Assembly (NCBI GenBank): GCA_963794325.1
Contig: CAWCDG010000004.1
Coordinates: 832,001-896,000, forward strand
Reading direction: 5' to 3'
Source: an uncultured delta proteobacterium
GTDB taxonomy: Bacteria > Desulfobacterota > Binatia > Binatales > Binataceae
DNA length: 64,000 bases
Shown: positions 1-64,000 of the stretch, one piece after another
How the letters are laid out: the number at the start of each line of letters is the position of its first letter
Numbering within the stretch: the stretch's first letter is position 1
Translations under genes and position numbers: made by a program
The notes under the pieces: generated by a model
What the model was told of the DNA's origin: nothing
What the model saw: the letters and a program-made list of their open reading frames with translations, nothing else
Databases searched by the model: none

Positions 1-35
1 TTATTTGACCTTTATGCCGCGGAGTGATTACTTCA

Positions 36-1352
36 ATGAAAATACATTTCGTCGGACACGCCTGCATCGTCGCCGAATGCGCAGACACCTCGATCCTCAT
101 GGACCCGTGGCTGTTCGGGAAAATTTTCAACGACTCGTGGAGTCTGCTGCCGGAGCCGAAGTTCGATCCTGCGATGCTCGATAAGGTCGATTACCTCTGG
201 CTTTCACACGAGCATCCTGACCATTGCCACTTTCCGAGCCTCGACTCGTTTCCGGCGGCGTTCAAAGCGCGCGTGACGGTCCTCTTTCAGGACCGCGATT
301 ACGCAAAAGTCTTCGGGGCGCTTCGCAAGCTTGGTTATCAGCGATTCAAGCGGTTACCGCATCGCGTAGCCGTGCCGCTGTCCGACAAGCCCGATGCGAC
401 GAAGGTCTATTGCTACCATGCCGGCCTGATGGACTCGGCGCTGGCCGTGCTCGGTCAATGGCAGGTCATATTTAACGCGAACGACTCGCGCATCAGCGTC
501 GGGGAATGCAAGGGGATTCTCGCGGACATCGGGCACGTCGACGTGCTGCTGAACCAGTTCTCGCTGGCCGCTTACGGCGGCTTCGAGCCGCACGAAAAAT
601 ATTTGCCGCAACGAGCGAAGCAGATTCTCGAGAATGTCTCGTCAGTGCATCGCGCGTTGGATGCGAAGGTCACGATCCCGTTCGCGAGCTTCATCTACTT
701 TTCGAGCCTCGACAACAAGTACGTGAACAATTTTGTGAATTCCGCGCGCGATGCGTCCGATTATTTGAAAAGGCATGGCCAGCGCGCGGCGGTACTTTAT
801 CCGGGAGACAGCTACGAGGTCGGTGCCGAGCACAATTCAGCGGACGCGCTGGCGCGATTCGACCAACTGCCGGCGGTCGATACGCGTACGTACGATCCGA
901 TCGAAAGCGAAACGATGCCTGAAATTGTTGCCGCCTACGACAAGCTTGCGGCGCAGATGCGCGACAAGTACTCGATGGTGTTGCTGCGCATGCTCCATCG
1001 AGTGACCATCCGGATACCGGACCTCGACAAGACGGTTGCGTTCCGACTCGCGGCGGGGTCGCTCGAGGAAATCGACAACGCGACCGAACCCGACCTGGTG
1101 ATCAATTCTCAGCCGCTCTGGTTTGGATTCAAGTTCCCGTTCGGCTTCCAGACGCTGGGCGTATCGGCGCGGTTCAAGCTGCTGCGCAATTTCAGCAACT
1201 GGAAATTCCACCGCATCCTGTTTTCGCTCAACAACGGCGGAATCTACCTGCGCCCCCGGTATCTGCTGACGGCGGAAATGCTCGGCTACGTCCGCACCCG
1301 GCTCGGAGGCGGACTGCGGCAGTCAATTCACTATTATCGAACGTCGCTCTGA
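36..1352 (+). CDS. MBL-fold metallo-hydrolase (UlaG/CMP-Neu5Ac hydroxylase-like MBL domain)
   Basis: GHAC start, DPWL motif and HEHPDH metal-binding motif; ATG at 36 follows the TGA of an upstream gene end. Confidence 0.75.
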   Translation: MKIHFVGHACIVAECADTSILMDPWLFGKIFNDSWSLLPEPKFDPAMLDKVDYLWLSHEHPDHCHFPSLDSFPAAFKARVTVLFQDRDYAKVFGALRKLGYQRFKRLPHRVAVPLSDKPDATKVYCYHAGLMDSALAVLGQWQVIFNANDSRISVGECKGILADIGHVDVLLNQFSLAAYGGFEPHEKYLPQRAKQILENVSSVHRALDAKVTIPFASFIYFSSLDNKYVNNFVNSARDASDYLKRHGQRAAVLYPGDSYEVGAEHNSADALARFDQLPAVDTRTYDPIESETMPEIVAAYDKLAAQMRDKYSMVLLRMLHRVTIRIPDLDKTVAFRLAAGSLEEIDNATEPDLVINSQPLWFGFKFPFGFQTLGVSARFKLLRNFSNWKFHRILFSLNNGGIYLRPRYLLTAEMLGYVRTRLGGGLRQSIHYYRTSL

Positions 1353-1391
1353 CTATAGCTATTGACTACCGCAATCTCTCCGGAGTGACTA

Positions 1392-3587
1392 TTACTGTGC
1401 GGCCCCGATTGAGTATGCAAGCCCCACCCGGCTGGTCCCGTAAAAGTCGTCGACGACCGCCGTTATCGTGGTCCCGGCGCCCTTCAGCGGCGAGCCTGCC
1501 TGCAGATGGAAGTCCGCGCCGGCGCCGGTCGCGTCGCCGTAGTTGACGAACATCGGCGCGACGCTGATGTACGGTTCCACAGTCGGATAAGTACCCAAAC
1601 TGCCGCCGCCAGGCATGTAGAAATCGTTGTTCTCGAAAACCGGGCTGCCGCTCGGTACCACAGCATAGGAGTCGCCGCCGGCGCCAACATCGTAGTAGAT
1701 GTTGTTGATGAACTCGTCGGCGGGCGACCTCATGTCGATGAAGATGACCCCTTCTTGCAGGAGATGGTCCCAGGTGTTGTTGTAAACGTGCATCGCGCCG
1801 ACGTTGCTTCCCAGCTGTATTCCCTGCCGCATGTTCGAAAATTCGTTGTTCTGGAAGGTTACCGTTCCGATCAGCCCGTCGACGCCCTCGATCATCGCCG
1901 TCTCCGCATCCACCGCGGTTGATGCGAGCGGCCAGCGGCAGACGTTTTTCTCGATCAGGATGTCGTCCACTTCCATCGCGGTGCTGCCCCAGGTCTGGAA
2001 GCAATCGGTATGCGGATTGGGATTGGCCGGCAACACGGTGGCGATGTCGTGCGCGTAGTTCGATCGGAACACGTTATGCTGCCCGAAGAAGCGGAACGCG
2101 TCCGCATCGGCGCCGCCGGTCGTCGTGCATCCTGAATAAATTCCGCCCGCATCGACCGGATACTGCTGCGTGCCCCAGACCTCGTTGCCCTGGACGAGAT
2201 CGTGCATGCCGTCGACCTGCACACCCGCCATCTCGTTCTGCCAGAACCGGTTGTTCAGCACCGTGATGTACGAGACCCCTGACTCCATGAAAATCCCTTC
2301 GTGGCAAAGTTCATGAATGTAACTGTTCTGGATCGTGTCGTGTGCGGCCGAACCGGATACGTGGATCCCGTAACCCTGGCTGCCGTTGATTTGGGTCGAG
2401 ATGTCGAATCCGCTCAGCACCCAGTTGCTGCCCGTCAGGTCGAAGCCCAGCAGCTTGACAACGGCGCCGCTGGCGACCTGCAAAGCGATTGGAGCGGCCA
2501 GCGTCCCCGAGTTCGAGATCGAGACCCGCTCGCCGTAGTTGCCCGCCGAAACGATCGCAGTCTGCCCGGCTTTCAGCGTGCTGGCCGCTTTCTGAATCGT
2601 CCGCCACGGCGCGCCGGAACTGCCCGCGGCAGAGTCGCTGCCGGTCGGCGATACGTAGAAGGTCGATCCACTCGGGGTCGAAGTCGAGGTCGGAGTTGGA
2701 GTCGAAGCCAAGGTCGGCGTCGGCGTCGCAGTGGGTTTGGCGGTGGAGGTCGTCGAACCCGTCGGCGTCGCAGTGGGCTGGCCTGTGGGCGTCGATGAAG
2801 CCGTCGCAGTTGCAGTCGCCTTCGCCGTCGATGTAACCGTCGAAGTCGGAGTTGCGGTAACCGTTGACGTCGCGGCGGAATTGCTGACGGTCAAGCTGAC
2901 GGTCGAGCTGCCGATCGACGTCGTCCCGTTGTACGCATAGCCGTCGACGCGCAAATTGTGCGAGCCGTTGGCAACCGTGGTCGTATCCCACGGCAGATTG
3001 TTGTAGCCGTCAGTGATCGCCGCGCCATCCACGGACAAGTGCGTCCACCAGACCGCATTCGGATTGGTGGTTGAAGGCGGAGTCGAGAAAGACAGCGCTA
3101 CGGTAATCGTTCCGCTCATCTTCTGCCCGTTAACCGGCGAGACGAACGAAACCACCGGACCGGACGTCGGGGTGGCAGTAGGAGTAGGCTGACGTTTGCG
3201 GTTCGCAACTCTAACCGTCTCAGTAACCGTGTGCAGGAGTTGGTTGGATGACGAATAGGCTTGGGCCGCAAGGGTATGCGCCCCGTTCGAAACCGCCGTG
3301 GAATCCCACACGTAGCTGGTGGACGAAGATGACGCCATCAGGTTGCCGTCGAGCAGGAACGCCACGCGAGCGACGGCCGGCTTGATCTTCACCGACGTCG
3401 TCACCGAGTTGGAGACGGTCGCATCCGGCGCCGGCGAGGCGATCTTGATAGGACTTGCCGCGCGTGCCTGGCCTTGGCCGAGCAGCGCAAGAATCAAACC
3501 AACTACAACGACGAACGCGAGCCGGCACAGGCCCGACGCCGCCCACCTTGCAATAGCAACCAACTGCCATCGCGATCGATCTACCAT
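1392..3587 (-). CDS. Secreted protein: two Ig-like (Big) domains, Thr/Pro/Ser linker, right-handed parallel beta-helix (DUF1565/pectin-lyase-like) domain
   Basis: Signal peptide ending ARA-A; WDSTAVSNGAHTL and WDTTTVANGSHNL Big-domain motifs; PTATPT repeats; FYVSPTGSD...PWRTIQKA DUF1565 start; DFHLQAGSP...IGA C-terminus. Confidence 0.8.
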   Translation of the reverse strand: MVDRSRWQLVAIARWAASGLCRLAFVVVVGLILALLGQGQARAASPIKIASPAPDATVSNSVTTSVKIKPAVARVAFLLDGNLMASSSSTSYVWDSTAVSNGAHTLAAQAYSSSNQLLHTVTETVRVANRKRQPTPTATPTSGPVVSFVSPVNGQKMSGTITVALSFSTPPSTTNPNAVWWTHLSVDGAAITDGYNNLPWDTTTVANGSHNLRVDGYAYNGTTSIGSSTVSLTVSNSAATSTVTATPTSTVTSTAKATATATASSTPTGQPTATPTGSTTSTAKPTATPTPTLASTPTPTSTSTPSGSTFYVSPTGSDSAAGSSGAPWRTIQKAASTLKAGQTAIVSAGNYGERVSISNSGTLAAPIALQVASGAVVKLLGFDLTGSNWVLSGFDISTQINGSQGYGIHVSGSAAHDTIQNSYIHELCHEGIFMESGVSYITVLNNRFWQNEMAGVQVDGMHDLVQGNEVWGTQQYPVDAGGIYSGCTTTGGADADAFRFFGQHNVFRSNYAHDIATVLPANPNPHTDCFQTWGSTAMEVDDILIEKNVCRWPLASTAVDAETAMIEGVDGLIGTVTFQNNEFSNMRQGIQLGSNVGAMHVYNNTWDHLLQEGVIFIDMRSPADEFINNIYYDVGAGGDSYAVVPSGSPVFENNDFYMPGGGSLGTYPTVEPYISVAPMFVNYGDATGAGADFHLQAGSPLKGAGTTITAVVDDFYGTSRVGLAYSIGAAQ

Positions 3588-3866
3588 ACAGAAAGCTCCC
3601 CCGTCCGACTACGAGACCGCTGGCTTTGCGCAACGTGCTCAGGACGGAAATTCTGTCGTTCGATTTTCTCGACGAAAAGTCTTGTGTAGAAGAGCTATAC
3701 GGAGAGCGCGGGCGATTTCAATTCATTCACGATAGAAAAGTGGAAAAGTGTCGCGGGGTTGACACTGAAAAAAACGGTTGGATCGCCGATCGCGCTACTC
3801 ACGAACAAGCAAAACACAACGTAGGTGAATTTCTAACAAAGCAGAGTGCGGTGGCTCAGTGGTCGC

Positions 3867-4130
3867 TCACGGGGTCGGCTGAAACTGCATTTGTGCGGCG
3901 TTCGGAAAGTCCCTGTAGCCGGGATCGATAAAGTTCGTGGCGCCGCCGCGCACGAAGCCCAGCTGCACGCCCAGCAGGTCCGCGCGATTGTCCAGATCGG
4001 GATAATGCACACTCTGTTGTCGCTGCTCCTCGTTCGCCTCCAGGGGTTTTGGGCCGAAGACGTACTGCCCTGCCAGCGCGATCGCAGCGACAGCGCAAAT
4101 GGCAACGGTGATTCTGAGTAGTACTTTCAA
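3867..4130 (-). CDS. Small hypothetical exported/membrane-anchored protein (87 aa)
   Basis: TTG start with GAGG upstream; N-terminal hydrophobic helix; lies downstream of the Crp gene on the same strand. Confidence 0.55.
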   Translation of the reverse strand: MKVLLRITVAICAVAAIALAGQYVFGPKPLEANEEQRQQSVHYPDLDNRADLLGVQLGFVRGGATNFIDPGYRDFPNAAQMQFQPTP

Positions 4131-4188
4131 ATTTTTTCCTCATTCCGAGCGCCGCGCGCCTTGGCCGGCCTGCTCGTAGAGACAGTTG

Positions 4189-5025
4189 TCATGGATGCAT
4201 GTGTTCGCGCCGGGTAAGCGCGGAGCCGTTGTGCGATCCGCTGGCCCGATGCGCAATTGGAGCCGCATGCTGACAGAGCGCCGGATCGTTCATCAGCGCG
4301 ACGAGCTTTTCGGGAACCAGCACGATCTGCCGGCCCAGATTTATCACCGCTCCCAATCGTACGAGCTCGCCCCAATATTCATTTATCTTCTGCCGCGATG
4401 CGCCCAGCAACTCGGCCAAATCATTCTGAGTCATCGGCAGATTCAAGATCAGTCCTCTCGAGTCACGGACTCCAAACTTGTCGCCGATTTCGATCAGCGC
4501 GATCACCAGCCGCTCGCGCGGCGACATGCGGAACATTTTTATGTATCGCATCAGCGTTTCGGCCGACCAGCCAACCGTCATTTCCGTCGCGGATTTGAAC
4601 GCCCGCAATTCAACGCCCAGCAGTATGTCCAGCAGCCTGGTCGAATCGATCTTGGCCATCAGGCTGTTCGCAAATGCGTATCCATTGAGACCCTGCGCCG
4701 TTTTGGGCAGCAACGAAGGGACGCCAAATATTTCTCCCGGCGCCAGCAGAGCGACCAGCACCTGGTGGCGGCTGTCATGCTGCCGCGTAATTGCGATCGC
4801 TCCCTTCAAAACCAGGAAGACGTCACCCGCTGAATGAGGTTCGACCAGGACCCGATCGCCTCGTTTGAAGCGCACCAGTGACATCTCTCTCACCAGCCGT
4901 TCGAGCTTGTCCGGCTTAAGCGTCGGAAAGTGTTTCACCAGCGTTTGAACGTCGAGTGGTTTTTCCGTCGACCCATTTAACAATGGGTGTGAAATTCGAG
5001 TCGCGGGACGCTTGGAGTGCTTCAT
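4189..5025 (-). CDS. Crp/Fnr family transcriptional regulator
   Basis: cNMP-binding domain (LAPGEIFG) plus Crp HTH LPMTQNDLAELLGASRQKIN. Confidence 0.9.
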   Translation of the reverse strand: MKHSKRPATRISHPLLNGSTEKPLDVQTLVKHFPTLKPDKLERLVREMSLVRFKRGDRVLVEPHSAGDVFLVLKGAIAITRQHDSRHQVLVALLAPGEIFGVPSLLPKTAQGLNGYAFANSLMAKIDSTRLLDILLGVELRAFKSATEMTVGWSAETLMRYIKMFRMSPRERLVIALIEIGDKFGVRDSRGLILNLPMTQNDLAELLGASRQKINEYWGELVRLGAVINLGRQIVLVPEKLVALMNDPALCQHAAPIAHRASGSHNGSALTRREHMHP

Positions 5026-5193
5026 GTTGGTTTCGGAAACTCTTTGCTTGCAGACACCTTAGCATGGCAATTCTATTGTTGTCTATATTTCTTACTCTTT
5101 TATATTCTTTAAATGATATTGATTTGCTTTAAATGGCCTTATCAGATACACTAATCGCATCACCAAGAGTTCGTTTTCTCGGGGAAAACTCAA

Positions 5194-5913
5194 ATGATAT
5201 CGGCAAATACCTTTAATCGTTATTACTCGGATCAGACTCGCGACGGCGCCGTAGCCTTTTATGGCTGGGTCCGAAAAGAGACCACGCCTCAAACAGTCCT
5301 GCTCAATCTGGGCGCTGGTCCACCCGCAGACCGCGGCTCGATTCGGGTCTTCAAGGGCGAAGTTGCGCGAGTGGTCGGCGCCGACATCGATCCGGAGGTG
5401 CTGGACAATCCCGAGCTGGACGAGGCGCACGTAATTAACTCCGACAACAGCCTGCCGTTCGAGGACAATACGTTTGACGCCGTGTTATCAGACTGGGTCC
5501 TCGAGCACGTCTCTGCGCCGGATCAGTTCCTGCGCGAGGTGCATCGAGTACTGAAAAAAGGCGGCGTGTTTCTTTTTCGTACGCCGAATTCGTGGCACTA
5601 CGTTGCGATCATCGCGAAAATCACGCCGCAGTGGATTCATCACGTGATTGCGAATTGGGCGCGTGGATATCCTGTCGGAACGCACGAGCCGTGGCCGACC
5701 TACTATCGCCTCAATTCCCGCAAGACGGTTTATGCCGAAGGACAGAAGGCGGGCTTCGACCGGATCGAACTGCGGATGTGGGAGCCCGAGCCGCGCTACC
5801 TGGTATTTCACATGCTGCCGTTCCTCATCGGCGTCGGCTACGAACGAATCGTCAATCGATATCGGATGTTCGAAGGACTGCGCGCAGGTATTTTCGGACG
5901 CATGGTGAAGTAG
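5194..5913 (+). CDS. Class I SAM-dependent methyltransferase
   Basis: LLNLGAG motif I, GADID, LPFEDNTFDAV, VLEHV, RVLKKGG. Confidence 0.9.
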   Translation: MISANTFNRYYSDQTRDGAVAFYGWVRKETTPQTVLLNLGAGPPADRGSIRVFKGEVARVVGADIDPEVLDNPELDEAHVINSDNSLPFEDNTFDAVLSDWVLEHVSAPDQFLREVHRVLKKGGVFLFRTPNSWHYVAIIAKITPQWIHHVIANWARGYPVGTHEPWPTYYRLNSRKTVYAEGQKAGFDRIELRMWEPEPRYLVFHMLPFLIGVGYERIVNRYRMFEGLRAGIFGRMVK

Positions 5914-5961
5914 GCGAGTAGGCGGGGGCTTCCCGACCAGCGAACAGCGATTTCTACGCTG

Positions 5962-6828
5962 TCAGTCTCCGGCCAGGTCGAACGCCTTCGAAGCTCTGCG
6001 CCAGAAAAGATTTTCCGGATCGATTCTCGTGCGCCAGTTCGTCACCGCTTTCCCTATCGACAGACCGGGCTTTATCAGCGGATTGAGCACCACCTGCTCT
6101 TTGAACGGATGGATGCCGAAACCCATGCTGGTCTTGAAATGATAGAGGCCTTCTTTCGCGGCGAGTGCGATTTGACCGTTCGAGATCCAGCCCACCTCAG
6201 GACGCGCCAGCGCCGTCTTCATGACCGTGAACAGCAGCGCGTTGTTTGAATAACTCTTGAGCTGCGCTGAAGAGCTTTTCTGCAGGTGGATGTAGTAGCA
6301 ATCCTCCCCCAGCATCGCGACGATAAAAGCGGCGAGCTCGCCGTCGACGAACGCACCCCACGCCTCCAGGTCAGGCCAGCGGCCAGCCAGATCGCAGAAA
6401 GATTTCCAATGCGCCTCGCTGCGATGCGGCTGCTTTCCGGTCTGTCGCACATTGGTTTCCGTGATGAGCGGGTAGGCCTTCACTGCGAGATCCTTGAAGT
6501 CCATCTGTTCGACGGTGCAGCGGGCAAGTCCACGCCGCGTATGACTGCGAGCGTTGGCCGAGAGCGTCGCGAAGTCGTAGTTCCGATCCGCGCAAACGTA
6601 AATTCCGCCGTCGGCAGTGGCTTCTGCGGGCGTGCCTGGATAGCGAACCGCCAACGCGGCGCCGCGAATCATCACCTTCGCGAGCTCGGACCTTGACGGA
6701 TCCACGTTCCGGTGAATCGGCAAATTTTTATACAGGAAACGCTGCGAGCTGTACCAGAAACAACTCTTGGTCTGGACGACTTGATGCCCCAGCGCGCGGA
6801 AGAACTCGGCCATTTGATTTTCACGCAT
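5962..6828 (-). CDS. GNAT/FemAB-like acyltransferase
   Basis: LSANARSHTRRG, WGAFVDGELAAF, SNNALLF, GLYHFKTSMGF pattern of FemAB/Acetyltransf_6 proteins. Confidence 0.65.
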   Translation of the reverse strand: MRENQMAEFFRALGHQVVQTKSCFWYSSQRFLYKNLPIHRNVDPSRSELAKVMIRGAALAVRYPGTPAEATADGGIYVCADRNYDFATLSANARSHTRRGLARCTVEQMDFKDLAVKAYPLITETNVRQTGKQPHRSEAHWKSFCDLAGRWPDLEAWGAFVDGELAAFIVAMLGEDCYYIHLQKSSSAQLKSYSNNALLFTVMKTALARPEVGWISNGQIALAAKEGLYHFKTSMGFGIHPFKEQVVLNPLIKPGLSIGKAVTNWRTRIDPENLFWRRASKAFDLAGD

Positions 6829-6855
6829 TTATTTTTTCTCTAGTCGTTCCGAATC

Positions 6856-7656
6856 TCACTTCCCGGACTTCGCAAACACCTTCGCGCTATGAGCGCGCAT
6901 CAGTAACGTTTCTCCATAGCCGGCGACGCGCTGGATTCGCTCTCCAATCGCCTCGATCGTGCGATGACGAATCGCGCCGGCGCGGCTCGCTTCGAGCATC
7001 CACTTGAAATCCTTCAGCGTGGTGCTTGCCATCGGACCCATCCGCGGCATCACACGATTCTCGCTATTGGCAATTCTGAAATCCGACGTCATCACGCGCA
7101 GATAGCCCGCCGTCCACGCGGCCTGCAGAACGGCGTCGTTGTAGTGCCCGCCGGGAAGCGCGAAAGCTGCGATCGGCTCCTGGAGCAGGTCTTCCAACCG
7201 CCGCTTCGATTCGAGCAGCTCGTTAGAGGCGTCGGCCGCGCTTATCTGGGTAAGCCGCGCGTGGGTCAGCCCGTGCGACCCGATCTCGAATCCATCGGCT
7301 CGCAGAGCAAGCACCTGATCGCGAGTGAGATAGCCCGGTTGCCCAAGATAGGACCATACGATGAAAAAGATCGCATGCAGATTTCGGCGCGCAAGCTCCG
7401 GCGCAGCCACAAACCAATCGCTCTCATGACCGTCGTCGAACGTGATCAACAGCGACTTCGGCTCAGCAGCGGGACCATCAAGGTCGTCGAGCGTGATAGT
7501 GCGATAACCGCCCTCGACGATCGCGTCCAGCTGAGCGAAAAAATTACGGTCTCTGACCGCGTGCTCGATGCTCGACGTGTGCGGCAGCGCGGCGCACGCG
7601 GCCGACGAGATCGCATGATACATCAGAATCGGAAGGTCGTTAGTCTTGTCATTCAT
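6856..7656 (-). CDS. Polysaccharide deacetylase (CE4/NodB)
   Basis: PILMYHAI, ITFDDG, IGSHGLTH, FALPGG motifs. Confidence 0.9.
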   Translation of the reverse strand: MNDKTNDLPILMYHAISSAACAALPHTSSIEHAVRDRNFFAQLDAIVEGGYRTITLDDLDGPAAEPKSLLITFDDGHESDWFVAAPELARRNLHAIFFIVWSYLGQPGYLTRDQVLALRADGFEIGSHGLTHARLTQISAADASNELLESKRRLEDLLQEPIAAFALPGGHYNDAVLQAAWTAGYLRVMTSDFRIANSENRVMPRMGPMASTTLKDFKWMLEASRAGAIRHRTIEAIGERIQRVAGYGETLLMRAHSAKVFAKSGK

Positions 7657-7657
7657 A

Positions 7658-9091
7658 TCAGGCCACCCGCCTGAGCAATGGAATCGTCGACGCCGAAATC
7701 GTCGGCTCCGGGACTGCCGCTGGACGCCGACGTAACCTCGCCAGCCGCTGCCTCTCCGCCAGTGCCCAACAGAGCGTCGCGATCATCCCGACCGCGTAGC
7801 GGCAGTCACCCGCCGTGCCTTCGGTAAAATCGAGCATCAATATCGGCACGACCACCAGGAAAAACAGCGGTTTCAAATTCCACGGATCATCCTTGCGTCT
7901 CATCAGCGAGAGCCACGGCCGGATGAAGAAAAACACCCAGAAGAGCAGCGCCGGAATACCGAGGCTGACCGCCTTCGACAGGTAGTCGCTGTGCAGGGAG
8001 CTGCGCGGCCCGTCCTCCCACGGTCCCCACCAAATCGGGAAATCGTGGGCCTTCATGATTTCGCCTTCGACCTCGAAGCCGTAGCCGATCAACGGACGCT
8101 GCTCGATTTTCGTGATCGCAAACTTCCAGATGTCGGTGCGGCCAGTCAGACTCGCAACGTCACCGCGATCGAGATACTCGGGATTCAGTTGGGCGACGAG
8201 AATGTACCCCACCACGCCCAGCGCAACTATGATCGGCACCGCCCGCAGGCGATATTTCCAAACCAGGTACAGCAGTCCACCGACCGCCAGACCGACAAAC
8301 GGCGATCGCGAATCCGCCAGCCCCGCAAGCACGACCGCTGCCAACATCTGCGCCGCCAGCAACACTCTCTTCCATCCAGTGATACGGCTCCAAATCACCA
8401 TCCCCACGCCAATCGTCGCGAGCGCGATCTCACCGATCTGGTTGGGGGAGCCGTAGATGCCGCGCAGGCGCACCAGGCCGGTCATCTCCTCGACGTCCCA
8501 CACCACGTCGTGCGACATGAGCACCGAGCTGACCAGGATCACGGCCCACACGATACCGGTCCCGACTAAGTACCAACTGAGTAGTCTTTCGATATCTTCG
8601 CGATTAGCTACTGCGCGGGCAATTTTAACTATTGCCATGAACATCAGAATTGCGGCCAATATCCTGGCGGTTGAGTAGCTCGGCAATAGCGAATACGAAA
8701 TGCTAACCACGCCGAATCCCAGGTAGATCAGGTAGTCAAGAAACCCGCCCTGTAAAATCTCCGAATTCTGGAACGCAGTCCAAACCGCGGCTCCGCAAAA
8801 TGCGATGAGCAACGGATAGCGAACCATGAAAAGCTGATCGTTGGTCAGCGGTAGAAAGCTTGCTCCGCTCAGCTCTTCGACCAGCAGCAACGCGCATAGC
8901 AAGTGTGCGCCGTTGCCTTGCACGCGCCGCGCCGCCCAAACGATCGCTACTGCGCCTGCGGCGGCGCCGACGCCTAAGATCAGAATTGGAAAATTGAGCA
9001 TCAGCAAAGCCAGCAGGCCGATCGCCGCTACGCCAATCAGCATCGCTGCGGCGGGCGGCCTGTATGCTCTCGATTGCTGTACAAGTTCCAT
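7658..9091 (-). CDS. O-antigen ligase family / Wzy polymerase
   Basis: Multiple TM helices; GIYGSPN, DSRS, LTGRTDIW, PLIGYG, LHSDYL motifs. Confidence 0.85.
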   Translation of the reverse strand: MELVQQSRAYRPPAAAMLIGVAAIGLLALLMLNFPILILGVGAAAGAVAIVWAARRVQGNGAHLLCALLLVEELSGASFLPLTNDQLFMVRYPLLIAFCGAAVWTAFQNSEILQGGFLDYLIYLGFGVVSISYSLLPSYSTARILAAILMFMAIVKIARAVANREDIERLLSWYLVGTGIVWAVILVSSVLMSHDVVWDVEEMTGLVRLRGIYGSPNQIGEIALATIGVGMVIWSRITGWKRVLLAAQMLAAVVLAGLADSRSPFVGLAVGGLLYLVWKYRLRAVPIIVALGVVGYILVAQLNPEYLDRGDVASLTGRTDIWKFAITKIEQRPLIGYGFEVEGEIMKAHDFPIWWGPWEDGPRSSLHSDYLSKAVSLGIPALLFWVFFFIRPWLSLMRRKDDPWNLKPLFFLVVVPILMLDFTEGTAGDCRYAVGMIATLCWALAERQRLARLRRRPAAVPEPTISASTIPLLRRVA

Positions 9092-9110
9092 AGTGACTTC
9101 TCTCGGACAG

Positions 9111-9923
9111 TTAGCGGCGCATCGCCGCCTGCGATGGTGCTTTGCTTTTCGCTATGACCGGGTTCAACTTCGGGTCGGGGCTCAGCGCCATTCTCGCTTC
9201 GTTGGACAGTTCTTCGACCCGGCGCCGGTTGGATTCGAGCACCGCCTCCAGCATCGGCGACGACGCTATCGTCCGCATCAGATCGATATTTGGAATGACG
9301 CAGTGCCCGCCGATGAAGCCGGGGAAGTATTTCGTGTTCGGCAGGAAATCGACTTCCTCGAAAAAATCCAGCGCCTCTGCATAATCGCCATCGACCCGGT
9401 TCGCGTACCGATTGAGTTCCTGGGCGAAGGCGATTAATACCCCGAAGTAAGTAGTCTCTCCCAGTTTCGCCAATTCGAGAGTTTCCAACTTACTAATGCA
9501 CTGAGTAGTCATTCCGGCAGCACGGAAGTGTTCAGCGGCTCGGGTTGCGGCGTTATCGTCGCTGCCCGCGACGAACTTGCGATAACGGAGCAGGTCCTCC
9601 GCCATCCGGACGTGCTTGCCGCGCACCGGGCTGTAGGCAATCGGGGTCTTGGCCCGCTCGGCTATCGCACGGCTGGTCCCCGGGACGACGGTACTGTTGA
9701 TGATCGTCAGTTCCGGCTTGAATCGCTGGATGTAAGAAAGCGCGCTTGCTTCAAAATCAGCCTGCCGCGTGAACGGGATGCATATATGCATCACGCCGAT
9801 CGGCTCGTCGAACTCGCATCTTTCGATATCGTGCTCGAGCACGCGACCGGTGCGCCTCAGCACTTGCGACAGGGCGCTGCCAACTTCTCCGAGGCCTACA
9901 ACTAACGTATTTGCGTTGCGCAC
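9111..9923 (-). CDS. UDP-glucose/GDP-mannose dehydrogenase family protein, short form (270 aa)
   Basis: GLGEVG Rossmann motif, NSTVVPGT, ELAKL, PGFIGGHCV catalytic Cys. Confidence 0.8.
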   Translation of the reverse strand: MRNANTLVVGLGEVGSALSQVLRRTGRVLEHDIERCEFDEPIGVMHICIPFTRQADFEASALSYIQRFKPELTIINSTVVPGTSRAIAERAKTPIAYSPVRGKHVRMAEDLLRYRKFVAGSDDNAATRAAEHFRAAGMTTQCISKLETLELAKLGETTYFGVLIAFAQELNRYANRVDGDYAEALDFFEEVDFLPNTKYFPGFIGGHCVIPNIDLMRTIASSPMLEAVLESNRRRVEELSNEARMALSPDPKLNPVIAKSKAPSQAAMRR

Positions 9924-11122
9924 TTGATTACTCCTTTCTGATTGTTGAGCAGCGAATCGACCGCGTCGCAGAAGCGCTGGCTATGAACCGGCCAGCTGAT
10001 GCCCTTGACCACTTTCGCGGCCGAGTTCGACAGGCTGTCGCGCAGACCGGGATCGAGATACAAGTCCTGGATCGCGCGAGCCAGTTGTCCCGCGTTGTTC
10101 GGAGAAAAATAACGGACCGATTGTGCATTGAAGTAGTGCTCGATGGTTCGTAAGCGAGCGCAAATCACCGGAAGTCCGAGCGCCGCATACTCCAGCAGCT
10201 TTACCGGCAGCATCAGATGCGTGGCGCTCGATTCATTGTGGGGAACCAGGCCCACGTTCGCCTCGCCGATTTTTGCCGCCAGCTCCTGGATCGGAACCGG
10301 ATTTTCGAAACTGATCGCGGACTCGATGCGGAGCTTTCTGCTGAGCGCCTTGAGCTCGTCGAGGTAATCGCCCGCACCGATTATCCTGAGCCGGATCAAA
10401 GGAAACCGATGATGCAGTAAGGCCAATGCCGCGAGCGCGGTATCCAGCCCCAGCCGCCTGGAAATCGTGCCGTGGCAGATGATTGAAAATGTTCCGACCC
10501 CCGGGTCGCTGCGCACTCGACGCGATTGGCAGTTGCTATCCGCGACCGGAAAGATGCGCGGGTCGGGCGAGTTGGCGATCACCACCAGCTTGCGTTGCGG
10601 CACGCCGGATTGATGCAGCCGCTCCGCGTGAAGGTCGTGCACGGCCAGCACTCGATCCGCCAGACGTGCGCTCAATCGCTCCTGGAGCATCAGCATTCGC
10701 GCGCCGAATCGTCCGTGACGCCCGCCGAACTTGTCGAGATACAACTCCGGCATCGTGTCGTGAACGTCGAGTACTAACTTCGATCCGAACAGCCGACAGG
10801 GTAATGCACTGAGTATTGCCAAATCCGGCATCGTGCATGCGATCACTACGTCGTACCGCTCTTTGAGACTCCGTCGAATAGCCAGTGCGGCGGCCTGGCT
10901 GAAGAAGTTGAGATAGCTGCGGAGATAGTCAATCCTGCTCGCGCCGCGATAGCGCGGGAGCTGCAGTCCGGTAACGCAAACTCCGCGAGTATCGGCAACC
11001 TCTCCGTCGGCGAGACAAATCGCGTCAACCTGGTCGCCGCGACTGGCCAAAGCTTCGGCCTGCCGCTTGACCCGTCCGTCGCGCGCATATGCGGTGTAAG
11101 CGATAATCAGTATTCGCGCCAT
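9902..11122 (-). CDS. Glycosyltransferase family 4
   Basis: DGRVKRQAEAL, LDVHD, PVKLLEYAALGLPVI GT-B signature. Confidence 0.9.
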   Translation of the reverse strand: MARILIIAYTAYARDGRVKRQAEALASRGDQVDAICLADGEVADTRGVCVTGLQLPRYRGASRIDYLRSYLNFFSQAAALAIRRSLKERYDVVIACTMPDLAILSALPCRLFGSKLVLDVHDTMPELYLDKFGGRHGRFGARMLMLQERLSARLADRVLAVHDLHAERLHQSGVPQRKLVVIANSPDPRIFPVADSNCQSRRVRSDPGVGTFSIICHGTISRRLGLDTALAALALLHHRFPLIRLRIIGAGDYLDELKALSRKLRIESAISFENPVPIQELAAKIGEANVGLVPHNESSATHLMLPVKLLEYAALGLPVICARLRTIEHYFNAQSVRYFSPNNAGQLARAIQDLYLDPGLRDSLSNSAAKVVKGISWPVHSQRFCDAVDSLLNNQKGVIKCATQIR

Positions 11123-11124
11123 TG

Positions 11125-12639
11125 TTACGCCGGTCCTTCGCTGGTATTGGCCAGCCGATCGCCGATGCTCACCGACCCGAGTGCGCCACCGAGCATTTCA
11201 CGAACTGTGCGAGCTTCGATCAGAAGAAACGCGACGCCAGGAAGCGCGATCATCAGTAAAAGTTCCGCTATGCCGCCCACGCCTAGGTTGGTCGCAAGTA
11301 CTCGTCCGGCCATGGTGGCCGCCGCGCAACCCACCGCGGTGGTGAACCCCGGAATCAAAACGCGCATTGCTTTCCCAAGGCCGACGTCCAGCATGCGACA
11401 TGCGACCAACTGCCCCATGACGCTGCATACGGCTTCGACCGTGGTTACGCCCGCGCAGACCCACAGCAGTCCGCTCGACGCCGTGACCATCACTGCGATC
11501 ACGATCAGCACCAGTCGGACTCCGTGCAGGTACATGTCGAAGACCGGGCGTGCCAGCGCGTAGTAAACCGCGCCCATTCCCGCGCGCAGACCGATTGTGA
11601 TGATGCCGATGCTCAGGATGCGCAAGGGAAGTGCGGCCGCGATCCACTGCGGTCCATAAATCTGCCGCAACAGCTCAGGCGCGGCGACTGCGATGCACGC
11701 CAGCGGCGGCACGATGAGCCGGCTCATATAACCAAGAAAACTCAAATAGGCACGGCGCAGTTGCTCGGGCTGATGCTGCATGCGGCAGAACGCCGGCACC
11801 GTGACGCGGCCGGCCACTTTGTAAAGCCGGTCGGGCACGAAACGCAGCAGATCCCACGCCATGCCGTAGAAGCCGAGCGCCGAGGTTCCGAGCATGCGTC
11901 CCACCAACAGGTAATCCGCATTGCACGAAATCGCGTGAAGGATTTGTCCGCCCATCGCGCCGCCGGCGAAGCTTCGCAGTTCGAGCAGCGCCTTGCGGCT
12001 CGGCCCGACCCGCGGGATATACGGCTCGGCGCACCACAACAGGAGCGCGTGGGCTGCCATTCGCGCCGACAGTCCGCCGACCAGGCTCATCCGCGGATGA
12101 CCCGTCACCAGCAACGCGATCGCGACGCCGAGAAAAGCCAACTCCCCGGCCACTTCAGCCAGCGCGAGGGTGCGGTATTGCAATCTGCGCGTGAGCCGCG
12201 CGATTGGCACCGAGACCGATCCCTCGAGCAGGATCGGGATGCATAGCAAGCGCAACGCGTTGGGAATCGTGGGCATCGCCATCGCTTCCGCGATCAGCGG
12301 CGCGAGAAGATAGAGCGCGCCGCAGGTCAGGATCGAGACCGAGATCGTCGCCCACCACGCCGAGCTTTCATGCGCGCTGGTCAACTCGGGGCGCTGCACG
12401 AGAGTATCGGGCGCCGCCAGATCGTTGACCATCATTATGATTGCGCTGAACGTGATCAGCACTCTGAACAATCCGAAATCCGACGGCATCAGCTCGCGCG
12501 CGAGCACCACCAGTCCGCCGATGCGCACGACCTGGAGCGCGACCTCACCGATCACATTGTCGCGAACACCGCGCGCGAACGCGGGAGTATGCCACCCCTC
12601 GACATTAGCGACGGCGCTGATATCGCCCAGGGCTGGCAT
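11125..12639 (-). CDS. wzx: Wzx polysaccharide flippase
   Basis: LARELMPSDFGL, NADYLLVGRMLGTSALGFY; start reassigned to the ATG overlapping the upstream TGA. Confidence 0.85.
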   Translation of the reverse strand: MPALGDISAVANVEGWHTPAFARGVRDNVIGEVALQVVRIGGLVVLARELMPSDFGLFRVLITFSAIIMMVNDLAAPDTLVQRPELTSAHESSAWWATISVSILTCGALYLLAPLIAEAMAMPTIPNALRLLCIPILLEGSVSVPIARLTRRLQYRTLALAEVAGELAFLGVAIALLVTGHPRMSLVGGLSARMAAHALLLWCAEPYIPRVGPSRKALLELRSFAGGAMGGQILHAISCNADYLLVGRMLGTSALGFYGMAWDLLRFVPDRLYKVAGRVTVPAFCRMQHQPEQLRRAYLSFLGYMSRLIVPPLACIAVAAPELLRQIYGPQWIAAALPLRILSIGIITIGLRAGMGAVYYALARPVFDMYLHGVRLVLIVIAVMVTASSGLLWVCAGVTTVEAVCSVMGQLVACRMLDVGLGKAMRVLIPGFTTAVGCAAATMAGRVLATNLGVGGIAELLLMIALPGVAFLLIEARTVREMLGGALGSVSIGDRLANTSEGPA

Positions 12640-14063
12640 CACATTCCGCTCCCTTGCAGCATCGCCGGCAGCGTCCGCAGCAGGATTCCCATGTCGCCCA
12701 CCAGCGACCAGTCTTCGATGTATTCGATATCGAGCTGCACCATTTCCTCGAACGACAACCGATTGCGCCCGCTCACTTGCCACAGCCCGGTAATTCCCGG
12801 CGGCGCGTCGAGCCGATGCCGGTGCCATTCCTCGTACAACTCCAGTTCGTACGGCATCGCGGGTCGCGGTCCGATCAGGCTCATGTTTCCGTAAAGAACG
12901 TTGAGCAACTGCGGCAGCTCGTCGATGCTGAATCGGCGGAGCCAGTGGCCAATCCGCGTAACCCGCGCGTCGCTTCCAAGTTTGTAAACTTCGGCGCCGT
13001 TGGCTTCGGAACGTTCGGCCGGATCGCGCTGAATCCATCCTTTGACGTACTCGCGATGAATCGCGTCCGAACACTCAGTGCGCATCGTCCGGAATTTCAG
13101 CAGCTCGAATGGCTTGCCATGGATTCCTACTCGCGTCTGGCGAAACAGTAGCGGGCCTTTGTCGAACAAGCGGATCACGATGGCGGCGAGTAACAAAAGC
13201 GGCGACACCGCAACGATCATCAGCGTCGCGACCACGATATCGAAGCCGCGCTTCACCATGCAGTTGAGCCCTTCGATGTTCGACCCCGGCGGCCCGATGA
13301 GCGGAATCGCACCGACCATCTCGACCGTGAGCGCCATCGACTGCGCCACTCGCGGCATCACGCGCCAGCGAACTCGATGTTGCTCACAAAGCTTGATGAT
13401 GCGTTCGACCTGCTCGTGATCGCGTTCCGGAAGCACAATCATTGCCTCAAGGTTGCAGTGCGCGGCTGACAGGCTCGCGATGCTATCGAGGCCTCCGATT
13501 ACCCGCGTCGAATTTCCGTTCGTGCCGTTGGACGCGGGCAAGCTCGGGCTTTCATCGACAAATCCAAGAAATTCGTATTGTGTGAGCTCTGCGCTGATTC
13601 GATCGCGCAGATAAACGCCAAACGTGTTGGCGCCCACTATCACCAGCGGCACCGCGAACTGCGGCCGCGAGTAAAAGAACTTCATGCTCCGGCGCACCAA
13701 CATTCGCGCGGTTATGACCAAGCCAATCGTCAACGCCAGCCCGGCAGCCACCGCAAACCGCGACGGCGCGATATGAAGAAAAAAGCTGACCGACACCATC
13801 GTCAGCCATGCGGCGCAACTGGCTTTGACGATCGACCTGACTTCATGACGGCTGTTGCGGTAGAGTCCCACGGCGCGCGCGATCAGAATCCACACCGCCA
13901 CCAGCATCACCATGCCCGCAAGCGCTTCGCCCCAACTGCCGGGCCGAAGCGGATACAGGTCGCGGGTTCTGATGACCTGCGACATCGCGACCGCGCCGAC
14001 GACTGCTATCGCGTCGGTCGCCGCCAGTAGCGCCTTCTGGCGCTGTAGTTCCCCGCCTAACAC
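12639..14063 (-). CDS. Priming polyprenyl-phosphate glycosylphosphotransferase (WcaJ/WbaP-like)
   Basis: KRGFDI, FRQTRVG, KFRTM, IDELPQLLNV.GNMSLIGPRP, PGITGLWQVSGR. Confidence 0.95.
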   Translation of the reverse strand: MLGGELQRQKALLAATDAIAVVGAVAMSQVIRTRDLYPLRPGSWGEALAGMVMLVAVWILIARAVGLYRNSRHEVRSIVKASCAAWLTMVSVSFFLHIAPSRFAVAAGLALTIGLVITARMLVRRSMKFFYSRPQFAVPLVIVGANTFGVYLRDRISAELTQYEFLGFVDESPSLPASNGTNGNSTRVIGGLDSIASLSAAHCNLEAMIVLPERDHEQVERIIKLCEQHRVRWRVMPRVAQSMALTVEMVGAIPLIGPPGSNIEGLNCMVKRGFDIVVATLMIVAVSPLLLLAAIVIRLFDKGPLLFRQTRVGIHGKPFELLKFRTMRTECSDAIHREYVKGWIQRDPAERSEANGAEVYKLGSDARVTRIGHWLRRFSIDELPQLLNVLYGNMSLIGPRPAMPYELELYEEWHRHRLDAPPGITGLWQVSGRNRLSFEEMVQLDIEYIEDWSLVGDMGILLRTLPAMLQGSGM

Positions 14064-14067
14064 AACA

Positions 14068-15207
14068 TCACCCAGTAGCCAGCGCGTGCTTTACGACCTG
14101 GCTCACCGTGACGGCCTCGCGCTCGGTGAGGAACGGATGCATCGGCAATGAGAGCACGCTGTCAGCCATCGCCTCTGCGTGCGGAAAATTTCCGTGAGAG
14201 TATCCGAGACCGCGGCAAGCCGGCTGCAGATGAAGCGGAACCGGGTAATGGATCCCGCATTCGATCTGTTCGCGCAGCAGGGCTGTCCTGATTGCGTCGC
14301 GGCGATCGCTGCGGATGACGAACAGGTGGTAGCACGACTCGCTTCCCTCGGGCTGAGAGAGCAGGGTCAACCCGTCATGAGGCAAAGTTTCACGATAAAT
14401 AGCGGCGAGCTGACGACGCCGCGAGTTCCATTCCTCGAGGCGCTCGAGCTTGGGCCGCAACACTGCCGCCTGAAGAGTGTCGAGCCGGGCGTTGTATCCG
14501 TATGCGCTGTGCGCGTAATGCGACAGCCGGCCGTGATCGCGCAGCGTGCGTATCTGCGCGGCCAGCTCGTCGTCATTCGTCGCGACCGCGCCGCCTTCAC
14601 CCCATGCGCCGAGGTTCTTGCCGGGATAAAAACTGAAACATCCCGCCGCTCCAATCGTGCCGGCGAAAATCGATTGCCCCTGGTAGTTGATCCGGGCGCC
14701 GTGAGCCTGGCACGCATCCTCGACGATCTTCAGGTCGCACGCCTGAGCGAGATCGCGCAATTCGATCATGGCGGCCGGCAATCCGTAGAGATGCACCGGA
14801 AGTATCGCGCGCGGACCGTTGGGCGAGGTGAAGCGCGCTCGCTCCAGGTAGCGCGCAATCTCCGGGACGCTCAGGTTGCCGGTGTTCGGATCGATATCGA
14901 CGAATGCGGGGCGCGCCCCGGTCTGCACGATCGCCTCGGCCGTCGCGATAAACGTCATCGGCGTCGTAATAACTTCGTCGCCCGGTCCGATTCCGATCGC
15001 GAGCAGCGCCAGCCTGAGCGCGTCGGTCCCGCTCGACACGCTGACGACGTGGCGCGCGCCGAGGAAATTTGCGAATTCACTTTCGAACGCGGCAACCTGC
15101 GGGCCACCGACGTAGGAAGTCTTTTCGTGGATTTCCTCGAAACCGCGCTCGACCTGCGGCATGATTTCGCGGTTCTGCGCCGCGAGGTCTAAAAATTTAA
15201 TTGTCAT
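14068..15207 (-). CDS. DegT/DnrJ/EryC1/StrS PLP aminotransferase (WbpE-like)
   Basis: SSGTDAL, EDACQAHGA, FSFYPGKNLGAWGEGG; ATG overlaps the upstream TAA. Confidence 0.95.
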   Translation of the reverse strand: MTIKFLDLAAQNREIMPQVERGFEEIHEKTSYVGGPQVAAFESEFANFLGARHVVSVSSGTDALRLALLAIGIGPGDEVITTPMTFIATAEAIVQTGARPAFVDIDPNTGNLSVPEIARYLERARFTSPNGPRAILPVHLYGLPAAMIELRDLAQACDLKIVEDACQAHGARINYQGQSIFAGTIGAAGCFSFYPGKNLGAWGEGGAVATNDDELAAQIRTLRDHGRLSHYAHSAYGYNARLDTLQAAVLRPKLERLEEWNSRRRQLAAIYRETLPHDGLTLLSQPEGSESCYHLFVIRSDRRDAIRTALLREQIECGIHYPVPLHLQPACRGLGYSHGNFPHAEAMADSVLSLPMHPFLTEREAVTVSQVVKHALATG

Positions 15208-15725
15208 TATCGTCCAACTCCCTGTAGTTGCGCGGAGCGGCGGCTGGAATACAGACGCGCCGGTATGCCCATAACTGTCGCTCGCGCCGGAACATCGCTG
15301 GTAACGAGCGCTCCGGCCGCGACCATCGCGCCTGCACCAATCTCGACTCCGCACATGATGATCGCGCCGCTTCCAATCGTTGCGCCGTGCCGCACGTAGG
15401 TGCGCTCGAGTACCCAATCGTCCGGCCGCTTCGGTGAACCATCGGCGTTGGTCGCGCGCGGATGCCGATCGTTGATGAACATCACGCCATGCCCGATGAA
15501 AACTTCGTCTTCGATCGTAACGCCGGAACAAATGAACGAGTGACTCGAAATCTTGCAGCGCTTGCCGATGTACGCCTCGCGCTGGACCTCGACGAACGCG
15601 CCCAGCTGCGATCCGTCTCCGACGCTGCATCCGTAAAGATTTACAAACGGTCCGAACTTTACCCCGTCGCCCAAAATTACGTCGGGCGACGCGCATACAT
15701 TCGATGGTAGTTCGTGAAGTGACAT
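15207..15725 (-). CDS. Hexapeptide-repeat N-acetyltransferase (WbpD-like)
   Basis: IGKRCKISSHSFICSGVTIEDEVFIGHGVMFIND, GALVTSDVP..GIPAR. Confidence 0.9.
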   Translation of the reverse strand: MSLHELPSNVCASPDVILGDGVKFGPFVNLYGCSVGDGSQLGAFVEVQREAYIGKRCKISSHSFICSGVTIEDEVFIGHGVMFINDRHPRATNADGSPKRPDDWVLERTYVRHGATIGSGAIIMCGVEIGAGAMVAAGALVTSDVPARATVMGIPARLYSSRRSAQLQGVGR

Positions 15726-15744
15726 TTCGATCCTCGTGGTGTGC

Positions 15745-16866
15745 TCAGATCCTCAAGCTTGGCGTGATCGGCATCGGCTGCCCGTGATTTTTGAGCGAGC
15801 GATCGGCCGCTTCCAGAACTTTCACGACTCGCAGACCGCTGTTACCGTCGCTGTTCGGAGAGATGCCGCGCTTGACGCAATCGACGAAGTGATCGCATTC
15901 CACCTTGAGCGGTTCGGATTCGTCGATCCGCGGGATATTCACATCGCCGTAGCGGTACGAAAGCTTAAAATCGCCGAACGTGTCGTAGTACGGATGCTTG
16001 GTCACGCCCTTGTCGTAGACCCGAATTTTTTCCTGCGGCGCCGTGTCGTCGTACACCAGCATCTTGCGCGATCCGACAATCGTCGTCCGCCGGATTTTGT
16101 TCGGGTCGAGCCAGCTCACGTGGACGAAGGCGATCACGTTGTTGTCAAAGCGCATCGTGATCAGCGCGACGTCTTCGACGTGATCGTGATAATGGCTCTC
16201 GCCCTGGCAGGTCACCTCGATCGGCATCTGGCCAAGCAACATCAGGATGATCGAGATGTCGTGAGTCGCCAGGTCCCAGGCCACGTTGACGTCGCGGCGA
16301 AACAGTCCCAGATTCGCGCGCACCGAGCTGATGTAGAAAATGTCGCCCAGCTCTCCGCTGTCGATGAGCTCGCGGATCTTTATCACCGGTGCGCTGTACT
16401 CGAAGGTGTGCCCCGCCATCAGCGTGACATCGCGCTCGCGCGCCATCCGGATCAGCACCTCGGCCTGCTCGCATGAGGTGGCGAGCGGCTTCTCGACCAG
16501 CGTCGATTTGCCCGCTTTCAGGCATCGGCTTGCGATTTCGAAGTGAGTGTTTACCGGCGTCGCTACCACCACCGCGTCCACCCGCGGATCGTTCAACACC
16601 TGGTTAAGGTCTTCAGTTACCAGGACCGACGGGTACATGCTTTTGATGTGATCGAGGCGTTCGCGGCTGAAGTCGCAGCAGACGACCCGCTCGACTCCCT
16701 GTGCCTGGGAAAAATTTCGCACCCAGTTCGGTCCCCAATAGCCGAGCCCAACAATCGCGATACCGCGCATCTGGCGCTGAGTTGAATAGCTGGGAACAAT
16801 CGACGGCAGGTGAAACCCGTTGCTTGAACCGGCCAGGTTGCCATTGACTGAAATCACGTCTTCCAT
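15745..16866 (-). CDS. Gfo/Idh/MocA oxidoreductase (WbpB-like)
   Basis: GLGYWG, VEKPLA, WDLATHD; start reassigned to MEDVIS downstream of GGAGG. Confidence 0.9.
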   Translation of the reverse strand: MEDVISVNGNLAGSSNGFHLPSIVPSYSTQRQMRGIAIVGLGYWGPNWVRNFSQAQGVERVVCCDFSRERLDHIKSMYPSVLVTEDLNQVLNDPRVDAVVVATPVNTHFEIASRCLKAGKSTLVEKPLATSCEQAEVLIRMARERDVTLMAGHTFEYSAPVIKIRELIDSGELGDIFYISSVRANLGLFRRDVNVAWDLATHDISIILMLLGQMPIEVTCQGESHYHDHVEDVALITMRFDNNVIAFVHVSWLDPNKIRRTTIVGSRKMLVYDDTAPQEKIRVYDKGVTKHPYYDTFGDFKLSYRYGDVNIPRIDESEPLKVECDHFVDCVKRGISPNSDGNSGLRVVKVLEAADRSLKNHGQPMPITPSLRI

Positions 16867-16868
16867 CA

Positions 16869-17633
16869 CTAAGCCTCCATTCCGAACAATCGCCGAACCA
16901 GCGTCGGCAGCGGCGATTTGTATCCATTCAAAATCACCCCGGCGACGGGATGACCTGTGTTGCGTAGCAAATTTACTGTGGCGATCATTTCCGCCCGATC
17001 CGTCCGCAGATGTCGCGCGACGACCAGGATCGGATCGTTCGGCCGAGCCAGCGCCAGCATTCGCGGATCCAGGCGCACCACGCCGAGGTCGATAACCGCC
17101 AGCCGGTAGCGCGCCAGCAATTCGTCCATGTCCTCGATCATTCGAGCCGGATGATCCCCCAGTTCCATCTGCTCGGGCCGCGCCGTCTCGAGCCGCGGCC
17201 ATCCGGTAGCTTGCACGGCAATCGAAGTACCGGCGGACGTAGTCAGCGCCGGGACGCCGGCGCGTCCGAACAAAGGATGCATCGGCGTTACCCGCGACTG
17301 ACCTTCAACCAGTACCGTTCGGGCCGCCAATCGCTGACTCAGGTCCAGCGCCATCGCGGCAGCCACCGTGGACACGCCGTCACCCGGTCTGCAGCCGGTC
17401 ATCAATATGCGGGCCGGACCGTTGTATGCGCTCGCGGCTCCCAACTGCTCGCTCAAGTTGCGGATAGCGCCGCTCGAGGCAATCGAATCGAGCAACCCTT
17501 GCGCCTCCAGGATCGGAACCAGCGCCATCGGTTGAGTGCGCGCGGCAACCTCGGAAGGTGGCCTGGTTCTGGGATCGGAATAGGGAACCAATCCTGTTTT
17601 GCGGCGCTCCATTGCCTGGAAATATCTGCTCAT
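16869..17633 (-). CDS. CpsD/CapB-like BY-kinase homolog, degenerate
   Basis: ILMTGCRPGDGVST at the P-loop position, VIDLG at Walker B, VAGVILN end; context next to Wzz and Wza. Confidence 0.7.
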   Translation of the reverse strand: MSRYFQAMERRKTGLVPYSDPRTRPPSEVAARTQPMALVPILEAQGLLDSIASSGAIRNLSEQLGAASAYNGPARILMTGCRPGDGVSTVAAAMALDLSQRLAARTVLVEGQSRVTPMHPLFGRAGVPALTTSAGTSIAVQATGWPRLETARPEQMELGDHPARMIEDMDELLARYRLAVIDLGVVRLDPRMLALARPNDPILVVARHLRTDRAEMIATVNLLRNTGHPVAGVILNGYKSPLPTLVRRLFGMEA

Positions 17634-17652
17634 TGCTATTGCCTCTTGGTGA

Positions 17653-19197
17653 TCATTTGCGGATTTGGCTCACACGGATGGACTGACCGGGAAAGATGAG
17701 ATTCATGTTCTTGATTTCGGGATTCGCCGCGGTCAATCGGCCAAGTTCATCGGTTCCGAACGAACCATAAATTCTTTTCGCTATTTTGCTGATCGTGTCG
17801 CCGGTGCTGACGACTACGGTGTCGCCCTGACTGCGACCGTTGTCGCCTTCTTCCCCCGAAGCTTTTGCCGGCGCCGAAATATTTTCAGCCGGTGACAGCT
17901 TCACCGGAATTATATTGGCGGCCGGGTTCGTTTCAGGTTTCGATTTTTCCGGAAGCGGGAGATCAGTCGTCGAAGGCCCTTCGATAGGCCCGCGCATGAT
18001 CAATTCGTTCGCGCTGCCCGCGGAGCCGTCATGAACGTTGAGCGGGGCTAGCGTGATCGGCTTCGGCGCCGGCTTCGCGATCTGATCAGGTCGGGTTTTG
18101 AATTGCGCCGGAGACCATTGCGCAAGCATTTGCGCTTGCGGCCGCTGGTCTTGCGATGCGTATCGCGCGGTCAGCGCCGTGAGCGTCTCGCGCAAGGGCC
18201 GCACCTCGGAAATTCCCGCTCCTACGATCGCCAGCAGGCAGATTGCCGTGAGCGCTCCTGCCGCCGCCGCGCGAATCACCGGCCTGCGCGGGGCCGCCGG
18301 CCGCGATGTCCGCCCGAGCCTCGCCGACGCAGATCTGATTGCCTCGCTAACCGACGCCGCCATCTGCACCGGCACCGACTCTCTGCTCGCGAGCAGGCGG
18401 TCGTAGTCGTGCGCGGCGTCTCGCACGTGTTCAACCGAAGCGGACTCTTCACCCTCCGAGTAAGCGAGCATCAATGCGTTGTGGCAGAGCACGTTGATTC
18501 GCCGCGGAATCCCGCCGCTCGCGCGCATCAGTTCCCGGATAGCGCCGCGCGTGAAGAGCCGCTCGATATCACCGCCGCGCGATCGCAGCCGATACTCGAC
18601 GTAGTCGTAGATCTCTTTGCCCTGCAAAACTGGCAGCAATGCGCGCGCGCCGATCCGCTGATTCAGTTGGCGTAGTCGTGGTGCCGACAGCCTTCTGGCG
18701 AGCTCGATTTGCCCCACCAGCACGATCTGCAGCCGCCTGCGCTCGAGTGATTGAAAGTTGGACAACAGCCGCAGGTCCTCGAGCGAGTCGTCGCTCAGGT
18801 CCTGCGCTTCGTCGATGATAAGCGCGACGCACTCATCCGGCCCGAGGCTGGCGAGCTGCGCATCGAACGCCTCCAGCAAAGCCAATTTGTCCGAGGTCTG
18901 GGGTTTGATGTCGCCGAGCTGGCCGAGAATCTGGCGCAGCATCTCGACGAAGCTAAGCCGTGGATTCGCCACCCACGCGCTGCGAACTCCCTGATGGCTG
19001 CTCGCGAGGAGCGAGTAGATGAGCGTAGTCTTGCCGGCTCCGATTTCGCCGACCAGCATCGTGAATCCACTCGGCTCGCGCAGGCCCCATTCGAGCGCCG
19101 CCAGTCCTTCGCGATGCCCCGCGCTCATGAAGAGCACCGACGCCGACGGATTGAACTCGAAGGGCGCGCCGCTTAGTCCGAAGTGTTCGTAATACAT
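17653..19197 (-). CDS. ExeA/GspA-type AAA ATPase with TM helix and C-terminal LysM domain
   Basis: MYYEHFGL..PF, GEIGAGKTT, IIDEAQ, LVGQ.EL, LNQRI, GIPRRIN; C-terminal TGDTISKIA...ANPEIKNMNLIFPGQSI. Confidence 0.9.
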   Translation of the reverse strand: MYYEHFGLSGAPFEFNPSASVLFMSAGHREGLAALEWGLREPSGFTMLVGEIGAGKTTLIYSLLASSHQGVRSAWVANPRLSFVEMLRQILGQLGDIKPQTSDKLALLEAFDAQLASLGPDECVALIIDEAQDLSDDSLEDLRLLSNFQSLERRRLQIVLVGQIELARRLSAPRLRQLNQRIGARALLPVLQGKEIYDYVEYRLRSRGGDIERLFTRGAIRELMRASGGIPRRINVLCHNALMLAYSEGEESASVEHVRDAAHDYDRLLASRESVPVQMAASVSEAIRSASARLGRTSRPAAPRRPVIRAAAAGALTAICLLAIVGAGISEVRPLRETLTALTARYASQDQRPQAQMLAQWSPAQFKTRPDQIAKPAPKPITLAPLNVHDGSAGSANELIMRGPIEGPSTTDLPLPEKSKPETNPAANIIPVKLSPAENISAPAKASGEEGDNGRSQGDTVVVSTGDTISKIAKRIYGSFGTDELGRLTAANPEIKNMNLIFPGQSIRVSQIRK

Positions 19198-19202
19198 ATC
19201 GG

Positions 19203-20705
19203 CTACATCCTGTCGTCGAGAACAGCGACCGTGCTGAGCCCGGTGTCTTTGAAAATCGAAGCCGTCGAGCAAATCCTCGGATCGAATTCTTCGGACCAGT
19301 ACGCCGCGGCGCACCCGAGGATCAGCGCGAACAGCAGTCCCGCAATCAGGTTCAGCATGATTCGCGGAGAGACCGGCTCGATCGGCATGGTCGGCGCCTG
19401 CACGACGCTGACATTGAGAATCCGGCTCTGGTTGAGCGCCTCGGCTGCGCGCGCTTCTTCACCCTTGCGCACGTAAGAGAGGTAAGCTTCCTTGTCGCTT
19501 TCGACCTGCCGCTCGAGCCGCTCGATCGTAACGCCGTCAGTGGTCATCAGTTTGAGCTGATCGCGAAGCGATGCGACTTGAGCCGCTTGTGTAGTCTGGG
19601 CGGCCTTGAACGATGCTGCCTCCGCCCGCGCCTTGGCCAACTCGCCATCGAGTGCCTGCCAGGTCGGATTCACGTCGGTGGTGGTCTCCTGCACGTTGCT
19701 CTGTTTCTCGCGCGCCAGGATGTCGTGGCCAGCCTTCAGCTTGGCGTCGATCTCGCGGATTCGCTGACTGCCCGGCTGGTAGCGGCTGAGCAGCTCCGCG
19801 CGATTGGTCTCGAGGGTGAGCATCTGCGGCTTCAACTGCTGCAGCGCAAAATTCTGGACCGTTTTCGATTCCCTGGTCTGTTCCTGCGGCGTCGCTTTCA
19901 GCTCGGCTTCCTCGCTGGCGATTTGCTGCGTCTTGGAATCGAGCATCACGGTGGTCGAGCGATAGTTCGCCTCGGCCGCGTACAGTTGAGTTATCTGCGC
20001 CTGTTGCTGCTGGCTGAATTGCGAGATTCCAGTTTGCAATTCGGTGCCGCGAAGCTCTTTTTCCGATTGCTGCAGTCGTTGGTCGAGCAAATCTCGCTGC
20101 TGCTGAAAAAACGCCTGCGCCTGCGGGTTCTGCGACAGCCGCCCATGCAGCGCCAGGTATTGGGTCATCAACTCAGCCAGGAATGCCTGCGCCCAAACTG
20201 CGTCATGCGATCGAATCGAGACCTCAATGATGTTCGAGCGCTTGATGACCGTCGCGCTCAAGTGATTCGAAATTTTCTGAATCTCTTCCTGGTTCGAACT
20301 CGCGCGCGGACCCCCGTGCATCGCCAGGTACGCGTCGCCCGGCAGACTGATGACTGAGGCGACAAGGTCTCGCACGCCGCCGCTGCGGGCACTCGTTTTC
20401 ATGCCGGCCAGCGCCTGCTGGATCAGGATTGGACTGGTCAGCAACTCAACTTCGGAATTGAGATCCTGTTCGCCGACCGGAACCGTTTGGGTCGCTTGGT
20501 TGGCCGCGTCTTCCTTCAGCCCCGGCGAAACCAGCAGTTGCGCCCGATTGGATTGAACCAGGATTTCGGAAACCGAGTCGTAGCTCGGCGCCCATAACAG
20601 TGAGCCGATCGCGATCACGCCGAATACAATCAACCCGACTCGGAGCGCCAGCGTCTTGCGCCGGAATATCTGCTCTACCCAATTCATCAAAGTTTCGTTG
20701 TTCAT
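19203..20705 (-). CDS. Wzz/GumC polysaccharide co-polymerase (no fused kinase domain)
   Basis: N- and C-terminal TM helices, NSEVELLTS, long coiled coil, P..PVSPR motif. Confidence 0.9.
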   Translation of the reverse strand: MNNETLMNWVEQIFRRKTLALRVGLIVFGVIAIGSLLWAPSYDSVSEILVQSNRAQLLVSPGLKEDAANQATQTVPVGEQDLNSEVELLTSPILIQQALAGMKTSARSGGVRDLVASVISLPGDAYLAMHGGPRASSNQEEIQKISNHLSATVIKRSNIIEVSIRSHDAVWAQAFLAELMTQYLALHGRLSQNPQAQAFFQQQRDLLDQRLQQSEKELRGTELQTGISQFSQQQQAQITQLYAAEANYRSTTVMLDSKTQQIASEEAELKATPQEQTRESKTVQNFALQQLKPQMLTLETNRAELLSRYQPGSQRIREIDAKLKAGHDILAREKQSNVQETTTDVNPTWQALDGELAKARAEAASFKAAQTTQAAQVASLRDQLKLMTTDGVTIERLERQVESDKEAYLSYVRKGEEARAAEALNQSRILNVSVVQAPTMPIEPVSPRIMLNLIAGLLFALILGCAAAYWSEEFDPRICSTASIFKDTGLSTVAVLDDRM

Positions 20706-20723
20706 CTGATTAACCCTCGAGGC

Positions 20724-21452
20724 CTAAAGAAATCCCGGCGCGATAACCGTTTCGAGCGGCATCGCGTCGCGCACGTACTGCTTGATGTTGAGATCGAACT
20801 GCGCGATTCCGCTGCGCGGAACGATCAGCAGGTCCGCCGGCATCAGCGCCACGTCTTCTTCGTTGTTCTTCTGGTTCAGTACCTTGTCGAGTTGCAGCTT
20901 CTCGCCGTGCGGGTTCCCGCACGCGTCACGCCTGATGAGCACCACCTTGCTGGCGCCGGCCGCGTCAGTCAGTCCGCCCGACGCCGCGATCGCCTGGATT
21001 GCGGTCATCCCGGGTTGCAGCGGCACCGCGCCCGGCTTGGCCACTTGACCCTCGACGTACACCACCTGCCACGGGCTCTTGTCGATTCGGACCGTGCTCT
21101 TCGGATCCCGAAGTTCCAGCGCATAGAGCTGGTCGAGAGATTTTTCGAGCTGCTCCGGCGTGAGTCCCTGCGCGTGAACATTGCCGGCCACCGGTATCGA
21201 GATGTCGCCGTCGAGCCGGACGGTAAGATTCTGATGAAGTTCCGGACTCAGGTAGAAACTGACGTCGAGCTGATCGCCCGGCTGGATCCGATACGCGCGC
21301 GGCTCGTCGATTGCCGCCGTAACGTCGCACGCCGGAGACGCCGCCACGGCGGACGCACCTCTGATGTCGGACTCCTCCGGATTCTTCGTCGCGCATCCCA
21401 TCCAAAGCGACGCGCAGCACAACAGGGCGAGTACCGATAATTTTGTTTTCAT
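20724..21452 (-). CDS. wza: Polysaccharide export lipoprotein (Poly_export + SLBB)
   Basis: Lipobox-like LWMGC; YRIQPGDQLDVSF, VRLDGDISIP, VYVEGQVAKPG, AIAASGG. Confidence 0.9.
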   Translation of the reverse strand: MKTKLSVLALLCCASLWMGCATKNPEESDIRGASAVAASPACDVTAAIDEPRAYRIQPGDQLDVSFYLSPELHQNLTVRLDGDISIPVAGNVHAQGLTPEQLEKSLDQLYALELRDPKSTVRIDKSPWQVVYVEGQVAKPGAVPLQPGMTAIQAIAASGGLTDAAGASKVVLIRRDACGNPHGEKLQLDKVLNQKNNEEDVALMPADLLIVPRSGIAQFDLNIKQYVRDAMPLETVIAPGFL

Positions 21453-21829
21453 ACTTTTTGCCACCAGCGTTACGTGAGTACGCGATCCGACGTGTTAATC
21501 ATCTGAGATTCGCGCTGTGTGAGAAGATGACAGAAAAGGATGGAAGAAGCAAGTCAAGATAAATTCAAATAGGTAAACATAATTCAATTTAGAAAACTAA
21601 GTGATTTATTTTAACTTTATAGGCTTGTATTAGCTTTCACAGCATGCTAGTGGTTAGCGAAACAAGCAATACATGTTCAGCCACAACTGATGAGAACAAC
21701 AACTTACAAAGGGAAATACGATGAATTCGAGAGATCCAATGACCCACAGCGCGAGGCTATCCTGATGAGACCCTCGCGAGCTTGCCCGCAGATCCGGATC
21801 AAATGGAGCTGTTAGCCAAAGGCCAGCAC

Positions 21830-22066
21830 ATGGCGGAACGGATGCTCACTTTGCGTGAGGTCTCCGACTATTTGAATGTGAATCCAGCCACCGTTCGCCG
21901 GCTGGTGAGGTCAGGCCAGTTGCGCGCTATCAGGGTCGGGCGGGATCTGCGCTTCGAAGTGCGCGTCGTCGATCAATGGGTGGCGGGCGGCGGCACCCTT
22001 CCTGGACAATCGGAGCCAACAGTCAGAATCGATTTGAACGACCGGCGCAAATCGAGCCAGCCTTAA
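21830..22066 (+). CDS. HTH_17 excisionase/BldC-like DNA-binding protein
   Basis: MLTLREVSDYLNVNPATVRRLVRSGQLRAIRVGRDLRF; start could be further upstream (21782/21803). Confidence 0.85.
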   Translation: MAERMLTLREVSDYLNVNPATVRRLVRSGQLRAIRVGRDLRFEVRVVDQWVAGGGTLPGQSEPTVRIDLNDRRKSSQP

Positions 22067-22071
22067 CTGGA

Positions 22072-22281
22072 CTAGGCGGACGTTGGTCTTCTGGCTCTTT
22101 GCAGAAAGGCTTCGACGTCGCCGCGTCGAAAGCGCTTGATTCGACCTATCGCATGACACGTAAGCTCGCCTCGTCTAACCATCCGGTAGATGGTCATCGG
22201 GGTCAGTTGCAGCAATTCAGCGAGTTGCCCCACAGTATAGAATTCAGGCGGGTCGTCTTTTCTCAATCGCGATCGTGGCAT
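22072..22281 (-). CDS. HTH_17 excisionase/BldC-like DNA-binding protein (paralog 1)
   Basis: FYTVGQLAELLQLTPMTIYRMVRRGELTCHAIGRIKRFRRGDV; purine-rich RBS. Confidence 0.85.
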   Translation of the reverse strand: MPRSRLRKDDPPEFYTVGQLAELLQLTPMTIYRMVRRGELTCHAIGRIKRFRRGDVEAFLQRARRPTSA

Positions 22282-22592
22282 CTTTTCCCTCTTCCCTTCC
22301 TCACAGCCTCATTAACATCCACGGCCATCCTTAAGTAATACATCACCTTTGTCAAGCTTTACTTATGCTAAACATCAGTATTCTATTGACCCAATGCTTG
22401 TGCGCGACTGTCATATACTGCATTTTACAAGACTTCATTGGATTTGTAGAAATGAACGCAATTTACTCTACTTAGGTTATTCGAAGCACCGCATATCTCT
22501 TATTTTCTTTTAATCATTGATTTTTATTTGATTTAACTTTCTTATCCCGATACTCCTTACATTGTTCAGTCAAATCCCCGGGAGGGACTCCC

Positions 22593-22934
22593 ATGATGAT
22601 GAGAAAGTTTCAATATCTAGACAGAGCACCCGCACTGCGCCCAGTCGCCGCCCAAGCTTCGTGCTGCACCCCCAATTCACCATGCCTCAAATGCTCGATG
22701 ATTCGGTTGACCAGCCACCGCTTCGCGATGTTCTCCAAACAGTTCGGCCGCTTGCCCGAGCAGAACGACGAGTTGTTTTTCGATAAGACGCTGTCTCATC
22801 CGGTTCGCGCCACCCGTGACGAAATAAGGACCCAGGTTCTTGAAGCGTCAGAGGTTCACGGCCTCAACTGCTTCTCGCTGCTCAGCTTCCTCGGCCTGAG
22901 CACACCTTCGACCCTCGACGAGCAGGCGCTGTAA
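22593..22934 (+). CDS. Hypothetical protein with CCx4CxxC-type Cys cluster
   Basis: GGAGGG RBS before ATG; SCCTPNSPCLKC and FSKQFGRLPEQNDELFFD segments. Confidence 0.55.
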   Translation: MMMRKFQYLDRAPALRPVAAQASCCTPNSPCLKCSMIRLTSHRFAMFSKQFGRLPEQNDELFFDKTLSHPVRATRDEIRTQVLEASEVHGLNCFSLLSFLGLSTPSTLDEQAL

Positions 22935-23104
22935 GACCGGAAGTCCTCGGCCCCACAGGGAATCAGCGGATAGAAATGTCTATGGGAATGGCGTCGTCGA
23001 GGTAAAACTCGACGGCGCTGGGCCAAATCGTGGGCCGCCACTCTCCTGGAATCTCCGAGAGCCTGATTCTAAATCACGACCGGCACAATGGTCCGGCTCG
23101 TTCG

Positions 23105-23323
23105 CTATTGTCGGGCTTCGCCCGCAGGCTGCCTCGAATTCTCGAGGAATGTCTCGACGTCATCGCGTCGGAACCGCTTGATCCGCCCGATCGCGTGGCA
23201 AGCCAACTCGCCCCGTCTGACCATGCGGTAGATCGTCATAGGCGTCAGTTGGAGCAAATCAGCCAGCTGGCCGACGGTATAAAACTCAGGCTGGTCGTCG
23301 TTTCTCGGTCGTGTTCCTTGCAT
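23105..23323 (-). CDS. HTH_17 excisionase/BldC-like DNA-binding protein (paralog 2)
   Basis: Core nearly identical to 22072-22281 (PEFYTVGQLADLLQLTPMTIYRMVRRGELACHAIGRIKRFRR). Confidence 0.85.
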   Translation of the reverse strand: MQGTRPRNDDQPEFYTVGQLADLLQLTPMTIYRMVRRGELACHAIGRIKRFRRDDVETFLENSRQPAGEARQ

Positions 23324-23372
23324 CTGCCTTCCTTCTGTTGAACCCCTTTCGAAATTTCAGACGACATGACTA

Positions 23373-23397
23373 TTGACTAAAACAGGGAATTAGTCAA
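23373..23397. promoter_or_regulatory. Inverted repeat TTGACTAA-N9-TTAGTCAA, candidate operator
   Basis: Perfect 8-bp arms, 50 bp upstream of the HTH paralog 2 start. Confidence 0.45.
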
Positions 23398-23430
23398 GCC
23401 TCGAATGATCTTATTATCTACATCTTAGTA

Positions 23431-23445
23431 GGGAAACCGTTTCCC
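23431..23445. promoter_or_regulatory. Palindrome GGGAAAC-C-GTTTCCC, LacI-family-like operator
   Basis: 7-1-7 palindrome containing a GNAANCGNTTNC match. Confidence 0.35.
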
Positions 23446-23755
23446 ATTATTCGTGTACTGTCTTAATGACTTAATTTAACCACGCCTCTGCCGGTTCTCT
23501 ACAGAACAAAAATGAGACCATGCGCGTCAGGCTAGCTAACTTGCCCCGCTCCGGCGGACGCCCATCGGGTGGAGAAGCCTGAGATGCATCCGGCTTCATA
23601 CCTGGTGCCTTTTGCGCTGATTGAGCGAAGCTGCCAGGAAAATGGTTTTGGCGGCCGCGCACGGTGTTCACCTGGTCAATCGAGCATTGCGGTCGCTATT
23701 CGGAATTCTGCGAGTGATGCCGCGACTCAAGCAATCGCTGGAATTTCACGTAGCC

Positions 23756-24688
23756 TCAACGAGCCAGAAAGTCTTCCATCGCCTTTACGGTTTGAGCCGG
23801 GCTCTCCTCCTGCGGCACGTGGCCGAGCTGACTGAAGACGACCAGCTGGCTGTTGACGATGTCGTGGTGGAAACGCTCCGCATCGGATGCGGGCACGACG
23901 TGATCAAGCCCGCCCCACAGGATCAGGGTTGGGATTGCGATCGTCCTGATGCGGTCCGAGTCGGTATCGGGCTCTTGCTCGAACTGGAGAATAAACGCCC
24001 GCCGGTTTCCGGCGCGTAGGAACAACTCGTAATAGCGATCAACCAGATCCGAAGTCAGCTTGCGCGGATCGCCGTACGCCTCGATGAGGTTCTTCTTGAT
24101 GAAGCTTCGTGGCGTGACGTGCTCGATCAACCAACGGAAGACCGGAATCTTCGCCATCCGAAAGACGATAGGAGGCGATTCTCCCTCGCCGGGGTAGCCG
24201 GTCGAGTCGATCAAGACCAGACGGTAGACGAGGTCGGGCCTGGCGGCTGCGGTTTCCCAGGCGATGCTGCCACCCAGTGAATTGCCAACAAGGATGGCGT
24301 GTTTGATGCTGAGCTGATTGAGGAGGTCTTCCATGAAGCGCGTGTAGTGTTCGATCCGGTAATCGTCGTCGCGGAACTGCCCGCTAAGACCGGCGCCCGG
24401 CAAATCCAGACTGACGACACGATGCTGGCTCTTCAGCGCGGCAACCCATCCCTCCCAAGTGTGAAGGCTGGATGCCGTGCCATGGATGAGGACGATGGGA
24501 TGCGGGTCGTTGCCCGGTCCTTGATCGCGCAGATGTACCGATACTCCGTCAATCGTCACGAATTTGGAGGGTGCCGGCGCCCAGCGAGCCCGGAGGGAAT
24601 CAGCCGATCGATCTGGCGTCCATTCCACGCCAACCAGTCCTGCGACGAAGGCGAAAGCAACCGCGAGTATAATTATTGCTCTCTTCAT
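23756..24688 (-). CDS. Alpha/beta fold hydrolase, N-terminally anchored
   Basis: LIHG, DLPGAG, GNSLGG nucleophile elbow, WGGLD, GHVPQEE. Confidence 0.92.
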   Translation of the reverse strand: MKRAIIILAVAFAFVAGLVGVEWTPDRSADSLRARWAPAPSKFVTIDGVSVHLRDQGPGNDPHPIVLIHGTASSLHTWEGWVAALKSQHRVVSLDLPGAGLSGQFRDDDYRIEHYTRFMEDLLNQLSIKHAILVGNSLGGSIAWETAAARPDLVYRLVLIDSTGYPGEGESPPIVFRMAKIPVFRWLIEHVTPRSFIKKNLIEAYGDPRKLTSDLVDRYYELFLRAGNRRAFILQFEQEPDTDSDRIRTIAIPTLILWGGLDHVVPASDAERFHHDIVNSQLVVFSQLGHVPQEESPAQTVKAMEDFLAR

Positions 24689-24838
24689 TCATGTCCTCTT
24701 TATCGGTGCGCCATTGCGGACCTGTCTTTTTCACACCGCGTCGGAGCGCAATTGCCGCGGCCCGGGCGCTTGCGTTCGGCTCATAGAAGAATATAAGCTA
24801 TTGCTCACAATTTAAACTCGCATTCTGGACGGATGCAT

Positions 24839-25474
24839 ATGGCGCGAAAACCGCAAACGAACCCAAGAAAATCAGCCTCTCAGGAGCGATCACGTTCAAC
24901 TGTCGATGCGCTTTTGGAAGCGACTGCTCGTATTTTGGTGAAAGAAGGCTACGACCGAGCGAGCACTAACAGGATTGCCGAAGTGGCGGGGGTCAGTATC
25001 GGTTCGTTGTACCAGTACTTCCCGAGCAAGGAGGCGCTGGTAGCGGCTGTTATTGACCGCCATACACAAGAAGTTTCGGCGGTTACCCGCAACGCCCTGG
25101 TCAAGATGGCAGCGCGTCCAATCGAGGTCGCGGCGCGCGAATTTGTTTCGGTTGCAATCGACGCGCACCGCGTCAATCCCAAGCTTCATGGCGTCCTTGC
25201 CGAACAGATCCCACGTGTCGGGCGGCTCGAAAATCTCGAGGCTAATGTCCGGGAGGGTTATGCACTGGTCCGGGGCTACCTCGAGGCACATCGCGATGAG
25301 ATCGACGTCGCCGACCTCGATCTCGCGGCCTTCGTCTTAGTGACGATAGTGGAGGCGCTGACACACGCCGCAGTCCTGCGTCGCCCGGACATCCTCGCCG
25401 ATGGGAAAGCACGATACTTTGTGGACGACGTAACGCGCCTGGTGGTCCGGTACCTGCGCACGTCGCGCCCTTGA
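24839..25474 (+). CDS. TetR/AcrR family regulator
   Basis: ASTNRIAEVAGVSIGSLYQYFPSKEAL HTH; divergent from the hydrolase. Confidence 0.95.
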   Translation: MARKPQTNPRKSASQERSRSTVDALLEATARILVKEGYDRASTNRIAEVAGVSIGSLYQYFPSKEALVAAVIDRHTQEVSAVTRNALVKMAARPIEVAAREFVSVAIDAHRVNPKLHGVLAEQIPRVGRLENLEANVREGYALVRGYLEAHRDEIDVADLDLAAFVLVTIVEALTHAAVLRRPDILADGKARYFVDDVTRLVVRYLRTSRP

Positions 25475-25543
25475 CAGCATTCGAATTCGGCGGTCCAATA
25501 GAAATTGGGACGGTAGAATGTTTCGCGTTGCGCGGGGAAATGC

Positions 25544-25897
25544 ATGCGCACGGAAAAAAATAATATTCGGCGCTCCCTTTGCCTGACGCTAGCCGCACTA
25601 TTCTGTGCGGTGTCGGTTTCGCAATCTACCAGGCCATTTGCCGCGCTTGCCCTATCGAGTACGCATAGCATCGTGATTCACTATCAGAAGCTTGCGCGAT
25701 ACGCCGTCGAGGAAGTCGGCAGCGAGCCAATCGAACCCAGCATCAGCAGCTTCATGACGGTCTCACTCGTGGTAGCTGAGCCCGAACCAAAATTTGCGGC
25801 CACCAGCAAGATCAATGAGGCCGACGTCACCGAGTGGCCCTACAAATGCCTCTTTCACCGGCGAACGCTCCCGCCGTCACCTGACGACGGCATCTAG
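25544..25897 (+). CDS. Small signal-bearing ORF, candidate regulatory leader peptide for the DUF1329 gene
   Basis: ATG after GGGGA; basic N-terminus plus hydrophobic helix; C-terminus PYKCLFHRRTLPPSPDDGI resembles that of 34094-34444. Confidence 0.55.
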   Translation: MRTEKNNIRRSLCLTLAALFCAVSVSQSTRPFAALALSSTHSIVIHYQKLARYAVEEVGSEPIEPSISSFMTVSLVVAEPEPKFAATSKINEADVTEWPYKCLFHRRTLPPSPDDGI

Positions 25898-26069
25898 TCT
25901 CCACAATCGAATTCTCAGGATTCGCGCCTAACCAGCGGTCCAGCATCGTCACCGACAGAGTTGTGGCGATGGCTCTTGGGTGCGCGAGTCCCTGTTATTC
26001 GGCAGCGCCACTCACCGCAGGCAATTTAAGCGGTGCTCCGAACCTATAGCTACCTAGAGGAGGTCTTAC

Positions 26070-27404
26070 ATGTTTCCGATGAAGCGAACTAAGTGTCAGC
26101 TATATGCAATCGTCCCGGTGGTCTTTGTTCTGACTTTTCTAACCGCTTCCCTCGCACTGGCTCAGGTTAAGCCCGGCGACGTCATCACGCCGGAAAATGC
26201 TTACAAGGTCAAAAACCTCGTCTCCCCAGGGGTTTTCTACAAAGTCCAGCAGGGGATGCAGATGAAAATCGCGCCCTCCGATCGCGTCAATTGGCCGCCG
26301 CCTTACAAGGACGCAACCGAGAAATATTCTGCGCAGGTCCGGCTCTCGCCAGATGGGCGCACGGTTGAGAACTATGTGGCCGGCCAGCCGTTTCCATTCC
26401 TCGATCCCAATGATCCGAGGGTTGCAACCAAGATCATATGGAACAACGTATTTCGGCCGCTTCAGACCGATGACTACGATCTGCGTTACTTCGCCTGTGA
26501 AAATGTGCGGAGCGGGCGCAATGTCCCATACCGGGTACTCGATGAGATCGATGTAGGTCACTACGCCGGCTACAACGAGATTGGACGGACCGAGGTCGAG
26601 CCAATGCCGATCGATCCAGACTTCAAGAAGACCGGGCGCTACTGGCTGTTCGGGCTCTACCCGATTATGGCGCCGGAAGGTATGCGCGGCGCCGGCTTTC
26701 TGCGCTACCGCTATGCCGATCCGAAAAAGTCCGATGACATATGGTCGTGGAATACCGGCTCGCGGAGGCTGCGCCGTCTGGACGAAGGCATCATGAGCGA
26801 CGCAGTTACCGGGTCGGGGACGCCGAGCGAGGGTGCCGGGAATATCGTGGTGTTCGATCCGGATCACTATTCCGGCTTCAACGCCAAAGTGGAGGAGTAC
26901 AACTATCGCTTCCTGGGTTCGAAGACCATGCTCGGCGTGGTCCACGCGGTCCATTCCCCCGAAATAACCTGCCCGACAGACGGCGGAGGCAGCGCGTGTC
27001 CAGAGAATTGGGAGACGCGCCAAATGTACATCGTGGAAGCTACCCCCAGGCGTCATTCAAACAACTCGCAGGCACTGCAATCGCGGACCGTGCTCTACAT
27101 AGACAGCGAAGTATGGTTCCCGCTTTACGAGGACGCATACGATCAACAGGGTCAGCTGTGGCAGGACCACATCTACTGGCTGACTTATCGTGATCGGCCG
27201 GTGCCTGATGCGCGAGTAGCGATCTATCCATTCAAGCGCTCGTTCGTCGTAGGAGCGGCAGCCACCGATACGCAAACCGGAATGTCGGCGATGTGCTACC
27301 TGCCAAGTCGCAACACTCCGGAAAAGGAATGCTGGTATATCAATATGGGCGCGGTGGACCGTAACTTCTTCGACCCTGACGCGATGGTAAGAGCGGCTCC
27401 GTAA
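26070..27404 (+). CDS. DUF1329 domain-containing exported protein
   Basis: Signal peptide ALA-Q; PGDVITPEN, YVAGQPFP.LDPNDP, D.WSW...RRLRR, YDQQGQLW; strong GAGGAGG RBS. Confidence 0.85.
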   Translation: MFPMKRTKCQLYAIVPVVFVLTFLTASLALAQVKPGDVITPENAYKVKNLVSPGVFYKVQQGMQMKIAPSDRVNWPPPYKDATEKYSAQVRLSPDGRTVENYVAGQPFPFLDPNDPRVATKIIWNNVFRPLQTDDYDLRYFACENVRSGRNVPYRVLDEIDVGHYAGYNEIGRTEVEPMPIDPDFKKTGRYWLFGLYPIMAPEGMRGAGFLRYRYADPKKSDDIWSWNTGSRRLRRLDEGIMSDAVTGSGTPSEGAGNIVVFDPDHYSGFNAKVEEYNYRFLGSKTMLGVVHAVHSPEITCPTDGGGSACPENWETRQMYIVEATPRRHSNNSQALQSRTVLYIDSEVWFPLYEDAYDQQGQLWQDHIYWLTYRDRPVPDARVAIYPFKRSFVVGAAATDTQTGMSAMCYLPSRNTPEKECWYINMGAVDRNFFDPDAMVRAAP

Positions 27405-27428
27405 CCAGTCCTTCCGCGAGCCTGCAAC

Positions 27429-27461
27429 GGGGCTGGCGTGCCACGAGGGCAAGCCAGCCCC
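27429..27461. terminator. GC-rich hairpin between convergent DUF1329 and USP genes
   Basis: GGGGCTGGC...GCCAGCCCC 9-bp outer stem with inner TGCC/GGCA; no strong U tract. Confidence 0.5.
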
Positions 27462-27468
27462 GACGACC

Positions 27469-27919
27469 TCAAACAGACGCCGAGGTTGGATCCGTGTGGT
27501 GTAATACGAGCACCGGACAATGAGCTTCGCGAATGACATGCTCTGTGACACTGCCCAAAACGAAATGCTCGAGTCCGTGGCGCCCGTGGGTAACCATTAC
27601 GATCAAGTCTACTCCTAGCTCGTGAGCCGCCCGCACAATATCAGTATCAGGCACACCTGTTCTGACATCGATAACATTGCCCTTGGTCCTTGAGGGTGTT
27701 CTGGACAATTAATTCGAGCTTGGCTCTGGCTTCTTTCACCCAGCGCGGATCGGCATCAAACGGAAGCGGAACGTCCATATCGTGGGTAGGCACTCTGGCA
27801 ATGTGCAATACGTAGAGCGTTGCGTTGCTTTCCTTTGCCAACGTGCTCGACAAAAGCAATGCGGCCGTTGAATTTCCATCGAACTCGAACGCACACAATA
27901 TCTTGTTGTATTTGAGCAT
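27469..27919 (-). pseudogene. Universal stress protein split by a frameshift near 27675-27690
   Basis: N-half YNKILCAFEF...LYVLHI in one frame; C-half DLIVMVTHGRHGLEHFVLGSVTEHVIREAHCPVLV in another. Confidence 0.75.
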
Positions 27920-27986
27920 TGCTTTCCCTGAGATATGGAGCTTCATTGAATTCAGCTCCGAATCGCCATCTTCAGGCTGTTGCAGC

Positions 27987-29402
27987 TTAGAATTCCGCTA
28001 ATGATCGACCGGTCGCTCTATCAACCGCCGCCTTGGTGACCGAGAAGCCATATAGGGCGTCGGCGTACGCTGCATCGTCTGCGGTATAGCTTCGTTGCGC
28101 ATCTTCCAATTCGATAATACTTGTTAGGCCCGCTTCATAGCGCTTCTCCGCCAATTCCAGTTCCGCGCGCGAAGCTGCAAGCGTCTTTTCCGCGCGCGAG
28201 ATGCGTTCAATAGAAGCTTGCCAATTGAGAAACGAAGTATGAACCTGCAGAATTACTTCTTGCCGCAGGTCTTCGATCGCGCGAAGGATCGCGTGTTGGC
28301 GAAACCTGGTCTCCGCAATTTGATCAGTGGTAAGAAAGCTGTTGAAGATTGGCCAGGTGATAACTATCCCGGCGTTGAAATTATTTGCGGCAGGAGTAGC
28401 AGTCCCCAGTGCCGAGTATCCCGCAACTGCGTTGACGCTGGGATAGTAGTCACTCTTGTACTGAACGATCCTGGCTCCCATAGCTTTCGCCTGATCGTCG
28501 AGCGCAATCAAATCAGGCCTGCTTCGGAAAGCCGTCTCGAGCAAAGAATTTACTGATTCGGTGATCGGATGGTAGGTTAAAATATCTGCTAGTTCGTACG
28601 CCGGCGCTGAGTCACTGAGACCCAATGCGTTGTCGAGCGCGACCTTGGCGTCTTCGTCGCCGTTACGCGCATCGACGAGATGCAACTGAGCCCGCTGCAC
28701 CTCGGCTTCCGTGACATAGGTATCGAGTTGCGGCCTGAGACCGGCGTTAGCCTTAACCTGAGCCTCATGGTTGTGATATTGACGCTGCTCGAGTGCTTTC
28801 TCGTACACCGCGATCATTCGCTTCGCCTCTAGCACCGTGAAGTACCGTTGGGACACTTCGAATATCAGATCAAGCTCGGTAAGCTGTTGATCGGCAGCCG
28901 CTGCAGCGGCCTCAAACTGGCGTTCCGAAACGAAACCATGCCGGCGGCCGAAGTCGACAAGAAACTGGGACAGCATCACACCTCCCATGTAGTTATTGCT
29001 GGTGTCCCAACTCTGCGACGTATCATTTGCAGGCAAGTTGTGATTCGTTCCACTTATTCGCGGAAGAGCACCATCCGGGTTGTAGTAGCTCGTGTTGCCA
29101 ATGCCATTGTCGGTGCTGCGCAGATATTGTGTGGCGCCAAATAGCTGTGGTCCTAAGTATGATCGCGCCTGCCCGATCTGCTGCTTCGCGGCACTGGTGT
29201 TGTCCGCGGCTTCCTGGAGTCTCGGATGATATTTCAGAGCGATCTGGATCGCCTCCTTGAGCGTCAACTGGGATCCTGGCGATATTGGCGCCGCTACTTG
29301 CGGTTCACCACTTGGTACGGACGTAGGATTAGCCGCGCCAGCGATTCGATGCGTCCAGAGAAGCGCGCATGAGAGAAGAACCAGGATTCGCGCAGATTCC
29401 AT
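27987..29402 (-). CDS. TolC family outer membrane efflux protein
   Basis: LTLKEAIQIALKYHP, RPDL, YYPSV, AEKRYEAGLTSIIELEDAQ. Confidence 0.92.
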   Translation of the reverse strand: MESARILVLLSCALLWTHRIAGAANPTSVPSGEPQVAAPISPGSQLTLKEAIQIALKYHPRLQEAADNTSAAKQQIGQARSYLGPQLFGATQYLRSTDNGIGNTSYYNPDGALPRISGTNHNLPANDTSQSWDTSNNYMGGVMLSQFLVDFGRRHGFVSERQFEAAAAAADQQLTELDLIFEVSQRYFTVLEAKRMIAVYEKALEQRQYHNHEAQVKANAGLRPQLDTYVTEAEVQRAQLHLVDARNGDEDAKVALDNALGLSDSAPAYELADILTYHPITESVNSLLETAFRSRPDLIALDDQAKAMGARIVQYKSDYYPSVNAVAGYSALGTATPAANNFNAGIVITWPIFNSFLTTDQIAETRFRQHAILRAIEDLRQEVILQVHTSFLNWQASIERISRAEKTLAASRAELELAEKRYEAGLTSIIELEDAQRSYTADDAAYADALYGFSVTKAAVDRATGRSLAEF

Positions 29403-29714
29403 TGTTAACCTACCCACCTGTTTCGCAATCGATTTGATGCTTGGTATCGTCAGTCAGTCAGAACTTTGCGCCAATGATGTTGCCTTGACGTTTTCATTCT
29501 GTGCCCGACAATCAACCTGCTGTCCCGGAGTAAAAGAACAGTTGTAGGTCGTGACTACCAGCGAGTTTGGCGCCAGGCCCGACGTTACATCTAAATAAGC
29601 GCATTGTTGATCCCGAGCGCCCCGTCAAATTGCGGAGTGGCTACAGTCAGTAGGCAACCCGCAAATACAATTGCAGCTCTGATATTCGATACTCGCATAG
29701 TTTTGCTCCGGCAC

Positions 29715-30857
29715 TCACGGGGTTTCCGCAACCATGTTCGATCGTTCATCAGGCTGTGGCGTCTGCTGCACGATATTGACTACTTCGTCGGGGACGATTG
29801 AAGGATCCAGGGCGGTCACTACTTCTTCATTGCCGCTTAGACCGCTGACAATCTCGGCGCTCTTGCCGTTGTTGATTCCGACCGTTACCTCCTGTCTCCG
29901 CAGCTTCCCGCCCTCCGCGACCATTACGTACTTCCCATCGGGCGAATCGCCAATCGCAGACTCGGGTAGCTCGATCGCGTCGCGATGCCGCTCGAGTTCG
30001 AGCGTCACATTCGCGTACATCCCGGGGTAAAGCTCATGCCGGGGGTTCTTCAAATCGATCTCCGACAGCATAGTGCGCGTTCCGAGATCGAGAGAATTTG
30101 AATAGCGGGCGACCGATCCCTCGAAAGAGCGTCCCGGCAGGTCCTGGAGCGTCAGCTTCGCGGGCATCCCGCGTTTGATCGATGCGATTTCGCCCTGTGG
30201 CACATAGACATACGTGCGCATCGTGTCGATCATCGCGAGACTCAGGACAGGTGAAGTGCCGCCGCTCGGATGCGCCGAACCCTGATCCGGAGAGGCAGTC
30301 GTTTGCTCTCCGCCGGATTTGATCAAAGCGCCCGGATCGACAAAGCGGCCCGTGATTACTCCGGCGAAGGGCGCGACGATCCTGGTGTACGAGACCATCG
30401 CACCGAGCTCGTCCATTTGTGCTTTCGCTTCAAGGTACTTGCCCTGAGCGATATCGACATCTTGGCGCGCGACCAGCCTCGGATCGCTTTTCCAGACTTG
30501 CTCGAGGCGCTGATAGGTCAGGTGCTGAACTTCCAGATCGGCGCGCGCGCGTGCGACCCGCTCTTGAAGCTCGGGCACCTCGATTACTGCAAGGACCTGT
30601 CCTTCTTTTACCCAGTCGCCCTTATCAACTGAGATACTCTTCAAATAGCCAGTTACCTTTGCGTACAGAGTTGACTGGTATAGTCCGACCAAATCTCCAG
30701 GCAGCGTGATCGATCGGATCATGTCGCCGCGCTGCGGCCGAACTACCACAACCGTGCGTCGCGAATCGCTCGGCGCATCATTGTGTGCGCGCGAACATCC
30801 ACTCACCGCCACTAACATGCAAACGGCCGCGATTGTGCGGCAGACGAATTTGTTCAC
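29715..30857 (-). CDS. RND efflux periplasmic adaptor (MFP)
   Basis: Lipobox VSGC; AKVTGYL..VDKGD.V..GQVL, IVAPFAGVIT.R.VDPG, LYPGMY; GTG overlaps the permease TGA. Confidence 0.92.
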   Translation of the reverse strand: MNKFVCRTIAAVCMLVAVSGCSRAHNDAPSDSRRTVVVVRPQRGDMIRSITLPGDLVGLYQSTLYAKVTGYLKSISVDKGDWVKEGQVLAVIEVPELQERVARARADLEVQHLTYQRLEQVWKSDPRLVARQDVDIAQGKYLEAKAQMDELGAMVSYTRIVAPFAGVITGRFVDPGALIKSGGEQTTASPDQGSAHPSGGTSPVLSLAMIDTMRTYVYVPQGEIASIKRGMPAKLTLQDLPGRSFEGSVARYSNSLDLGTRTMLSEIDLKNPRHELYPGMYANVTLELERHRDAIELPESAIGDSPDGKYVMVAEGGKLRRQEVTVGINNGKSAEIVSGLSGNEEVVTALDPSIVPDEVVNIVQQTPQPDERSNMVAETP

Positions 30858-33800
30858 TTCGATACCTGCTGATGACGGCTGTAAAACATTTCGTAGAGCG
30901 CGGGGACCAGGAACAGCGTCAACACTGTGGAGACCGCGAGTCCTCCTGCGGCAGCGCGCGCTAGCGGGGCGGAAGCTTCGGACCCGGCCCCAAGCTTCAG
31001 CGCCATCGGCATCAGGCCCACCACGGTCGCCAGCGTGGTCATCAGAATCGGGCGCATCCGGATTTTCGCCGACTCGATGACTGCCTGGCGCAGTTCCTGG
31101 CCGCCGCGGAAGCGGCGGTTGGCGAAATCCACCAGCAGGATCGCGTTGGACACGACGATCCCAACCATCGCGATGATTCCCATGAACGATTCGATGTTGA
31201 GCGTCGTGCCGGTGAGGTAGAGCGTCCACACGACGCCGATCAGACCCATCGGCACCGCGAACATTATGATGAAGGGGTCGAGGAACGATCGGAACTGCGC
31301 CACCATCACGAGGTAGAGCAGCACCACCGCCATCGCGAGGCCGTAGCCGAAGCTCGAAAACGATCGTTGCATCGATTCGACCGACCCGCGATATGCGATT
31401 TGTGTTCCCGCCGGCAATTCGAGATCGCCCAGTGCCTTTCGCACCGCCGTCAACGTACCGCCCATGTCGTCAGTGCGCGGCGCGACCAGCACATCGACGA
31501 CGCGTTGGATGTTGAAGTGGTCCGCCTCGGCCGGATGATTCTCGCGGGTAATCGTCGCGACGTTGCGCAGCAGCAGCGCGTCTGCACGCGAATGGTCGCC
31601 GTCGCTGCTTCGCACTGGGATGTCGCGTAGCGTATCGAGTGAATTGATCTTGTCTTCGTCGTATTGCGCGGTCAGGAAGTAGTCATTGCCCGATTTCGGA
31701 TCGATCCAGATTGACGGCGCGATCATCTGATTCGATGTGAGCGCGGTGATCACGTTGGTCACGACGTCACGTTGATTGAGACCCAGCCGCGCGGCTTTCA
31801 CCCGGTCGACGTTGATCTTGAGGGTAGGATAGTTCGATTCCTCGGGAATGAACGTGCCGGCGACTTCCGGCAAGCCTTTCACGCGCGCGTCGACTTTGCG
31901 CGACAGATCGAAAAGCTCGGCGTAGTGGCGGCCGCTCACCTGTATATCAATCGGCGCCGCCAGTCCGAAATTAAGGACCGAGTCGATGATGCTGCCCGAT
32001 GAAAAGAACGTGCGAATTTCCGGCATGCGCGCGGGCAAGGTCGCTTTGAGTTTCGCGACGTAGTCCCAGGTCGAGACGCGATGATCGGGTTTGAGTGCGA
32101 CCATCACGAAGCCCGAGTCACTTGCAGCGTTCGACGAATAGATCGACGAAAATCCCGGCGCCAATCCCAGGTTAGAAACTATGGTCGAGAGGTCAGCAGC
32201 CGGTATCACTTCTCGAATCGTGTCTTCCAGCCGTTCGGCGAGTTGTTCGGTGAGTTCGATGCGCGTTCCGAGCGGCGCGCGGAACTGGATGACGAATTGG
32301 CCTGCATCCGTCCTGGGAAACAGCTCGGTCCCGAGCAGGGGAAATGCGGCCATACTAACCACGAAGAGAATCGTCGCAGCCGCGACCACAACGCCTTTGT
32401 GATTTAGCACTCGATCGAGCAGATGCTCGTAACGCTCCGCGAAGCGGTCGTAGCTGCGGATGAACGCGGCGAGAAAACCGCGGCCGCTGCCTTCTTCCGC
32501 TTGCCGCGCCGACTCCGCCGTCAGAAAATGCGCGCAGAAGACCGGGATCACAGTCATAGCGACGATGTACGACGCCAGCATCGAGAGGACCACTGCCAGC
32601 GACAGCGCGCTGAACAGCGACTTCGCTACGCCGAACAGGAACATCACGGGCGAGAACACGATGATAGTCGTGATCGTCGAGGCGAGGACCGCCAGCGCGA
32701 CTTCGTTGGCGCCGTCGCGCGCCGCGTCGGGGGGCGCCTTGCCCTCGGCCAGATGGCGGTTGATGTTTTCGAGCACGACCGTCGAGTCGTCCACCAGGCG
32801 GCCGATTGCGAGTGCGAAGCCGCCCAGCGTCATCACGTTGATAGTTGAACCCATCATGTGCAGGCCGAACGCGCCGGCAAGAATCGAAAGCGGTATCGAC
32901 AGAAAGATTGCGACCGTCGAGCGGAAGCTGCCGAGGAAAATCAGGATCATCAGCGACGCGAGCACGGCGCCCGAGGCCGCTTCATGCTCGAGGCTTTCGA
33001 TCGCCGCGCGCACATAAGAATCCTGCCCGAAGATCGATTCGATCTTCATGCCGGCGGGCAGGCCTGCGATTTTCTTGATCGCATTGCCGACGCCGTCAAC
33101 GACCGCGATCGTGTTGGCGTTGCCCTGTTTCATCACGGGGATGTAGACCGAGCGCTGGCCGTTGATGCGCACAATGTTCTGCTGAATCTGCGCCGAGTCC
33201 TCGACGTGGCCGACGTCGCCCAGCAGCACGGGTTCCTGACCGGGTCCGACCTTAACCGGCACCTGGTTAATCGCGGCCGGGTCGTCGAGCATGCTGTTGC
33301 TGTAAACGAAGTAGTCGGTCGGACCGATCTTCGCGTCGCCGGCCGGAATGATCAGGTTACTGTCGTCGAGTGAATGGACGACGTCCATCAATGTGAGGCC
33401 GCGCGCCTGCAGAGCATCGCGATTGACGTAGGCCATGATCTGCCGATACTTGCCGCCAAACGGCGGAGGCACCGAAGTGCCGGACACGGTCGCGATCCAG
33501 TTGCGGATGTTGTACTGCGCCTGGTCGCGGAGCTGCGCCTCGGTGAACCCAGTGCCTGCGACAGTCACGAGCGTTACCGGCAGCGACGATGCGCCAGATT
33601 TCAGGATGAGTGGCGGCAGCGTGCCGGGCGGCAGATGGCGCAAATCGGCCATCGCGAGGTTGCCGAGCGTGGCAGTCGCGGCGCTCAGATCAACGCCCGG
33701 CTGGAAGAAGACTTTGATGATGCTGACGCCGGGCAGCGAGCGCGACTCCATGTGATCGATGTCGCTGCCGAGCGTGAAGAAGCGCTCGAAGCGGGTCGTG

Positions 33801-33982
33801 ATGTCGGCCTCGATATCCAGCGGCGGCATCCCAGGATAAAAGGTTGCGACGACCGCGACCGGGATATCGAGATTGGGAAAGACGTCGACGGGCATACTGA
33901 GAAATGCCGCGACTCCCAAGATTACCGTGAGCAGCGCGCCCACGATCACGGTGTGCGGATTGCGAAGTGAGAAACCAGGCAC
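30854..33982 (-). CDS. RND efflux permease (AcrB/CusA superfamily)
   Basis: MPVDVFP, TINVMTLGG.ALAIG.LVDD..VV.ENI, RMRPILMT, PLARA..GG; GTG start after GGGAG. Confidence 0.95.
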   Translation of the reverse strand: MPGFSLRNPHTVIVGALLTVILGVAAFLSMPVDVFPNLDIPVAVVATFYPGMPPLDIEADITTRFERFFTLGSDIDHMESRSLPGVSIIKVFFQPGVDLSAATATLGNLAMADLRHLPPGTLPPLILKSGASSLPVTLVTVAGTGFTEAQLRDQAQYNIRNWIATVSGTSVPPPFGGKYRQIMAYVNRDALQARGLTLMDVVHSLDDSNLIIPAGDAKIGPTDYFVYSNSMLDDPAAINQVPVKVGPGQEPVLLGDVGHVEDSAQIQQNIVRINGQRSVYIPVMKQGNANTIAVVDGVGNAIKKIAGLPAGMKIESIFGQDSYVRAAIESLEHEAASGAVLASLMILIFLGSFRSTVAIFLSIPLSILAGAFGLHMMGSTINVMTLGGFALAIGRLVDDSTVVLENINRHLAEGKAPPDAARDGANEVALAVLASTITTIIVFSPVMFLFGVAKSLFSALSLAVVLSMLASYIVAMTVIPVFCAHFLTAESARQAEEGSGRGFLAAFIRSYDRFAERYEHLLDRVLNHKGVVVAAATILFVVSMAAFPLLGTELFPRTDAGQFVIQFRAPLGTRIELTEQLAERLEDTIREVIPAADLSTIVSNLGLAPGFSSIYSSNAASDSGFVMVALKPDHRVSTWDYVAKLKATLPARMPEIRTFFSSGSIIDSVLNFGLAAPIDIQVSGRHYAELFDLSRKVDARVKGLPEVAGTFIPEESNYPTLKINVDRVKAARLGLNQRDVVTNVITALTSNQMIAPSIWIDPKSGNDYFLTAQYDEDKINSLDTLRDIPVRSSDGDHSRADALLLRNVATITRENHPAEADHFNIQRVVDVLVAPRTDDMGGTLTAVRKALGDLELPAGTQIAYRGSVESMQRSFSSFGYGLAMAVVLLYLVMVAQFRSFLDPFIIMFAVPMGLIGVVWTLYLTGTTLNIESFMGIIAMVGIVVSNAILLVDFANRRFRGGQELRQAVIESAKIRMRPILMTTLATVVGLMPMALKLGAGSEASAPLARAAAGGLAVSTVLTLFLVPALYEMFYSRHQQVSK

Positions 33983-34093
33983 GATACAAACTCCCAATCC
34001 CCGGCTTATCAGAGCCGATGGATTTCAAACTTGACCACAACCGCCCGCTGAAAACTTGCTCGCGTGCTAGCGAATCACGAGTCTGAAGTTTGC

Positions 34094-34444
34094 TTAGAGC
34101 GGGTCCTGGCTTTTCGAGCGCGAGGGGAACAGTTTGTAGCGTCTCGCTACTTGTCTTACGAAAGGTCTCCTGAATCCGAAATTCAGTGACGGTTTGACGG
34201 CCTGATCGTCCGCTACAAGCTTCAGATCCTGCACCAGTGGAATGCCATTCACCTCATAGCCGGCCTTGAGATCGGGCGCGCGCGACGAATTATCGGTGAA
34301 CCGCTGCGCCCCGCTGAGAGTTGCGCTCTCGGTCGATCCGCAGGACAGGCGTACGTGCGGGTGCTGTAGGCGAGGCGTGAACGCTACGGCGCTTATCGCG
34401 ACAAGAATCACGGCAACCAGCTGCAAATGTCGGCGATTAAGCAT
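34094..34444 (-). CDS. Small signal-bearing ORF, candidate regulatory leader peptide for the RND operon
   Basis: Basic N-terminus plus hydrophobic helix; C-terminus PFVRQVARRYKLFPSRSKSQDPL; own upstream promoter. Confidence 0.6.
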   Translation of the reverse strand: MLNRRHLQLVAVILVAISAVAFTPRLQHPHVRLSCGSTESATLSGAQRFTDNSSRAPDLKAGYEVNGIPLVQDLKLVADDQAVKPSLNFGFRRPFVRQVARRYKLFPSRSKSQDPL

Positions 34445-34456
34445 TGCGCAGCGAAT

Positions 34457-34484
34457 ATTTTATCGTACCGAATTTTGAATGCAA
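34457..34484 (-). promoter_or_regulatory. Sigma70-type promoter for the leader-RND operon
   Basis: TTGCAT-N16-TAAAAT, ending 12 nt before the ATG at 34444. Confidence 0.55.
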
Positions 34485-34565
34485 GCGGAGCATATTCTCC
34501 GGCCTTCGCGAAGACTCCAGACTTGGCCAACGGCGGTTCATCTCCATCTCTCTCAATGGCGGACT

Positions 34566-34661
34566 TGGATGCTCGAGGCTGCGATCGTGCTCGAGCTTGC
34601 GCGGGGCAAGTTCGTCGAGGCTGCGGTCATCGCGGGTCTGCTGGTGTTCAACGCCGGTCTC
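34566..34661 (+). pseudogene. Remnant of a P-type (IIIA, H+-efflux-like) ATPase TM1-TM2 region
   Basis: Translates WMLEAAIVLELARGKFVEAAVIAGLLVFNAGL, matching the WMLE...LL.FNA.L segment of plasma-membrane H+-ATPases; no remainder of the gene present. Confidence 0.6.
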
Positions 34662-34688
34662 AGTGACGCTGCCCACGACGGCCCACAA

Positions 34689-35948
34689 CTAGGGCTGCTT
34701 AACTTCCAGCGTTGGATCGCGAACCAGGATCCCTTCCGCATACAGGCTGCGAATCTTATCCGCCGGCATCTTCAATAGCTCGCGCAACACTCGCTCGTTG
34801 TCCTCACCAAGCCGCGCCGATCTCACTTCAGTCTTATCCGGCCACGCCGAGAACTTTACCGGCACTGCCGGAATCGCGACCGTGCCCAGCAAAGGATCCT
34901 CAACCCATCGAACCGTCTTGCGCTCATTGAGATGCGGATGCTTGATAGCTTCATTGACCGTCAGCACGGGCGCGCACGGCACTCGCTCGGCGTCCAACAC
35001 TGCGATCGCGTCATCGCGGCTGGGAAATTTTGAGAGCCAGCTCTCGATAACGTCGCGAAGCTGCTCCTTATTATCCCGGCGTCCACGCGCATCTTTGAAA
35101 CGCGGGTCGCTCGCCAATTCCGGCATCTCTAGCGCGCGCACAAACTGCGGCCATTGATGCGGCGTCGACGTGATCTGAATGTATTGATCATCCCGAAAAT
35201 GAAAAATACCGGTCGTGCCGCCGTCAGGATGGAGCGATCCACTACGCGTAGGACGAAACTTATCCCCGCGCAGCGACACGATCGGCACAGTCTTCTCATG
35301 CATGTGGAAGTAGGTATCCAGTAGCGACGCGTCCAGGTATTGGCCTTCTCCCGTACGCTCGCGATGAAGCAGCGCGAATCCTATCGCCATCGCCGCAGCG
35401 ACGCCCGTCGAAACGTCACCTATCGCCATGGTAGTCAGAGCCGGCGGACCATCAACCTGTCCTATGCCGTCGGTAACCCCGGCATAGGCTTGACCTATAA
35501 AATCGTAGCCCGCTTTGACTGAAAGTGGTCCCGTCTGGCCGGCCATCGAAATCGAACACATAATGATTTTCGGATTGACAGCTTTGACATCCTTATAGGC
35601 GAACCCCAGCCGGTCGATCACCCGCGGCGCGAAGTTCTCGACTACGACATCGACCTGCGGAAGCATCGACATCACGATCTCGCGCGCCCCAGGTTTCTTC
35701 AGGTCAATCGCAAAGCTCAGCTTCGAGTGGTTGTGCTGCAGGTAGTAGGTGCTATGACTTGACCCCTTGTATTCAGGCGCGAGTGACTTGAGCCCGTCAG
35801 CGCGCACCCGATCGCCAAACGGCGCGAGCTCGAGCTTGATAACTTCAGCACCCATCTCACCTAGCAGTCGCGTGCACGTCGGCCCCGCTACGAACTGCGT
35901 GAAATCAAGTACCCGGTAGCCTTCCAGCATTTGCGGCTTGTTCGCCAT
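34689..35948 (-). CDS. CaiB/BaiF family III CoA-transferase
   Basis: LEGYRVLDFTQFVAGP, GAEVIKLE, DVVVENF, GYDFIGQA. Confidence 0.95.
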   Translation of the reverse strand: MANKPQMLEGYRVLDFTQFVAGPTCTRLLGEMGAEVIKLELAPFGDRVRADGLKSLAPEYKGSSHSTYYLQHNHSKLSFAIDLKKPGAREIVMSMLPQVDVVVENFAPRVIDRLGFAYKDVKAVNPKIIMCSISMAGQTGPLSVKAGYDFIGQAYAGVTDGIGQVDGPPALTTMAIGDVSTGVAAAMAIGFALLHRERTGEGQYLDASLLDTYFHMHEKTVPIVSLRGDKFRPTRSGSLHPDGGTTGIFHFRDDQYIQITSTPHQWPQFVRALEMPELASDPRFKDARGRRDNKEQLRDVIESWLSKFPSRDDAIAVLDAERVPCAPVLTVNEAIKHPHLNERKTVRWVEDPLLGTVAIPAVPVKFSAWPDKTEVRSARLGEDNERVLRELLKMPADKIRSLYAEGILVRDPTLEVKQP

Positions 35949-36003
35949 GGCTGCGTCCTCTCGTTCAGTCTCTATACCACTTCAACGCCGGGAGGGGTAA
36001 CCG

Positions 36004-36987
36004 TCAGAATCGTAGCAGTTCGCGTGCGTTCGCTCCGAGGATTTTGTTTTCGTCGTCTGACTCGAGGCCAAGCGCTTTCACTTCTTCCACCGGATGCGCC
36101 AGGCCGGCGGGCAAAGGATAGTCGGTCCCTATGACGAATCGCTCCGCGCCATAAGTCTTAATGAGATGACCTAGCATTCCGCGGCTATGCGCGATGATAT
36201 CGAAATAGAACTGATTCATGTAACTGGATGGCGGCCGCGGAATCGCCTTGCGGCATTCGGGTACGATCCGATAGCCCATGTCGAGTCGTCCTACCAAGGC
36301 CGGCAACGCACCGCCGGCATGATACAAAACAATTCGCAGATTCGGATGGCGCTCCATCACGCCTCCATAAATCAATAGCGCGGCGGCCAGGCCGGTATCA
36401 TACAGATTGCCGACCAGGTTGCCGAGAAAGTATCTGGAAAGCGCGCCCGCCGGCGCAGCCTCGAAAGGATGGATACAAACGACCATGCGCAATTCCTCAG
36501 CCGTAGCCCAGAACACCTCGAAATCCGGCTCGTCGAGCTGACGTTCGACGACCTTTGGCGGAATCTCAACTCCACGAAGCCCCAACTTGGCGGCGCGTTC
36601 CAATTCTTTCGCAGCCGCAACTGGATCTTGCATCGGGACGCTCGCCAGTGGCACGAAGTGAGCCGGATCGCCCGCTCCCAGAGCGGCCATCACGTCATTG
36701 TTGACTTGCGCGATCGCGAGTCCGAGAGCGGCATCGACGTCCGGGTACATCAGGAACGGAACGCACGATACCGCTTGCGCATTGACGCCCTCGCGCTCCA
36801 TATCTGCGATCCGCGCTTGCACGTGCGAGATCGGGCCATCGATCGGCCGCATCGCCTTTTCCTGGATCAAAAGAAAACGCCGGCCGTCACGCTCCACGAT
36901 CCTTGTCGCGAAATGCTTACCTTCCCGCGCGAGAAAATCGATTATCTCGGGCGCGATGAAGTGGTTGTGCATGTCGATGACATCCAT
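36004..36987 (-). CDS. Amidohydrolase_2 family (ACMSD-like decarboxylase/hydratase)
   Basis: IDMHNH, CIHP, HAGG, GTDYP motifs. Confidence 0.88.
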   Translation of the reverse strand: MDVIDMHNHFIAPEIIDFLAREGKHFATRIVERDGRRFLLIQEKAMRPIDGPISHVQARIADMEREGVNAQAVSCVPFLMYPDVDAALGLAIAQVNNDVMAALGAGDPAHFVPLASVPMQDPVAAAKELERAAKLGLRGVEIPPKVVERQLDEPDFEVFWATAEELRMVVCIHPFEAAPAGALSRYFLGNLVGNLYDTGLAAALLIYGGVMERHPNLRIVLYHAGGALPALVGRLDMGYRIVPECRKAIPRPPSSYMNQFYFDIIAHSRGMLGHLIKTYGAERFVIGTDYPLPAGLAHPVEEVKALGLESDDENKILGANARELLRF

Positions 36988-37019
36988 CGCGCCCTCTACT
37001 GTGATCGCTGACCGGCTGG

Positions 37020-37511
37020 TTACAGGATGAAACTGATCTTGCCGTGAGGCCTTAGCGCCTCATTGTCGAGAATAGCCCTTCTCTCCCGAATCTTCAGATC
37101 GTCACCCTTGCGGATCAGCTTGTAGTCGTAGTGACCTATATAGGTATCGACCGACTCGTAGCGCATCCTATGCACCGCAAAGTTGGCGGTCACCAGAATG
37201 CTATCGCCATCGTCGCCGACGACTCGCACGTTGGCTATCATCCGCCGCGTGCGTGATCGCGGATTCTCCGACCACGCCGCCTTACCCAGCAACTGCTTCA
37301 CCCGCGATCTGATTCGCACCGCATCGTCCGCGATGATGAACAAAGTATTCCTCGGGTCTCCCTCAGGAACATCAGTAGGTGGAATCTCATAGACCGCGTC
37401 TTCGGTGAGAAGTTCCAACCACTCTTCCAACCGCCATTCGTCGAGCAGCGCCGCCTCCTTATATAGGAGATCCTCGACTTCCGCGCGGCTCGGCAGGTCG
37501 CTGCTACTCAT
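37020..37511 (-). CDS. Aromatic ring-hydroxylating dioxygenase beta subunit
   Basis: LYKEAALLD...WL, WSENPRSRTRR; ATG overlaps the alpha-subunit TGA. Confidence 0.93.
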   Translation of the reverse strand: MSSSDLPSRAEVEDLLYKEAALLDEWRLEEWLELLTEDAVYEIPPTDVPEGDPRNTLFIIADDAVRIRSRVKQLLGKAAWSENPRSRTRRMIANVRVVGDDGDSILVTANFAVHRMRYESVDTYIGHYDYKLIRKGDDLKIRERRAILDNEALRPHGKISFIL

Positions 37512-38800
37512 GCCGCTTTCCTCGCCCGTTTTAGCTGAGGTTCTGTCATGAGTTGATTCCATCGCCGCCAGAATGCGCGCATCTGCAACTCGTCCGTGAT
37601 CGACGGATGCTCGCGCTTCATCCCGCGCGAGATATCCGACCAACCTACCTCGCGATTCGCAAAGCCGCGTTGACACGACTCGAGCATCTCGACGTCGTCC
37701 GGCGTCGCGAATCCTCCCGGCCCCAGGAAGGTCAGAAAGTTGTCGAGCCGCAGCGCCGAGTCCTCAGCGCTCTCGTCCGCCGGCGCCAGCGCCCACGCAT
37801 TTACCTCCATGTAGTCAGGCGAAACCGGATAGAACGTGCGCACCGTGATAGCCATGATGTCGTTGATCACGAGATTCGGGAAAATCCCCAGGTTGCGGCT
37901 GGTCTCGCAGATTCGCCGCGCTCGCTCTGCTCCGAAACGCGCCTCGAAGCGGCGCCGAACGTCCTCGAAATGCTGTTTGCGATGCTCGCCGAACGGCGCG
38001 ACCCAGTGCGCGATAGGCCGCCCCCAGGCACTTTGGTACTCGACCACCGCATGACCGTTCCCGAGATCGACCGCCTTCTGATGGGAAGGAGTCGAAACAT
38101 CGCGGCCCTTCATATCGATACCTATATCACTCAGGAAGCTGAAGTACCGCTGATGCGTCGGCAGGCCGTGATAGCCATCATAGCTGTTCTCGACCAGCAG
38201 CTTCCAATTGGCCCGCGCGCAATAGGACTGTTGGCCTGAAACGATCTTCATACCTAGCTCGGACTGATCTGCCACCAGGTCAAGGTACTCGCGCGCCCCC
38301 GCGAGATAATCATAAAGGCTATCCGCGGCGCGATCGAAGCACGCGAATATAAAACCGCGATAGCTATCCACCTGGGGCGGGGACACCAAAGCCATATCCT
38401 CGCGCTTGAAAGCCTCGCTATAGGACTCCTCGCCCGGCACTCCTACCAGCTGACCGCGCGAGTTAAAAGTCCATGCGTGATAGGGACACTGAAAAGTCTT
38501 GGCGTTGCCGAATTTCTGGCGGCATACCAGGGATCCGCGATGGGTACAGGTATTCAGTAGCACGCGCACGACGCTATCGTCGCCGCGCACCAGGATCATC
38601 GGACGCCCCGCGACGCTGCGAGACCTATAGTCGCCCGCGTGCGACACCTCCGACTCATGACCCACATAGATCCAGCACTTATCGAAGACTCGCCTCCTCT
38701 CATCGGCAAGGCACTCCGGATCGGTAAACGCCCGCCGATTTACCCGAAACAGTCCCGCATCCTGATCATCTATGACATAGCTCTCGGCGGATTTATCCAT
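37508..38800 (-). CDS. Rieske aromatic ring-hydroxylating dioxygenase alpha subunit
   Basis: CTHRG...CPYHAW Rieske ligands; NWK...ENSYDGYH...H and DD..MLE mononuclear Fe site. Confidence 0.95.
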   Translation of the reverse strand: MDKSAESYVIDDQDAGLFRVNRRAFTDPECLADERRRVFDKCWIYVGHESEVSHAGDYRSRSVAGRPMILVRGDDSVVRVLLNTCTHRGSLVCRQKFGNAKTFQCPYHAWTFNSRGQLVGVPGEESYSEAFKREDMALVSPPQVDSYRGFIFACFDRAADSLYDYLAGAREYLDLVADQSELGMKIVSGQQSYCARANWKLLVENSYDGYHGLPTHQRYFSFLSDIGIDMKGRDVSTPSHQKAVDLGNGHAVVEYQSAWGRPIAHWVAPFGEHRKQHFEDVRRRFEARFGAERARRICETSRNLGIFPNLVINDIMAITVRTFYPVSPDYMEVNAWALAPADESAEDSALRLDNFLTFLGPGGFATPDDVEMLESCQRGFANREVGWSDISRGMKREHPSITDELQMRAFWRRWNQLMTEPQLKRARKAA

Positions 38801-38826
38801 GCTTCTTCTCCCTAACTACCATGCTT

Positions 38827-39642
38827 CTAAGACTTACCGTCCGGATTCCACGCCCAGTAACGTGCAATCGCCCCCGCATCGACCCGCAGATCAGTTCCCG
38901 TAATCATGCCCGCGTCATCCGACGCGAGAAAAACCGCAGCCCTTCCATAGTCGCTCGGACTCGGCAGTTTCTGCATCGGCACGCCTTTTCGAAACACCTC
39001 GAAAGCATTCTTAATCTGATCGCCACTGCGCACCTGACGCCCCCATCGGACTGCACGCTCCAACGACTCCGACGGATCTGTCGCCGTCGGCGTCAGACTG
39101 TTGACGCGGATCCCGTGCGCCACCAGTTCCATCGCCGCCGATCGCGTGAAGTTCAACAGCCCAGCCTTGCCCGTACAGTACGCGATATTGTTCGGCTCGC
39201 CCTGATGCCCCGCGGTCGAAATAATATTGATGATCGCGCCCTTGCGTCCCAGCTCGATCATCGATTTCGCGACGTGCTTGGTGAACAGGAACGTCCCATC
39301 CAGTATGATCGCCAGTTGTTTTCGCCATTCGTCGATCGGCATCTCCACCACGCCCTTCTTATTGAAAATGACCGCGTTGTTCACCAGGATATCGACGCCG
39401 CCGAAATGCTCGCGCGCCGCCGCGACCGCACCAATCACCTGGCTCTCTTCGGTAACGTCGCACGTGACCGCGCTCGCGCGTCCCCCCGTGCTGTTGATGT
39501 AACGCGCGCAGTCCGCCGCATTTTCCGCGCGCGCATCGACGCATACGATCGCCGCGCCCTCGGCCGCGAGACCTTCTGCGATACCGCCGCCGATATTCGC
39601 GCTGGTCCCGGTGACCAGCGCCACTTTTCCACTTAGCTTCAT
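38827..39642 (-). CDS. SDR oxidoreductase (possible cis-dihydrodiol dehydrogenase)
   Basis: VALVTG...IG, LVNNA, YCTGK catalytic motif, ITG..L.VDAG. Confidence 0.9.
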   Translation of the reverse strand: MKLSGKVALVTGTSANIGGGIAEGLAAEGAAIVCVDARAENAADCARYINSTGGRASAVTCDVTEESQVIGAVAAAREHFGGVDILVNNAVIFNKKGVVEMPIDEWRKQLAIILDGTFLFTKHVAKSMIELGRKGAIINIISTAGHQGEPNNIAYCTGKAGLLNFTRSAAMELVAHGIRVNSLTPTATDPSESLERAVRWGRQVRSGDQIKNAFEVFRKGVPMQKLPSPSDYGRAAVFLASDDAGMITGTDLRVDAGAIARYWAWNPDGKS

Positions 39643-39646
39643 CTGC

Positions 39647-40696
39647 TTAGCGCGGCGGCGGCGCCGTCAGGAAACATTTCGACGAATTGAAAATCCACGT
39701 ATCGATGAATTCCGTCTCGGCAGGCTTGCGTTTCAATTCGGACAGCGCGCCCGCGAGGCACATCCAGTTGAGAATTTCCTGCTGTCCGCTCGCCTCGACC
39801 GACGCCGCCGGATAATTCCGCCACGCGTCGAAGTTGCCGGCCCGCAACGCCTCGAACAGCGCGCGATCCGCTGGCGTATCGGGATAGAGAAAATTGTTTT
39901 TCGCGGTCAGAAACGCATGCGACCATCCCGACGACGCCATCAGCGCGACCCGCCACGGACTGTTCGCAAAAATTCTCGCGGTCGCAGCGCCGAGATCGAA
40001 TAATCGGCGCGGCGTTGGCGCCGGCGGATCGAGCTGCGCTTCCGACGGCGGATTTTCGAACGCCGGCAGACCGCCGCGCTGCGCGATCACCCTGCGGCCG
40101 TAGCAGTTTATCGCGAACGGAATAATCGGATAGGGAAACCCTTTCCGATCGTAATCGAGATACAGCACCGCGTTCGCGAACGCATGACCCAGCGGATGAT
40201 GCAGCGGCTTGTACGAATAAGCCGTATCGAAACCGGCCTCGATCAAACCGCCCGCGAGATATTTCGCCGCCGCGACGTTGCCTGCCGCGTGAAATTTCTT
40301 GTCAGGCTGCTCTTTCCACACGTTGCGCGCCGGCGGCGCGAACTCGAACGATTCGTGCGCGTAGATGCAGTACGGCGGAATCACATCCTCGCGGAAATTT
40401 TCATATTGATCGTCGCCCCACATCACGATGAAGTCGGGACGAAACTCGTCGATTTGCGCGCGCGCCTTCCGCAGCGATCGCAGCAGCGTCTCGCGATGTA
40501 TATGCGCTGCGCTGGCGCCCTCGTCGTTGCCCCATTCCGCGCGCATCGCTTCCGGCCAGCTCTGCTCACTGCGAAATTTTTCCGGAAGATGCGGGTTCTG
40601 CAGCATCCGCTTCAGGATCCACGCCATCGTTTCATCGCTGCCGGCCAGAGGCGGGTAGTGAGTTATTCCAACTGCGAGAATCTCACCCATTTGCAT
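39647..40696 (-). CDS. Extradiol ring-cleavage dioxygenase, LigB/MhpB-type
   Basis: GITHYP, PDFIVMWGDDQYENF, LGHAF, SSGWSH, GQQEILNW. Confidence 0.85.
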   Translation of the reverse strand: MQMGEILAVGITHYPPLAGSDETMAWILKRMLQNPHLPEKFRSEQSWPEAMRAEWGNDEGASAAHIHRETLLRSLRKARAQIDEFRPDFIVMWGDDQYENFREDVIPPYCIYAHESFEFAPPARNVWKEQPDKKFHAAGNVAAAKYLAGGLIEAGFDTAYSYKPLHHPLGHAFANAVLYLDYDRKGFPYPIIPFAINCYGRRVIAQRGGLPAFENPPSEAQLDPPAPTPRRLFDLGAATARIFANSPWRVALMASSGWSHAFLTAKNNFLYPDTPADRALFEALRAGNFDAWRNYPAASVEASGQQEILNWMCLAGALSELKRKPAETEFIDTWIFNSSKCFLTAPPPR

Positions 40697-40714
40697 TTCC
40701 TCCGCCGGCTCGCG

Positions 40715-41902
40715 TCAGGCCCGGCTGGTAGCGTCGTGCAGGATCTGTTTCTCGTATAGCGCGGCAATCCGATCCGCGGAATACCCCAGCACGCTCGACA
40801 GCACCGCCGCGTTGTCTCCGCCGAGCGCCGGCACATAGTTGCGCGCCTTGGCCGTCGCATTGCCAAACTTGAACGCGGGATTCGGCACCTTGACCGGGCC
40901 CGCGCCGTCGTCGATCACTTCGAAGCTGCCACGCTCCGCAAGATGCGGATGCGCCAGCGCTTCCCGCACCGTGTAATACCGCGAGCACGGCACACTGCCC
41001 TCGGTCAGAATCGCCTCGCACTCTTCCATCGTCCGCGTCGACGCCCACTCATCCAGCTTCGACATGAACCATTTCCAATTCGCAGCCCTGCCTTTCGCCG
41101 TCGCGAAGCGGGAATCCTCCAGCCATTCGGGATGTCCGACCGCGCGCGCCAGCGCCTCGTAATTATTCGGCTTCACCGCCGCAATCATTATGAATCCGTC
41201 CTTGGCGCGCGTCGGCTGAAAAGTATTGGTCCGCCTCATCGGCGGTAGCTGCGCTTCCTGGAATTCATAGATCAGCATTCCGAGCAGCCCGTCCATCATC
41301 GCCAGATCGATCCAGTCGCCGCGCCCCGTCCGCTCGCGCGCGAGCAGCGCCGACTGAATCGCGCCGAATGCATACGTCCCGCCCAGCACGTCGCCCACAT
41401 AGATTCCGGTATTGAGCGGCCGCTCGAGCCCCTCCTGATACGCGAGATTGACCAGGTCAAAACCGCTCGCCGCGTGCAGCATCGGCGCGTATGCGCTGCG
41501 CGTCGCCCACGGCCCGCTTTGCCCGAAGCCCGAAATCGAACAGTACACGATTCGCGGATTCAGCCGTTCGAGCGTCGCATAGTCGAGCCCCAGCCGCTTC
41601 ATCACGCCCGGCCGCGAATTTTCGACGACCACGTCAGACTTCGCCGCCAGCTCGCGAATCAGCTCGCCCGCTCCCGGTTTGCGCAGATCGATCGCGAGAC
41701 TTTTCTTGCCGCAATTCAGATGCGCAAAGTACGCGCTCTTGCCCGCGCGAATCGGCGGTTGCGATCGAATGAAATCACCCTCGGGCGGTTCAATCTTGAT
41801 GACCTCGGCGCCGAGGTCCGCGAGCAGCCGCGTGCAATACGGCCCCGACACGATCGTCGTGAAGTCGAGCACCCGCACTCCGCTCAGGATCTCGTTCTTC
41901 AA
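40715..41902 (-). CDS. CaiB/BaiF family III CoA-transferase
   Basis: LSGVRVLDFT...GP, GAEVIKIEPP.GD, VVENSRPG; TTG overlaps the GntR TGA. Confidence 0.93.
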   Translation of the reverse strand: MKNEILSGVRVLDFTTIVSGPYCTRLLADLGAEVIKIEPPEGDFIRSQPPIRAGKSAYFAHLNCGKKSLAIDLRKPGAGELIRELAAKSDVVVENSRPGVMKRLGLDYATLERLNPRIVYCSISGFGQSGPWATRSAYAPMLHAASGFDLVNLAYQEGLERPLNTGIYVGDVLGGTYAFGAIQSALLARERTGRGDWIDLAMMDGLLGMLIYEFQEAQLPPMRRTNTFQPTRAKDGFIMIAAVKPNNYEALARAVGHPEWLEDSRFATAKGRAANWKWFMSKLDEWASTRTMEECEAILTEGSVPCSRYYTVREALAHPHLAERGSFEVIDDGAGPVKVPNPAFKFGNATAKARNYVPALGGDNAAVLSSVLGYSADRIAALYEKQILHDATSRA

Positions 41903-42687
41903 CCTGCCGCCTCGGCCCGATCCTTTTCTTTCATCAGCGACAAATAGTGCCGGTTGAGCCTTTCGAGATGCTGTTCCATCTCCTTCACCGCACCATCGCT
42001 GTCGCCCGCCTCGAAATGCTTCATGAAACGCCGCCGCGACGGCAGCACCCATGGATTTCGCTGCTGTCCGATCGCCCGGATGAAGTGCTGCATCACGTCG
42101 AGCAACGCTTCCATCACAATCACCATCACCGGATTTTTCGTCGCGCGCGCAATGATGCGATGGAAATCAAGATGAATCGCCGCCTGCTCGTAAAATGAGA
42201 TCTTGTCGCGCGTCGCCCGCTCCGCCGCGGCAATGTTCGCGTTGAGCGCCTCGATATCCTCCGGCGTCGCCCGCTCGCACGCCGCGCGCACCGCGCTCGA
42301 TTCGATCATCACCCGCGCCTCGGTCAGATGCTCCGGCTGAATCGCGCCGAGATGAAACATATCGCGCAGCCCGGTGACTATCGCGTCGCCCGTGCTCTCG
42401 CGCACGAACGCGCCGCCGGTCGCGCCCTTCTGCAATCGCAGCAGTCCGGCATTCTCGAGCGACCGCAACGCCTCGCGCAGCGTATTGCGCGAGACCCCGA
42501 ACTGCTCGGCCAGCGCCCGCTCCGGCGGCAGCCGATCGCCCGCCCGCAGCCGCCGATCTGAAAGCTCCTTGCGAATCTGGCCGGCGATTTCCTCGAACGC
42601 GCGCAGATTGCGGATGCGGCTGAACTCGACCCGGCGCGGCGTCGCCACCCGGGTCGGCTTCTTGCGCTTGACATTCATATCGCTCAT
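41899..42687 (-). CDS. GntR/FadR family regulator (HTH + FCD)
   Basis: GDRLPPERALAEQFGVSRNTLREAL; FHRIIA.ATKN; start uncertain (42678/42687/42696). Confidence 0.93.
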   Translation of the reverse strand: MSDMNVKRKKPTRVATPRRVEFSRIRNLRAFEEIAGQIRKELSDRRLRAGDRLPPERALAEQFGVSRNTLREALRSLENAGLLRLQKGATGGAFVRESTGDAIVTGLRDMFHLGAIQPEHLTEARVMIESSAVRAACERATPEDIEALNANIAAAERATRDKISFYEQAAIHLDFHRIIARATKNPVMVIVMEALLDVMQHFIRAIGQQRNPWVLPSRRRFMKHFEAGDSDGAVKEMEQHLERLNRHYLSLMKEKDRAEAAG

Positions 42688-42696
42688 GTGTTCCAT

Positions 42697-42707
42697 TGGT
42701 TCAACCA
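42697..42707. promoter_or_regulatory. FadR-subfamily operator TGGT-TCA-ACCA
   Basis: Matches TnGT-N3-ACnA; overlaps CCATTGGT direct repeats in the divergent gntR/ACAD intergenic region. Confidence 0.65.
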
Positions 42708-42761
42708 TTGGTACCCCGAACCAGCGCTCGATGTCAAGCGTCACATTGGAGGAACACGACC

Positions 42762-43838
42762 GTGATTTCTTTTGAACTGACCCAGGAACAAAAACTCGCG
42801 CAGTCGATGGTGCAGGGGCTGGCCGGCTCGCAGCTTCGGCCGGCAGCCCGCGCTGCCGATGACCGCGAAGCGATCCCCTCGTCGATTCTCGATGAGATCT
42901 GGGCGACCGGGATCATCCAGTCACAAGCTGATGCGGATGGATATTCGCCCACGCTCAATGCGCTGCTGCTCGAGGAGCTCGCGGTCGCTGACGCTTCGTT
43001 CGCGATTGCCGCCGCGGCGCCGATTGGATTTCTTGGCGCGATCGCCGCGCAAGGCTCGTCCGCGCAGAAGAAAAATCTGCTGCCGCTGTTTGCGCGCGAC
43101 AAGTACCGATGCGCCGGCGTCGCTATCATGGAGCCCGATTTCGCCTTCGACGTTTCCGCGATTCGTAGCACCGCAATCAAGACCCGCGACGGTTATCGAC
43201 TGTCGGGTATCAAGGGACTCGTTCCGCTGGCGGAACAGTGCAGTCACTTTCTGGTGGTCGCGCGCTGTGACGATGCGACCGATGCGTTCATCGTTGATCG
43301 AAATGCGCGTGGCGTTAGCGTCGGCGAGAAGAAACCGAATATCGGACTGCGCGCGCTCGAGATGGCCACCGTCAGTTTCAAGGATGTCGAACTGCCCGCC
43401 GGCGCGCGTCTCGGCGAGAGCGCGGGATGCAATGTTCAGCGCATCATCGACTCGGCGCGCACCGCGCTGTCCGCGATCATGACCGGCACCAGCCGCGCCG
43501 TGATGGAATTCGTGATGCCCTACACCAAGGAGCGCGTGGTTCACGGCGATGCGCTCGCGAAGAAACAGACCATCGCGTTCCGCCTCGCCGACATGCGGAT
43601 CGAGACCGACGCGATGCGCTGGATGACGTGGAAGGCGGCGTCGATTCTTGAGCAGGGCACAGACGCCACGCGGCAGGCGCAACTCGCGTACACCTACTGC
43701 GGCGAGAATGCGATGTGGATCGCCGACGAAGGCGTCCAGATGCTCGGCGGCCACGGCTACCTGCGCGATAACCCGGTCGAGATGTGGTATCGCGATACGC
43801 GCACGGTGTCGGTGCTGGAAGGCGCGGTCGGAGTTTAG
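42762..43838 (+). CDS. Acyl-CoA dehydrogenase family protein
   Basis: FELTQEQ, IMEP, LSGIK, Q.IAFRLADM, VQMLGGHGY...PVE.WYRD; GGAGG RBS before GTG. Confidence 0.9.
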   Translation: MISFELTQEQKLAQSMVQGLAGSQLRPAARAADDREAIPSSILDEIWATGIIQSQADADGYSPTLNALLLEELAVADASFAIAAAAPIGFLGAIAAQGSSAQKKNLLPLFARDKYRCAGVAIMEPDFAFDVSAIRSTAIKTRDGYRLSGIKGLVPLAEQCSHFLVVARCDDATDAFIVDRNARGVSVGEKKPNIGLRALEMATVSFKDVELPAGARLGESAGCNVQRIIDSARTALSAIMTGTSRAVMEFVMPYTKERVVHGDALAKKQTIAFRLADMRIETDAMRWMTWKAASILEQGTDATRQAQLAYTYCGENAMWIADEGVQMLGGHGYLRDNPVEMWYRDTRTVSVLEGAVGV

Positions 43839-43867
43839 TTTTCGAAGAGAACCACGAGGACAAAGCA

Positions 43868-45010
43868 ATGATAGATTTCCAACTCACTTCGGCTGACGCG
43901 AAGGTTCTGAGCACTGCGCACGAGCAGGCGATAATCGGGCGGCGCTATGCGCGTTACTACGACAAGCACGAAGACGAACTCGAACCTGCGGAATTTCCTG
44001 AAGCGAAAGATTTGCCCAACCCGGTCACGCTGGCCGAAGAAGGACTCAACGGCAGCAGCGGCTCGCGAATTCTTCATTCGCTTGTGATGCTCGAAATTTA
44101 TTGGGGCGGAATAGCGCTGCATCGCAGCAAGTGGGGACTCGGCAACACCGTCCTTAAGACTGTTGCGACGCCCGAGCAGTACGAGAAGTGGAAGAACCAC
44201 ACGATTGCGATCGCAATCACCGAGCCCGGCGCCGGCTCGGACCCGGCCAACATCCGAACGACGGCGACGTTCGATCGCGAAACCGGCGAATGGATTCTCA
44301 ACGGTGAGAAAATTTTTATCTCGCAGGCGCAGTCGGGCGACGCCGCGATGGTACTGTCGCGATTCATCGCGCCGGACGGAAGCCGCGGCATGACCACCTT
44401 CATCGTCGAGAAGGGCACGCCTGGATTCACCGTCGGGCCGCAACTCAAGAAGCTCGGCATCCGCTCGCACGACACCTGCAACCTGCTGTTCGAGAATTGC
44501 CGGATTCCCGAGTTCAACCACATCAAGGGCGATTTCAAATCCACGATGTCGGTGTTCAACGACTCGCGCCCGATGGTCGGCGCGATGGCGCTGGGGGTCG
44601 CGCGTGCGGCGCTCGACTTCACGCGCGAAAAGCTCTCCGAGCGCGGAATCGAAATCAACTACCGCGGCGGGATGCGCGGCCGTTCGGCCGTCGTCGATCG
44701 TCTGATCCGGCTGGAGGCCATCTTCGAAGCCGCGTTGCTGACGGTGCTGCGCTCCAAGTGGCTCGAGCAGCAGGACGTGCCGCCGAAAGTGGAAGCATCG
44801 ATCGCGAAAGCGGCGGGCGGCAAGGCCGCGCGAAAGATCACCCAGGGATGCATCGACTTGCTCGGCCCCGAAGCGCTCTCAGAAGAGCATCCGCTGGATC
44901 GATGCTTCCGCGACGGCCGCATCTTCGACATCTACGAAGGCGCCGGCGAAATCCAGCGCCTGATAATCGCCCGCTCAATCCTGGGCTACACCGGCCGTGA
45001 TCTGCGGTAG
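43868..45010 (+). CDS. Acyl-CoA dehydrogenase
   Basis: AITEPGAGSD, LNGEKIFI, KLGIR, IYEGAGEIQRLII. Confidence 0.95.
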   Translation: MIDFQLTSADAKVLSTAHEQAIIGRRYARYYDKHEDELEPAEFPEAKDLPNPVTLAEEGLNGSSGSRILHSLVMLEIYWGGIALHRSKWGLGNTVLKTVATPEQYEKWKNHTIAIAITEPGAGSDPANIRTTATFDRETGEWILNGEKIFISQAQSGDAAMVLSRFIAPDGSRGMTTFIVEKGTPGFTVGPQLKKLGIRSHDTCNLLFENCRIPEFNHIKGDFKSTMSVFNDSRPMVGAMALGVARAALDFTREKLSERGIEINYRGGMRGRSAVVDRLIRLEAIFEAALLTVLRSKWLEQQDVPPKVEASIAKAAGGKAARKITQGCIDLLGPEALSEEHPLDRCFRDGRIFDIYEGAGEIQRLIIARSILGYTGRDLR

Positions 45011-45104
45011 CCGCGCCCGGACAGAATCGGAGTCCGTTCTTCCTTGGACCTGATCGTGGGTTTTCACTAGTCTGAAGACTACACCCTGTGTCCAGGAGGA
45101 AGAG

Positions 45105-45599
45105 ATGAAAACACCCCTTCGCATTGCCCTCGTCGTCAGCACTGTTCTCTTGTTGAGTTGTTGGTCATTACCGGTGCACGCGCAGGCCGGCAAGTATACT
45201 GTCAAGACCGGCTATCTCACTTGCCATGAAGCTTCGGGATGGGGATTCATCTTCGGGTCTTCGCGCGAAATCCGATGCTCCTACTCCAACAACGGCGGGC
45301 GAGTCGAACACTACAGTGGAAGCATCTCGAAGTTCGGCGCAGATATCGGTTACCTGAAATCCGCCGTGGTCCTGTGGGCGGTCGCCGCACCGACCAAGGA
45401 TCTCAAGCCCGGTGCGCTGGAGGGTCATTACGGCGGCGCGACCGCGAGCCTTTCGCTCGGCGTGGGTGCGGGCGCGAACGTGCTGGTTGGAGGTTTTGAT
45501 CAGTCGATCGCTCTTCAGCCGGTATCCGTCGAAGGACAGAACGGGCTGAACGTCGCTGCCGGAGTTGCGGAGATGACCCTCAAGTACCACCGCGAGTAA
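45105..45599 (+). CDS. DUF992 domain-containing exported protein
   Basis: Signal peptide; G.LTC...GWGFIFGSSR.I.C, KFGADIG, GANVLVGG...IALQP.SVEGQ.GLNVAAG. Confidence 0.85.
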   Translation: MKTPLRIALVVSTVLLLSCWSLPVHAQAGKYTVKTGYLTCHEASGWGFIFGSSREIRCSYSNNGGRVEHYSGSISKFGADIGYLKSAVVLWAVAAPTKDLKPGALEGHYGGATASLSLGVGAGANVLVGGFDQSIALQPVSVEGQNGLNVAAGVAEMTLKYHRE

Positions 45600-45820
45600 C
45601 CGCCGGGGTGACTTGAAGCGGTTCAACTCGATCTAAATCTGATGTGAAACCCGTCGTCGGTTTTCACACCTCTTTGGGATAACCCCGCACTTTAGTGTTG
45701 TCGCTTTTGTGCTCTGCGGCACTCGTGCGCGCGCGAATCCTGCCGCCGCCATATTGCGAGCGACGGCGATGCTGTTACTAATGATTGCCGGCGCAGCTTT
45801 CATATAGTGTTGGCATCACG

Positions 45821-47680
45821 ATGAAGAGTCTTGAGGGGGCATCGAGCGGGGCCGGCGACGCGAGCATTCGTGCGTCCGATGAAGTGCTCGCTGTATTGCG
45901 GCGGTTCTGGGGATTCGAGGGTTTGCGGCCTCTGCAACTTGAGGCGATACAGGCCGGACTGGAGCGGCGCGATTCTCTGGTCGTGATGCCGACTGGCGGC
46001 GGGAAGTCGCTGTGCTACCAGGTGCCACCCGCGGTCGCGCGGCGCACCGACGTCGTCGTGTCGCCGCTAATCGCGCTGATGAAGGACCAGGTCGATGCGC
46101 TGCGCCTATCGGGCTATCCGGCGGCGGCGTTGCATAGCGGGATGGATCAGATGGAGGTTCGCGACGTCGAGCGCGAGCTGGCCGGCGGCCGGCATCATCT
46201 TATATTTGTCGCGCCGGAACGGTTACTGACACCCCGCTTTCTCGATCTCGCCGCGCGCCTGAAAGTTTCCAGCTTCGCGATCGATGAAGCACATTGCATC
46301 AGCCAGTGGGGACATGATTTCCGGCCCGAATATCGGCGGCTCGCGGAGCTGAAGACGCGCTTTCCGGGCGCGAGTATTCACGCATACACGGCGACCGCAA
46401 CCAAGCGCGTGCGGGGCGACATCGTCGATCAACTTGGGCTCAAGGACCCGGCGGTGCTGGTCGGTTCGTTCGATCGTCCCAATCTACTTTATCGGGTGCG
46501 TCCGAAGCTGGAGGTGAACGCGCAAATTGCGGCGACGATCCGGCGCCACAAGGGAGAGGCGTCGATCGTCTATAGCATCAGCCGAAATGACACTGAGCGA
46601 ATCGCCGCATACCTGGCGTCGGAGGGCGTGCGCGCCGCGGCGTATCACGCTGGAATGGACGCGGAAGAGCGCCGGCATACGCAGGACCGTTTCGCCGCCG
46701 AGGAAATCGACGTGGTGGTGGCGACAGTGGCGTTCGGGATGGGAATCGATCGCAGCGACATCCGATGCGTGATTCACGCGGCGCTCCCGAAATCGATCGA
46801 GGCCTATCAGCAGGAGACGGGCCGCGCGGGCCGCGACGGCTTGCCTGCCGAATGCGTGCTGTTCTACTCCGCGGCCGACGTGATGCGATGGCGCAACCTG
46901 ATGGAGCGGAGCGCCGCAGAGTCAGCGACTCCGCCTGAAGTGTTAGAGAGCGGGAAGCTGCTGCTCGAGGAAGTGCGCCGATTCGCGACGGTCGTTCGAT
47001 GCCGTCATGCCGCACTCTCCGCATACTTCGGCGAGACCTATCAAAACGCGAACTGTGGCGCATGCGACTTTTGCCTGGGCGAGGTGGAAGGCGTCGCGGA
47101 TTCGACGGTGCTCGCACAGAAGGTGCTGTCGTGCGTGGCGCGCGTCGAGCAGCGCTTCGGCGTCGAGCACGTCGTGGACGTGCTGAGCGGCGCAAGCAGC
47201 GAACGCGTGCGTCGATTGGGCCACGAAAAACTTTCCACCTACGGCCTGCTGAAGGACGTTCCGCGCAAGACCTTGACCAACCTGGTCTATCAGTTAGTCG
47301 ATGCGGGACTGCTCGAGCGCACGCCCGGCGATCGCCCGACGCTGAGGCTGAACGCATTGTCGTGGGAAGTGATGCGCGGTGGACGCGCTGTCACATTGCT
47401 ACAAGCGAAAGAGTCCAAGTCGAGAAGGACGCGAATCGAAGAAGAGTCGTGGCACGACGTGGACGAGGCGCTGTTCGAGAGTCTGCGAACACTGCGGCGC
47501 GAAATCGCAGCTGAGCGCGCGGTGCCGGCCTACGTGATCCTCCACGACGCCACGTTGCGCGAACTCGCCAGCGTGCGGCCCACCACGGTGGATGCGCTGC
47601 GCCATATCCGCGGGTTCGGCGAAAAGCGACTCGCCGATTTCGGCGCGCGCGTAATTGAATGCATTAATTCTCGCCACTGA
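45821..47680 (+). CDS. recQ: ATP-dependent DNA helicase RecQ
   Basis: MPTGGGKSLCYQ, DEAHCISQWGHDFRPEY, QETGRAGRDG, RQC Zn site, HRDC domain. Confidence 0.97.
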   Translation: MKSLEGASSGAGDASIRASDEVLAVLRRFWGFEGLRPLQLEAIQAGLERRDSLVVMPTGGGKSLCYQVPPAVARRTDVVVSPLIALMKDQVDALRLSGYPAAALHSGMDQMEVRDVERELAGGRHHLIFVAPERLLTPRFLDLAARLKVSSFAIDEAHCISQWGHDFRPEYRRLAELKTRFPGASIHAYTATATKRVRGDIVDQLGLKDPAVLVGSFDRPNLLYRVRPKLEVNAQIAATIRRHKGEASIVYSISRNDTERIAAYLASEGVRAAAYHAGMDAEERRHTQDRFAAEEIDVVVATVAFGMGIDRSDIRCVIHAALPKSIEAYQQETGRAGRDGLPAECVLFYSAADVMRWRNLMERSAAESATPPEVLESGKLLLEEVRRFATVVRCRHAALSAYFGETYQNANCGACDFCLGEVEGVADSTVLAQKVLSCVARVEQRFGVEHVVDVLSGASSERVRRLGHEKLSTYGLLKDVPRKTLTNLVYQLVDAGLLERTPGDRPTLRLNALSWEVMRGGRAVTLLQAKESKSRRTRIEEESWHDVDEALFESLRTLRREIAAERAVPAYVILHDATLRELASVRPTTVDALRHIRGFGEKRLADFGARVIECINSRH

Positions 47681-47740
47681 TTCCGGACGGCGTGTGCCAT
47701 AACTTTTTCCTCGGCTAGCATCAGCGCGCGACCAGACATG

Positions 47741-48514
47741 CTACGCCGAGCGGAAGTACTGGCCGGGGGTTTTGCCGAAGGTCACGCGGAATGCCGAGAT
47801 GAATGCGCTGACGCTATCGTATCCGGCGTCGAAGGCTACTGTCGTTACCGCGTCGCCGGCAGCCAGTAGCCGCAGCGCGTGACCGAGCCGCAGCTGCTGA
47901 CGCCATTTGCCGAAGCCGAGACCGGTTTCACTCTTGAACAGCCGCTCGACTGTTCGCTTGCTGGCGCCCGCAAGCTTCGAGAGCTCGATGAGCGAGCGAG
48001 TGTCTGACGGCTGCTTCTGGAGCATCGCGGCGATTCGTTTCGCGCGCGCGTCGCGCGGGATAGGAAGATGGATCGCGTCCGATTGCATCACGTGAAGATG
48101 ATCGAGCAGGACCGAAATCAGATGCGAGTGAGCGGGGACGCGGAGGTTAAGGCTGTCGAGCTCGACGATGCGGAGGATCAATTCGCGGAGCAGAGGAGAA
48201 ATACCGATGACGCGTGGTTCGTCGGGCAGCGCACGGCTGAGTCGTGGCACGAGGTAGAGCGTCCGCAACGACACGGGACCGGACATCTGGATCGAATGAC
48301 GCGTGCCGGCGGGGACCCAGACGCCGCGATGGATGGGGACTACCCAACTGCCTTCTGGCGTGCGCACGGTCATGACGCCTTGCGATGCGTAAACCAGCTG
48401 ATGCCATGGGTGCGAATGCGTTTTGATAACGTGGCCGTCGGGGTATTCGGGAACGATGCCGGTACGGACCTGGTACTTGTGAGAGTCGAAAAACCAGTGG
48501 CGCTTTTTCGGCAT
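47741..48514 (-). CDS. AraC family regulator (cupin + HTH, NimR-like)
   Basis: HSHPWHQL cupin; RTVERLF...W.QQ.RL; GYDSVSAFI..F...FG.TP. Confidence 0.93.
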   Translation of the reverse strand: MPKKRHWFFDSHKYQVRTGIVPEYPDGHVIKTHSHPWHQLVYASQGVMTVRTPEGSWVVPIHRGVWVPAGTRHSIQMSGPVSLRTLYLVPRLSRALPDEPRVIGISPLLRELILRIVELDSLNLRVPAHSHLISVLLDHLHVMQSDAIHLPIPRDARAKRIAAMLQKQPSDTRSLIELSKLAGASKRTVERLFKSETGLGFGKWRQQLRLGHALRLLAAGDAVTTVAFDAGYDSVSAFISAFRVTFGKTPGQYFRSA

Positions 48515-48590
48515 CGAATGGCAATCTAGCGCAAGACGGCCAATGGCTCAAAGTGGTAATGAGTACCAGGTTCCACTGCGGGAGGTTCTC

Positions 48591-48980
48591 ATGGTCGCCA
48601 AAAATATCGCGCACTTCGATGTCCAGGCGGATGACGTGGGGCGCGCGCGCAAATTCTACGAACGAGTATTCGAATGGCGTTTCACGCCGTGGGGTCCGCC
48701 TGATTTCTTCATGATCGCGACCGGCACCGAGAGCGATCCCGGCATTCACGGCGCGGTGCACGACCGCCCCAAGGACAGCCATCGCACCGTTGGCTTCGAG
48801 TGCACGATCGCAGTCGACGACGTGGACGCGATCGCTAAGCTCATCGAGAAGGAAGGTGGACATATCACCGTTCCCAAGATGACGATTCCCGGTGTTGGCG
48901 AGTTGATCCAATTTAGAGACACCGAAGGGAACATTGCGTGTGCGATGCGCTACTTCGATGAATCGCAAGGGCGGCCTTAG
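48591..48980 (+). CDS. VOC/glyoxalase family protein
   Basis: HFDV.ADD..RA..FY..VF.W; FRDTEGN; GGAGG RBS. Confidence 0.9.
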   Translation: MVAKNIAHFDVQADDVGRARKFYERVFEWRFTPWGPPDFFMIATGTESDPGIHGAVHDRPKDSHRTVGFECTIAVDDVDAIAKLIEKEGGHITVPKMTIPGVGELIQFRDTEGNIACAMRYFDESQGRP

Positions 48981-48989
48981 GGGCCTGCG

Positions 48990-49400
48990 ATGGCTATACA
49001 GCTCGACCACATAATTCTTTCCGTGAACGATCGGATGAAGAGCGTCGATTTTTACGTCGGGATCCTCGGCCTCAAGTACGAAGGTGATCGGGAACCGTTT
49101 TCGATACTTCGAGTCACGCCTGACTTCACGATCCAATTGGCCGGATGGGGCACCAAAGGCGGTGAGCATCTTGCGTTCGCGATGTCGCGCAAGGAGTTCG
49201 ACGAGGTCTTCCGCCGGATCATCGACGCGAAGATTGAATATGGAGATGAGTTCCACTCCGTCGGAAACATGCGCGGCCCGGGGGACGAGACGGCCGAGTC
49301 GATCAATTCCGCCGGCGGCGGTGCGCGCGGGCCGGGCAAGAACCTCTACTTCTTCGACCCAAGCCGCCACCTGATCGAGATCCGTCACTACGAGGGGTGA
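48990..49400 (+). CDS. VOC/glyoxalase family protein
   Basis: LDHIIL.V.D...S..FY..ILG, HLAF, YFFDPS.HLIEI. Confidence 0.9.
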   Translation: MAIQLDHIILSVNDRMKSVDFYVGILGLKYEGDREPFSILRVTPDFTIQLAGWGTKGGEHLAFAMSRKEFDEVFRRIIDAKIEYGDEFHSVGNMRGPGDETAESINSAGGGARGPGKNLYFFDPSRHLIEIRHYEG

Positions 49401-49404
49401 GGTG

Positions 49405-51111
49405 TCAGTGGCGGACCTCGTCGCCGCGCGATACTTCCATCCAGGCGTTGATTAGATCGTCGGCTTCGTCAGGCTCGAGGCGGCCGTCTTTTACGGCGGC
49501 GAGGATTTCCAGGATCGCTTCGTCGCGACCAAGTTTTACGGTTGCGCCGGGACGGAATTGCGCTGACTTACTACTTTTTTCGCTATCCGACTGAGTAGTC
49601 GATTGAGTAGTGGACTGAGTAGTGCCTTCAGGTTGGTCGTGAGAAGGGTTGCGCATGTCGCGCGCGGCATCGCGGATCTTGTCGCGCATCTCGCGCGCCG
49701 CTTGCCGTACCCGATCGCGCATCTCGGTGCGCGCCTCGCGCGAGCCGCCACGCACTGCCTGTGACACGAGGTCGCCGATTTCCTTGCCGAGTTTCGTCAA
49801 GCGCTCGCCGACGTCTTCCGGCACCCGCTGTTCGATTTCCGAAATCGCGCGCTCGACTTCGCGCAGGCCTTCGCCGACGCTGCGTTTCACGTCGCGAGTG
49901 ACCTCGCGCACAATTCCGCTCGACAGGCCGCCGCTTTCGGCAACGAACTGGCCGGCCGCATCGAGCACGCTGCTCACGAATGCGGGAATCTCGCCGCCGA
50001 GACCGTCGACCAGGTCTTCCAACGGGGCCGCGAAGCCGCCGGCGCGCGAGCGATAGCCGCGGCCGGAGAAATCGCGTTCGCGCGCGTCGCCGCTGGCGAC
50101 AATCACGTCTGCGCCGCGAGTCTCGATGGCAATTTTGGTGCGCGCGCCCGATGCGGGATCCGCACCGATCGTACCGTGGACGTGACTGCGGTCGAGCCAT
50201 TTGAGCCCGGAGGCGTCGATGCCATAAGTGCGGATTCGGCCCCATCCGGCGGAAGCGTTGAGCTCGAGCGAGGCGCCCGGGTCCACTTCGACGTTGACGC
50301 GGCCGCGGCTGGCGACGCTCCAGGCTTTGTCGAGCGGGTACGGGCCGGCAAGAACGATCGCCCCGCCACAGTCTTCAAGATTCAGCGAACCGCCAACGTG
50401 GCTGATGCGCGCGCTGCCGCCCACAAAGCCGACCGCCACTTCGCCCGCGACGCTATCAGCCGCGAGCTTGCCGCCGATCTTCCCGACTTGCAGCCCGCCT
50501 GACAGGTTCGACGCGCGCACCCGGCCGCCAACGACGCCGGCTTCGGCGTGCGCCGCGTCTTCAATCTCCAGATGTCCGCCGATGACGCGCGCGATGAACG
50601 GCGCGCGCAGGCCGATCAGGCGTGCGCCGCCGGCAATTTTTTCGATCGCCACTTCGCCGTCGATGGTGCGGCAATCCAGTTCGCCGGCGACGTGGCTGAA
50701 GGTGATCGCACCGGCAGATTCGACGGTTAGCGCACCGCGAACCTTGACCCCGTCAACTGCGCCGGCTTGCTTGATAGAGACGTTGCCACTGACCGTATCG
50801 CGCATCGAGATGGCGCCGATGCGGCGCGCGTGAAGATTGCCGCGCACGCGCGTGACGACGAACGGGGTGGCGAGATCGGATACATCGAGATTGCCGGCGA
50901 GATCTTCGACTTCGACCGTGACCCCGGCGGGAACCGTGATGACCGCGTTGTCGCGCAGCGTCACTTCGGCGACTCCGGCGTTGGTCGTGACTCTTGGCGC
51001 GACGCCCGAATCGATCTCGATCGCGGCACGGTCGCCACCGCTGATTTTGAGATTTCCGGCAGCGCGCAGGACCCGGATTGATTCAACTCCATCGATCGTC
51101 GAGATAGCCAT
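49405..51111 (-). CDS. DUF4097-like beta-repeat (Toastrack) protein with helical region and C-terminal SHOCT-like domain
   Basis: Repeated GxL/VGG beta units; C-terminal ILEILAAVKDGRLEPDEADDLI; downstream of DUF2089. Confidence 0.65.
   Translation of the reverse strand: MAISTIDGVESIRVLRAAGNLKISGGDRAAIEIDSGVAPRVTTNAGVAEVTLRDNAVITVPAGVTVEVEDLAGNLDVSDLATPFVVTRVRGNLHARRIGAISMRDTVSGNVSIKQAGAVDGVKVRGALTVESAGAITFSHVAGELDCRTIDGEVAIEKIAGGARLIGLRAPFIARVIGGHLEIEDAAHAEAGVVGGRVRASNLSGGLQVGKIGGKLAADSVAGEVAVGFVGGSARISHVGGSLNLEDCGGAIVLAGPYPLDKAWSVASRGRVNVEVDPGASLELNASAGWGRIRTYGIDASGLKWLDRSHVHGTIGADPASGARTKIAIETRGADVIVASGDARERDFSGRGYRSRAGGFAAPLEDLVDGLGGEIPAFVSSVLDAAGQFVAESGGLSSGIVREVTRDVKRSVGEGLREVERAISEIEQRVPEDVGERLTKLGKEIGDLVSQAVRGGSREARTEMRDRVRQAAREMRDKIRDAARDMRNPSHDQPEGTTQSTTQSTTQSDSEKSSKSAQFRPGATVKLGRDEAILEILAAVKDGRLEPDEADDLINAWMEVSRGDEVRH
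49589..49624. repeat. Three 12-bp tandem repeats encoding TTQS x3
   Basis: gactgagtagtc gattgagtagtg gactgagtagtg. Confidence 0.85.
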
Positions 51112-51128
51112 GGCACGGCCTCCTTCGT

Positions 51129-51530
51129 TCAGTTGTCTTTTGTACGAGGTTCGTTGAGCGCGGCGAGAGCTTCGTCGGGCGTGAGTTTGCCATCCTTGAG
51201 ATCGGCCAGGACCGAGCGGCGGCGCGAGGCGCTGTCGTCGATAGCCGAAGCTTCGGGCGCAGACTTGGGGGAGTAACCGAGCGCCGCGATCACTTCGTCG
51301 AGGCGTGCGCGCACGGTCGGGTACGAAACGCCAAGTTCGCGCTCGACCTCGCGGATGACGCCGCGGTTCTTGATGAAGACTTCGACGAAATCGATTTGCG
51401 CGCCGGTGAGCTTGAGCAGCGCGGGCGGCGTGAACTCACCTTCGATAGATATCTTGCAGTCAGGGCAGTCGAGGCGGGCAACGGTCAAATTGCCGTCGCA
51501 TGATGGACATTTGAGAATTATTGGCCTCAT
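51129..51530 (-). CDS. DUF2089 family protein (Zn ribbon + HTH + SHOCT-like)
   Basis: CPSC..L.V.RL.CPDC..IEG.F, F...RG..REVE.ELGVSYPTVRARLD. Confidence 0.9.
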   Translation of the reverse strand: MRPIILKCPSCDGNLTVARLDCPDCKISIEGEFTPPALLKLTGAQIDFVEVFIKNRGVIREVERELGVSYPTVRARLDEVIAALGYSPKSAPEASAIDDSASRRRSVLADLKDGKLTPDEALAALNEPRTKDN

Positions 51531-51538
51531 CTGAATTG

Positions 51539-51592
51539 ATATTAAGCCAAATATTGATTTTGTCAAGTATAAACTTAAGATTATTAATAATC
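51539..51592 (-). promoter_or_regulatory. Promoter TTGACA-N16-TAATAT plus 14-bp palindrome GATTATTAATAATC
   Basis: -35 at 51566-51561, -10 at 51544-51539 ending 8 nt before ATG; palindrome at 51579-51592. Confidence 0.55.
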
Positions 51593-51622
51593 AAATATGA
51601 GTGCTGTGGGCAGACTGAGAAT

Positions 51623-52732
51623 TCAAGCGATCGGCGGTGCGGGGTGTTGCTGACTCAAGCAGTGGACGCTGCCGAGGCCCCAGACCAGGTCGGTCGATGG
51701 GACGCCGACTACTCGGTGGTTTGGGAAGAGGCTTTGCAGCATCGCGGATGCGACGGCGTCGCTCGGTGCGTCGAAGGTCGGCATCAGGATTGCGCCGTTC
51801 GCGATATAGAAGTTCGCGTAGGAGGCGGGCAGGCGGGTGCCGTCGTGGATGACGGCTGGGGGCATCGGGAGCGTTTCGATTTTGAAGGGCCGGCCGTCTT
51901 GATCGCGCATCGCGCGCAGGCGCTCGAGGTTGTCGCGCAGGATCGGATAGTTGATGTCGGCGGGATCAGCCTCGACTACTGTGACGATTGTGTCGGGGGC
52001 GACGAAGCGCGCGAGGTCGTCGATGTGGCCGTCGGTGTCGTCGCCGGCGATTCCGTCGCCCAGCCACAGCACGTTGGTCACGCCGAGGTAGGTGCGCAGA
52101 TAATCTTCGAGGTCGGCGCGGGTGAGCGTAGGATTGCGATTGGGATTGAGCAGGCATGACTCGGTGGTGAGCAGTGATCCCGCGCCATTGACGTCGATCG
52201 AACCGCCTTCGAGCACGATGTTCGGCTCGATCACTTCGAAGCCGTAGCGCGCTCCGAGCTTTTGCGGGACGACGTCGTCGAGATCGAAGGCGCCGTACTT
52301 TTCACCCCACGAGTTGAAGCGCCAGTCGAGCGCGATTTGATTCGGGCCGCCGGCCGCGGCGTTCGCGAGGCGATTGACGAAGATCGGGCCGTGATCGCGG
52401 GCCCAAGCGTCATTGGTCGGCAGATGAAAAATGTCGATCGGGAGAAGCGGGCCGGGCGCTTCCTTTTCCGTGCGACGGGCGGCGTCAAGAATCATCGCGC
52501 GCACTTCGTCGATTTGTCTGCCGTTTTCGTCGGTGACATGCAGGCGCACGGGCTCGAACCGCGCGATTTTCGCGACCATGTCCGCGTAGATCGGCGGGAT
52601 GACGTCGAACTTGTCGGGCCACGTATCGCGATTGTGCGGCCATGCGAGATAACACGCGAGATGCGGCGCCCATTCGGGGGGCATCCGATAGGACGCCAGG
52701 GTGCGGCGATGCTCAGGCTGAATAACAGTCAC
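51623..52732 (-). CDS. aguA: Agmatine deiminase family protein
   Basis: RMPPEW.PH, WARDHGP, LEGGSIDVNG, DDTDGHIDD, ASYANF, GSVHC.SQQ. Confidence 0.92.
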   Translation of the reverse strand: MTVIQPEHRRTLASYRMPPEWAPHLACYLAWPHNRDTWPDKFDVIPPIYADMVAKIARFEPVRLHVTDENGRQIDEVRAMILDAARRTEKEAPGPLLPIDIFHLPTNDAWARDHGPIFVNRLANAAAGGPNQIALDWRFNSWGEKYGAFDLDDVVPQKLGARYGFEVIEPNIVLEGGSIDVNGAGSLLTTESCLLNPNRNPTLTRADLEDYLRTYLGVTNVLWLGDGIAGDDTDGHIDDLARFVAPDTIVTVVEADPADINYPILRDNLERLRAMRDQDGRPFKIETLPMPPAVIHDGTRLPASYANFYIANGAILMPTFDAPSDAVASAMLQSLFPNHRVVGVPSTDLVWGLGSVHCLSQQHPAPPIA

Positions 52733-52734
52733 GG

Positions 52735-53610
52735 TTATGAACGATAGCGGCGGGTCAGGTCGGCGTAGGCGTCGATGCGGCGGTCGCGCAGGAAGGGCCA
52801 GTTGCGGCGGACCTGCTCGATTTTGGCGAGGTCGCATTCGGCGACGAGAGTTTCCTCTGCGGTGGCGCTCGCGCGCGCGATCACTTCGCCGAACGGATCG
52901 GCGACGAACGAATCGCCCCAGAACTCGAGCTCGCCCTCGACGCCGACGCGGTTGACCGCCGCGACGAACACGCCGTTGGCAATTGCGTGGCTCCGCTGGA
53001 TCGTCTCCCACGCGTTCACCTGCTTGGGGCGGACTTTCTCTGGCTCGCCATGCCACCATCCGATGGCCGTTGGATAGAAGAGAATTTGCGCACCGGCCAT
53101 CGCGGTCAAGCGGGCGGCCTCGGGGAACCATTGGTCCCAGCATATGAGCGCGCCGATCGAGCCGTGCGACGTCAGATGCGCGACGAAATCGAGATCGCCG
53201 GGGGTGAAGTAATATTTTTCGTAATAGCGCGGATCATCGGGGATGTGCATCTTGCGGTAGCGGCCGACGATTTTCCCGGCCTCATCGATGACAGCGGCAG
53301 TGTTGTGATAGACGCCAGCCGCACGACGCTCGAAAATCGATGCGACGACGATTATCTTTCGCGCCTTGGCGACGGCGCCGAGCGCTTCGGTAGTCGGGCC
53401 GGGAATCGGCTCCGCCAGATCGAAAAACTTCGGGTCCTCGACCTGACATGGATAATGTCCGCCGAACAGTTCCTGGGTGCAGACGATTTGCGCGCCGCGC
53501 TTGGCGGCCTCCTCGATTTTCGCGATCGCCTTGTCGAGATTGAGTCGCGGCTCGGATGCACAACTCATCTGTATGAGGCCGATCGAGACCTTGTCGGCGT
53601 GCGATGCCAT
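52735..53610 (-). CDS. aguB: Carbon-nitrogen hydrolase, N-carbamoylputrescine amidase-like
   Basis: QELF, YRKMHIPDDP.YYEKYYF.PGD, ICWDQWFPEAAR; adjacent to aguA. Confidence 0.88.
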   Translation of the reverse strand: MASHADKVSIGLIQMSCASEPRLNLDKAIAKIEEAAKRGAQIVCTQELFGGHYPCQVEDPKFFDLAEPIPGPTTEALGAVAKARKIIVVASIFERRAAGVYHNTAAVIDEAGKIVGRYRKMHIPDDPRYYEKYYFTPGDLDFVAHLTSHGSIGALICWDQWFPEAARLTAMAGAQILFYPTAIGWWHGEPEKVRPKQVNAWETIQRSHAIANGVFVAAVNRVGVEGELEFWGDSFVADPFGEVIARASATAEETLVAECDLAKIEQVRRNWPFLRDRRIDAYADLTRRYRS

Positions 53611-53667
53611 AGTAACTGTGATAGCAACCGCGCAAGTCGCACGCTATCGCGAGCGGGGGTGGAACAG

Positions 53668-55650
53668 ATGAAAAGCTCGACCGCAGTCACACTCGTGCTG
53701 GCACTTGGCATCGCGGCGCATGCTCACGCGCAAGGGCCTAGTGGGGCGGTCGAATGGCCCAACTACGGTAACGATCCCGGCGCACAGCGTTACTCATCAC
53801 TGAACCAGATCAATCGCGACAATGTGTCGCGGCTAAAAGTCAGTTGGACTTTCCACACTGGCGACGTATCCAACGGCGAGAATGCCCGCATGAAGACCGG
53901 TTTCGAGAACACGCCGATCGTGATCGACGGCACGATGTACATCTCGACTCCGTTCTGCCGCGTCATTGCGATCGACCCCACTACCGGCAAATCAAAGTGG
54001 AGTTTCGATCCGAATATCGCCAAGGACCAAATTTACTCCGAGGGACTCATCAACCGTGGCGTAGCTAGCTGGCTGGATACTGGAGCCAAACCGGATGCCG
54101 CGTGCCGCCGCCGCATCTATATCGGAACGATCGATGCGCGGTTGATCGCGCTCGACGCCGCGACTGGAAAGCTCTGCACCGACTTCGGCGCCGGCGGTCA
54201 AATCAACCTGAAGGCGGGCGTCAAGAACATCGAGCGGATCGGTTACTACGGCGAGTATGAGGAGACCTCCGCGCCCGCGATCATCGACGACATGGTGATC
54301 GTCGGCTCCGCGATCGGCGACAATCGCGCGCTCGACGAGCCGCTGGGAACGGTGCGCGCGTTCGATACGCGCACGGGGGCGGTTCGATGGTCGTGGAACG
54401 CAATTCCTCAAAGCGCCGCGGATCCAGCGTGGAAAGACTGGAAGCCCGAGGATGCGCAGCGCACCGGCGCCGCCAATGCGTGGGCGCCGATTTCGGTCGA
54501 TCCGCAAAACGATCTGGTGTTCGTGCCAACAGGCAGCGCGAGCCCTGACTACTACGGCGGTATGCGCCGCGGTCCCGGTCCGTACGCTGACTCGCTGGTC
54601 GTTCTCCATGCAAAGGCCGGCGCGCTCGCGTGGTACTTCCAGACCACCCATCACGATTTGTGGGACTACGACAATCCGTCTCAGCCGCTGCTCTGTACGA
54701 TCCGGCGCAACGGCGTCGAGATCCCGGCAGTGGTGCAAGGCACCAAGCGCGGCATCCTGTTCATCTTCAACCGGTTGACGGGCGAGCCATTGTTCCCGAT
54801 TGCGGAGAAACCCGTGCCGCAATCGGATGTCCCCGGCGAGCAGACCTCACCGACGCAGCCGTTTCCCGCTTTGCCGCCGCCGCTGGTGCCGCAGAGTTTT
54901 ACCGCTGATGATGCGTGGGGGATCGTCTACTTCGATCGGCAGAAGTGCCGCACCCGGATCGAGGGCTTGCGCCACGACGGGGTATTCACGCCGCCGAGTC
55001 TTAAGGGATCGCTCCAGGTGCCCGGCAACACCGGCGGGATGAACTGGAGCGGCGCCGCGTTCGATCCGGAGCGTCAGTTGCTCGTGACCAACGTCAATAA
55101 CATGCCGGCGGAGGTTCACCTGATCCCGCGCGACGAGTTCACGGAGCAGGAGAATAACTCGCGCGGATTCGATCTCGAGTTCGCGCCGCAGCTCGAAACG
55201 CCGTACGGCATGAGCCGCGTGTTCATGCGGTCGTCGTTTCCCGGGTTGATTTGCACGCCTCCGCCGTGGGGCAGCCTGGTGGCGGTCGATTTGTCGAGCG
55301 GACAGATTCGATGGTCGGTGCCGCTAGGCGATGCGGGCGAGTTGGCGCGCTTGAAGCTTCATCTTCCGCTGCCCGATCCGCATTGGGGACTGCCGAGCCT
55401 GGGCGGCGCAATCGTGACGGCCGGCGGGCTTACTTTTATAGCTGGCGCGATGGGCGATCCTCATTTCCGCGCGTTCGATACCGATACCGGTACGGTGCTG
55501 TGGACCGCTGACTTGCCGGCCGGCGGCAATGCGACTCCGATGACGTTCAGCGCAGGTGGCAAGCAGTACGTGGTGATCGCGGCCGGCGGTCATGCGAAAT
55601 TCGACGCGAAGCGAAGCGACGCACTGGTAGCGTTCGCGCTGCCGGACTGA
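53668..55650 (+). CDS. PQQ-dependent dehydrogenase (glucose/quinate family, without N-terminal TM domain)
   Basis: Signal peptide; WPNYG...RYSSL.QIN..NV, HHDLWDYD, PPWG.L.A.DL, ATPMT....GKQYVVIAAGG. Confidence 0.93.
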   Translation: MKSSTAVTLVLALGIAAHAHAQGPSGAVEWPNYGNDPGAQRYSSLNQINRDNVSRLKVSWTFHTGDVSNGENARMKTGFENTPIVIDGTMYISTPFCRVIAIDPTTGKSKWSFDPNIAKDQIYSEGLINRGVASWLDTGAKPDAACRRRIYIGTIDARLIALDAATGKLCTDFGAGGQINLKAGVKNIERIGYYGEYEETSAPAIIDDMVIVGSAIGDNRALDEPLGTVRAFDTRTGAVRWSWNAIPQSAADPAWKDWKPEDAQRTGAANAWAPISVDPQNDLVFVPTGSASPDYYGGMRRGPGPYADSLVVLHAKAGALAWYFQTTHHDLWDYDNPSQPLLCTIRRNGVEIPAVVQGTKRGILFIFNRLTGEPLFPIAEKPVPQSDVPGEQTSPTQPFPALPPPLVPQSFTADDAWGIVYFDRQKCRTRIEGLRHDGVFTPPSLKGSLQVPGNTGGMNWSGAAFDPERQLLVTNVNNMPAEVHLIPRDEFTEQENNSRGFDLEFAPQLETPYGMSRVFMRSSFPGLICTPPPWGSLVAVDLSSGQIRWSVPLGDAGELARLKLHLPLPDPHWGLPSLGGAIVTAGGLTFIAGAMGDPHFRAFDTDTGTVLWTADLPAGGNATPMTFSAGGKQYVVIAAGGHAKFDAKRSDALVAFALPD

Positions 55651-55825
55651 GGCGATGTAGTCGGGTCGGCATAAATTTCTTCAAAATAGAAAGACACAGC
55701 GGAGCATCTGGTCTCGGGAGCACGAAACATTTTCGTCATCTGCGGTTGCATGAGCGGGTCTGTGATACTGTAATAGGGCGCGCAAACGAAACGCGCGCTG
55801 GAGAAATTTCGGGACTGCCCGCCGC

Positions 55826-55929
55826 TGATAGCCGGGTCCTGCGCAAGGGAAGGCCGCGAACCCCGCCAGGTCCGGAAGGAAGCAACGGTACCGGCTGCCA
55901 CCCTGTGCCGCAGGGGTGCCTGGCTATCA
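55826..55929 (+). ncRNA. ffs: Signal recognition particle RNA (small bacterial SRP, 4.5S)
   Basis: Domain IV CAGGTCCGGAAGGAAGCA at 55867-55884; closing helix TGATAGCCGGG/CCTGGCTATCA; conserved position upstream of dnaX. Confidence 0.93.
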
Positions 55930-55962
55930 TTCGACGGGCAGTTCCGAACCAAAGATTTCGCG

Positions 55963-57840
55963 ATGGCCGAATCTCAAACTCCCCATCTGGTACTCGCGCG
56001 CAAATGGCGGCCCGAACGCTTCTCGGAGCTGGTCGGCCAGGAGCACGTGACGCGCACGCTCGGTGAAGCGCTGAAGCGCGGCAGAATCGCGCATGCATTT
56101 TTGTTCACCGGGATTCGCGGCGTCGGCAAGACCACCGCGGCGCGGATTCTCGCGCGATGCCTCAACTGCGAGAAGGGTCCGACTGCGGAGCCGTGCGGCG
56201 AATGCGCGGCATGCATCGAGATTCGCGCAGGCAACTCGCTCGACGTCAACGAGATCGACGGCGCCACTTACCGCAAGATCGAGGATGCGCGCGCGATCAT
56301 CGAGAACCTCAGCTACCGCCCCGCGCGTGACCGTTTCAAGATTTATATTATCGACGAGGCGCATCAGCTTACCGACTCGGCCTTCAACGCGCTGCTGAAG
56401 ACCCTCGAGGAGCCGCCGCCGCACGTCAAATTTATTCTCGCGACGACCGAGCCGCAGAAGATGCCGGAGACAATCCTGTCGCGGCTGCAGCGCTACGACT
56501 TCCGGCGAATCCCGTACCTCACGATCCTCGAGCGGCTGAAAGATCTTGCACGGCGCGAAGAGGTCGAGGTCGAAGAGGCGGCGTTGCGATTGCTCGCGCG
56601 CGAGGCCGGCGGCAGTATGCGCGATGCCGAGCGGATGCTCGAGACGGCGATCGCGACGGCAGCGGGCAAGGTGACCGAGGCCGAAGTCGCGTCGTCGCTG
56701 GGAGTCGCGAGCAGAACCACGGTACTGAAATTGGCCGACGCGATTTTGTCGAAGAATGCCGCGGCGGCACTCGCGCACGTGCGGGAGTTGGCTGGTCGCG
56801 GCGCGAACCTCGAATCGCTCGGGCGCGACTTGCTCGAGACGCTTAGAAATCTCGCGGTCGCGAAACTTCCCGCCGGCGACTCGGACAGTCCGCTCGACGA
56901 TATCCCCGATCACGAAGTGGCGGAGCTGAAGCGGCTCGCGGCGGGCGCGAGCTCGCGCGATATCATGCGGCTGTTTCGGCTGATGGCCGATTCGCAGGAG
57001 CAGATTCTTAAATCGCCCTATCCAGACCTGCTGCTCGAGATGGCGGTGGTGCGGATGGCGTCGCTGACGGCGGTGGTCGATGCTGACGAATTGCTGCGCG
57101 CGATCGGATCGACGCCGCCGGCCTCGAGCACTCCGCCGGCATCGTCGAGCGGTGGCGGTTCTGGAGGCCGTGGCGCGAAGCAGGAGCCTGCGCCGAGTCC
57201 GCAATCGAGCGGCGCGCGGCGGCTGCGGGTCGAGGGCGAAGTCAAAGCTGATGCGCCGTTGCGCAACGAGTCTCACGACGACGGTCCGCGCGAGCTTCCC
57301 GCGCTGCGCGATTTCATTCGGGGACGTCGCGCGGCGCTGGCCGGCTTCATGGAACAAGGCGCGGGACTCACGCTCGACGGCGATGTTCTGACGGTCACGG
57401 CGCGCAACGACATTTATATTCGCTATCTGAACGACAACAAGAACGTGATTGCGGAACTTGCGAGCGAGCATCTCGGGCGCGCGATTCGCGTCGAGCTTTC
57501 GACCAATGGCGCGGCGAGTGCCGCCAACCGCGTGACGATGCCGCTTGCGAGCAACGGTCTCACGCACGAGCTGCCGGCGGCTTCGGCGCAACCCAGTCAG
57601 CCAATCGCACCCGAGAACGCACCGAAGAAGACGGCGCCATCGAAGCCGATCGAATCGATCAGAGAAATCGCGCCCGCATCGCCGGTGATCGAGGCTGCGC
57701 GGCGTGCGGCGACTCCCGAGGAGCGGCAGGCGGTGCTCGCCGATCCAGCGGTGCGGCGAGTGTTCGATACGCTCGACGCGCGGCTGGTGGAATTGAAGAT
57801 GCCGAATTCAGTGCAAGCTTCCGCGAAGGAATCCAAGTAG
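55963..57840 (+). CDS. dnaX: DNA polymerase III subunit gamma/tau
   Basis: LARKWRP..F.ELVGQ, GIRGVGKTT, IIDEAH.L...AFNALLKTLEEPP, GSMRDA. Confidence 0.97.
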   Translation: MAESQTPHLVLARKWRPERFSELVGQEHVTRTLGEALKRGRIAHAFLFTGIRGVGKTTAARILARCLNCEKGPTAEPCGECAACIEIRAGNSLDVNEIDGATYRKIEDARAIIENLSYRPARDRFKIYIIDEAHQLTDSAFNALLKTLEEPPPHVKFILATTEPQKMPETILSRLQRYDFRRIPYLTILERLKDLARREEVEVEEAALRLLAREAGGSMRDAERMLETAIATAAGKVTEAEVASSLGVASRTTVLKLADAILSKNAAAALAHVRELAGRGANLESLGRDLLETLRNLAVAKLPAGDSDSPLDDIPDHEVAELKRLAAGASSRDIMRLFRLMADSQEQILKSPYPDLLLEMAVVRMASLTAVVDADELLRAIGSTPPASSTPPASSSGGGSGGRGAKQEPAPSPQSSGARRLRVEGEVKADAPLRNESHDDGPRELPALRDFIRGRRAALAGFMEQGAGLTLDGDVLTVTARNDIYIRYLNDNKNVIAELASEHLGRAIRVELSTNGAASAANRVTMPLASNGLTHELPAASAQPSQPIAPENAPKKTAPSKPIESIREIAPASPVIEAARRAATPEERQAVLADPAVRRVFDTLDARLVELKMPNSVQASAKESK

Positions 57841-57882
57841 TACGGTTGCCGCGGGAACGCCGGCGGGGCAAGGAGCAAGAGC

Positions 57883-58212
57883 ATGGCAGAATTTGATTTG
57901 TCGGCATTGATGCAGCAGGCGCAAGCGCTGCAAGCGCGCATGAAAGAGATGCAGGAAGATGCGGCGTCGAAAACCGTCGAGGCGCAATCGGGCGGCGGGA
58001 TGGTCAAGGTGGTCGTCGACGGCACGATGCGCGTGCGCAAAATTGAAATCGACCCGGCGATCGTCGCAGCCAACGACAAGGCGATGCTCGAAGACCTGAT
58101 CGTCGTCGCGATCAACGACGGAATCGCGCGTGCGCAGAAGATGCTCGCCGACGAAATGAGCAAGCTCGGTCCGCTGGGCGGCATGCAGATTCCCGGCTTC
58201 GGCATCGAATGA
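57883..58212 (+). CDS. ybaB: YbaB/EbfC nucleoid-associated protein
   Basis: LMQQAQ.LQ, SGGGMVKV, MLEDLI..A.ND; between dnaX and recR. Confidence 0.95.
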   Translation: MAEFDLSALMQQAQALQARMKEMQEDAASKTVEAQSGGGMVKVVVDGTMRVRKIEIDPAIVAANDKAMLEDLIVVAINDGIARAQKMLADEMSKLGPLGGMQIPGFGIE

Positions 58213-58225
58213 CGAGGCGCGCTTG

Positions 58226-58849
58226 ATGGCGGAAAACCTGAAGCGCCAGGACGGATTGCCGCCGGCGATGACCCGGCTGGTTAAAGAGTTGTCGCGATTG
58301 CCCGGGATCGGTGAGAAGACCGCGTCGCGGCTGGCGTTCAATCTGCTCAATCGTCCGCGCGACCAGGTGATTGCGCTGGCGGAATCGCTACTCGAAATGA
58401 AAGAGCGCGTCGGGCTGTGCTCGGGATGCTTCGGCCTGTCGGACCATCCGCGCTGCCAGATTTGCGACGACGAAGCGCGCGAGCGCGAGGTGATTTGCGT
58501 CGTCGAGGGTCCGGCGGACCTGATGGCAATCGAGCGGGCGCGCAGTTTTGGCGGCGTGTATCACGTGCTCAACGGAGCGCTCGCGCCTCTGGACGGAATT
58601 GGTCCTGACGATATCAAGCTGAAGGAACTGATTGCGCGCGTGAGTCCACCGGCGGTTGTGCGCGAGGTAATAGTCGCGACTAACGCGACCGTCGAGGGCG
58701 AGGCGACCGCGCTCTATATCGCGCGCGTGCTGAAGCCGCTCGGCGTGAAGACGACTCGGCTCGCACGCGGACTTCCGGCCGGCGGCGACCTCGAGTACAG
58801 CGACTCCGCGACACTGACCAGCGCGCTAAGCGGCCGCCGCGAACTCTAG
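58226..58849 (+). CDS. recR: Recombination mediator RecR
   Basis: LPGIGEKTA.RLA, C4 Zn finger, ICVVE, YHVL.G...PLDGIGP, EGEATA. Confidence 0.97.
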   Translation: MAENLKRQDGLPPAMTRLVKELSRLPGIGEKTASRLAFNLLNRPRDQVIALAESLLEMKERVGLCSGCFGLSDHPRCQICDDEAREREVICVVEGPADLMAIERARSFGGVYHVLNGALAPLDGIGPDDIKLKELIARVSPPAVVREVIVATNATVEGEATALYIARVLKPLGVKTTRLARGLPAGGDLEYSDSATLTSALSGRREL

Positions 58850-58896
58850 CCTCCGGCGTGCTACCGAGTTCGGCGGCGCGATGCTAATCTACGACC

Positions 58897-59127
58897 GTGG
58901 CTGAATTACCTGTCATTCTGACGCCGGGCGAAGACGGCTTTATCGTTGCCGAGTGCCCAATTATCCCAGGTTGCATCAGTCAGGGACGAACTCGAGAGGA
59001 GGCGCTTCAAAACATCCGTGAAGCGATCGAGCTTTGCCTGGAAAATCGCGAGAGCGAGGGCTGGGAATTACCCGCCGAATACGAGGTTGTGCGCGTCTCG
59101 CTAACGGAATCGAGTTCTCCTAAGTAG
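58897..59127 (+). CDS. hicB: HicB-like antitoxin (short, no DNA-binding domain)
   Basis: EDGFIVAECP.IPGCISQG.T.EEAL.NI.EAI. Confidence 0.9.
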   Translation: MAELPVILTPGEDGFIVAECPIIPGCISQGRTREEALQNIREAIELCLENRESEGWELPAEYEVVRVSLTESSSPK

Positions 59128-59171
59128 CGCTGGACGCTCCAGTTGCCCGGCCGTTTCCGCGAATCCGCCAC

Positions 59172-59381
59172 ATGCCTACGATATCGGGACGCGATTGTGT
59201 CAAGGCGCTCGTTAAACTTGGCTACCGGCAGGTGAGACAGAAGGGTAGTCACGTCCGCCTGGTTTGCGAGGGTCGTAATCCGGTGACCGTTCCGATGCAT
59301 CCGACGCTTGACCGCGGCACTCTGCGGGCAATTATTCGGACGGTAGAAATAACGGTAGCCGAGTTCGCAGCGCTGCTCTGA
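59172..59381 (+). CDS. hicA: HicA mRNA interferase toxin
   Basis: K.L.KLGY..VRQKGSHV, VTVP.H, GTL..I. Confidence 0.92.
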   Translation: MPTISGRDCVKALVKLGYRQVRQKGSHVRLVCEGRNPVTVPMHPTLDRGTLRAIIRTVEITVAEFAALL

Positions 59382-59456
59382 TCGCAGCGCACGACTTGCG
59401 CGACAAAAATGCTTGGCTAGAATTCTGAAGAGCCTCGTTTTCGCGCAATTACTTCT

Positions 59457-59828
59457 GTGCCAACAATCTTCGGCCACTTCACAAGGTCATCAAGGCGGTT
59501 GAGCATCTACGCGGTTGTGACGACGCTCGGGATCACGCTGTCGGCGTGCGGGCCGTCGAAACCGATGACGCCGGCGCAGCGGGGACGAATCGTGTACATG
59601 ACGAACTGCGTGGTTTGTCATAACGCCAATCCCAATCTGCCGGGCAGCCAGGGACCGCCAATCGCGGGATCGTCGCGCGAGCTGGTTTACGATCGCGTGA
59701 TGTTTCTCAAGTATCCGCCGGGTTACACGCCCAAGCGCACGACGCATGCGATGCGTGCGCTGCCGCAGTTGAAGGATCGGATTGATGATCTGACGGCGTT
59801 TCTGGCGGAGGCAGCGCAGCAGAAGTAG
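59457..59828 (+). CDS. Monoheme cytochrome c lipoprotein
   Basis: LSAC lipobox, CVVCH heme motif, candidate distal Met; start uncertain. Confidence 0.85.
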   Translation: MPTIFGHFTRSSRRLSIYAVVTTLGITLSACGPSKPMTPAQRGRIVYMTNCVVCHNANPNLPGSQGPPIAGSSRELVYDRVMFLKYPPGYTPKRTTHAMRALPQLKDRIDDLTAFLAEAAQQK

Positions 59829-59867
59829 GGCACGAGCGAATATTGGATCGTGCTTGAGGCCGAAGAA

Positions 59868-59901
59868 CCTAACCCCTAACCCCTTCCCGAGCGGGAAGAG
59901 G
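59868..59901. repeat. REP-like element CCTAACCCCTAACCCCTTCCC-GAGC-GGGAAGAGG
   Basis: CTTCCC/GGGAAG hairpin preceded by a duplicated CCTAACC unit; single copy in this window. Confidence 0.5.
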
Positions 59902-59922
59902 AACCGGATTTGGGAAGGAAAA

Positions 59923-59952
59923 CGGAGCCGCCGATGTTGGTCGGCGGCTCCG
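59923..59952. terminator. Bidirectional intrinsic terminator
   Basis: 12-bp perfect stem CGGAGCCGCCGA/TCGGCGGCTCCG with GAAAA upstream and CTTCGTTT downstream, between convergent genes. Confidence 0.8.
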
Positions 59953-59985
59953 CTTCGTTTGAAGACAGTTGTCAGGCGGACTTGG

Positions 59986-60684
59986 TCAGCCCAGTGTGAC
60001 CTTGATGATTACGATCAGCAGGATCCAGAGGATCAGGCCTGAGTGGATTGTTCCCGCGACCGAATCGAGCGGCTTCTTCATGGCGCCTTGGGTGCCGATT
60101 AGCGCGTTTGCTTCTACCAGGAAGATCACTATCAGCGTAACCACCAGCCATCCTGTGATACCTGTCGACGTCGCCTCGGTGAACAGCGGGTAGTGGCTTG
60201 CGGCGCCCATGAAGAACAGCATCGGGATCGAGAAGAGCGTGTTGGTGCGCGAGGCTAATCCGGCGCGGCGTCCCGACGCTGCTGCGGCGGGATTTGCGGG
60301 TGCTCCGCCGGCCATCGCAACCGCGTTGGCGATTACGATTTTCTGATTCGGCCAGATGACGAACCATACGTTGGCCCACATGACGAGTCCCATCAGGCCG
60401 CCGGTGAAGATTGCGACGGTCCATGGCGTCATCGCGTAGTCGAGGCGCATCCCCCACCACATCAGCAGGTACAGCAGTCCGAAAATCACCGTCCCCATTG
60501 CGCCCCATCGAAACCACCAGAGCGCCCGCGGGACCAGTTTCTGGATGGCGCCGCTGCGGACCGCTGGATCAGTCTCGCCGAAGAACGGCGTCTGCACGAA
60601 ATTGAAATAATAGAGCAGGCCTATCCAGGTGATGCCGAACAGAAAGTGCAGAAATCTGAGCAGCATGAGAACAAGGTCTTGCAT
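59986..60684 (-). CDS. Urate_ox_N (PuuD N-terminal-like) integral membrane protein without fused cytochrome c
   Basis: R.LH...GITWIGLLYYFNFVQ, LWWFRWGA, M.ANVWFVIWPNQK, ASRTNT..SIPMLFFM. Confidence 0.8.
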   Translation of the reverse strand: MQDLVLMLLRFLHFLFGITWIGLLYYFNFVQTPFFGETDPAVRSGAIQKLVPRALWWFRWGAMGTVIFGLLYLLMWWGMRLDYAMTPWTVAIFTGGLMGLVMWANVWFVIWPNQKIVIANAVAMAGGAPANPAAAASGRRAGLASRTNTLFSIPMLFFMGAASHYPLFTEATSTGITGWLVVTLIVIFLVEANALIGTQGAMKKPLDSVAGTIHSGLILWILLIVIIKVTLG

Positions 60685-60914
60685 TAGAATTCTCTCCCTC
60701 GAGTTCGCTGCCAACTAATACTGTTTAGATCGAAATCTGTTTTTCACAGCATGAATCGTTTTGCAATAGAGTGAGATTTGGCTTTTCCTCAGCCAAAAAA
60801 TTCGACTCAGGACCGGCTCAGGCGTAAGGTCAAATCACAGACCCCAACCGGGAGCTGCTCAACATTCAGCGGGGCCGCGAATCTCGATTCCAGCCCGAAA
60901 GGACGGTTTTCATC

Positions 60915-61496
60915 ATGGCATTCAAACTTCCCGAACTTCCGTACAGCCTGGATGCGCTCAAGCCTCACATTTCGTCGGAGACGCTCGAGTACCATCACGG
61001 CAAGCATCACAACGCCTACGTCACCAAGCTCAACGAGCTGATCGAGGGCACCAAATTCGCGAACGCATCGCTCGAAGAGATCGTCAAAACCGCGGAACCG
61101 GGGCCGATGCTCAACAACTCGGGACAGCACTGGAATCATTCCTTCTACTGGAAGTCGATGAGTCCCAAGGGCGGCGGCGAACCCAAGGGAGCGGTAGCTG
61201 ACGCGATCAAGAAAGGCTTTGGCGATTTCGCGGCGTTCAAGAAAAAATTCAGCGAGGCGGCGGCCGGCCACTTCGGGAGCGGATGGGCATGGCTGGTGCG
61301 CGCGAAGGACGGCTCCGTCCAGGTGATCTCGACCCATGATGCGGGATGCCCAATCCGCGAAGGTCAGACGCCGATTCTCACCTGCGACGTGTGGGAGCAT
61401 GCGTACTACATCGACTATCGCAACGCGCGCCCCAAGTACGTGGAAGCTTGGTGGAACCTGGTTAACTGGGACTTCGCCAACGAAAATCTGAAATAG
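60915..61496 (+). CDS. sodB: Superoxide dismutase, Fe-type
   Basis: YHHGKHH.AYV, NN..Q.WNHSFYW (Fe-type Gln), FGSGWAWL, DVWEHAYY.DY.N.R. Confidence 0.93.
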   Translation: MAFKLPELPYSLDALKPHISSETLEYHHGKHHNAYVTKLNELIEGTKFANASLEEIVKTAEPGPMLNNSGQHWNHSFYWKSMSPKGGGEPKGAVADAIKKGFGDFAAFKKKFSEAAAGHFGSGWAWLVRAKDGSVQVISTHDAGCPIREGQTPILTCDVWEHAYYIDYRNARPKYVEAWWNLVNWDFANENLK

Positions 61497-61519
61497 GCGC
61501 GTTTGAGAGGGGAGAATCT

Positions 61520-61698
61520 AATGTGGGGCTGCGCGCCCCGCACCCTCGGCAGGGGTGACCCCTGCACCCAACAATTGGCACCCCACGGTTCTCCCACGAA
61601 ATAGTTCTAACAGGCCCGTCAGGCCGCATCTTCCCTTTTCTTAATACTGGGTGCAGGGGTCACCCCTGCCGAGGGCGTGGGGCGAGGAGCCCCACATT
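61520..61698. repeat. Inverted doublet of a 51-bp palindromic unit (REPIN/BIME-like)
   Basis: 61520-61570 and the reverse complement of 61648-61698 differ at 4 of 51 positions; each unit has GGGGC/GCCCC and GCAGGGG-TGA-CCCCTGC hairpins. Confidence 0.85.
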
Positions 61699-61713
61699 CA
61701 GAATAATCCTGCG

Positions 61714-62529
61714 CTAAATCTGCGCCGCTGCGGCTGGCGAGACGGCGGCGTGCCGGCGCGAGCGGTGGGGCATCGCCAGGCGGTCTGCGATGACGCGGTA
61801 TACGTCGGCGTTCAGACCCATTCCGACGTGACTGCCCATCACCTCGACGTTTTCAACCGTCAGCGTGCCGCTCAAATCGACGCAGCTCTCCCAGTGCACG
61901 ACGCCGTCGGTGCGCGAGTAAACGTGCGTGGTTGGGACGTCGGCGGGCGATTCGTCGCTCAACAACAGTCCGCACTGGCATTCCTCGCTCAGGCATCCGA
62001 CGGCCTTTCCGCGAATCGCGGCGACCGATCGGGCCACTGCCTGTACGGCGAGGTTGGCGTGGAGACGCGGCTGCCTGATTGGCGATCCGAGCGTGATCAC
62101 GCGCTCGACCATGTCGGGCTGCTCGCGCGCAATCTCGCGCGCGTAAACGCCGCCGAGGCTTTGTCCGATCACGACGACCGGTTGGTCGAATTTTTCGTGA
62201 GCGAGAGCGAGCCGCTCGTTCAATTTGCGCATCGTCTCGCGCGGGCATTCCGAGTTCGACAGGATGCCGGCGTAAACCGCGCGATGGCCGAGCCATCGGC
62301 AAAAATTCGCCAGCGGTGCGAGCGTCATGTCCCCGGCCATGAACCCCGGAATCAGCATGACGACCTTACTGTCGCGTGGACGTACCCGCGGCCACGGATG
62401 CGCCAGTGCGCCGAGCCAGTAGATGCTGGCTTCCAGTGGAACGCGTAACTCGCCTAAGGCGTCGAGCATCGAAGGTCTTTTTGGCTGTAAATTATTCCGT
62501 ATAGAAGTTTGCGCGATACTTGGAGTCAT
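61714..62529 (-). CDS. Alpha/beta hydrolase (lipase/PGAP1-like)
   Basis: LIPGF, GQSLGG, ITLGSP, YSRTDGVV, SHVGM; AAGGAG RBS. Confidence 0.9.
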   Translation of the reverse strand: MTPSIAQTSIRNNLQPKRPSMLDALGELRVPLEASIYWLGALAHPWPRVRPRDSKVVMLIPGFMAGDMTLAPLANFCRWLGHRAVYAGILSNSECPRETMRKLNERLALAHEKFDQPVVVIGQSLGGVYAREIAREQPDMVERVITLGSPIRQPRLHANLAVQAVARSVAAIRGKAVGCLSEECQCGLLLSDESPADVPTTHVYSRTDGVVHWESCVDLSGTLTVENVEVMGSHVGMGLNADVYRVIADRLAMPHRSRRHAAVSPAAAAQI

Positions 62530-62970
62530 CTGTCTCCTTTGTCGGCAGTCCGCGCGGGCATCGGCTCAAGCGACGGGCACATGCAGGGCGAAACCGCAGC
62601 CTCATCATCCCATGATCCCTCTGGATCAAACATAATCATCCTTTAACCATCCATTCAAGCATCTCTAATGCATCCTCTGATGATTTCGTAGGCATCGGTG
62701 CCGTACGGCGCGAAATGACCTGCGCATTAAGGCAGCAATTGCACCCATAAGAACGAAGATTCTTACGGAACCTCGTAAACTCTTCGTTTTATTTTCGGGC
62801 AATCACGAGGCGAAGATTTTCGATGCGTAGGAGAATCTGCCGCCATTTTGGCCAAGGGACTTGCCGAATCCGTGGGCAAGAATTACCTGAACGAAATTGG
62901 AGTGTTCTTAACGCTGGACGGTTTGCTAACGTAGCCGCCGCAACATCTCAAAACTCTTCAGAGGTACAAA

Positions 62971-63957
62971 ATGGAATTTGGAGTTCAGCTCGGCGGCCTG
63001 GAACCTGCCCAGTATCGCGCGCACGCTCAAACCGCGGAGGCCCTTGGCTACGACCTGATTGTCTTCCCCGACCATCTCGTCAACGAGGGTCCGGATAAAC
63101 AACTCGACGTCAAATCGCGGGCCTTCGACCATATCGTGATGGCCGCCTCCGTGATCGAGGCGACCAAAAAGATTCGCGTCGGACACCTGGTGTTATGCAA
63201 CTTGTTTCGTCATCCGTCGATCACGGCGCAGACCCTCATGACGCTCGATCAGCTGAGCGGCGGCCGGCTCGTCGCGGGTCTCGGATCGGGATGGACCGAG
63301 ACGGAATTCAAGATGAGCGGGATACCGTTCCCACCGATCACCGAGCGTCTGCGGATGCTCGACGAAGCGATCGCGGTAATCCTGTCACTATGGAAAAACG
63401 AGCGAACGACCTTCGACGGTGAGTTCTATCATCTCAAGGATGCGATCCTGTGGCCTAAGCCTGTGCAGCAGCCGCATCCGCCGATCATCCTGGGCGGAGG
63501 TGGCAAAGGCCTGCTGCGGATCGCGGCAAAGTACGCTGACTACATCAACATAATTCCCGAGGCGGGCAAGCGCGGCCACATCTCGATGGAAGTCGTGAAG
63601 CACACGACCGACCAATCGTTCCGCGAAAAGGTCAGCTTCGTGCGCGACGAAGCCAAGAAGCTCGGGCGCAAGCCGGACGCGGTGAAAGTCAGCAACTTCG
63701 TTTTCATGACCGTGATATCTGAGTCGAAGGAAGCGACGCGCAAAACTGCCGAGATGATGGCGCCGATGTTCCAGCAGACCGCCGACGAGATGCTCGCATC
63801 GCCGGTGATCCTGATTGGCACGCCCGAGGAATGCATCGTCGAGCTGAAGCGGCGCGCGAAGGATTGGGGCACGTCACAGATGATTTTCACCGGCGAAGTC
63901 GGGCAGAACGAAAAGCTGATGCGCGATCTGTACGAAAAAGTCCTCGCGCACGTGTGA
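62971..63957 (+). CDS. LLM class flavin-dependent (possibly F420-dependent) oxidoreductase
   Basis: AEALGYD...PDH, FRHP, LDQLSGGR...GLG.GW, PKPVQQPHPPI.LGGGG. Confidence 0.93.
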   Translation: MEFGVQLGGLEPAQYRAHAQTAEALGYDLIVFPDHLVNEGPDKQLDVKSRAFDHIVMAASVIEATKKIRVGHLVLCNLFRHPSITAQTLMTLDQLSGGRLVAGLGSGWTETEFKMSGIPFPPITERLRMLDEAIAVILSLWKNERTTFDGEFYHLKDAILWPKPVQQPHPPIILGGGGKGLLRIAAKYADYINIIPEAGKRGHISMEVVKHTTDQSFREKVSFVRDEAKKLGRKPDAVKVSNFVFMTVISESKEATRKTAEMMAPMFQQTADEMLASPVILIGTPEECIVELKRRAKDWGTSQMIFTGEVGQNEKLMRDLYEKVLAHV

Positions 63958-63980
63958 ACGCCAGGAAGGGGGGAACTGCC

Positions 63981-64000
63981 ATGGAATTTTCAGTCTGCAT
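63981..64000 (+). CDS. Start of next gene, truncated by the window edge (MEFSVC..., possibly another LLM)
   Basis: ATG after a G-rich RBS; N-terminus resembles MEFGVQ of the preceding gene. Confidence 0.4.

Follow-up and report, generated by a model that had tools for sequence, protein, structure and literature searches.

Candidate regulatory leader peptides ahead of an RND efflux operon and a DUF1329 gene in Candidatus Binatus

Introduction

Two short ORFs, ORF-A and ORF-B, lie ahead of envelope-protein genes in a 64,000-nt stretch of assembly GCA_963794325.1 (contig CAWCDG010000004.1, positions 832,001-896,000; "the window", whose numbering is used below). Their position raises the question of whether they are genes at all, whether they belong to one family, and whether they may control the genes behind them. 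An original prediction read them as two similar members of a single family of ribosome-arrest peptides that share one C-terminal motif and couple export status or stress to the expression of envelope machinery, and noted that the bases after each stop codon are complementary to the downstream Shine-Dalgarno site. Most known leaders of the arrest-peptide type act on the export machinery itself. A leader of this type before an RND pump would place a further, post-transcriptional level of control on efflux, and such leaders would also yield new stalling sequences for ribosome work.

Results and discussion

Gene layout of the locus

The layout of the locus is as predicted. Both ORFs are present, Pfam identifies a DUF1329 gene after ORF-A and genes for an RND permease, a membrane-fusion protein (MFP), and an outer-membrane efflux protein after ORF-B, and the distances to the next gene, predicted at 110-170 nt, were measured as 172 nt for A and 111 nt for B (Table 1). 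Reading of the sequence led us to re-set the RND start to the GTG at 33982, which has a GGGAG 8 nt upstream, and showed that the GTG start of the MFP gene and the RND stop codon overlap as GTGA. An Rfam search of positions 23000-36500 at E<=5 returned only a chance microRNA match (27428-27462), and scans for consensus promoters and terminators gave nothing above shuffled sequences.

Table 1. Features of the locus (window coordinates).
Feature	Position	Strand	Evidence and remarks
TetR-family regulator gene	24833..25474	+	Pfam TetR_N 3.3e-16, TetR_C_15 7.3e-18; ends 70 nt before ORF-A
ORF-A, 117 aa	25544..25897	+	Family A: N-terminal helix; middle block LTRHxxEEVG-type; tail W..FHRRxxPPSxDDxx-stop
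ORF-A/DUF1329 spacer, 172 nt	25898..26069	+	Pyrimidine tract TCTCC directly after stop
DUF1329 (LolA-like) gene	26070..27404	+	Pfam 9.4e-43; one paralogue among 15 matches in own genome
Outer-membrane efflux protein (TolC family) gene	27987..29417	-	Pfam OEP 1.2e-46; NCBIfam TolC family; last gene of the operon
Membrane-fusion (periplasmic adaptor) protein gene	29715..30857	-	Pfam HlyD_D23; NCBIfam RND_mfp 8.2e-59
RND permease gene, multidrug-type	30854..33982	-	Pfam ACR_tran 1.6e-211; NCBIfam RND_permease_2
ORF-B/RND spacer, 111 nt	33983..34093	-	Contains hairpins; conservation exceeds neutral level (alignment, RNAalifold)
ORF-B, 116 aa	34094..34444	-	Family B: N-terminal helix ..AFTPRLQxPH; middle block LSGAxRFxDxS..PDL; tail RRxKL[LF]PSRxxSQDPL-stop
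-10-like hexamer TAAAAT	34457..34462	-	12 nt before the ORF-B start codon; sequence reading

ORF-A and ORF-B as genes

Judging by the alignments with their relatives, ORF-A and ORF-B are real genes under purifying selection. Full-length stop-free frames are kept among relatives as distant as 31% identity (A) and 53% identity (B), internal stops are absent from all 27 A and 26 B copies, and pN/pS ranges from 0.26 to 0.85 along both ORFs, with minima at the helix end, in the middle block, and in the tail. In the B tail, K, L, P, R, Q, and D residues are retained despite synonymous codon changes. Database clusters of the same length number 84 for A at 50% identity, 74 for B at 90%, and 275 at 90% for family C, a sister family of B described below. 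The genome has a G+C content of ~57%, at which long accidental ORFs are common, the neighbouring spacer is itself strongly conserved, and ORF-B has no consistent Shine-Dalgarno site; all of this would suit accidental frames in G+C-rich intergenic DNA whose conservation stems from regulatory DNA or RNA. Such an origin is exceedingly improbable, as it is already contradicted by frames that stay open over their full length in every copy of A and B, by pN/pS values below 1 throughout, by invariant residues carried by differing synonymous codons, and by the hundreds of same-length clusters for the three families. The stop codon is mostly TAG in A and mostly TAA in B, compared with 30% and 20% genome-wide, a comparison that covers few lineages.

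Predicted architecture and conserved blocks

Both proteins are predicted to begin with a membrane helix at the N-terminus and to continue as a disordered chain. AlphaFold2 places the helix at residues 3-36 in A and 4-22 in B (pLDDT 82-97) and models the remainder as coil, with a mean pLDDT of 69.8 for A and 57.9 for B. The basic N-terminus with RRxL and the hydrophobic helix noted in the original prediction were recovered in both ORFs. A Tat signal was rejected, as the RRxL differs from the Tat consensus and is not kept in subfamily A-iii or in some B members, and the idea of B as a metal sensor (HPH...C) was dropped because Cys35 is lost in divergent members.

Three conserved blocks are found in each of A and B, the last of which reaches the stop codon. 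The tails read FHRRTLPPSPDDGI in A, VARRYKLFPSRSKSQDPL in B, and FKLGPSRSGAPDPLL in C. In the family alignments, F104, R106, R107, and D114 vary little or not at all in the A tail, and R101, R102, K104, L105, P107, D114, P115, and L116 are invariant in the B tail. The C-terminal motif is thus conserved among homologues within each family, as amino acids with synonymous codon changes. The expectation that conservation would be limited to the two termini did not hold, since the middle blocks (LTRHxxEEVG in A, LSGAxRFxDxS..PDL in B) are constrained too.

Since constraint on the middle blocks equals that on the tails, A and B may act as proteins. They would then be small membrane or periplasmic proteins working in trans, with a single-pass anchor or signal peptide and a disordered tail whose short linear motifs bind the pump, the adaptor, the DUF1329 protein, or a regulator, and they would come first in the operon only through co-expression. 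Three separate blocks, each under purifying selection, a high-confidence predicted N-terminal helix, and tight synteny all fit such a role, but AlphaFold2 predicts no fold and no known small-subunit family is matched. Together with the divergence described below, this makes a role in trans rather unlikely.

ORF-A and ORF-B belong to unrelated families

The claimed similarity of the two ORFs, and with it the single family with one C-terminal motif, was not borne out. BLASTP yields no alignment between A and B at E<=100, and hhalign gives a probability of 0.7% with narrow profiles and 4% with broad ones. When the C-terminal profiles were searched against the 49,365 six-frame ORFs of the genome, ORF-B was not among the 20,496 ORFs reported for the A profile, and ORF-A ranked 9,105th with the B profile. 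The C-terminal regular expression of the original prediction picks just ORF-A and ORF-B (2 of 49,365 ORFs), but it was derived from these same two ORFs, and the shared motif is a post hoc reading. By these comparisons, A and B are independent, unrelated families. What stands of the original observation are the ORFs, their architecture, and the genes downstream; the A/B similarity and a post-stop complementarity beyond chance do not.

Family B and its sister family C precede an RND efflux operon

On synteny, ORF-B is the first (leader) cistron of the RND-MFP-TolC operon. It is found upstream in 24 of 43 orthologous RND loci, and 24 of the 26 B copies lie ~110 nt before an RND orthologue. Thirteen loci carry at the same spot a newly found sister family, C, whose members have 123-128 aa (mostly 124). 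Among the 15 RND orthologues without B, these 13 have C 105-120 nt upstream; the orthologues L082 and L083 are preceded by neither. B and C differ over their first ~80 residues and have in common the tail KL[LG]PSR-x4-DPL at the stop codon. Accordingly, hhalign aligns C with B over the last 39 columns only (E=1.5e-5, probability 79%), and the C C-terminal profile ranks ORF-B first of the 49,365 genome ORFs (E=0.011), whereas C against A reaches only E=0.0027 and a probability of 11%. We found the RND genes behind B and behind C to be both ~90% identical to the RND of the window. B and C may hence be treated as one superfamily, defined by this tail at the stop and by a position 104-120 nt before an orthologous RND gene. 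With one locus, a common tail, an unrelated body, and a near-identical pump, B versus C constitutes a clean natural experiment, and its pattern says that the tail is apparently the part that matters.

The same pattern bears on a role in trans, as first ~80 residues that are wholly different between B and C, next to RND partners that are ~90% identical, would be odd for a co-evolving subunit unless the tail alone makes contact. It also bears on the possibility that A and B are precursors of exported peptides, which would reach the periplasm by a Sec signal and release their C-terminal tail, that of B and C being expelled by the adjacent RND-MFP-TolC pump. An N-terminal signal, a disordered linker, and ~15 conserved C-terminal residues do resemble exported pro-peptides, and B and C are always encoded with a tripartite exporter. 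However, no conserved protease or modification gene lies alongside, the tail is nearly invariant across the genus, although specificity-determining signals are usually variable, most A copies are unlinked to an exporter, and no known precursor family is matched, so that we regard this function as improbable.

B and C start 10-13 nt downstream of a -10-like hexamer and so probably head the transcript. The hexamer reads TAAAAT in 7 of 14 loci and is a one-base variant in most others; a reading of the loci revealed no consistent Shine-Dalgarno site between it and the ORF-B start. The spacer before RND measures 104-117 nt. Across 26 loci its mean pairwise identity is 79%, compared with 75-76% for the flanking coding sequences and, at third codon positions, 65% for ORF-B and 59% for RND. 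No similar upstream ORF was found at the other RND paralogues identified in the genome of the window.

Family A has mixed neighbours

ORF-A appears to hold the same positional role for one DUF1329 paralogue as B does for RND. A copy of A lies upstream of all 12 orthologues (>=87% identity) of the DUF1329 paralogue of the window; such orthologues occur in 11 of 47 genomes, always with A upstream, and the DUF1329 paralogues of <=71% identity in the same genomes are not those preceded by A. At the other DUF1329 paralogues found in the genome of the window, a similar upstream ORF is absent. The upstream ORF evolves much faster than its neighbour, with identities of 31-83% for ORF-A against 87-96% for the DUF1329 gene behind it. 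Like the B/C comparison, an ORF-A of 31% identity beside a DUF1329 protein of ~90% identity argues against a partner acting in trans.

The remaining 15 of 27 A copies lie away from DUF1329. They precede DksA/TraR zinc-finger genes (n = 4), a TetR regulator plus an ORF of the size of a membrane-fusion protein (n = 3, Pfam-confirmed at one locus), another A copy (n = 2), a nucleotidyl-transferase (n = 1), or a pyridine-nucleotide oxidoreductase (n = 1), or they have no clear downstream gene or sit at a contig end (n = 4). The consistent position ahead of envelope genes therefore applies to B, with 24 of 26 copies before RND, and to the DUF1329 paralogue, with A at 12 of 12; judged by its neighbours, family A taken together shows no tie to envelope genes. 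The presence of A beside TetR and DksA-type regulator genes would suit a membrane-anchored modulator of regulators, that is, a protein working in trans. A C- and U-rich tract directly follows the stop codon in all A copies.

Pairing between post-stop bases and the Shine-Dalgarno site

Complementarity between the bases after the stop codon and the downstream Shine-Dalgarno site, as originally described, is present for both ORFs and is no better than chance. The B-family alignment contains a 9-bp helix (GCAAACUUY:RGAGUUUGC), and A forms a pairing of 5-7 bp; among random genomic 18-mers, 39% for B and 51% for A reach the duplex energy of the post-stop 18-mer against that initiation region. Compared with dinucleotide-shuffled upstream sequences, 18 of 19 loci showed no excess closure of the region, the fraction of equally closed shuffles being 0.05-0.63 in eight B loci, 0.20-0.93 in seven C loci, and 0.43-0.73 in four A loci. 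RNAalifold detects almost no covariation in the long-range helix of B, and family C has no clear post-stop anti-Shine-Dalgarno sequence. The proposed sequestration is hence without statistical support in either test, which is also a point in favour of proteins acting in trans.

Comparison with known systems

TnaC of the tna operon is a leader peptide of 24 residues, cytoplasmic and without a targeting signal. Its ORF is followed by a spacer of at least 100 nt, its conserved C-terminal residues extend up to the stop codon, and a ribosome detained at the stop codon covers a Rho entry site directly behind it. A and B resemble TnaC in the leader ORF, the spacer of at least 100 nt, and the conserved residues up to the stop, to which A copies add the C/U-rich tract after it, but they are far longer and have a predicted targeting signal. 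AcrZ, a small single-helix membrane protein of ~49 residues, recalls B in its tie to an RND pump. Unlike B, it has no long disordered tail and is not known to be encoded as the first cistron of the pump operon, and B has no family match.

Four in-silico criteria for monitoring substrates are set out by Fujiwara et al. 2024 (PMC10987492), and A and B agree with three of them. They have a basic N-terminus and an AlphaFold2-predicted helix, in keeping with an N-terminal secretion signal or transmembrane segment; their C-termini are conserved among homologues, the B tail being common to C; and ~80-95 residues separate the predicted helix end from the stop, where more than 30 are called for between the localisation signal and the conserved C-terminal end. 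The fourth concerns a small unannotated protein and its downstream gene; both ORFs agree in size and in their missing annotation, but what they precede is DUF1329 and RND-MFP-OEP. The tetrapeptides of RAPP/RQH type listed in that article (RAPP, RAGP, RAPG, RGPP, HAPP, QAPP) are absent near the C-termini of A, B, and C. SecM, VemP, MifM, ApdA/ApdP, and the Fujiwara candidates, as far as the same source describes them (PMC10987492), share with A and B a narrow, patchy distribution and fast divergence. In contrast to Sec/YidC monitoring substrates, A and B are followed by an RND efflux operon and DUF1329 and not by secA, secDF, or yidC, they have a third conserved block in the middle, no stem-loop hiding the Shine-Dalgarno site is supported, and arrest is only putative. 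Their tails, KLxPSR-x4-DPL and HR[RK]xxPPSxDD, match no described arrest motif, the supplementary lists of Fujiwara et al. aside.

The best formal match to the three-block layout of A and B is CutF (DUF2946) of Rhodobacter capsulatus. As outlined in two accounts (PMC9973294; bioRxiv 10.1101/2025.02.05.636593), CutF has a signal peptide, a sensing motif in its body, and a C-terminal proline-containing stalling motif, and with a shielded ribosome-binding site it controls translation of the next gene, which encodes an envelope enzyme and not export machinery; the same logic thus extends to other envelope functions. A and B differ from CutF in several respects: they have no Pfam match, including to DUF2946, they lack the conserved Cys pair (Cys35 of B being lost in divergent members), a poly-proline run is missing from B and C while PP occurs in some A members only, and the shielding stem-loop is unsupported by the shuffle test.

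Distribution and annotation

A and B were found in Candidatus Binatus and were not found in the 200 other genomes of the phylum searched, in which the A profile gave only two weak matches, each with internal stops. The genome of the window has no further copy of A or B, and the full-length C profile had no match in it with the default filter. Database relatives of A, B, and C are all named 'hypothetical'. Pfam contains no family for A or B at E<=0.01, none of 10 A, B, and C members matches DUF2946 at E<=1, and NCBIfam has nothing for any of the three. The ESM Atlas gave no usable match for A; for B it gave an unnamed cluster and eukaryotic malectin clusters, all with scores of <=0.86, which were treated as noise. 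We found no published account of these families in the literature, although the supplementary candidate lists of Fujiwara et al. may hold related tails.

A possible role as leader peptides

A and B are credible but unproven candidates for regulatory leader peptides. The original interpretation is supported in its conserved tails and in the position of B, and not in the single family, the conservation confined to the termini, or the sequestration. In the modified form that we propose, A and B would each encode a membrane- or Sec-targeted, largely disordered polypeptide whose conserved tail acts in cis on its own ribosome, causing a pause or arrest at the stop codon or within the ~15 codons before it. 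Expression of the next gene would be set by how long the ribosome dwells there, either because RNA structure in the conserved spacer is opened or, as in TnaC, because a Rho entry site just past the stop is masked. The pause may be modulated by the N-terminal helix engaging the export machinery, and possibly by a ligand at the middle block, so that pump expression would become coupled to envelope or export status. The analysis shows the genes, their predicted architecture, the synteny, the conserved tails, and the constrained spacer, from which we infer the pausing, the sensed signal, and the downstream effect. We regard this tail-dependent control of downstream expression by the B and A cistrons as plausible, if somewhat short of probable.

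In favour of the proposal we count the purifying selection on the peptides, including helix end, middle block, and tail; the position before RND (B) and before the DUF1329 paralogue (A); the body replaced and the tail kept between B and C at ~90% identical RND genes; upstream ORFs that diverge faster than the genes behind them; the AlphaFold2 helix-then-coil prediction, the spacer conservation, and the presumed place at the head of the transcript; and the agreement with three of four in-silico arrest-peptide criteria together with the precedent of the CutF layout. Against it we count tails without RAPP, RAGP, RAPG, RGPP, LPPP, or another known arrest motif, the statistically unsupported Shine-Dalgarno sequestration, which is central to the SecM/MifM/CutF model, the family A copies that are mostly elsewhere than at envelope genes, and the loci L082 and L083 without B or C.

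If A and B act in trans, they would be disordered accessory factors of a new kind, serving RND and DUF1329 systems in a soil lineage that is widespread and uncultured. The leader-peptide reading, taken to its full extent, suggests tentatively and with considerable doubt that Candidatus Binatus carries fast-diversifying, secretion-coupled arrest peptides with the novel tails KL[LG]PSR-x4-DPL-stop (B/C) and HR[RK]xxPPSxDD (A), and that B/C gates the RND efflux operon by envelope, export, or ligand status. If true, this would be the first RND pump under the control of an arrest peptide, and the exchange of the whole sensor body between B and C next to a constant stalling tail would illustrate how leaders gain new inputs.

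Two small genes conserved in Binatus

ORF-A (117 aa) and ORF-B (116 aa) are found in the sequence at the coordinates given in the original prediction. Searches of relatives with either protein recovered full-length open frames with no internal stops, at identities down to 31% for ORF-A and 53% for ORF-B, and sliding-window pN/pS values stay below 1 throughout (0.43–0.85 for family A, the homologues of ORF-A, and 0.26–0.74 for family B, those of ORF-B). Judged from these comparisons both ORFs are genes, and it is extremely improbable that they are anything else. Family A has 27 copies in 17 of 47 Binatus genomes and family B 26 copies in 25 of the 47, a denominator that includes two unpublished genomes (G019 and G024), both without a match. 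No credible family A match was found among 200 other genomes of the phylum. Neither these families nor family C, a sister family of B at the same RND locus in genomes lacking B, match a Pfam or NCBIfam family. Large protein collections hold 84 clusters of family A at 50% identity, and 74 of family B and 275 of family C at 90% identity, the only name supplied by the sources being "hypothetical protein"; one of the family C clusters is named as from Candidatus Binatus soli. TGA stops end 1 of 17 A copies and none of 14 B copies, compared to 50% of the long ORFs in the window's genome, and are frequent among further copies of subfamily A-iv.

Positions of the two ORFs and their neighbours in the window
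Feature	Position	Strand	Assigned by
TetR gene	24833-25474	+	Pfam
ORF-A	25544-25897	+	sequence read
DUF1329 gene	26070-27404	+	Pfam
ORF-B	34444-34094	-	sequence read
Operon of RND permease, adaptor and outer-membrane protein, in this order	27987-33982	-	

The minus-strand gene order is CoA-transferase, ORF-B, RND permease, membrane-fusion protein and TolC-family protein (Pfam; NCBIfam). GTG at 33982 is the RND start codon, preceded at 8 nt by GGGAG (sequence read), which leaves a gap of 111 nt between ORF-B and RND. The start of the membrane-fusion protein gene (GTG 30857) overlaps the RND stop as GTGA (30857-30854; sequence read). At the other RND loci looked at in the window's genome, the permease gene instead follows an adaptor-sized ORF (about 400 aa).

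Similar architecture in two separate families

Alignments and pN/pS delimit three constrained blocks in each family. Proteins of family A begin with a basic stretch and a helix that ends in ..AQxxRPL; LTRHxxEEV[GS] comes next, then some 45 variable linker residues, and last the third block, W..[FVI]HR[RK]xxPPSxDD, with 1–7 further residues. The family B blocks are a helix ending in ..AFTPRLQxPH, the motif LSGAxRFxDxS..PDL, and a tail, P[IL][IV]RRxKL[LF]PSRxxSxDPL, that runs directly into the stop codon. AlphaFold2 on the family alignments predicts, for both families, a helix at the N-terminus with confidence and no structure in the rest of the chain. In a 14-sequence DNA alignment of family B, differing synonymous codons encode the invariant tail residues (Pro, Leu, Arg, Lys, Gln and Asp), indicating that the tail is conserved as a peptide.

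The two ORFs had been predicted to form one arrest-peptide family with a shared C-terminal motif, a claim contradicted by every comparison made. BLASTP gave no alignment between A and B at E ≤ 100, and the hhalign probability was 0.7% for the initial alignments and 4% once larger ones (62 and 46 sequences) were used, in which nine C-terminal columns were matched at E = 0.01. In searches of the genome's 49,365 six-frame ORFs, the full profile of neither family found the other ORF, the C-terminal profile of A did not list ORF-B, and that of B ranked ORF-A 9,105th. The regular expression proposed for the motif does single out ORF-A and ORF-B, but it was written from those two sequences. The likeness between the families is one of architecture plus a loose basic-Pro-Ser-acidic pattern.

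A common tail upstream of one RND operon

By their coordinates, 24 of the 26 B copies end 104–117 nt before an orthologue of the window's RND gene; of the remaining two, one sits at the end of a contig and the other belongs to a 63%-complete genome without an RND match. Conversely, with the N-terminal 500 residues of RND as query, 43 loci were returned, with B upstream in 24. Fifteen of the loci without B were examined and four left out (two from unpublished genomes, one partial, one broken). A family C ORF, with a GTG start and a length of 123–128 aa (mostly 124 aa), was found in 13 of these 15, ending 105–120 nt before the RND start, and unrelated DNA lies upstream in the other two (L082 and L083). 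The family C loci (L070-L081 and L084) are all in genomes lacking B.

The first 80 or so residues of C cannot be aligned with B. Family C ends in ..FRILQHFKLGPSRSGAPDPLL, and one member ending in ..IRPLRRLKLGPSRPDNPDPLI forms a bridge to the B ending ..IRPLIRRFKLLPSRAESQDPL. The last 39 columns of the two families were joined by hhalign (E = 1.5e-5, probability 79%), and a C-tail profile made from B-less genomes only ranked ORF-B first of the 49,365 ORFs (E = 0.011; next best 1.1), with ORF-A at rank 9,579. The RND genes behind B (e.g. 92% identity to the window's in G007) and behind C (e.g. 91% in G018) are equally close. At this one locus, therefore, the leader body has been exchanged, with no change in tail, spacing or pump. 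This B/C tail at a single RND locus is among the strongest new facts of the analysis. Either an in-frame TGA or a shift interrupts one RND orthologue (G256:C1:68331-69831).

Pairing of family A with one DUF1329 paralogue

The genus shows a massive expansion of DUF1329: each genome yields 5–18 matches, and that of the window 15. The subgroup of the window's copy is sharply set apart and unusually conserved, comprising 12 copies in 11 of the 47 genomes (87–96% identity; next matches ≤71%). Each of the 12 is directly preceded by an A copy, and these A copies belong to two subfamilies that share only about 30% identity. The other 15 A copies precede a DksA/TraR-type zinc-finger gene (n = 4), a TetR regulator followed by a 411-aa ORF (n = 3; at one locus Pfam identifies the ORF as a membrane-fusion protein), another A copy (n = 2), a nucleotidyl-transferase gene (n = 1) or a pyridine-nucleotide-disulphide oxidoreductase gene (n = 1), or have nothing clear downstream or lie at a contig end (n = 4). 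Family A is thus bound to that particular DUF1329 gene rather than being a general leader of envelope genes, and this strict pairing also ranks among the strongest new facts.

TetR genes recur beside family A, directly upstream of the window's ORF-A and directly downstream of A-iv copies at L088, L090 and L091. In one relative (L028, G002:C20, ~6626-7681), a B copy heading the RND operon and an A-iv copy heading a DksA/TraR-nucleotidyl-transferase pair lie side by side in divergent orientation, with about 345 nt between them. The A-iv copies (L019, L028, L086-L091) have a conserved hairpin, GAAAAGG..CCUUUUC, about 35 nt past the stop, with compensating changes between copies; it could serve in regulation or in a terminator-like role. 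The distance between A and DUF1329 is about 830 nt at L017 (G011) and L019 (G012), compared to 140–170 nt elsewhere, and the additional DNA in G011 includes a 241-aa ORF without a Pfam family. The second DUF1329 orthologue of G006 (L024, G006:C1:8730-10004) contains one in-frame TGA and may be a pseudogene, or the TGA may stem from an error in sequencing; the A copy ahead of it is intact.

Spacers and starts

Across the 26 B-type loci, the non-coding spacer between B and RND has a mean identity of 79%, higher than that of ORF-B (75%; third positions 65%) and of the first 900 nt of RND (76%; third positions 59%), which shows that the spacer is functional. The bases after both stop codons had been predicted to be complementary to the downstream Shine-Dalgarno sequence. 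RNAalifold on 14 B sequences does pair nine post-stop bases (GCAAACUUY) with RGAGUUUGC, which holds the RND Shine-Dalgarno, with hairpins in between, and 8 of these 9 pairs are retained at a divergent B locus. Controls lend this helix no support. Covariation in the fold is confined to two pairs in a local hairpin, and the single-sequence fold shows no extra stability over shuffles (z = -0.68). Random 18-mers of the genome bind the RND initiation region as tightly as the B post-stop bases in 39% of cases, and with the upstream sequence dinucleotide-shuffled, the initiation region was as closed or more closed in 5–63% of shuffles at eight B loci, 20–93% at seven C loci and 43–73% at four A loci. 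Family C has no clear post-stop complement to the Shine-Dalgarno, and a covarying CUGGAG-UUCG-CUCCAG hairpin precedes the site. In family A, a pairing of 5–7 bp is present in the minimum-energy structure and absent from the centroid, and for subfamily A-iii a different pairing is predicted, in which the last codon and the stop form 6 bp with GGUUAU. The complementarity exists, but at the chance level for a genome of 57% G+C.

A -10-like hexamer lies 10–14 nt before the B start (TAAAAT in 7 of 14 loci, one-base variants in most others), and no consistent Shine-Dalgarno precedes this start in the 14 loci. In family C, the conserved GTG is preceded, at a distance of about 10 nt, by TTGTGA-N17-TAT[CG]CT. 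We infer that B and C head transcripts with little or no leader.

Candidate leader peptides

The data are best fitted, tentatively, by candidate cis-acting leader peptides: disordered, membrane-targeted peptides whose tail would pause the ribosome near the stop. The swap of the B/C body with retention of the tail would be expected of a leader with its effector in the tail and an exchangeable input in the body. Three of four criteria of a published screen for arrest peptides (PMC10987492) apply to the candidates, and CutF (PMC9973294; 10.1101/2025.02.05.636593) provides a worked precedent of a three-block leader before a non-Sec envelope gene. The lack of a known arrest motif and of a Shine-Dalgarno sequestration signal counts against leader peptides, as do middle blocks that are as constrained as the tails and the mixed neighbours of family A. 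Small envelope proteins acting in trans are a possible, somewhat less likely explanation, and precursors of an exported peptide a very unlikely one; part of the probability goes to none of the readings named.

In the TnaC mode of regulation, a ribosome held at the stop codon conceals a Rho entry site. By analogy, a ribosome at the stop of a leader peptide would mask such a site within the C/U-rich tract that follows the stop, a variant that needs no Shine-Dalgarno sequestration and is consistent with spacers of 100–250 nt.

Overall, the original observation is confirmed in part and the arrest-peptide interpretation supported in part: the notion of one family falls and the RNA switch finds no support, while A and B are, on architecture and synteny, good candidate leader peptides. 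Stalling is a proposal, under which the dwell time of the ribosome would set the expression of the pump or of DUF1329.
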